From positions 59,432-79,431 of the forward strand of contig JALAIB010000001.1 of NCBI GenBank assembly GCA_023645945.1: 20,000 nt of DNA, written 5' to 3'. The position numbers and the translations under genes were made by a program. This stretch comes from Diploschistes diacapsis. Its lineage: Eukaryota. A model generated the notes under the pieces. That model did no database searches and was not told the origin of the DNA. It worked only from the letters and a program-made list of their open reading frames with translations. Of this stretch, positions 1 through 20,000 are shown piece by piece (positions within the stretch are counted from its first letter, which is position 1; each line of letters begins with the position of its first letter).

Positions 1-627
1 GCTATACCATTTAGCTTCATGCTGGGAGCAATTGTTCCTGCTATCATTGGCATGCTTCCGACTTGGATTCATCCATCTTCCAGGTCACCTAGGATGCATC
101 AGAATGTACTTGCGATGTGGCAAGCAGATCCGCTTTACGTTTCGATGATTCAACAGCTTTTTGCGGTGATGATGCACAAGTACGCTACAATAAATGCAAG
201 GACATCATATGTCTGGACTCAGGGATCTCTCCTACTCGCAGCAGCTTCGTCAACAATTGGGCATCTTTATGCAAAATTTTATATCCTAAAATCTGCTCAT
301 AGGACCGATCGCTTTGTACGAATGTACGTACCGTGGAGCTGGAATGGCAGTATGACCACACCAGATATTTTGGTCCACGGTCCTTGGTTGTTTCTGCAGT
401 TTGACCTAATCATCATTAATCTATCAAGTTTGTCATGGGCCTACCTCCTCTGCAAGCTTCATTGTTCTGTCGTCTCCACCCAACTCGTATTATTTTTCTC
501 CATTCTTTTGGGGACGCTGGTAGTTGGACCAGGCGCCACAGTGTCCTTAGCTTTATGCTGGAGGGAAGCGCAGCTGAACGAACTCCGAGCTTCAAAAACG
601 ACATCGGGCAAATACCATAACCAATGA
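1..627 (+). CDS. C-terminal part of a multi-pass membrane protein, CtvD/AurD-like (putative epoxide hydrolase/cyclase family); 5' end outside window
   Basis: Frame is open from base 1 (AIPFSFMLGAIVPAIIGMLP...) to TGA at 625-627. Hydrophobic helices and motifs (P..LG..P...MLP, W..P, FLQFD, VGPGA...W.E) are colinear with the gene at 10608-11894. Confidence 0.75.
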   Translation, partial: AIPFSFMLGAIVPAIIGMLPTWIHPSSRSPRMHQNVLAMWQADPLYVSMIQQLFAVMMHKYATINARTSYVWTQGSLLLAAASSTIGHLYAKFYILKSAHRTDRFVRMYVPWSWNGSMTTPDILVHGPWLFLQFDLIIINLSSLSWAYLLCKLHCSVVSTQLVLFFSILLGTLVVGPGATVSLALCWREAQLNELRASKTTSGKYHNQ

Positions 628-1515
628 TTTTCTAGCGAGAAGTTCAAGTGCTGTTCAGCAAATCAGATATAGGCTTTGTTGCAATGTTTTGGGACCCATG
701 GCGACGGCTATGATCTAAGCTCAATGTCTACTTGAGCGTCTGGCGATTCTGACGGCCGGAGTCTTTCTACATTGCTATTATCTAGCGCGAAACTCTCTGG
801 TCCCTGACAAGACAAGCGCGAATAGGGAACTCTGATTGGGCGCGACTTTTGTGACCTTGGTGTTTTCTCCTTGCGATCAGGTTATAAATTGATTATCCAA
901 CGGGTGAATTTAATTCTTCAGGATGGCGTGGAAAGGGCACGGCCTGGTACCTTCCGGTCCCCGATAGGTTGCCGTTTAGCGTTATGTATCCAATGCTGGA
1001 TGATACTTGATAATGTTGTGTTTTCCATCTCTGTTTCAAAGCTCAGTAATAAGCAGTTTTACGCTAATGCTTTGCTTCATCATAAAAAGTGCTGGCAAAA
1101 CCTTCGGCGGGCTTTGCCGAATAAAGGCTTGACCGGGCAGCATTGCAGCAGAACCAATCTATCTTTACTCCGTTTGAACTCTGCCGGCAGTCATTGTACC
1201 GTGCCGACTGATCTAAGAGAACGGAGTTTGTGGACCGAGCATGGGTCAGTCTAGAAAGCTGTGCACTTCGGTAGATTGAGCAACTATAGTTATCTGCGTG
1301 CACATGTAGCATGAGATGAGCCGGTATGGGGCGCCTCTTGCACGAAACTGACACGAGTTTAGCACCTAAGGAATTAGCTTCTTACACCATGAGGATCGAG
1401 TTTGATCTCGGCATGCTATTTGTCTTTGTCTAGCGCTGTGACTTCAATTAGAGACTGGCACATACCAGAGCTTCCTTTCTCTAGAGTACTCAACACTTAT
1501 CCTTCAGCTGTAAAG

Positions 1516-3430
1516 ATGAGCGGAAATAGCGAGAGGTACGATGTGACCATCATAGGGGCTGGTAAGTTCGTTATAGCAGAAAAATGCTTCTCCGCGGGTT
1601 TTCCATAATTAGAAGCTAGGCTGACTTGTATAGGATGGTATGGGCTAGTGGCTGCTAGAACCTATCTCAAGCTTCGTCCCGCTGTGAATCTTGTCGTCCT
1701 CGATTCCGATTCTACTGTAGGAGGAGTATGGAGCAAGAAACGTCTGTATCCAAACCTGATAGCCCAAGTCAAATTAGGGCTATTTAACTATACAGACATG
1801 GCAATGCCAGGAACCTCTCAGGACAATGAAGTCACTGGCGCCATGATACATGAGTATCTCAAGCGTTATGCGGAGGACCATGATATCATTAGACGTATCA
1901 GATTCAACACGTTTGTTGAGAGAGCGGCAAAGACCGACCAAGGCTGGAGACTGAGCCTTCGCGATCTTCAAAGTACGGTGTCTTTCATAGACACAGCAAA
2001 GTTGATGGTCTGCACCGGGGTCACCTCTATACCATCAATGCCGACGGTGAAGACACTTGAATCTTCGATTCCAATCATTCACTCTCGGGACCTTGGCGTC
2101 AAATTTCATGACCTCGGCCAAGACAAGGTACAAACAGTGGTTGTCGTTGGCGCTGCAAAATCTGCTTATGATGCTGTCTACTTGATATTGTCCATGGGCA
2201 AGCGAGTCATTTGGCTTATTCGACCAACAGGGGCCGGGCCCCTGGCCATCTTGCCCTCAAAACTGCTCGGCTTGAGTAGTATCGCTGTTGCATCTACTCG
2301 GCTAATGACATACCTTAGTCCTTCAATCTTGAATACCGAGGGTCTGCTTTATCGCTTTTTCCAAAGAACAGTAATCGGTCGCTGGTGTACAGGCAAGATT
2401 TGGGATGTTATAGCATATCTGAGCGACCTCCATGCTGGGTACTCGAAAGATGATCATGTTCGCCAGTTAAGGCCCGAAGTCGACCGTCAGAGGTTGGAAC
2501 ACTCTACGCTACCACTCAGTGTGAATGCTAATCGAGACAGCATCTTCTGGGCTAACTCTGGTCTTGGAGTGGTGACGCTTCCCGATTTTTGGTCGAAAAT
2601 TCATGCAGGCGATGTTCAAGTCATACGCGACTCGATCGAGCTAATAAAGCATGATTCCATCATCCTGGAATCCAGTGCTACATTCGCGGCTGATTACATT
2701 GTAATGTGTACAGGTTGGGGCGATCACTTTAGCATGTTTGATGCCGAAACCAAGGCCGAGTTAGGCATTCCCACTCTTGGAGAAAGGCATTCAAAAGACG
2801 AGCCGACTGTCGACGTGGAATGGGAGAAATATGACCTTGAAGCAGATCAGACCGTTAATGAGAAGCTCCCTTTCCTCGCCTCTCCGCCGCAGTGGACCGG
2901 TTGGCAAACGAATCACGATCAGGCGCGGAAGCGCTGGCGACTCTATCGGCGCACCATACCTCTTTCGCTAGCAGAAAAGGGGGACCGTTCCCTTGCAATC
3001 ATGGGCCAAATCCATACTATACAGACGCCTTTAGTCTCAGAAGTCCAATCCTTCTGGAGCATTCTTTACTTGCTGGGAGAACTCGATGTCCCCGACTCTG
3101 ACACCATGGCACAAGAAATTGCCGAATGGAATGCTTGGACACGAAAGCGCTACCTAAGCCAGGGACAAAAGTTTCCATACTCGCTCTACGATTTCTTGCC
3201 AGTAAGCATGCCCTAACCTCTGTAGTTCTCTCAAACCTAAGCTTCTGATGGTGAAAACAGAGCTGACTGGACGTTGCCAGTATGTGGAGACCTTGTGCAA
3301 AGATCTCGGCATTAATTCGCGGCGAAAGCGTAACATGATCACCGAGCTTTTCCAGCCATACAAGCCAGCCGATTTTGAGGGTTTCATCGATGAGTATCTA
3401 GCGCGAGACACGTCGGACCAAATGAAGTAG
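1516..3430 (+). CDS. Class B flavin-containing monooxygenase (FMO/BVMO-like); exons 1516-1561, 1634-2492, 2541-3201, 3281-3430
   Basis: Splicing GT-AG intron 1562-1633 restores the FAD motif IIGAGWYGL. Also present: GGVW, CTG, an HSRD fingerprint-like segment, second Rossmann VVVGAAKSAYD and MCTGW. Introns 2493-2540 and 3202-3280 have CTAAT/CTGAC branch sites. Confidence 0.92.
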
Positions 3431-3895
3431 GTGCTTCCAGTTTGAGCCTCAAACTTCCGTGGTCGAGCAGCGAGGAATGAAAATGCCCAATTAGACAGCG
3501 GCAGATGCTTCTTTTGAAAACAATGATTCAAAGAGGCGTGTCGGTGAGGATGGCAATGAATCGTGAATGTGGTCGTATGCAGTGTCCCCAATAGGCAGGC
3601 TGCGTGGGCGACCTGAAACTTATCCTGTATCTTGAGATACCACTGAGGGGCAGTAGTGGCATTTCATGATCCTTTGTGCAGTTAATGCTTGGCTCGCAGC
3701 CAGAATGGACCTCTGATCAAGCATTGTAAGGATGATTAAAGTTCGGCATCTGGGCCGGGGCTGCAGTGACTTTCTCTTGCTGAGTTTGAAACTATTTCTT
3801 CTCCGTGCGATCAGAGCGTATTAGCCAGGCCCTCTAAACTTTATACGGATTTCTGCTGCACCGAGACGTTGCTGAGTCTTTTTCCTTTCGGCACC

Positions 3896-5133
3896 ATGTA
3901 CAATGGCTCGAGAACGAAGAATCCCGGCGGAGCTCACTCTGCAAACGGGAACCAGTCTGGCACGCCCTTCAAACGCCCTACCACTGCTACCAGCGACAGC
4001 GGTGGCGGTGGAGGCAACGAGAACAGCAGTGGCCCCCGACATATAGCGTGTAGGACATGCCGGGACCGAAAAGTGCGCTGCGATGGTGGACAGCCAGCCT
4101 GCGAGAAATGCCGCCGAGCTGGTGAGACATGTGTCTATACTCTACGATCTCGAAAGACAAAGACAGATCTTCAGGAAAGCATAGAGATGCTTCAAGAACG
4201 ACTCGGTAAGTTCGTCTCTCATTATCCATCTTTCTATTGTCCTTGCCCGCTAACCCTTGGACAACGCGGGCAGAATCTGCCCTCGTAACGCGCAACACAG
4301 ACACCCAGAGTGGAAACTTTTGGCCTGCAACATCTTACTACTCTCTCGCTGATTCCATGCCTCCCAAGTCGGACCATCTTCAACGGCCATCCTCACCACC
4401 AGAACTGATGTCGGACTCTCAACTCGTGGGAAGTTCGCGGCTAGATCTTCCCAACTCAACCATGATCCCGTACGATTCTATGCCATTTGCTACGAATGCC
4501 TCAATTGACTCCAATCTCAATTATACGATACCTTCGGATGGTCCCGGGTTCGCGGGGATGGTGACCACCGCAAATGTCATGGATACTTCCTGTCCTCATG
4601 AGCAGCTCGCGTCTCCGTTTATCAAGGACAGGAGTCTTTGGCCAAGCGTGGAACAAAGAACTGATCGAGGCGCCACGGCGAAACCCCGGATACCCAGTCG
4701 ACAGGACGTGCAGAAATGGAATGCTGCGCAGCAAGACCAGCAGCAACCGCCGAGCACCATATTACCCACCCAAACACCTCAAACAGACACTTTTGCGCGC
4801 TTGTCTAGCCTCGCGTGTAGTATTGGGGCGATCAACGCCCATATTGCAGGTATTGCGCAGACACTTGCGGATTACTTGGCTTGGATCCGCAAAAAACCTG
4901 ACGAATGCAATGACGAAATTCTCAAGATATTTGAGGCGCGCGCTCAAGAAATTTCGGAGCTTGCGACTTCGCAGACGACCACAGCCCCATTTTCAGATAC
5001 GGCTGGGCTTGGGAGTCAGATCAGTCTCATCAAAGCCGAGATTGCAAGAATCAACCAAAGGAAAGCCGATTTTTTTCAGTCAGATTATAAAATTCAACGG
5101 AGCCTTGCTGAACAGTGCGAGCATCTGGAATAG
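3896..5133 (+). CDS. Zn(II)2Cys6 binuclear cluster transcription factor; exons 3896-4205, 4274-5133
   Basis: CRTCRDRKVRCDGGQPACEKCRRAGETC is a canonical Cys6 motif, followed by a coiled-coil-like linker. Intron 4206-4273 (GTAAGT...GCTAAC...CAG) joins the two ORFs in frame (ERL/ESAL). Confidence 0.9.
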
Positions 5134-6047
5134 AGTCGAAAACCGCGTGATTTAAAGGCATAGCTCTCTATACGTAATTTTGAAACCACAAATTCTAAAT
5201 GATGCTACTAAATCAATTGCTCGAGAGAGCAAATGGTCTTCCCTATCTGTGTCTCTGCTACAACCGTTCTGCTCGGGGTAATTATGGTAAGTCTTCATTT
5301 AGCGTTTCTTCCGGATGTTTTCTCAGGGCGATCATGTTAGGGGCCCTAGAATATCCATAGCCTATGAATAACTCTGGCACCGTTGGCCCCATTAGCCTCC
5401 TCGTCGGCACTTTTCTAGAGATCGTCAGCCCCGCGGAACTGGCATTGCCGGCCTTATCGTCTCGTTTTAACACGCAACGATTGACTGAAATCCGGAAGAA
5501 CGCCCCGGGATCGATGACCAGTGAGTGGTATTGATTTGGTAGCATTCGCAAGGCCTTTGGCCACGTCACTCCCCAAACCCACTCTAGCGGCACGGGACGC
5601 TGTAATCATGCAAGATTCTCAGCCTGACCGTGTTCAGCCTTGCTGACGGTTGACTAGACCCACGAGACGACGATCACTCTTCAAGTTGAGCCGCATGTAT
5701 CTCAAGACGTTGTCAAAGTACCGAGCTTCGGACCGGCGTCCGGCGTGGACGTTTCTACGAAGCGGGCTGGGGAATCGAGATCCGTGTTCGCTATGTTCAA
5801 CACTGGACAAGCCGAGATTGGCGGAGAATTCCCATTCTAGTTACTTAAATGCACGCGCGAATTGGACCGAACTGCGATGGCGGCATCTGGTCGAATATTG
5901 CCAGTAGATAAGAAATGCTACAGCTTGACGAGGGCTGGCTTGGCTCTAAATGCAGGAAAAAGGCTGATAGCTCAAGCGAGGTGGCCCAAACACGTTGCAT
6001 GTGTACTGTTGAGAATAACGTTCGCCACAATTACCGCCCCTCGTGCC

Positions 6048-6952
6048 ATGTCCTCACTAAGAGGTAAAGTCGTCGTCAGTAGGTGGCCCCATCCCTCTCT
6101 TCCAATCGTACCTATGCTATCGCATCTAAAGTTCCTATGCTTACCACAGGTCCAGTAACCGGCGCAGCCTCCGGCATCGGCCTTGCCCTATCCCACCTCC
6201 TGGCCTCTCACGGCGCCCTCCTCTCTTTGGCCGACATCAACGAAGCGCCCCTACAAGCCCTCACCACCGAGCTCCTCCGCAAGTACCCCTCCACCTCTGC
6301 TCTCCCCTCCAAAGCCCCAACCCCGATCCTCGCCACCGTCGTCGACGTCTGCTCTCCCTCCTCCGTCAGCGCCTGGATCTCCGCCACAACCGCGCACTTT
6401 GCACAGCCGCTCGCTGGCGCCGCCAACATGGCCGGCATAATCGGCAGCAGCGTCGCGCAGGACCGGGGCTCGCTGCGACACGTGGGCGACGGCGAATTCG
6501 CGCGCGTGCTGGCCGTCAACTGCGGCGGGACCTTCCACTGCCTGCGGGCGCAGCTACCGGCCATGGTGCGGGGTAGCGGCGGCCGCAATGGCGGCAGCAT
6601 CGTCAACGCCAGCAGCATGGCGGGCCTGGTGGGCGTGCCCAACAACGGGCCCTACGTCGCGGCCAAGCACGCCGTCGTGGGGCTGACGCGCACGGCGGCC
6701 AAGGAAGAGGGCGCGGCGGGGTCGGCGGTCAGAGTGAATGCTGTGGCGCCGGGCTTGATCCAGACGCCGATGATGGGGATGATCGAAGAGGCGGCGGGGA
6801 CGAAGGAGCTTTTTGGGCCGCAGGAACCAGGGGCGCTGGGGAGGAGGGGGGACCCGGAGGAGGTGGCTAGTTTGGTGGCGTTTTTGTTGGGGGAGGAGAG
6901 CTCTTTTGTGAATGGGCAGGTTATTGCTGTTGATGGGGCCATCTTATGTTAG
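6048..6952 (+). CDS. Classical short-chain dehydrogenase/reductase; exons 6048-6078, 6156-6952
   Basis: Splicing 6079-6155 gives MSSLRGKVVVITGAASGIG. NMAG, IVNASS, catalytic YVAAK, RVNAVAPG and VNGQVIAVDG motifs are present. Confidence 0.92.
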
Positions 6953-7385
6953 GATGAATGGCTATAATCTGTTTATTTTGTTAGTTGATGAGCAAAATAA
7001 TGAGAGCAGCTGGTAGCAACATGTGCTGTGTGTCTGTGCAGAGAAGTACAACTAGTAGAATAGCCCCTAGCGCGGCAAGAAATCACGGTTCGTGGTGATG
7101 GATTCACTACTAGCATTTATATAAACGTACAATTGGCCAAGATATATTAGCCATAGTTACGTAGTTCCAAATGCAAAGTATGTTTACTAACAAGGTTTGG
7201 GGCATACTGAGCTTTGCTTTAACAAATACAAGGACCGTATTAATCCAGGGGGAGAGACTCTGTGGTGCCAGTGGATGAGCGGCCAGGCACCAAAGTCGTA
7301 TTCCCCACGAGCTTAAAAATCGACCCCCCTACGGTGCCTCAGAAGAATGCCCATTTCAGTCATTTGCAGGAGAAAAATCTCTCTC

Positions 7386-9518
7386 TTATTTCCCCGTCAA
7401 TATCATATCCGCAATCTTCTCAGCAAACATGTAAACTGTACTCTGCGGCTGGCCCGGCGGCAAGATGGGAAACGCGCTGGCGTCGACGACGCGGAAGTTG
7501 GACACGCCTCGCACGCGCGCATGGCTGTCGACCACGGCCATTGTGTCGTTGGCGCGGCCCATTTTACCTAAAACAGTAGTTAAGAAAAAAAATATCAGCC
7601 TCGGCGGGACTGATTGAGAGAGGAGCGGGGATCGTGGGCAAGAAGTGAAGAAGGGTTCACGCCGAAAGAAAAGCACTTACAGGTCGAGGAAGCGTGGTAG
7701 ATCAAGTCCATGTTATTGCGCAGCCAGTCGAGAATCTCGTCGTACGAGCTCACGTTCGCGCCGGGCACGTATTCGCTCTCCACGATGCCGCTTGCGGCTG
7801 CGATCTCGCGGATGCGGCGCAGGGCTGCGACGGCTTGCTCGGCGTCCCCTTCGTCGAGGAGCCAGTTGGGCGAGATGAGGGGCGGATCCAAAGTGTCGGC
7901 GCTGGTTATTGTCATGTTGCCGCGCGAAGAGGTCGATAGCAGGGCAGAGCCGAGAAGAAGGTAATTGTCGGTAGATGAGACATTTGCGGGGATTGTGGCA
8001 TATGCCAGGGGGAGATATTCGGCTTCGGGCCAGTCGGAGGGAAAGGTATCGAGGAAAGCAAGGGTTGAGTTGGAGAAACTGCGGCGGAGGTGTGCGGGAT
8101 ATTTCTCAAATGCTGGAAGGAATTTGATTATTAGATCGCCAAAAAAACAAGGCAGAGGTAGAAATACCGGTAGCTTCGCCCCCGCCAATGGTTGAGAGAG
8201 GCCCGGACTGGTTATGGATATACTGAAACACGGCTTCATCGTTATAGGCGATATTTCCTGCCTCGATCTGCGTGCCAGTGGTGATATTGACTTTATACGA
8301 GAGGGCCATCCAGGGTTGGTCCTATCTACATTAGTGTTCTTGATAGCGTCGAATTATTTGGCCAAATTACTTACCCACTCATTCTGTCCAACCCCAGGTA
8401 GATCTGAAATCACGTCAATGTCGTATTGCTCCAAAGTACCTGCGGGCCCAACACCAGAGACCATAAGTATTTGAGGTGAGTGCCACTTGTTAATCTTAGC
8501 TGCTCTTCTTACATAAGGTCCTTTAGTTACTCACGGCGCCCGCAGATAATATAACTTCTTTATTGGCAGATAGCTGCCATGTGAAGTTGTGTAACGAATC
8601 AGCCTGCACTTCCACCCCTGTTGCTACCTTGTTCGTGTCGAAAGAGATTCGTTTAGCGAGAGTGTTGGGATATATCTTGATGCTCGAGTTCAAAGCAGCA
8701 CTCTGCAGAAACGAAGTCTCCGAAGAACTTCTAGTTGCTGTCCGAGGATCAACTGATACGGTGGCCGCCGTGTAGCCAATCAATGTACCACTGTTTATTC
8801 CTGCCAAGTGTGTGAACCCTAAGCTTTCAAGGCCCTGTGAGAGCGGTCCTCCATATGCGTACTGGAAATTTCCGTAGGACACTTGAAGTGGTCCGGCATT
8901 CGCGATGAACGCGCTAGGATCGTAAGATATGTTGAAGCTTGGGGTTATCTTCTCGTAGTTTGGCGGCGTGAAATTGCAACTTGCTTTGTAGAATGGATAG
9001 ACATTGTCCCATGTCCAGACGGAGTCACCCACCAGATCCGCCCAGTGGCCAAATGAACCTACTGTCGGCCGGAAATATCCCATATAATTGGCAGCCGACC
9101 CACCCCCAAAAGTTTGTCCAGCGACATAATCGATACGGCGGCCATTGTAGCCCGCTTGGGGAAGCGTAGTGAGGCCATCCCATTCGGTCATAGAAACTGG
9201 ATGTGAATCACTGGACAAGGCAGATTGATAGCTGTAGCCAGGTACTTGGGTACGGTTGCCATTCAAAATTTCGTAAAAGGATCCAGCTTCAATAACGGCG
9301 ATGGTGTAATTGGCCGGGTCCTCCGCCAAACGAGCTGCAATGGTGTTTCCCGCTGTTCCGCCTCCAATAACCACGTAATCGTATGTCAAGTTTAACCCTG
9401 GTACACCGAAGGAGTTACCATAGATATCGGTAATCCCGCCGTTGAGCGGAGCAAGGACATCGGAGAAAGCCTTGCGAAGCGAAACCAAACCAAAAGCAAA
9501 ACAAAGTCTGCAAAACAT
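7386..9518 (-). CDS. Secreted GMC oxidoreductase (PatE/versicolorin B synthase-like subfamily); exons 9518-8535, 8485-8375, 8321-8168, 8112-7681, 7567-7386
   Basis: Hydrophobic N-terminus, then [72 protein letters not shown] and PQSTVY. Four GT-AG introns keep the frame. Confidence 0.92.
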
Positions 9519-10381
9519 ACTGAGAGTACCGGGAAAGCACAGCGGCCGTACTACAATTTCTCAGCGCGAAAAAACATAGCAAATACGCCGACATATGCTG
9601 GACTAAGTACTCCAACCCATTCGCCCTCCGAAACATCATCTTCCAGCTTTCCGGGCACTGTGAGGAAGGCATTTTGCTTTGCCACAAGGCACGGATGGAA
9701 CATCATCATCAAAAATTTTCCAATGGCGGCTGAAGAGTTACTGGATCTCTCGGGTAAGCTCTTAAAGTGGGACTCTAATTCCGTTCTAGTTCGTTCAAGT
9801 TTCGCCTTAGCTAGAAGCACGAGCAGACAAACAGACACTTTTGATAGCGGAATCCAGACAGCTTTGTTTCAAAAGAAACAGCAAAGAGCCCAAGAACATG
9901 CTACCTTCATGAGCTCATCCATGAGCCATCTTACACGGCAAATAAGATACATGCGACAAAACAAAGAAATGGTAAGCCGCGATGTGACCTCAGGTATACT
10001 TCCTCTGTAGGATGGAGCGACCAGAGGCTAGGGTCCCTTCCGGGTATCAAAAGGTCTACCAGGTAGAGCGTGCAGAAAGCTGAGGCAAAGAGGCTGAGCT
10101 CTATTCTTGATCACCGATATAACGGGACACAGTATCATGGGAATGAATATTCAAGAGCGAGAATTAAAGCGGGTTGGGGGTTGCCTCACTCAGGTAGTTA
10201 ACGTTGTATCCAGAATCAGTACAGATCAGTACGTCTCCCCGTCGAGCCGTCTCGGCCGAATCGGTCAGTTCGGGCCGAACATAGCGAGCAGGATGACCTC
10301 GCAGTATCTGTATCTTCAGCAAGTACGTACTTACAAGAGTAAGTTTCAATGGAGGCACTAAGATAAAGACAACGAGATGGC

Positions 10382-10390
10382 TCGGACCGA
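10382..10390. promoter_or_regulatory. Candidate Zn2Cys6 binding site TCGG-A-CCGA in the divergent GMC / membrane-protein promoter
   Basis: Inverted CGG triplets spaced by 1 nt. Related YGGRCCGA sites occur at 1231, 5863, 10271 and 15506. Confidence 0.35.
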
Positions 10391-10607
10391 GTATTCCAAA
10401 CAGAACGGAAGCCTTTGAAGTCTGCAACTTTGACAAGCATCATACCGCTAACCTCCAACGGTTGAACAGGTAGCTGCTTCCTTTTCGAATGAGCCTCAAA
10501 ACACCCAGCAATTTGAAATTGATAATGGCGCCTGGATACCTGCCTATGGATTCATATGATACACCGTTCTCGTATCGCGAAGATCTCGTTCAGCTCTTAG
10601 ATTTCTT

Positions 10608-11894
10608 ATGGCAGAAATAACAGTTAGCAGAGCACGATGGATTCTATATATCTTTGCTTTCCTCGGACTGTCCAATACCTGGGGTCGCGCCGCCATAGAT
10701 GGTACTCTTACCCTTTTGTTCAGAGCCTTGCACAGCTCAGAGCCATGTAACCTACCAGGAACGAATAGTCTCCCAAGAACAACCATTAGGGGCATTCGCT
10801 GGCCCCTCGACTACCTTCTCAATGTCTTGGTCCTTTTCTTTTGGCAAGCGGTCAATGGCTCCCATCCGACCACCTCGGTCATTGGCATATACTTTCTCGG
10901 CCAATACTTTGGTGTGCTCACGAGCTTCTACGTCAACAGCTGGCGCTTAGCGAATTCTCGACGATGGAGTATAGCGTACGTGGGTTTAACTCCTATGCTT
11001 GTCGATGGGCGCTGATGCTCTCCTAAAAGTCCTTTGCCCTGGCTGCTAGTTTTCCAGCTGATGGGGGCTGCCGTTGCTGGCCCTTGGTACGCCCTCGTGT
11101 ATCTTACCAGCTCGCCTATTTTCTCGAAGCAAGAGATCCGACAGAAGTCTTCCGGCTTTCTGGTCTCTCCAATTTCGACTTTGTTCCTGCCAATTTCACT
11201 GTTCGCAGGCTATGTTCTACCGGCAGTACTTATGGCTTTACCATCGCCGTCAGTCGTAACAAATGACTTTCAGCAAATGGCTGTTGTTGCATGGAATCTC
11301 TTTCCCATGATTTTGACCATCGTGCAAGCCATTTTGAGCACGTCGGGTGCAATGCTGGGTTTTGTTCGAGGAGCATCTCATCCTTCTCCAGAACAACACA
11401 TTAGAGGAACACGGATGGCTTATGTGTGCAGTCTGATTGTTACCTTGTGGACACATATTGCTATCATTTCTCTCAGTGTAACGACAGCCTTATTTCCGTT
11501 CTTGTTTCGTAGCGAATACGTTCTGGCGCTTAGCCCAAAGTCGCTCGCGCTCCCATCGATATCAGCGGCTCCCGTTGCGAGTCTAGGGGAAGGAGTACGA
11601 ACTTTCTTTCTATGGGATCAAGTCTTCACCTACTCAACAATGCTTCTTCTGCTCTATGTGCAATTTGTACAAGTCAAACCTCTGGTTATAGAAAAGCTCG
11701 GATCTACTAGGCTCTTCGTGTTTCTGATAGGGTCTGTTGTGTTGTTAGGGCCAGGCAGTACTTGTGTAATGCTGAGCTGGGCCGTGGATGAGACGTGGTT
11801 TTTGCAAAGTCTGGCACCAACATTGCAGGCGGTAAAGTCAGATCGTGAGCAGAAGAAAGACTCCAGTTTGTGTACGCAGACCCGGAAATTCTAG
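10608..11894 (+). CDS. CtvD/AurD-like integral membrane protein (~410 aa); exons 10608-10975, 11030-11894
   Basis: Intron 10976-11029 (GTACGT...GCTGAT...AAG) joins the two ORFs. Motifs LPGT...GI..LD..L..LV.FFW..V.G.HP, SWR..N, LPISLFAGYVLPA, FFLWDQ and LLGPG match my recollection of the citreoviridin CtvD/aurovertin AurD family. Confidence 0.75.
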
Positions 11895-12505
11895 GCGGCC
11901 CGACTACTACAGCTTACCTATTCATATACTATGAAACTGGAATCGACCTTGAATTTGCGATCTTAGCATATTAGCTCAATGCTTCCATACATGTTGCTAT
12001 ATAGCCAGATAATCTCACCAATTTTCTGTTGCACGTCGGCTCAGTCGACTGAAGGTTATATATCGCCGTTCACCAGAAGCTAGTACTTCGGACATTCCAG
12101 AACGTAAATGCTGCTCTATTCCAGACACACGGACTGCGCGTCGACTTAGCGCAGAACGTGAATACCGTCGGTAAAGAAGTGGAATGAAGGCTCGGTCATC
12201 CAAGCCGCGAGACGCCGTGACTACGATGTCCGAAAGCTTCGGTAGTCCCTCCGACGCCGATGCATGCTTGAACTCCAGTCGCTGAGTATTCAGTGAGAAG
12301 AGGCATGTCCTCTTGTGTATCTACGCAGCGTTTATAAAAGTGGTGCGACCAGGAGTCGCGTGTTAATTGGGGCGCCGATTTTCAAGATCTTGTATCAATT
12401 AGAGTTCAAATCCTGCTCGCGGATCTATGCGATTTTTCTAGAATAAGCCTGTTTTCGTCCTGCCTAGAAACCCAACATTTGAATTCCTCCTACGCTTGTG
12501 TAACA

Positions 12506-13512
12506 ATGGAGTATCTTCAGAAGCAGCCCGGCTTCCCAACACTACAGCCATGCTGTACATGGCAGATGCACGTAGGAGAGATGAGCCCGCTGGGCACGTA
12601 TTCATCTTCCCACAAATCTAAGTCAAAAAGACTGACCCAAGCCATCAGGCGTGATCCACAGCGGCGCCAATCTGAACCACTTCGTACGCGATCTGTCACT
12701 ACACCTTACACCCAACAACTTTTATCCTCCTCAAAGCTTGTTCGGCGAGACCAATCAGCTCAAAATCTATTGCTATTCTTTGGACGTGGGAACTAATCTC
12801 TGTGCCGTATAGACGACGCCGACGGGCTCGATTGCGAGCGTCCCGGGCTTTGAGCCGGCCTTCAAAGCCGACATCACGTTCGGAGCGGACTGGCTGCGCT
12901 TCGATCCGAGCGACGAGTTCGGGAGGATCGAGTTTCGAGGGATTGCGAAGTACGCATAGCTCCTGCCTGTCTTGCGAACTCTCGGAGAGCCTTTGCTTGT
13001 CAACCCTTCCTTTTTGCTCTTTTTCTTTCTTTTATCTCAATAACCCACGCCTTATTTGTGGCTCATCAGTTCCCTTACTCTGAGCTTTTCTAACGGTGAT
13101 GAACAACAAACAGGCCAACAGAAGGAGAGCATCCCATCGATTTCCGCTACCAAGGCATCATAACCATGACGCCGGACGTGAAGAAGATCTTCACCTTTCA
13201 GGAAGACAGGAAAACCGTGCCGTTTGGCTTCTCGAGTACGTCATCTACTCCAACTTTTCCAGCCACCGGCTATCCTGGGACTTTGGACTCTCACTCTGAA
13301 AGCTATCTCACTAATGGTTCCCACTTCCAGCTGGCTCGAACAGTTTCATAGTCGCCGATCCAAAGCTCAAGGTGCTTGAGAACAGCACTTTCTGCAGTAA
13401 TGGACGCATCATTTGTCATAAGGGCGGGTTGACGGTCGAAGTAAGGGTGTCGAAAGTGGTGCCAGCCACGGAGATGGATGTGCCGGCTGGATATAAGGAG
13501 ATTAATCAGTAA
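12506..13512 (+). CDS. DUF3237 (UPF0311) family protein, ~187 aa; exons 12506-12593, 12649-12683, 12813-12949, 13114-13235, 13331-13512
   Basis: Hand-spliced product: MEYLQKQPGFPTLQPCCTWQMHVGEMSPLG-VIHSGANLNHF-TTPTGSIASVPGFEPAFKADITFGADWLRFDPSDEFGRIEFRGIAK-PTEGEHPIDFRYQGIITMTPDVKKIFTFQEDRKTVPFGFS-TGSNSFIVADPKLKVLENSTFCSNGRII...VEVRVSKVV...*. Total is 564 nt in frame, and all introns have branch sites. The first donor is GC (GCACGT). Confidence 0.8.
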
Positions 13513-13709
13513 AGATGATGGGCACAGGATCAGCGAGAGAATGAATGAGGGCCCAAAATGAATAACGAAGTTCTTTTCAAGCGCCACGTATCTCGATGCC
13601 CAGATTTCTTAGCTTTTACTCGTATTGCTATGCATTGCTAGCCAGGCCCTCCAGATTTAAGTTAATCACACCAACTTTTGCTTTCTGGTCGCTTGTATAG
13701 AATTCAATT

Positions 13710-15472
13710 CTAAGCATTGGGCATGCCCATGCCAAAAAGCCGCCCACGTTTCATAGCAAGCGACAACAGAACCGTCAACCCACCAGCCGCGACGACGACC
13801 ACAAGATAACTAGCATCGATAACAGCCACGATTACTTGTAGAACCGCCTGCCGTGTTCTAGCATCAAGCGAACTGAACAGTGCACCATTCATCCCAGAGA
13901 CGGCCTGCTGTATCGTCGAGCGCGACGCATTCGGTAGCAAAACTGAAATCCGATTTGTAGCCGAATTGAAGAAAGTGGCATTTGCAATACACAGTGTCAG
14001 GACGATTCCGACCATCTGCGCGCACATGATGGAGGACACAGCATGCGGGACGCTTTCCCTTGGTACCTTTGCCTGCGCGATGAATAGGCTGTCTGGTTGT
14101 AGAGGCCACCGCCCAGAGCCAGTAGAATGCTAAAGCTGTATGTTCGAGCTGGTGCATTCTCCAGCGAGATGGTGTACATGAGAGCGCCTCCGAGGATGGT
14201 AAGGACTCCGCCAACAAAGTGCATCGGCGTGTAGAGGCCTGTTCGGGAGAGGAGATGCCCGCTCGAGAGGATTGCCGCGATAAAGAAGCCGACGAACGGC
14301 AGAAGCTAGACACCGGCTTGCAGGGTGGTAGTATCATGAGCGAATTGAAAATACAGCGGTATAAAATATATAGGTACGAAGTTTGGCGTGTTAGCTGCCG
14401 CTGTAGTCGCAAACGGGATGCACATTTCTCACCTCATCACGAAAGTCAGGGAATATCTGACGCTCGCGGCTTGTCAAAATTGGCAGGCTCTGCTGAACCG
14501 TAAATGTTATACAAAGTATACCACCGCAAATGAAAAGTCCAACGATCTGGCCGCTATTCCAATCATATAGAGCTTCACCGAAAGATATTGCCATCGTAGT
14601 GGACATTATCATACCCAGGAAAAGAACGGCACCAAGCCAGTCCATATGAGCGAGACACTGGCGATGCGTTAAATCTGGACGTGGGCGACTTGGAGGAAGC
14701 AGGAAGATCCATGCAGGTGCCGCGAGTGCTCCTACGCATAAGTTGATGTAGAAACTCCAACGCCAGGTCGCGCTCGGATTGACGAATGCTCCACCAACAA
14801 TGGAGCCCAAACTAAGAATGTCAGCCAAGTTCCACTAGTAGGATCATCTCTATCTTACACGGTACCCAACCCCCATAGCAGAGACATGTAACCGAGAATC
14901 TTGGGTCGCTCTTGCGGAGTTGTAAAGATGGAAAGAATATTAATAGCATCAATATAGACACCCATCGCTCCTATTCCGCATATCGCACGTCCAATGATCA
15001 ATATGTCCATACTGGTCGCAGCGCCGCACAGCGCCGGTCCGGCCTCGAAGATAACGGCCGAAGCGATAAAAAGGATCTTGACATTGTACAACCCGAAAAA
15101 TTTCCCCCTGGACCAAGTAAGAACTAAATTCCTAGACACACTACATCAAAATTACTCACCATAAGAGGCAAGTACCCGTAGCTGCAGCGGCAAAGGCCGC
15201 GGATATCCATGGGAGTTTGTTAATCTGGCTGAGGTCCTTGACTGAAGCGGGCTGAATATCCGCCACGATGGTAGTGTCGAGCGAGAAGGCAAGCAGAAAC
15301 AAAGCGAGGCCCCTAATCTGGCGTGGCTCCTAATCTGGCGTGGCTCTTCCGTTAAAGAGTGCGATTGGTTTCCCAAAGGTTGTTGCGATGGATCGGGATC
15401 CAGAACAACCTTCTCTTCTGCAGCCGCATCTTGGTTTAACTGACGGTTGATCTTCTCCAATTATGCTGCCAT
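13710..15472 (-). pseudogene. Disrupted 14-TMS MFS efflux transporter (DHA2/TCR-Tet type)
   Basis: Recognisable segments: LDTTIVADIQP, LPW, FEAGPALCGAA..M..LIIGRAICGIG, ATWRWSFYINL, DWLG and IYFIPLYFQF. Lesions: TAA at codon 4 (15461-15463), 17-bp duplication at 15312-15345, frameshifts near ~14440 and ~14080, and in-frame stops at 14429-14431 and 14306-14308. Confidence 0.88.
15312..15345. repeat. Perfect 17-bp tandem duplication inside the MFS pseudogene
   Basis: CCTAATCTGGCGTGGCT x2. Confidence 0.95.
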
Positions 15473-15880
15473 TGTATCACAGGGTAGGGACAAGCTCGGT
15501 GATTTTGGGCCGAGCCTTGTCGAAATGTAAAGGATGCTGTAGGACCTCTTCGTCGAGCCTGACCAATGACGTAGATCTCAACCCTGTGGGTAACTGCGCT
15601 GCAACAGATGGTGAATAGCTTTACTCGGTGAAAAATGATGGAAATAGCTTAACAGCGACACGGAAGGCAGGGTATATCTATCGACACGTGAGCCTTGGAT
15701 GATCATACCATTACCTACTTATTCCTGTGTAGAGCACATTGAACTGAATCTAACATAGTCTGCAAGGACAGGCTCCCAGCTCGTCGATTTGTCTCTTACT
15801 CCGCACTTTACTACTACTCGTACCTATCAATTAGTTAGGCAATACAAATTCGGCATAAATCCCGCCTTTCAATTACCAAT

Positions 15881-17060
15881 ATGCCGCGCTCCTACGACAC
15901 TAATACCACTGCTGATGTACTTGTGAAGGAATATGCCAGTGTCATCAAGGGCAAAGTCATCCTCACCACAGGCGTGTCGCCCGGAGGTCTTGGTGCCTTC
16001 TTCGTGGAGAATATCGCAGTTGCTGATCCAAAGCTCCTTATTCTCGCCAGTCTAACACCACTAAGAACAAGGCTACAGCGGACGCCATATCGAAGATCAA
16101 CCCAAAGGTGCAGACACGCACCTTGCAACTCGATCTTGAGTCTCTGAGGGGGGTCAAAGAGGCCGCTGCCACTGTCAGTGGCTGGGACGATGTACCGCAA
16201 ATCGATGTGCTCGTGAATAACGCCGGTATCATGGCCTGCGAGTATGCCAAAACCGAAGACGCTCTCGAGCGTCAGTTCGCAACAAGCCACGTGGGTCCCT
16301 TCCTCTTCACGAATCTCATCATGAAGAAGCTCTTGGCGTCGAGTGCGCCCCGTATCGTCAATGTCTCCAGCGACGGCCATAGGCTTTCCTGGTTACGCTG
16401 GCCGGATATTGGGTTCTCAGTAAGTGCTATCTGCCCCCGTCAGACCATGACTCGGTTTTAATGAGCGTTTTACTAAGGCTTTGATAGGATGGTAAACTCT
16501 ACAACAAATGGAGAGCGTACGGTCAGGGCAAGACAGCGAATATACTCTTCACCACAAGTCTAGCCAAGAAACTTGGACCCAAGGGTTTGGTATCTGTATC
16601 TCTGCATCCAGGAGTGATCGGCACCCACCTCGGTGATCATTTGGATTGGAACGTGGAGTTTGCAGGTCTGCGTAAGTCGAAAGATTGGCATCAAACTCCA
16701 GTGATAGCTCGATACTGATGATGACATGGCGTGCAGAGGGTGTGGACAAAGAACTTGGAAACAAGGAAGGTTTCTCGGCAGGCTTTGATTTCAAGACGCC
16801 GGAACGCGGAGTGGCGACGCATGTCTATGCTGCATTCGAACCAAGTCTAAAAGGTCAATCTGCTCACCTCCTTCATCTTTTCCTGCCGCTTAGCCAGGCA
16901 TTTTAACATTCTTTTAGACCACAACGGATCATATCTGCAAGACTCGCACATTGCAGATCCATACGTAGACACCATCAAGCCATATGCTCAGGATGCGGTC
17001 GAAGCAAACCGCCTCTGGTCGTTGAGCGAAGAAATTGTTGGACAGAAATTTGAGTACTAG
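15881..17060 (+). pseudogene. Retinol-dehydrogenase/WWOX-type SDR with a single frameshift (~16052); introns 16420-16487, 16672-16736, 16854-16917
   Basis: TTGVSPGGLG, QLDLESL, IDVLVNNAGIMA, RIVNVSS, AYGQGKTAN, SLHPGVI and ANRLWSLSEEIVG are all present. GCC AGT CT AAC sits where an AGRN-like sequence is expected, i.e. one base short. Confidence 0.8.
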
Positions 17061-17309
17061 GTCATTGTCTCGGACACTGGGTCCAAGGACTAGAGCGGAG
17101 CGCAGAACGGAAGGAGTGTAGGCTTGCAACGCTATACCAGACACAAACCCTCTAGCGAACAATAGCTTTGTGCCCAATATTCCCTTGCCCATCGATATTC
17201 TAGAGACGTGAATCTAGCATAGCAATATAACGGAGACAATTGATTTGGGAATAAACTCGGGGACACATTCGGCTTAATACAATACATGTCTATACCGGTC
17301 TGCCCCTTC

Positions 17310-17571
17310 ACCTCCATCAAACGCAGTTACTTCTCGTTCGCGTTCAATCAACGAGCCGGATTGAACTGCTCCACGTCCTCGCTGTAGACGCTCTAGTTCG
17401 CGTGCATGACCCATGAGTTGATGCCCACGATGATCCCAGCGGGAATGCGTATCGTTGATGGTCATGCCGCCTTCGTGCACGCGCTGCTCCAGTACAAAGC
17501 TGGTCGCTGCGTGCGCACCGCATCGCCTCCATGATGACAGTGTCGAGGTACTTGAGCTTGGATTCATGCAT
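17310..17571 (-). pseudogene. Cytochrome P450 relic (K-helix to meander region)
   Basis: Across two frameshifts it reads KLKYLDTVIMEAMR / HAATSFVLEQRVHEGGMTIND / RIPAGIIVGINSWVMHAN*SVYSEDVEQFNPAR*LNANEK*LRLME. This includes ExxR and an FxPxRW-like motif, with three stops. No heme-binding Cys motif is seen. Confidence 0.8.
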
Positions 17572-17778
17572 TGAGCGTAATATAGGCAGACGAAGCAGTG
17601 AAGCTATTTGACGGGATCTCTGAAGGCTAAGAGCGACATCCTATATAGTTAGTGAGCTATATTGAAGATCGAACAAATTAAAAGACTTGTGGGGGGGCGG
17701 AGATACCTTTATAGACAATCCCAAGTAAATATAGGGTTGGATTTCTGGGTACAAATGGGTAGAGTGTTGTCCCTAGTA

Positions 17779-18317
17779 GAGAGGTTCAGCAACCCTGCAA
17801 TGCGCTCGCTGCGTAAGTCCAGATCTAGCTAGCGCTTTTTTAGGGGCCTTGGCAAGAGACTAGTCCAAATTAAATAATATATTAAAATGCAATGCTTCTA
17901 ATAATTTCATCTCTTATAAATATAATCAAAAAGGCCTAAAATATGGCTATTTCACGTTTAAAAAATAAAGAATAAAGGGGAGTAAAAAAAATACGGAAAT
18001 AGTAATAAACGCTACGATATTTAATATTAACGTTTATTATTATCTAAATCGCAAAATTGAGGGTTTAGAAGCGTAAGGGTAGGTATTATTGTTTATTTTT
18101 TACGTTATAGATGCGTCGGTGGAAAGCCGTAAGGTTATTCTCGATGTTTATTTATATTAGGATTTACGTAGCGTAGACGACGTCTGCGGTTTTATAGACG
18201 GACGCTGTTTATACTTTCGGAGATACTTCTTAAATAGATAAGCAGCGCTCGGCGCCGAGATACGAGCTAACTATAATAAGACTTACGCGGTGCATTTACA
18301 GGGTTGCTGAACCTCTC
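17779..18317. mobile_element. MITE-like non-autonomous DNA transposon (539 bp)
   Basis: Perfect 19-bp terminal inverted repeats GAGAGGTTCAGCAACCCTG (17779-17797) / CAGGGTTGCTGAACCTCTC (18299-18317), extending imperfectly to ~40 bp. TA flanks both sides, and there is no coding capacity. Confidence 0.8.
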
Positions 18318-18322
18318 TAGTA

Positions 18323-18423
18323 GAGAGGTTTAGCAACCCTGTCAATACGCTCGCTGCGTAAGTCCAGATATAGCTAGCGCTTTTTTTAGGGCGTTGGCAA
18401 TAGACTAGTCCAAATTAAATAAT
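18323..18423. mobile_element. Truncated second copy (left ~100 bp) of the same element
   Basis: Near-identical direct repeat of 17779-17878, starting 5 bp after the right TIR. Confidence 0.85.
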
Positions 18424-18589
18424 TCCTAAGCAAAGCACAGGACTTATTCCTAAGCGAAGCGCTAACATCATCACTTTCGCATTCCTGGGGCAGGACGGAG
18501 ATGGGTTGGTGGAGCGGAGATAGTTTATCCGCGAAACACCCTTGCAGGACGGAGATGCAAAATACTTTCTACTCCGACCTGGTCGAGTT

Positions 18590-20000
18590 TTCCAATATTT
18601 GAATTTTTTTTAATTTATTATTTTTTTTCGATTTATTCTCCTTAAAATGACGTCAAAATATTTGAAATAACTAAAGATTTAAGCAATCTATAAACTAGCC
18701 CTAATAAGATTTAAAATTGGTGAGGAAAGTGCCAAGCCTCATCCAAAAACCTTAATATTACACTTATTTTAATTCTTTAAGATCTATGTGCATCAGGTCA
18801 ATTATTTTTTTCGTTATATATAACGCTGGAATACATAATAACCTATTTTCAAAAATAAAAAAAGTCAAAAATTGTTCGAGATATTAAAGAAAAGGCTTTT
18901 TTCCTCATACAAATTTTTAACGAAAAAAAAGATTTTATGAATTAAAATATATTAAAAATATAATAAGATAGATCTAAAGTTAGAGATTATATTACATTTT
19001 TCTAAATTTAAAATAAATAAAAACTGCTCGAGTTATTAAAATAAAACTTATTTAGAACTATAGTTGATTTAGACTAAACCCTGGTTTAATATGAATTTAT
19101 AATTTGAAGTTAGATGCATCTAGATTATACCCTTTTTTTAATTATAACTTATAATTTAAAATTAGATGCATCTAGACTAGACCCTTTTTTAATTAAAACT
19201 CATAATTAAAATCTGATATATGCAAACTATATTACGATCCAAATAACTAGGTAATAATTATTTAATACTCTATAGCTAATCGGGCATTTCTTAATCATTT
19301 TCTATATATAATTTAATCATGATAATATTGGTTACGTAATAAATAAAAAGTTTTAAATATTATTTTATGTTTTTATAAATAAAACGGAGAACGGTAATTC
19401 TCTTTATTTATTAATTTATTCTGTTAAAAAACAGTTAATTATATAAGAACGTCGTTATAATTCTTAGTAATTTTAACTAGTTCACTTTTCTAAATATTTT
19501 TATTTATTATTCGAAATCAATAAATATTCGTTATCCTTTATTAATCCCTAATAATCTTTTTAAAAATTAGTATAGATTTATAATTAATTTATTTCTTCTT
19601 TTATCAAATTTCTTTTTTAATATAAATAAAATTATCTTCATTTCTACCTCGTGTCTATATTATAAAGATAAAGATTATAATATTTAAAATTTTTAAGAAT
19701 AAATATTATTAATAATATAATAAGGAAATCGGTTATTAAGATTCGATTAAGACCCATTTTAATAAAAACAATCATAATAAAAATTAACGTCGGGCCCGAT
19801 AAAGGATTTAATAAAAAACCGAAAAAACTATATCGAAAATAACGATAAAAGAAAAGATAAAACTTTTAATTTAAATTTAAAATTACATAATTAAAAAAAT
19901 ATTACGTAAATCGTAAAAAACTAGAACTTAGTTCGTTTAAAATACCCGTATTATAAAAATAAAAAATATAAGCTAACCGTTTCGTGCTACGGTTACTAAC
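18590..20000. repeat. AT-rich, probably RIP-degraded repeat/transposon block
   Basis: Very low GC, abundant TpA, visibly scarce CpA/TpG with residual CpG, and no ORF of 60 aa or more in the track. Confidence 0.7.
19070..19215. repeat. Degenerate tandem repeat, period ~51-52 bp, ~2.8 copies
   Basis: TAGA(C/T)TA.ACCC starts at 19070, 19121 and 19173; TTATAATTT.AA.TTAGATGCATCTAGA occurs twice. Confidence 0.75.

Follow-up and report, generated by a model that had tools for sequence, protein, structure and literature searches.

The 20,000-nucleotide stretch of DNA analysed here (the window) probably covers one end of a fungal gene cluster for a secondary metabolite, in which the enzymes would epoxidise a polyketide chain and turn the epoxides into oxygen rings. 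On balance, we favour the view that it represents the tailoring side of a Pezizomycotina polyketide-type cluster of the depudecin and aurovertin/citreoviridin kind. Because a PKS or other core synthase is absent from the 20,000-nt window, membership in a polyketide cluster was deduced from gene neighbourhoods elsewhere and from the names that sources give to relatives.

Gene content, intactness, family assignment and conserved synteny were observed. All elements named in the initial annotation were recovered in the order given there and without a housekeeping gene between them: the membrane protein g1, a flavin monooxygenase (FMO), a Zn2Cys6 factor, an SDR, a GMC oxidase, the second membrane protein g6 and a DUF3237 gene, followed by a dead MFS gene. 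The features are:

1-627, forward strand: membrane protein g1, 5' end cut by the window edge, C-terminal 208 aa present
1516-3430, forward strand: class B-type flavin monooxygenase (exons 1516-1561, 1634-2492, 2541-3201, 3281-3430)
3896-5133, forward strand: short Zn2Cys6 transcription factor of 389 aa (exons 3896-4205, 4274-5133)
about 6048-6952, forward strand: classical SDR (main exon 6150-6952; short first exon uncertain)
9518-7386, reverse strand: PatE-like GMC oxidase (exons 9518-8535, 8485-8375, 8321-8168, 8112-7681, 7567-7386)
10608-11894, forward strand: second membrane protein g6 of 410 aa (exons 10608-10975, 11030-11894)
12559-13512, forward strand: DUF3237 gene (secure exons 12813-12949, 13114-13235, 13331-13512)
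about 13710-15472, reverse strand: MFS (TRI12/DHA-type) transporter pseudogene, MFS_1 and TRI12 matches over two frames
about 15881-17000, forward strand: second SDR, adh_short match in one frame (profile positions 37-139 of 195)
17090-17760, reverse strand: cytochrome P450 remnant, C-terminal third alone recognisable
18001-20000, no strand: AT-rich RIP-like block bordering the locus

Six genes over about 12 kb show clean exon-intron structures with no internal stop (571, 389, 620 and 410 aa, together with the SDR and what is visible of g1). The 11 intergenic ORFs (86-204 aa) gave no Pfam match at E <= 0.05, and searches of the window for tRNAs and Rfam families found none.

The two membrane proteins are central to the proposed chemistry. 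At its complete length, g1 should measure about 360-370 aa; a Pfam search returned no family for it. The fragment is 46% identical to the membrane part of P0051 (E 1e-43) and 47.9% identical to P0174, which carries the source name 'Depudecin biosynthesis cluster protein 1'. The g6 gene has one intron with an AAG acceptor, and its exon boundary is backed by P0248 and P0002. Over its full length, g6 is 35-45% identical to proteins from Penicillium, Aspergillus, Usnea and Flavoplaca, and 39.8% identical to P0173 (UniRef name 'Aflatrem synthesis protein A'). Alignment of g6 with g1-type proteins revealed common motifs and identified the two as paralogues. At E <= 1e-3, a profile built on g1 and g6 collected 2134 representative clusters, 313 of them at E <= 1e-30; both proteins belong to one large fungal superfamily without a Pfam model. 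This superfamily appears to be the one treated in the literature as membrane-bound epoxide-opening cyclases/hydrolases (AscI, AurD, CtvD, PaxA). The label 'CtvD-like', initially given to both proteins, is a statement at the superfamily level only; the source names of their relatives would place g1 with the DEP1 (depudecin) type and g6 in the AtmA/PaxA-named subfamily.

According to the available text on AscI, its activity needs D61, E103, D296, E353 and D355 (PMC6486709). In all ten aligned g1-type proteins, acidic residues are kept at D60-62, E102-104, D290-303 and E345-358, matching the AscI residue numbers D61, E103, D296 and E353 to within a few residues; in the g1 fragment itself, the conserved Asp is residue 135 and the conserved Glu residue 189. 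The g6 protein carries Asn at the AscI E103 position as well as Gln and Asn at two more acidic positions kept by other g6-type proteins, the last of these Asn in place of a conserved Asp. Since the first two replacements also occur in the closest relative P0248, they may be subfamily traits; the replaced acids could also mean altered or lost catalysis.

The FMO is encoded by four exons without an internal stop (571 aa) and is a probable epoxidase. It matches the Pfam family FMO-like with 47.8 bits (cut-off 22) and also Pyr_redox_3, which upholds its first assignment as a class B FMO; its best solved relatives are FMOs as well, by a weak match (E 2.5e-6). At E <= 1e-10 we found 289 homologues; 120 of these were listed, and the 119 listed besides its own protein are all 46-69% identical. 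P0034, with the source name 'FAD-dependent monooxygenase DEP4', is 60% identical to it. In the Zn2Cys6 factor, Zn_clus was detected with E 5e-11, while the second exon matched no Pfam family and the fungal-specific middle-homology domain was not detected in the factor. The C-terminal part of the factor aligns with the extension that the fused FMO model P0028 carries at its C-terminus (32% identity over 159 aa, E 9e-11).

The SDR at 6048-6952 belongs to adh_short_C2 (E 3e-48), has levodione reductase 1iy8 as its best solved relative (E 3.5e-33) and is unusually rich in G+C (GC 0.67, GC3 0.82). The GMC oxidase (620 aa, five exons, no internal stop) contains both GMC_oxred_N and GMC_oxred_C and has a hydrophobic, signal-peptide-like N-terminus. 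Patulin synthase 8bxl is matched with E 2e-57 by the N-terminal exon and E 5.6e-25 by the C-terminal domain, far ahead of the next best solved GMC protein (1e-28 and 1e-7, respectively), so that the original PatE-type call stands.

For the chemistry, substrate and product, we infer the following pathway. The class B-type FMO would epoxidise double bonds of a reducing-PKS product. The multi-pass proteins g1 (DEP1-type) and g6 (AtmA/PaxA-type) would bind the epoxides, protonate and open them by means of the conserved carboxylates and steer regioselective closure to tetrahydrofuran or tetrahydropyran rings, or hydrolysis. The oxidation states of alcohols and carbonyls would be tuned by the SDR together with the PatE-like GMC oxidase; the latter, probably in the secretory path, could set off the closure of a hemiacetal or lactol in the manner of PatE. 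If intact, the DUF3237 protein could supply one more cyclisation, and the short Zn2Cys6 factor would regulate the gene set. The oxygen-heterocycle reading put forward initially keeps its family calls and the membrane-protein superfamily, but loses the precision of 'CtvD-like', the peculiarity of the combination and certainty about the integrity of the DUF3237 gene.

The three secure exons of the DUF3237 gene match PF11578 positions 31-71, 75-110 and 115-149, each singly below the cut-off of 24 bits (19.2-19.4, 16.6 and 12.7 bits), and confirm the family, whereas intactness is uncertain. The first 30 profile positions of PF11578 were not found in the gene, and the upstream 53 aa gave no Pfam match and no Atlas match. 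A TAG at 12810-12812 in the 5' part has two readings, an in-frame nonsense codon or part of a 129-nt intron (12684-12812), the one candidate intron able to remove it; with this intron, the small exons 12559-12571 and 12649-12683 would complete the gene. The segment has a GC content of 0.45, like the adjoining intron, compared with 0.60 and 0.64 in its flanks.

The right side of the locus is at least partly eroded. The MFS gene has three in-frame stops (15463-15461, 14431-14429, 14308-14306) and, in translations read directly, frame changes without GT-AG signals, in agreement with its initial description as a dead exporter. The decay extends beyond what was first described. The second SDR is probably a pseudogene: its reading frame changes within the Rossmann part and once more close to the C-terminal third, and its remaining parts lie in the other two frames. 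In the P450 remnant, p450 profile positions 356-393 are matched across the in-frame stops 17395-17393 and 17350-17348. Within the block at 18001-20000, GC drops from 0.34 to 0.20, TpA/ApT reaches 1.13-1.14 and (CpA+TpG)/(ApC+GpT) falls to 0.80 and 0.47. The 18 index windows to its left gave 0.55-0.94 and 1.07-1.49, so the RIP indices are normal over 1-18000.

With the transporter, the second SDR and the P450 all pseudogenes beside a RIP-like block, this copy may no longer make the original end product, and the pathway may be defunct here, given three adjoining pseudogenes and a possible nonsense codon in the DUF3237 gene. A stronger form of this idea, which we regard as possible but clearly not the leading reading, is that the whole locus is a decaying relic: the transporter, P450, SDR and perhaps the DUF3237 gene are lost, the neighbouring block is a repeat degraded by RIP, the product is no longer made, and the intact-looking genes either have their mutations still to come or were recruited to another use. 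The three pseudogenes, the TAG in the DUF3237 reading frame, the RIP-like block and the g6 residues (Asn at the E103-equivalent position and at a second conserved Asp) are in line with it. Against it stand the six clean genes, the normal RIP indices left of the block, the occurrence of two of the three g6 substitutions in its closest relative, on another contig, and the possible removal of the TAG by a segment of intron-like composition.

The tailoring side of a polyketide-type cluster, which we prefer, also agrees with gene order in other fungi. In four fused gene models, a g1-type protein lies directly upstream of the FMO, and one of them also carries the C-terminus of the factor downstream. 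Consecutive locus tags for FMO and g1-type protein were found in Calogaya, Caloplaca, Gyalolechia, Penicillium verhagenii, Hypoxylon texense (two loci) and Parahypoxylon, and consecutive JGI ids in Aspergillus oleicola. Membrane protein, FMO and factor are thus, judged from gene models and locus tags, a widespread conserved syntenic module across Ascomycota. Both membrane-protein types occur together in seven other sources: g6-type and g1-type genes are 2-4 locus tags apart in Penicillium vulpinum, Diplocarpon rosae and Diplodia intermedia, and share one contig in Colletotrichum caudatum (80 kb), in two Hypoxylon genomes and in one further case, a contig of 22 kb. This recurrence of the module and of both membrane-protein types weakens the initial impression of a peculiar combination. 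In a published table for Cladonia rangiferina, a reducing PKS is followed by a DUF3237 protein, two further proteins, a 356-aa domainless protein and an FMO. By analogy, this gene order favours a reducing PKS on the side of the membrane protein, here the left.

The same data bear on the idea that two separate units from distinct pathways meet here, a module of g1, FMO and factor and an unrelated group of SDR, GMC oxidase, g6 and DUF3237 gene. Conserved adjacency was seen for g1, FMO and factor only, and the G+C contrast is sharp (GC3 of 0.82 for the SDR compared with an FMO exon GC of about 0.5). We nevertheless consider two units unlikely, in view of the few genes between g6-type and g1-type genes in the three species named above, their joint presence on short contigs (the 80-kb and 22-kb ones), the distance of four genes from DUF3237 gene to FMO in the Cladonia table and the lack of a housekeeping gene between the two groups. 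It is highly improbable that the window represents an island for catabolism or detoxification, where FMO, membrane epoxide hydrolase, dehydrogenases and exporter act on an external lipid or xenobiotic: FMO, SDR, GMC and MFS families are also found in catabolic loci and the core synthase is absent from the window, but relatives are named after biosynthetic clusters (DEP1, DEP4, AtmA), the characterised superfamily members are biosynthetic cyclases/hydrolases in the available text of the papers, the nearest solved relative of the GMC oxidase is the biosynthetic patulin synthase, and the locus includes a Zn2Cys6 factor of the pathway type.

We compared the tailoring genes of the proposed polyketide-type cluster with known systems, whereby the ties to AurD, CtvD, AscI, PaxA, DEP1, DEP4 and PhnH run through source names of relatives, papers and residue numbering. 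The GMC oxidase resembles PatE (8bxl) as the top solved relative for both domains, in length (620 vs 628 aa) and in its N-terminal extension. As the window lacks any other patulin-pathway gene, its substrate must differ from that of PatE. PhnH, a DUF3237 protein, reportedly catalyses an intramolecular hydroalkoxylation in herqueinone biosynthesis (title of PMC11969235). The window gene is likened to it by the common Pfam family alone and differs in its sub-threshold exon matches, the missing first 30 profile positions and the possible nonsense codon.

In the aurovertin, citreoviridin and asteltoxin pairs (AurC/AurD, CtvC/CtvD, AstC/AstD), as the available parts of the sources describe them, the FMO epoxidises a polyene and the membrane hydrolase AurD, CtvD or AstD converts bisepoxides to tetrahydrofuran rings (PMC12312803, PMC6486709). 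To the extent described there, the window shares an FMO gene adjoining a multi-pass membrane protein without a Pfam domain; in contrast to these pathways, it has no methyltransferase or pyrone-forming PKS and two paralogous membrane proteins instead of one. The available text presents AscI, the ascofuranone cyclase, as an eight-helix membrane protein without a Pfam motif, with 27% identity to CtvD and 29% to AurD, and sets it beside AurD/CtvD (PMC6486709). PaxA, an IdtA-type protein of the paspaline pathway, opens an epoxide to form a tetrahydropyran ring, is likened to AscI-type cyclases and has D279 as the equivalent of the AscI Asp, again as far as the accessible text goes (PMC12038925). 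As described there, AscI and PaxA/IdtA are, like the window proteins, helical membrane proteins of about 360-410 aa without a Pfam family and with the AscI-like carboxylate positions, and an invariant Asp matches the role of PaxA D279. The differences lie in the substrates of AscI and PaxA, meroterpenoid and indole-diterpene epoxides formed by other epoxidases, against an FMO and polyketide-like context here, and in the Asn of g6 where AscI has E103.

The window resembles the depudecin cluster in having a DEP1-type membrane protein beside a DEP2/DEP4-type FMO, a Zn2Cys6 factor and an MFS transporter gene, a likeness that runs through automatic annotation names on proteins of other species (P0174, P0034) and not through the Alternaria proteins. 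In Alternaria brassicicola this cluster comprises DEP1-DEP6, and depudecin itself retains epoxides. A DEP1-type protein therefore need not be a ring-former. In contrast to the depudecin cluster, the window contains no reducing PKS, just one FMO and a dead transporter gene. Its additional genes relative to that cluster encode a second membrane protein, from another subfamily, together with SDRs, a PatE-like GMC oxidase and a DUF3237 protein, and a P450 remnant is present as well.

Fungal polyketide clusters in which a flavin monooxygenase (FMO) acts as epoxidase alongside a membrane-bound protein that opens the epoxides are a known kind of system. The locus in Diploschistes diacapsis appears to be a new and so far uncharacterised member of this kind, with three additions: a second cyclase paralogue, a PatE-like oxidase and a DUF3237 gene. 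The gene order was derived from ORFs, Pfam matches and exon-intron models built from coordinates:

1-627, plus strand: membrane protein g1, cut at the window edge, 208 aa visible
1516-3430, plus strand: FMO, four exons, 571 aa, without internal stop
3896-5133, plus strand: Zn2Cys6 transcription factor, 389 aa
about 6048-6952, plus strand: short-chain dehydrogenase/reductase (SDR), open
9518-7386, minus strand: GMC oxidase, five exons, 620 aa, without internal stop
10608-11894, plus strand: second membrane protein g6, 410 aa
ending at 13512, plus strand: DUF3237 gene with an ambiguous 5' end
about 13710-15472, minus strand: MFS gene, dead
about 15881-17000: second SDR, with parts in three reading frames, absent from the initial annotation
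18001-20000: AT-rich RIP-like block, GC 0.34 to 0.20, TpA/ApT 1.13-1.14, (CpA+TpG)/(ApC+GpT) 0.80-0.47

The introns in the window are short and of the GT-AG type with CTRAY-like branch sites, and the protein relatives of the window genes all come from Ascomycota; together with the Zn2Cys6 factor, these features mark the DNA as fungal. The initial annotation had named a run from membrane protein to DUF3237 gene that is free of housekeeping genes. This run could be confirmed, since the gene models lie in the proposed order and the sequence between them lacks Pfam, tRNA and Rfam matches: the 11 intergenic ORFs (86-204 aa) gave no Pfam match up to an E-value of 0.05, and neither a tRNA nor an Rfam family was found in the window. 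Its assignments of a class B FMO, a PatE-type GMC oxidase, a dead MFS exporter and a decayed right side hold as well. A PKS domain was not found anywhere in the 20-kb window, whose left flank is cut at base 1.

The FMO matches PF00743 with 47.8 bits (cut-off 22) and PF13738 with 35.9 bits (cut-off 30), contains two Gly-rich dinucleotide-binding motifs near model residues 14-19 and 198-203, and has FMOs as its best solved relatives. By these sequence features, it is a class B flavin monooxygenase. We found 289 relatives at E <= 1e-10; the 119 listed besides the window's own protein are 46-69% identical to it, and the best among the matches listed belong to Lepidopterella and to the lichen-forming Teloschistales. 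The relative P0034 carries the source name 'FAD-dependent monooxygenase DEP4'. The FMO intron at 2493-2540 is 48 nt long, in-frame and without a stop, and the close relatives P0012 and P0013 have an insertion at the same place that resembles read-through of the intron in ORF-style predictions.

Neither of the two membrane proteins matched a Pfam family, and their superfamily is without a Pfam model. At a strict threshold, five hydrophobic segments were detected in g6 and two in the g1 fragment, and full-length relatives of both span 359-427 aa. Both thereby show the trait of AscI/AurD/CtvD/IdtA-type proteins, which are multi-pass helical membrane proteins of ~350-410 aa with no Pfam domain. 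The two can be aligned over their whole shared length with motifs in common and are, as judged by this alignment, paralogues. An alignment of 22 sequences drawn from the two types has 21 columns with a conservation of 90% or more. A profile made from the two types and run against a library at 50% identity retrieved 2134 representative clusters at E <= 1e-3, of which 1336 reach E <= 1e-10 and 313 reach E <= 1e-30; this places g1 and g6 by profile similarity in a large superfamily; its named relatives are all fungal among the matches listed. In local BLAST against the retrieved homologues, g1 is 42-57% identical to the g1-type group and g6 28-55% identical to the g6-type group. P0174 ('Depudecin biosynthesis cluster protein 1') is 47.9% identical to g1 and P0173 (UniRef name 'Aflatrem synthesis protein A') 39.8% identical to g6, both names being source annotations on proteins of other species and not a test. 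An ESM Atlas search with g6 returned only 'hypothetical protein' clusters from Ascomycota.

Membrane-bound epoxide-opening cyclases are recently recognised enzymes, with AscI reported in 2019 (PMC6486709) and PaxA in 2025 (PMC12038925). In excerpts of the former paper, AscI is described as an eight-helix membrane protein without Pfam motif that is 27% identical to CtvD and 29% to AurD; its activity requires D61, E103, D296, E353 and D355, of which AurD and CtvD retain D61, D296 and E353 (PMC6486709). PaxA and orthologous enzymes close the paspaline tetrahydropyran ring via epoxide opening, are likened to AscI-type cyclases and require D279, the equivalent of an AscI Asp, according to excerpts of the latter (PMC12038925). 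For the aurovertin, citreoviridin and asteltoxin pathways, the consulted part of a further source states that an FMO makes bisepoxides, which a membrane-bound hydrolase converts to tetrahydrofuran rings (PMC12312803).

In the family alignment, acids are conserved in 10/10 g1-type proteins at D60-62, E102-104, D290-303 and E345-358. These positions correspond to AscI D61/E103/D296/E353 to within a few residues, a match by quoted residue numbers and not by alignment with AscI. The g1 fragment keeps the last two conserved acids, the first two falling left of base 1. Three of the four are kept in g6. At the E103-equivalent (exon 1, 10608-10975) it carries Asn in place of the Asp seen in other g6-type proteins, and two more positions, acidic in 9/9 other aligned g6-type proteins, are occupied by Gln and Asn. 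Of these three substitutions, the first two but not the third also occur in P0248, the closest g6 relative, which lies on another contig. We further observed that the g6 intron at 10976-11029 (54 nt) uses an AAG acceptor instead of the usual YAG; it is needed for the frame and fits P0248 and P0002. The membrane proteins had been called 'CtvD-like'. Conserved acids and literature uphold this term at the level of superfamily and likely mechanism, not as demonstrated membership, because AscI, AurD, CtvD and PaxA are linked to the window proteins by names and residue numbers and not by alignment.

As expected of this enzyme type, a membrane protein is paired with an epoxidase gene: g1 lies upstream of the FMO on the same strand, with 889 bases between its end and the FMO start codon. 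We examined six FMO relatives, namely five long listed matches (869-890 aa) and the DEP4-named P0034. In four of them (P0016, P0020, P0039, P0051) the gene model fuses the FMO to a g1-type protein that directly precedes it, and P0028 is an FMO with a downstream C-terminal extension that aligns to the window transcription factor (32% identity over 159 aa, E 9e-11). The same pairing appears as at least seven consecutive locus-tag pairs, in Calogaya cf. arnoldii, Caloplaca aetnensis, Gyalolechia fulgens, Penicillium verhagenii, Hypoxylon texense (two loci) and Parahypoxylon ruwenzoriense, as consecutive JGI protein ids in Aspergillus oleicola, and on a common contig in many more cases among the matches listed.

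The initial annotation had presented the gene combination as unrecognised. That it is peculiar to this genome is not borne out, since g1-type genes lie together with FMO and with g6-type genes in other fungi, so that the core of the combination is a recurrent module. Genes of g6-type and g1-type lie at a distance of two to four locus tags in Penicillium vulpinum (around N7479_005172-005176), Diplocarpon rosae (around QTJ16_005900-005903) and Diplodia intermedia (around SLS58_007990-007992). They share a single contig in Colletotrichum caudatum (80 kb), Hypoxylon sp. FL1857, Hypoxylon sp. FL0543 and a further 22-kb contig, which gives at least seven sources with both membrane-protein types. These counts are lower bounds, drawn from 120 rows listed for the FMO and 120 for the membrane proteins.

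The GMC oxidase matches both PF00732 and PF05199. Against 8bxl, the PDB structure of the patulin synthase PatE, its N-terminal exon aligned with E 2e-57 (residues 32-328 to 39-328) and its C-terminal domain with E 5.6e-25 (to residues 416-568), compared with 1e-28 and 1e-7 for the next best GMC proteins. The enzyme is PatE-like on this similarity, with PatE as its closest characterised relative. About 31 residues precede the 8bxl match and start with a hydrophobic stretch, consistent with a putative signal peptide. The 49-nt intron at 8534-8486 again has an AAG acceptor instead of the usual YAG, is needed for the frame and fits the PatE alignment. The SDR is of the classical type, and its best solved relative is levodione reductase (E 3.5e-33). 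Its main exon (6150-6952) has a GC of 0.67 and a GC3 of 0.82, compared with a GC of 0.48-0.56 in the FMO, transcription factor and g6 exons; possible explanations are biased codon usage, a separate origin and gene conversion. 'Levodione reductase' is also the source name of P0185, a g1-type membrane protein of Aspergillus lentulus. This name may have been transferred in error from an adjacent SDR gene and would then hint at an SDR beside the module there. In the transcription factor the DNA-binding exon is clear, and no Pfam family was found for the second exon.

The DUF3237 exons 12813-12949, 13114-13235 and 13331-13512 match positions 31-71, 75-110 and 115-149 of the 149-position profile PF11578, with scores of 19.2-19.4, 16.6 and 12.7 bits that are each alone below the cut-off of 24. 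No match to positions 1-30 was seen upstream of these exons. Where they would be expected, a TAG (12810-12812) directly precedes the first of the three in the same frame. This TAG could be spliced out in only one way, within a GT...AG segment of 129 nt (12684-12812) whose donor, branch site and acceptor are usable. Its GC of 0.45 equals that of the next intron, while the flanks reach 0.60 and 0.64, and this composition favours an intron. Such an intron would leave a protein with a short N-terminus from two tiny exons. For the 53 aa upstream of the TAG, we obtained no Pfam match and no usable ESM Atlas match, and a PDB search with the read-through gave chance-level picornavirus capsid matches only (E about 0.9). 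Intron and nonsense codon are nearly balanced as explanations of the TAG, with a slight lean to the intron. A plain pseudogene, which we also considered, is a verdict softened by the candidate intron with its canonical splice signals and intron-like composition. The exon 12813-12949 has a GC3 of 0.82, as in the SDR main exon.

To the right, decay is evident. The profile matches of the MFS gene are split over two frames, with three in-frame stops (15463-15461, 14431-14429, 14308-14306) and two frame changes without intron signals. The second SDR, of another type than the first, has one clear intron and at least one frame change without intron signal. A P450 remnant with a Pfam match to profile positions 356-393 crosses two stops (17395-17393 and 17350-17348), and the frames over 17760-18300 contain no recognisable gene. 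RIP was considered as a cause of the pseudogenes at 13.7-17.8 kb and is unsupported; because the RIP indices are normal across 1-18000, heavy RIP does not explain these pseudogenes.

These three pseudogenes, together with the possible nonsense codon in the DUF3237 gene and the RIP-like neighbour, mean that the locus may be a decaying relic, but six open genes with clean splice sites speak against it. The locus may also consist of two juxtaposed units, against which stands the co-occurrence of g1-type and g6-type genes in other fungi. A catabolic island is unlikely, as the relatives are biosynthetic.

On the reading as an epoxidase and cyclase cluster, a pathway can be proposed. The FMO would epoxidise a reducing-PKS chain, and g1 and g6 would open the epoxides through catalytic carboxylates, directing them to ring closure or hydrolysis. 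Oxidation states would be adjusted by the SDR and by the PatE-like oxidase, the DUF3237 protein may add a cyclisation, and the transcription factor would regulate the gene set. In a table for Cladonia rangiferina (ORFs 06819-06824), a reducing PKS is followed by a DUF3237 protein of 184 aa, a DUF2306 protein, a protein of 236 aa, a 356-aa protein without any domain and, last, an FMO-like protein of 565 aa (PMC8262933, in the part consulted). If the 356-aa protein is g1-type, this order puts the PKS on the g1 side of the g1/FMO pair, and by analogy it would be expected to the left of the window. A bolder proposal, which we regard as rather improbable, is that a single FMO serves both a DEP1-type and an IdtA/PaxA-type cyclase, which act one after the other on the same reducing-PKS chain; each would open a different epoxide, and together they would build at least two oxygen rings. 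If true, the two-cyclase module, present in the window and at least seven other sources, would define a widespread uncharacterised fungal pathway family for polyether-like compounds.

Almost all of the 2134 superfamily clusters found by the profile are annotated as hypothetical proteins. New ring-forming chemistry could reasonably be sought at a locus of this sort, where two subfamilies stand beside one FMO and which is found again in other fungi. The literature searched, which lay outside most subscription journals, yielded no paper describing this locus. Neither core synthase nor product was seen in the window; a relative from a culturable fungus would offer a better experimental entry, because the window copy is truncated and partly eroded. 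The locus could also give DEP1-type proteins a role. No printed link of DEP1 to the AurD/AscI family was found in the literature searched, outside subscription journals.

In the depudecin-type cluster (DEP1-DEP6), the reducing polyketide synthase is DEP5. The window differs from this cluster in that its MFS gene is a pseudogene and that it contains no reducing PKS (DEP5) up to the cut left flank. The window does contain a putative DEP1-type protein, an FMO, a Zn2Cys6 factor and an MFS gene, the four kinds expected of such a cluster, the likeness to DEP proteins being suggested by the source names of P0174 and P0034.
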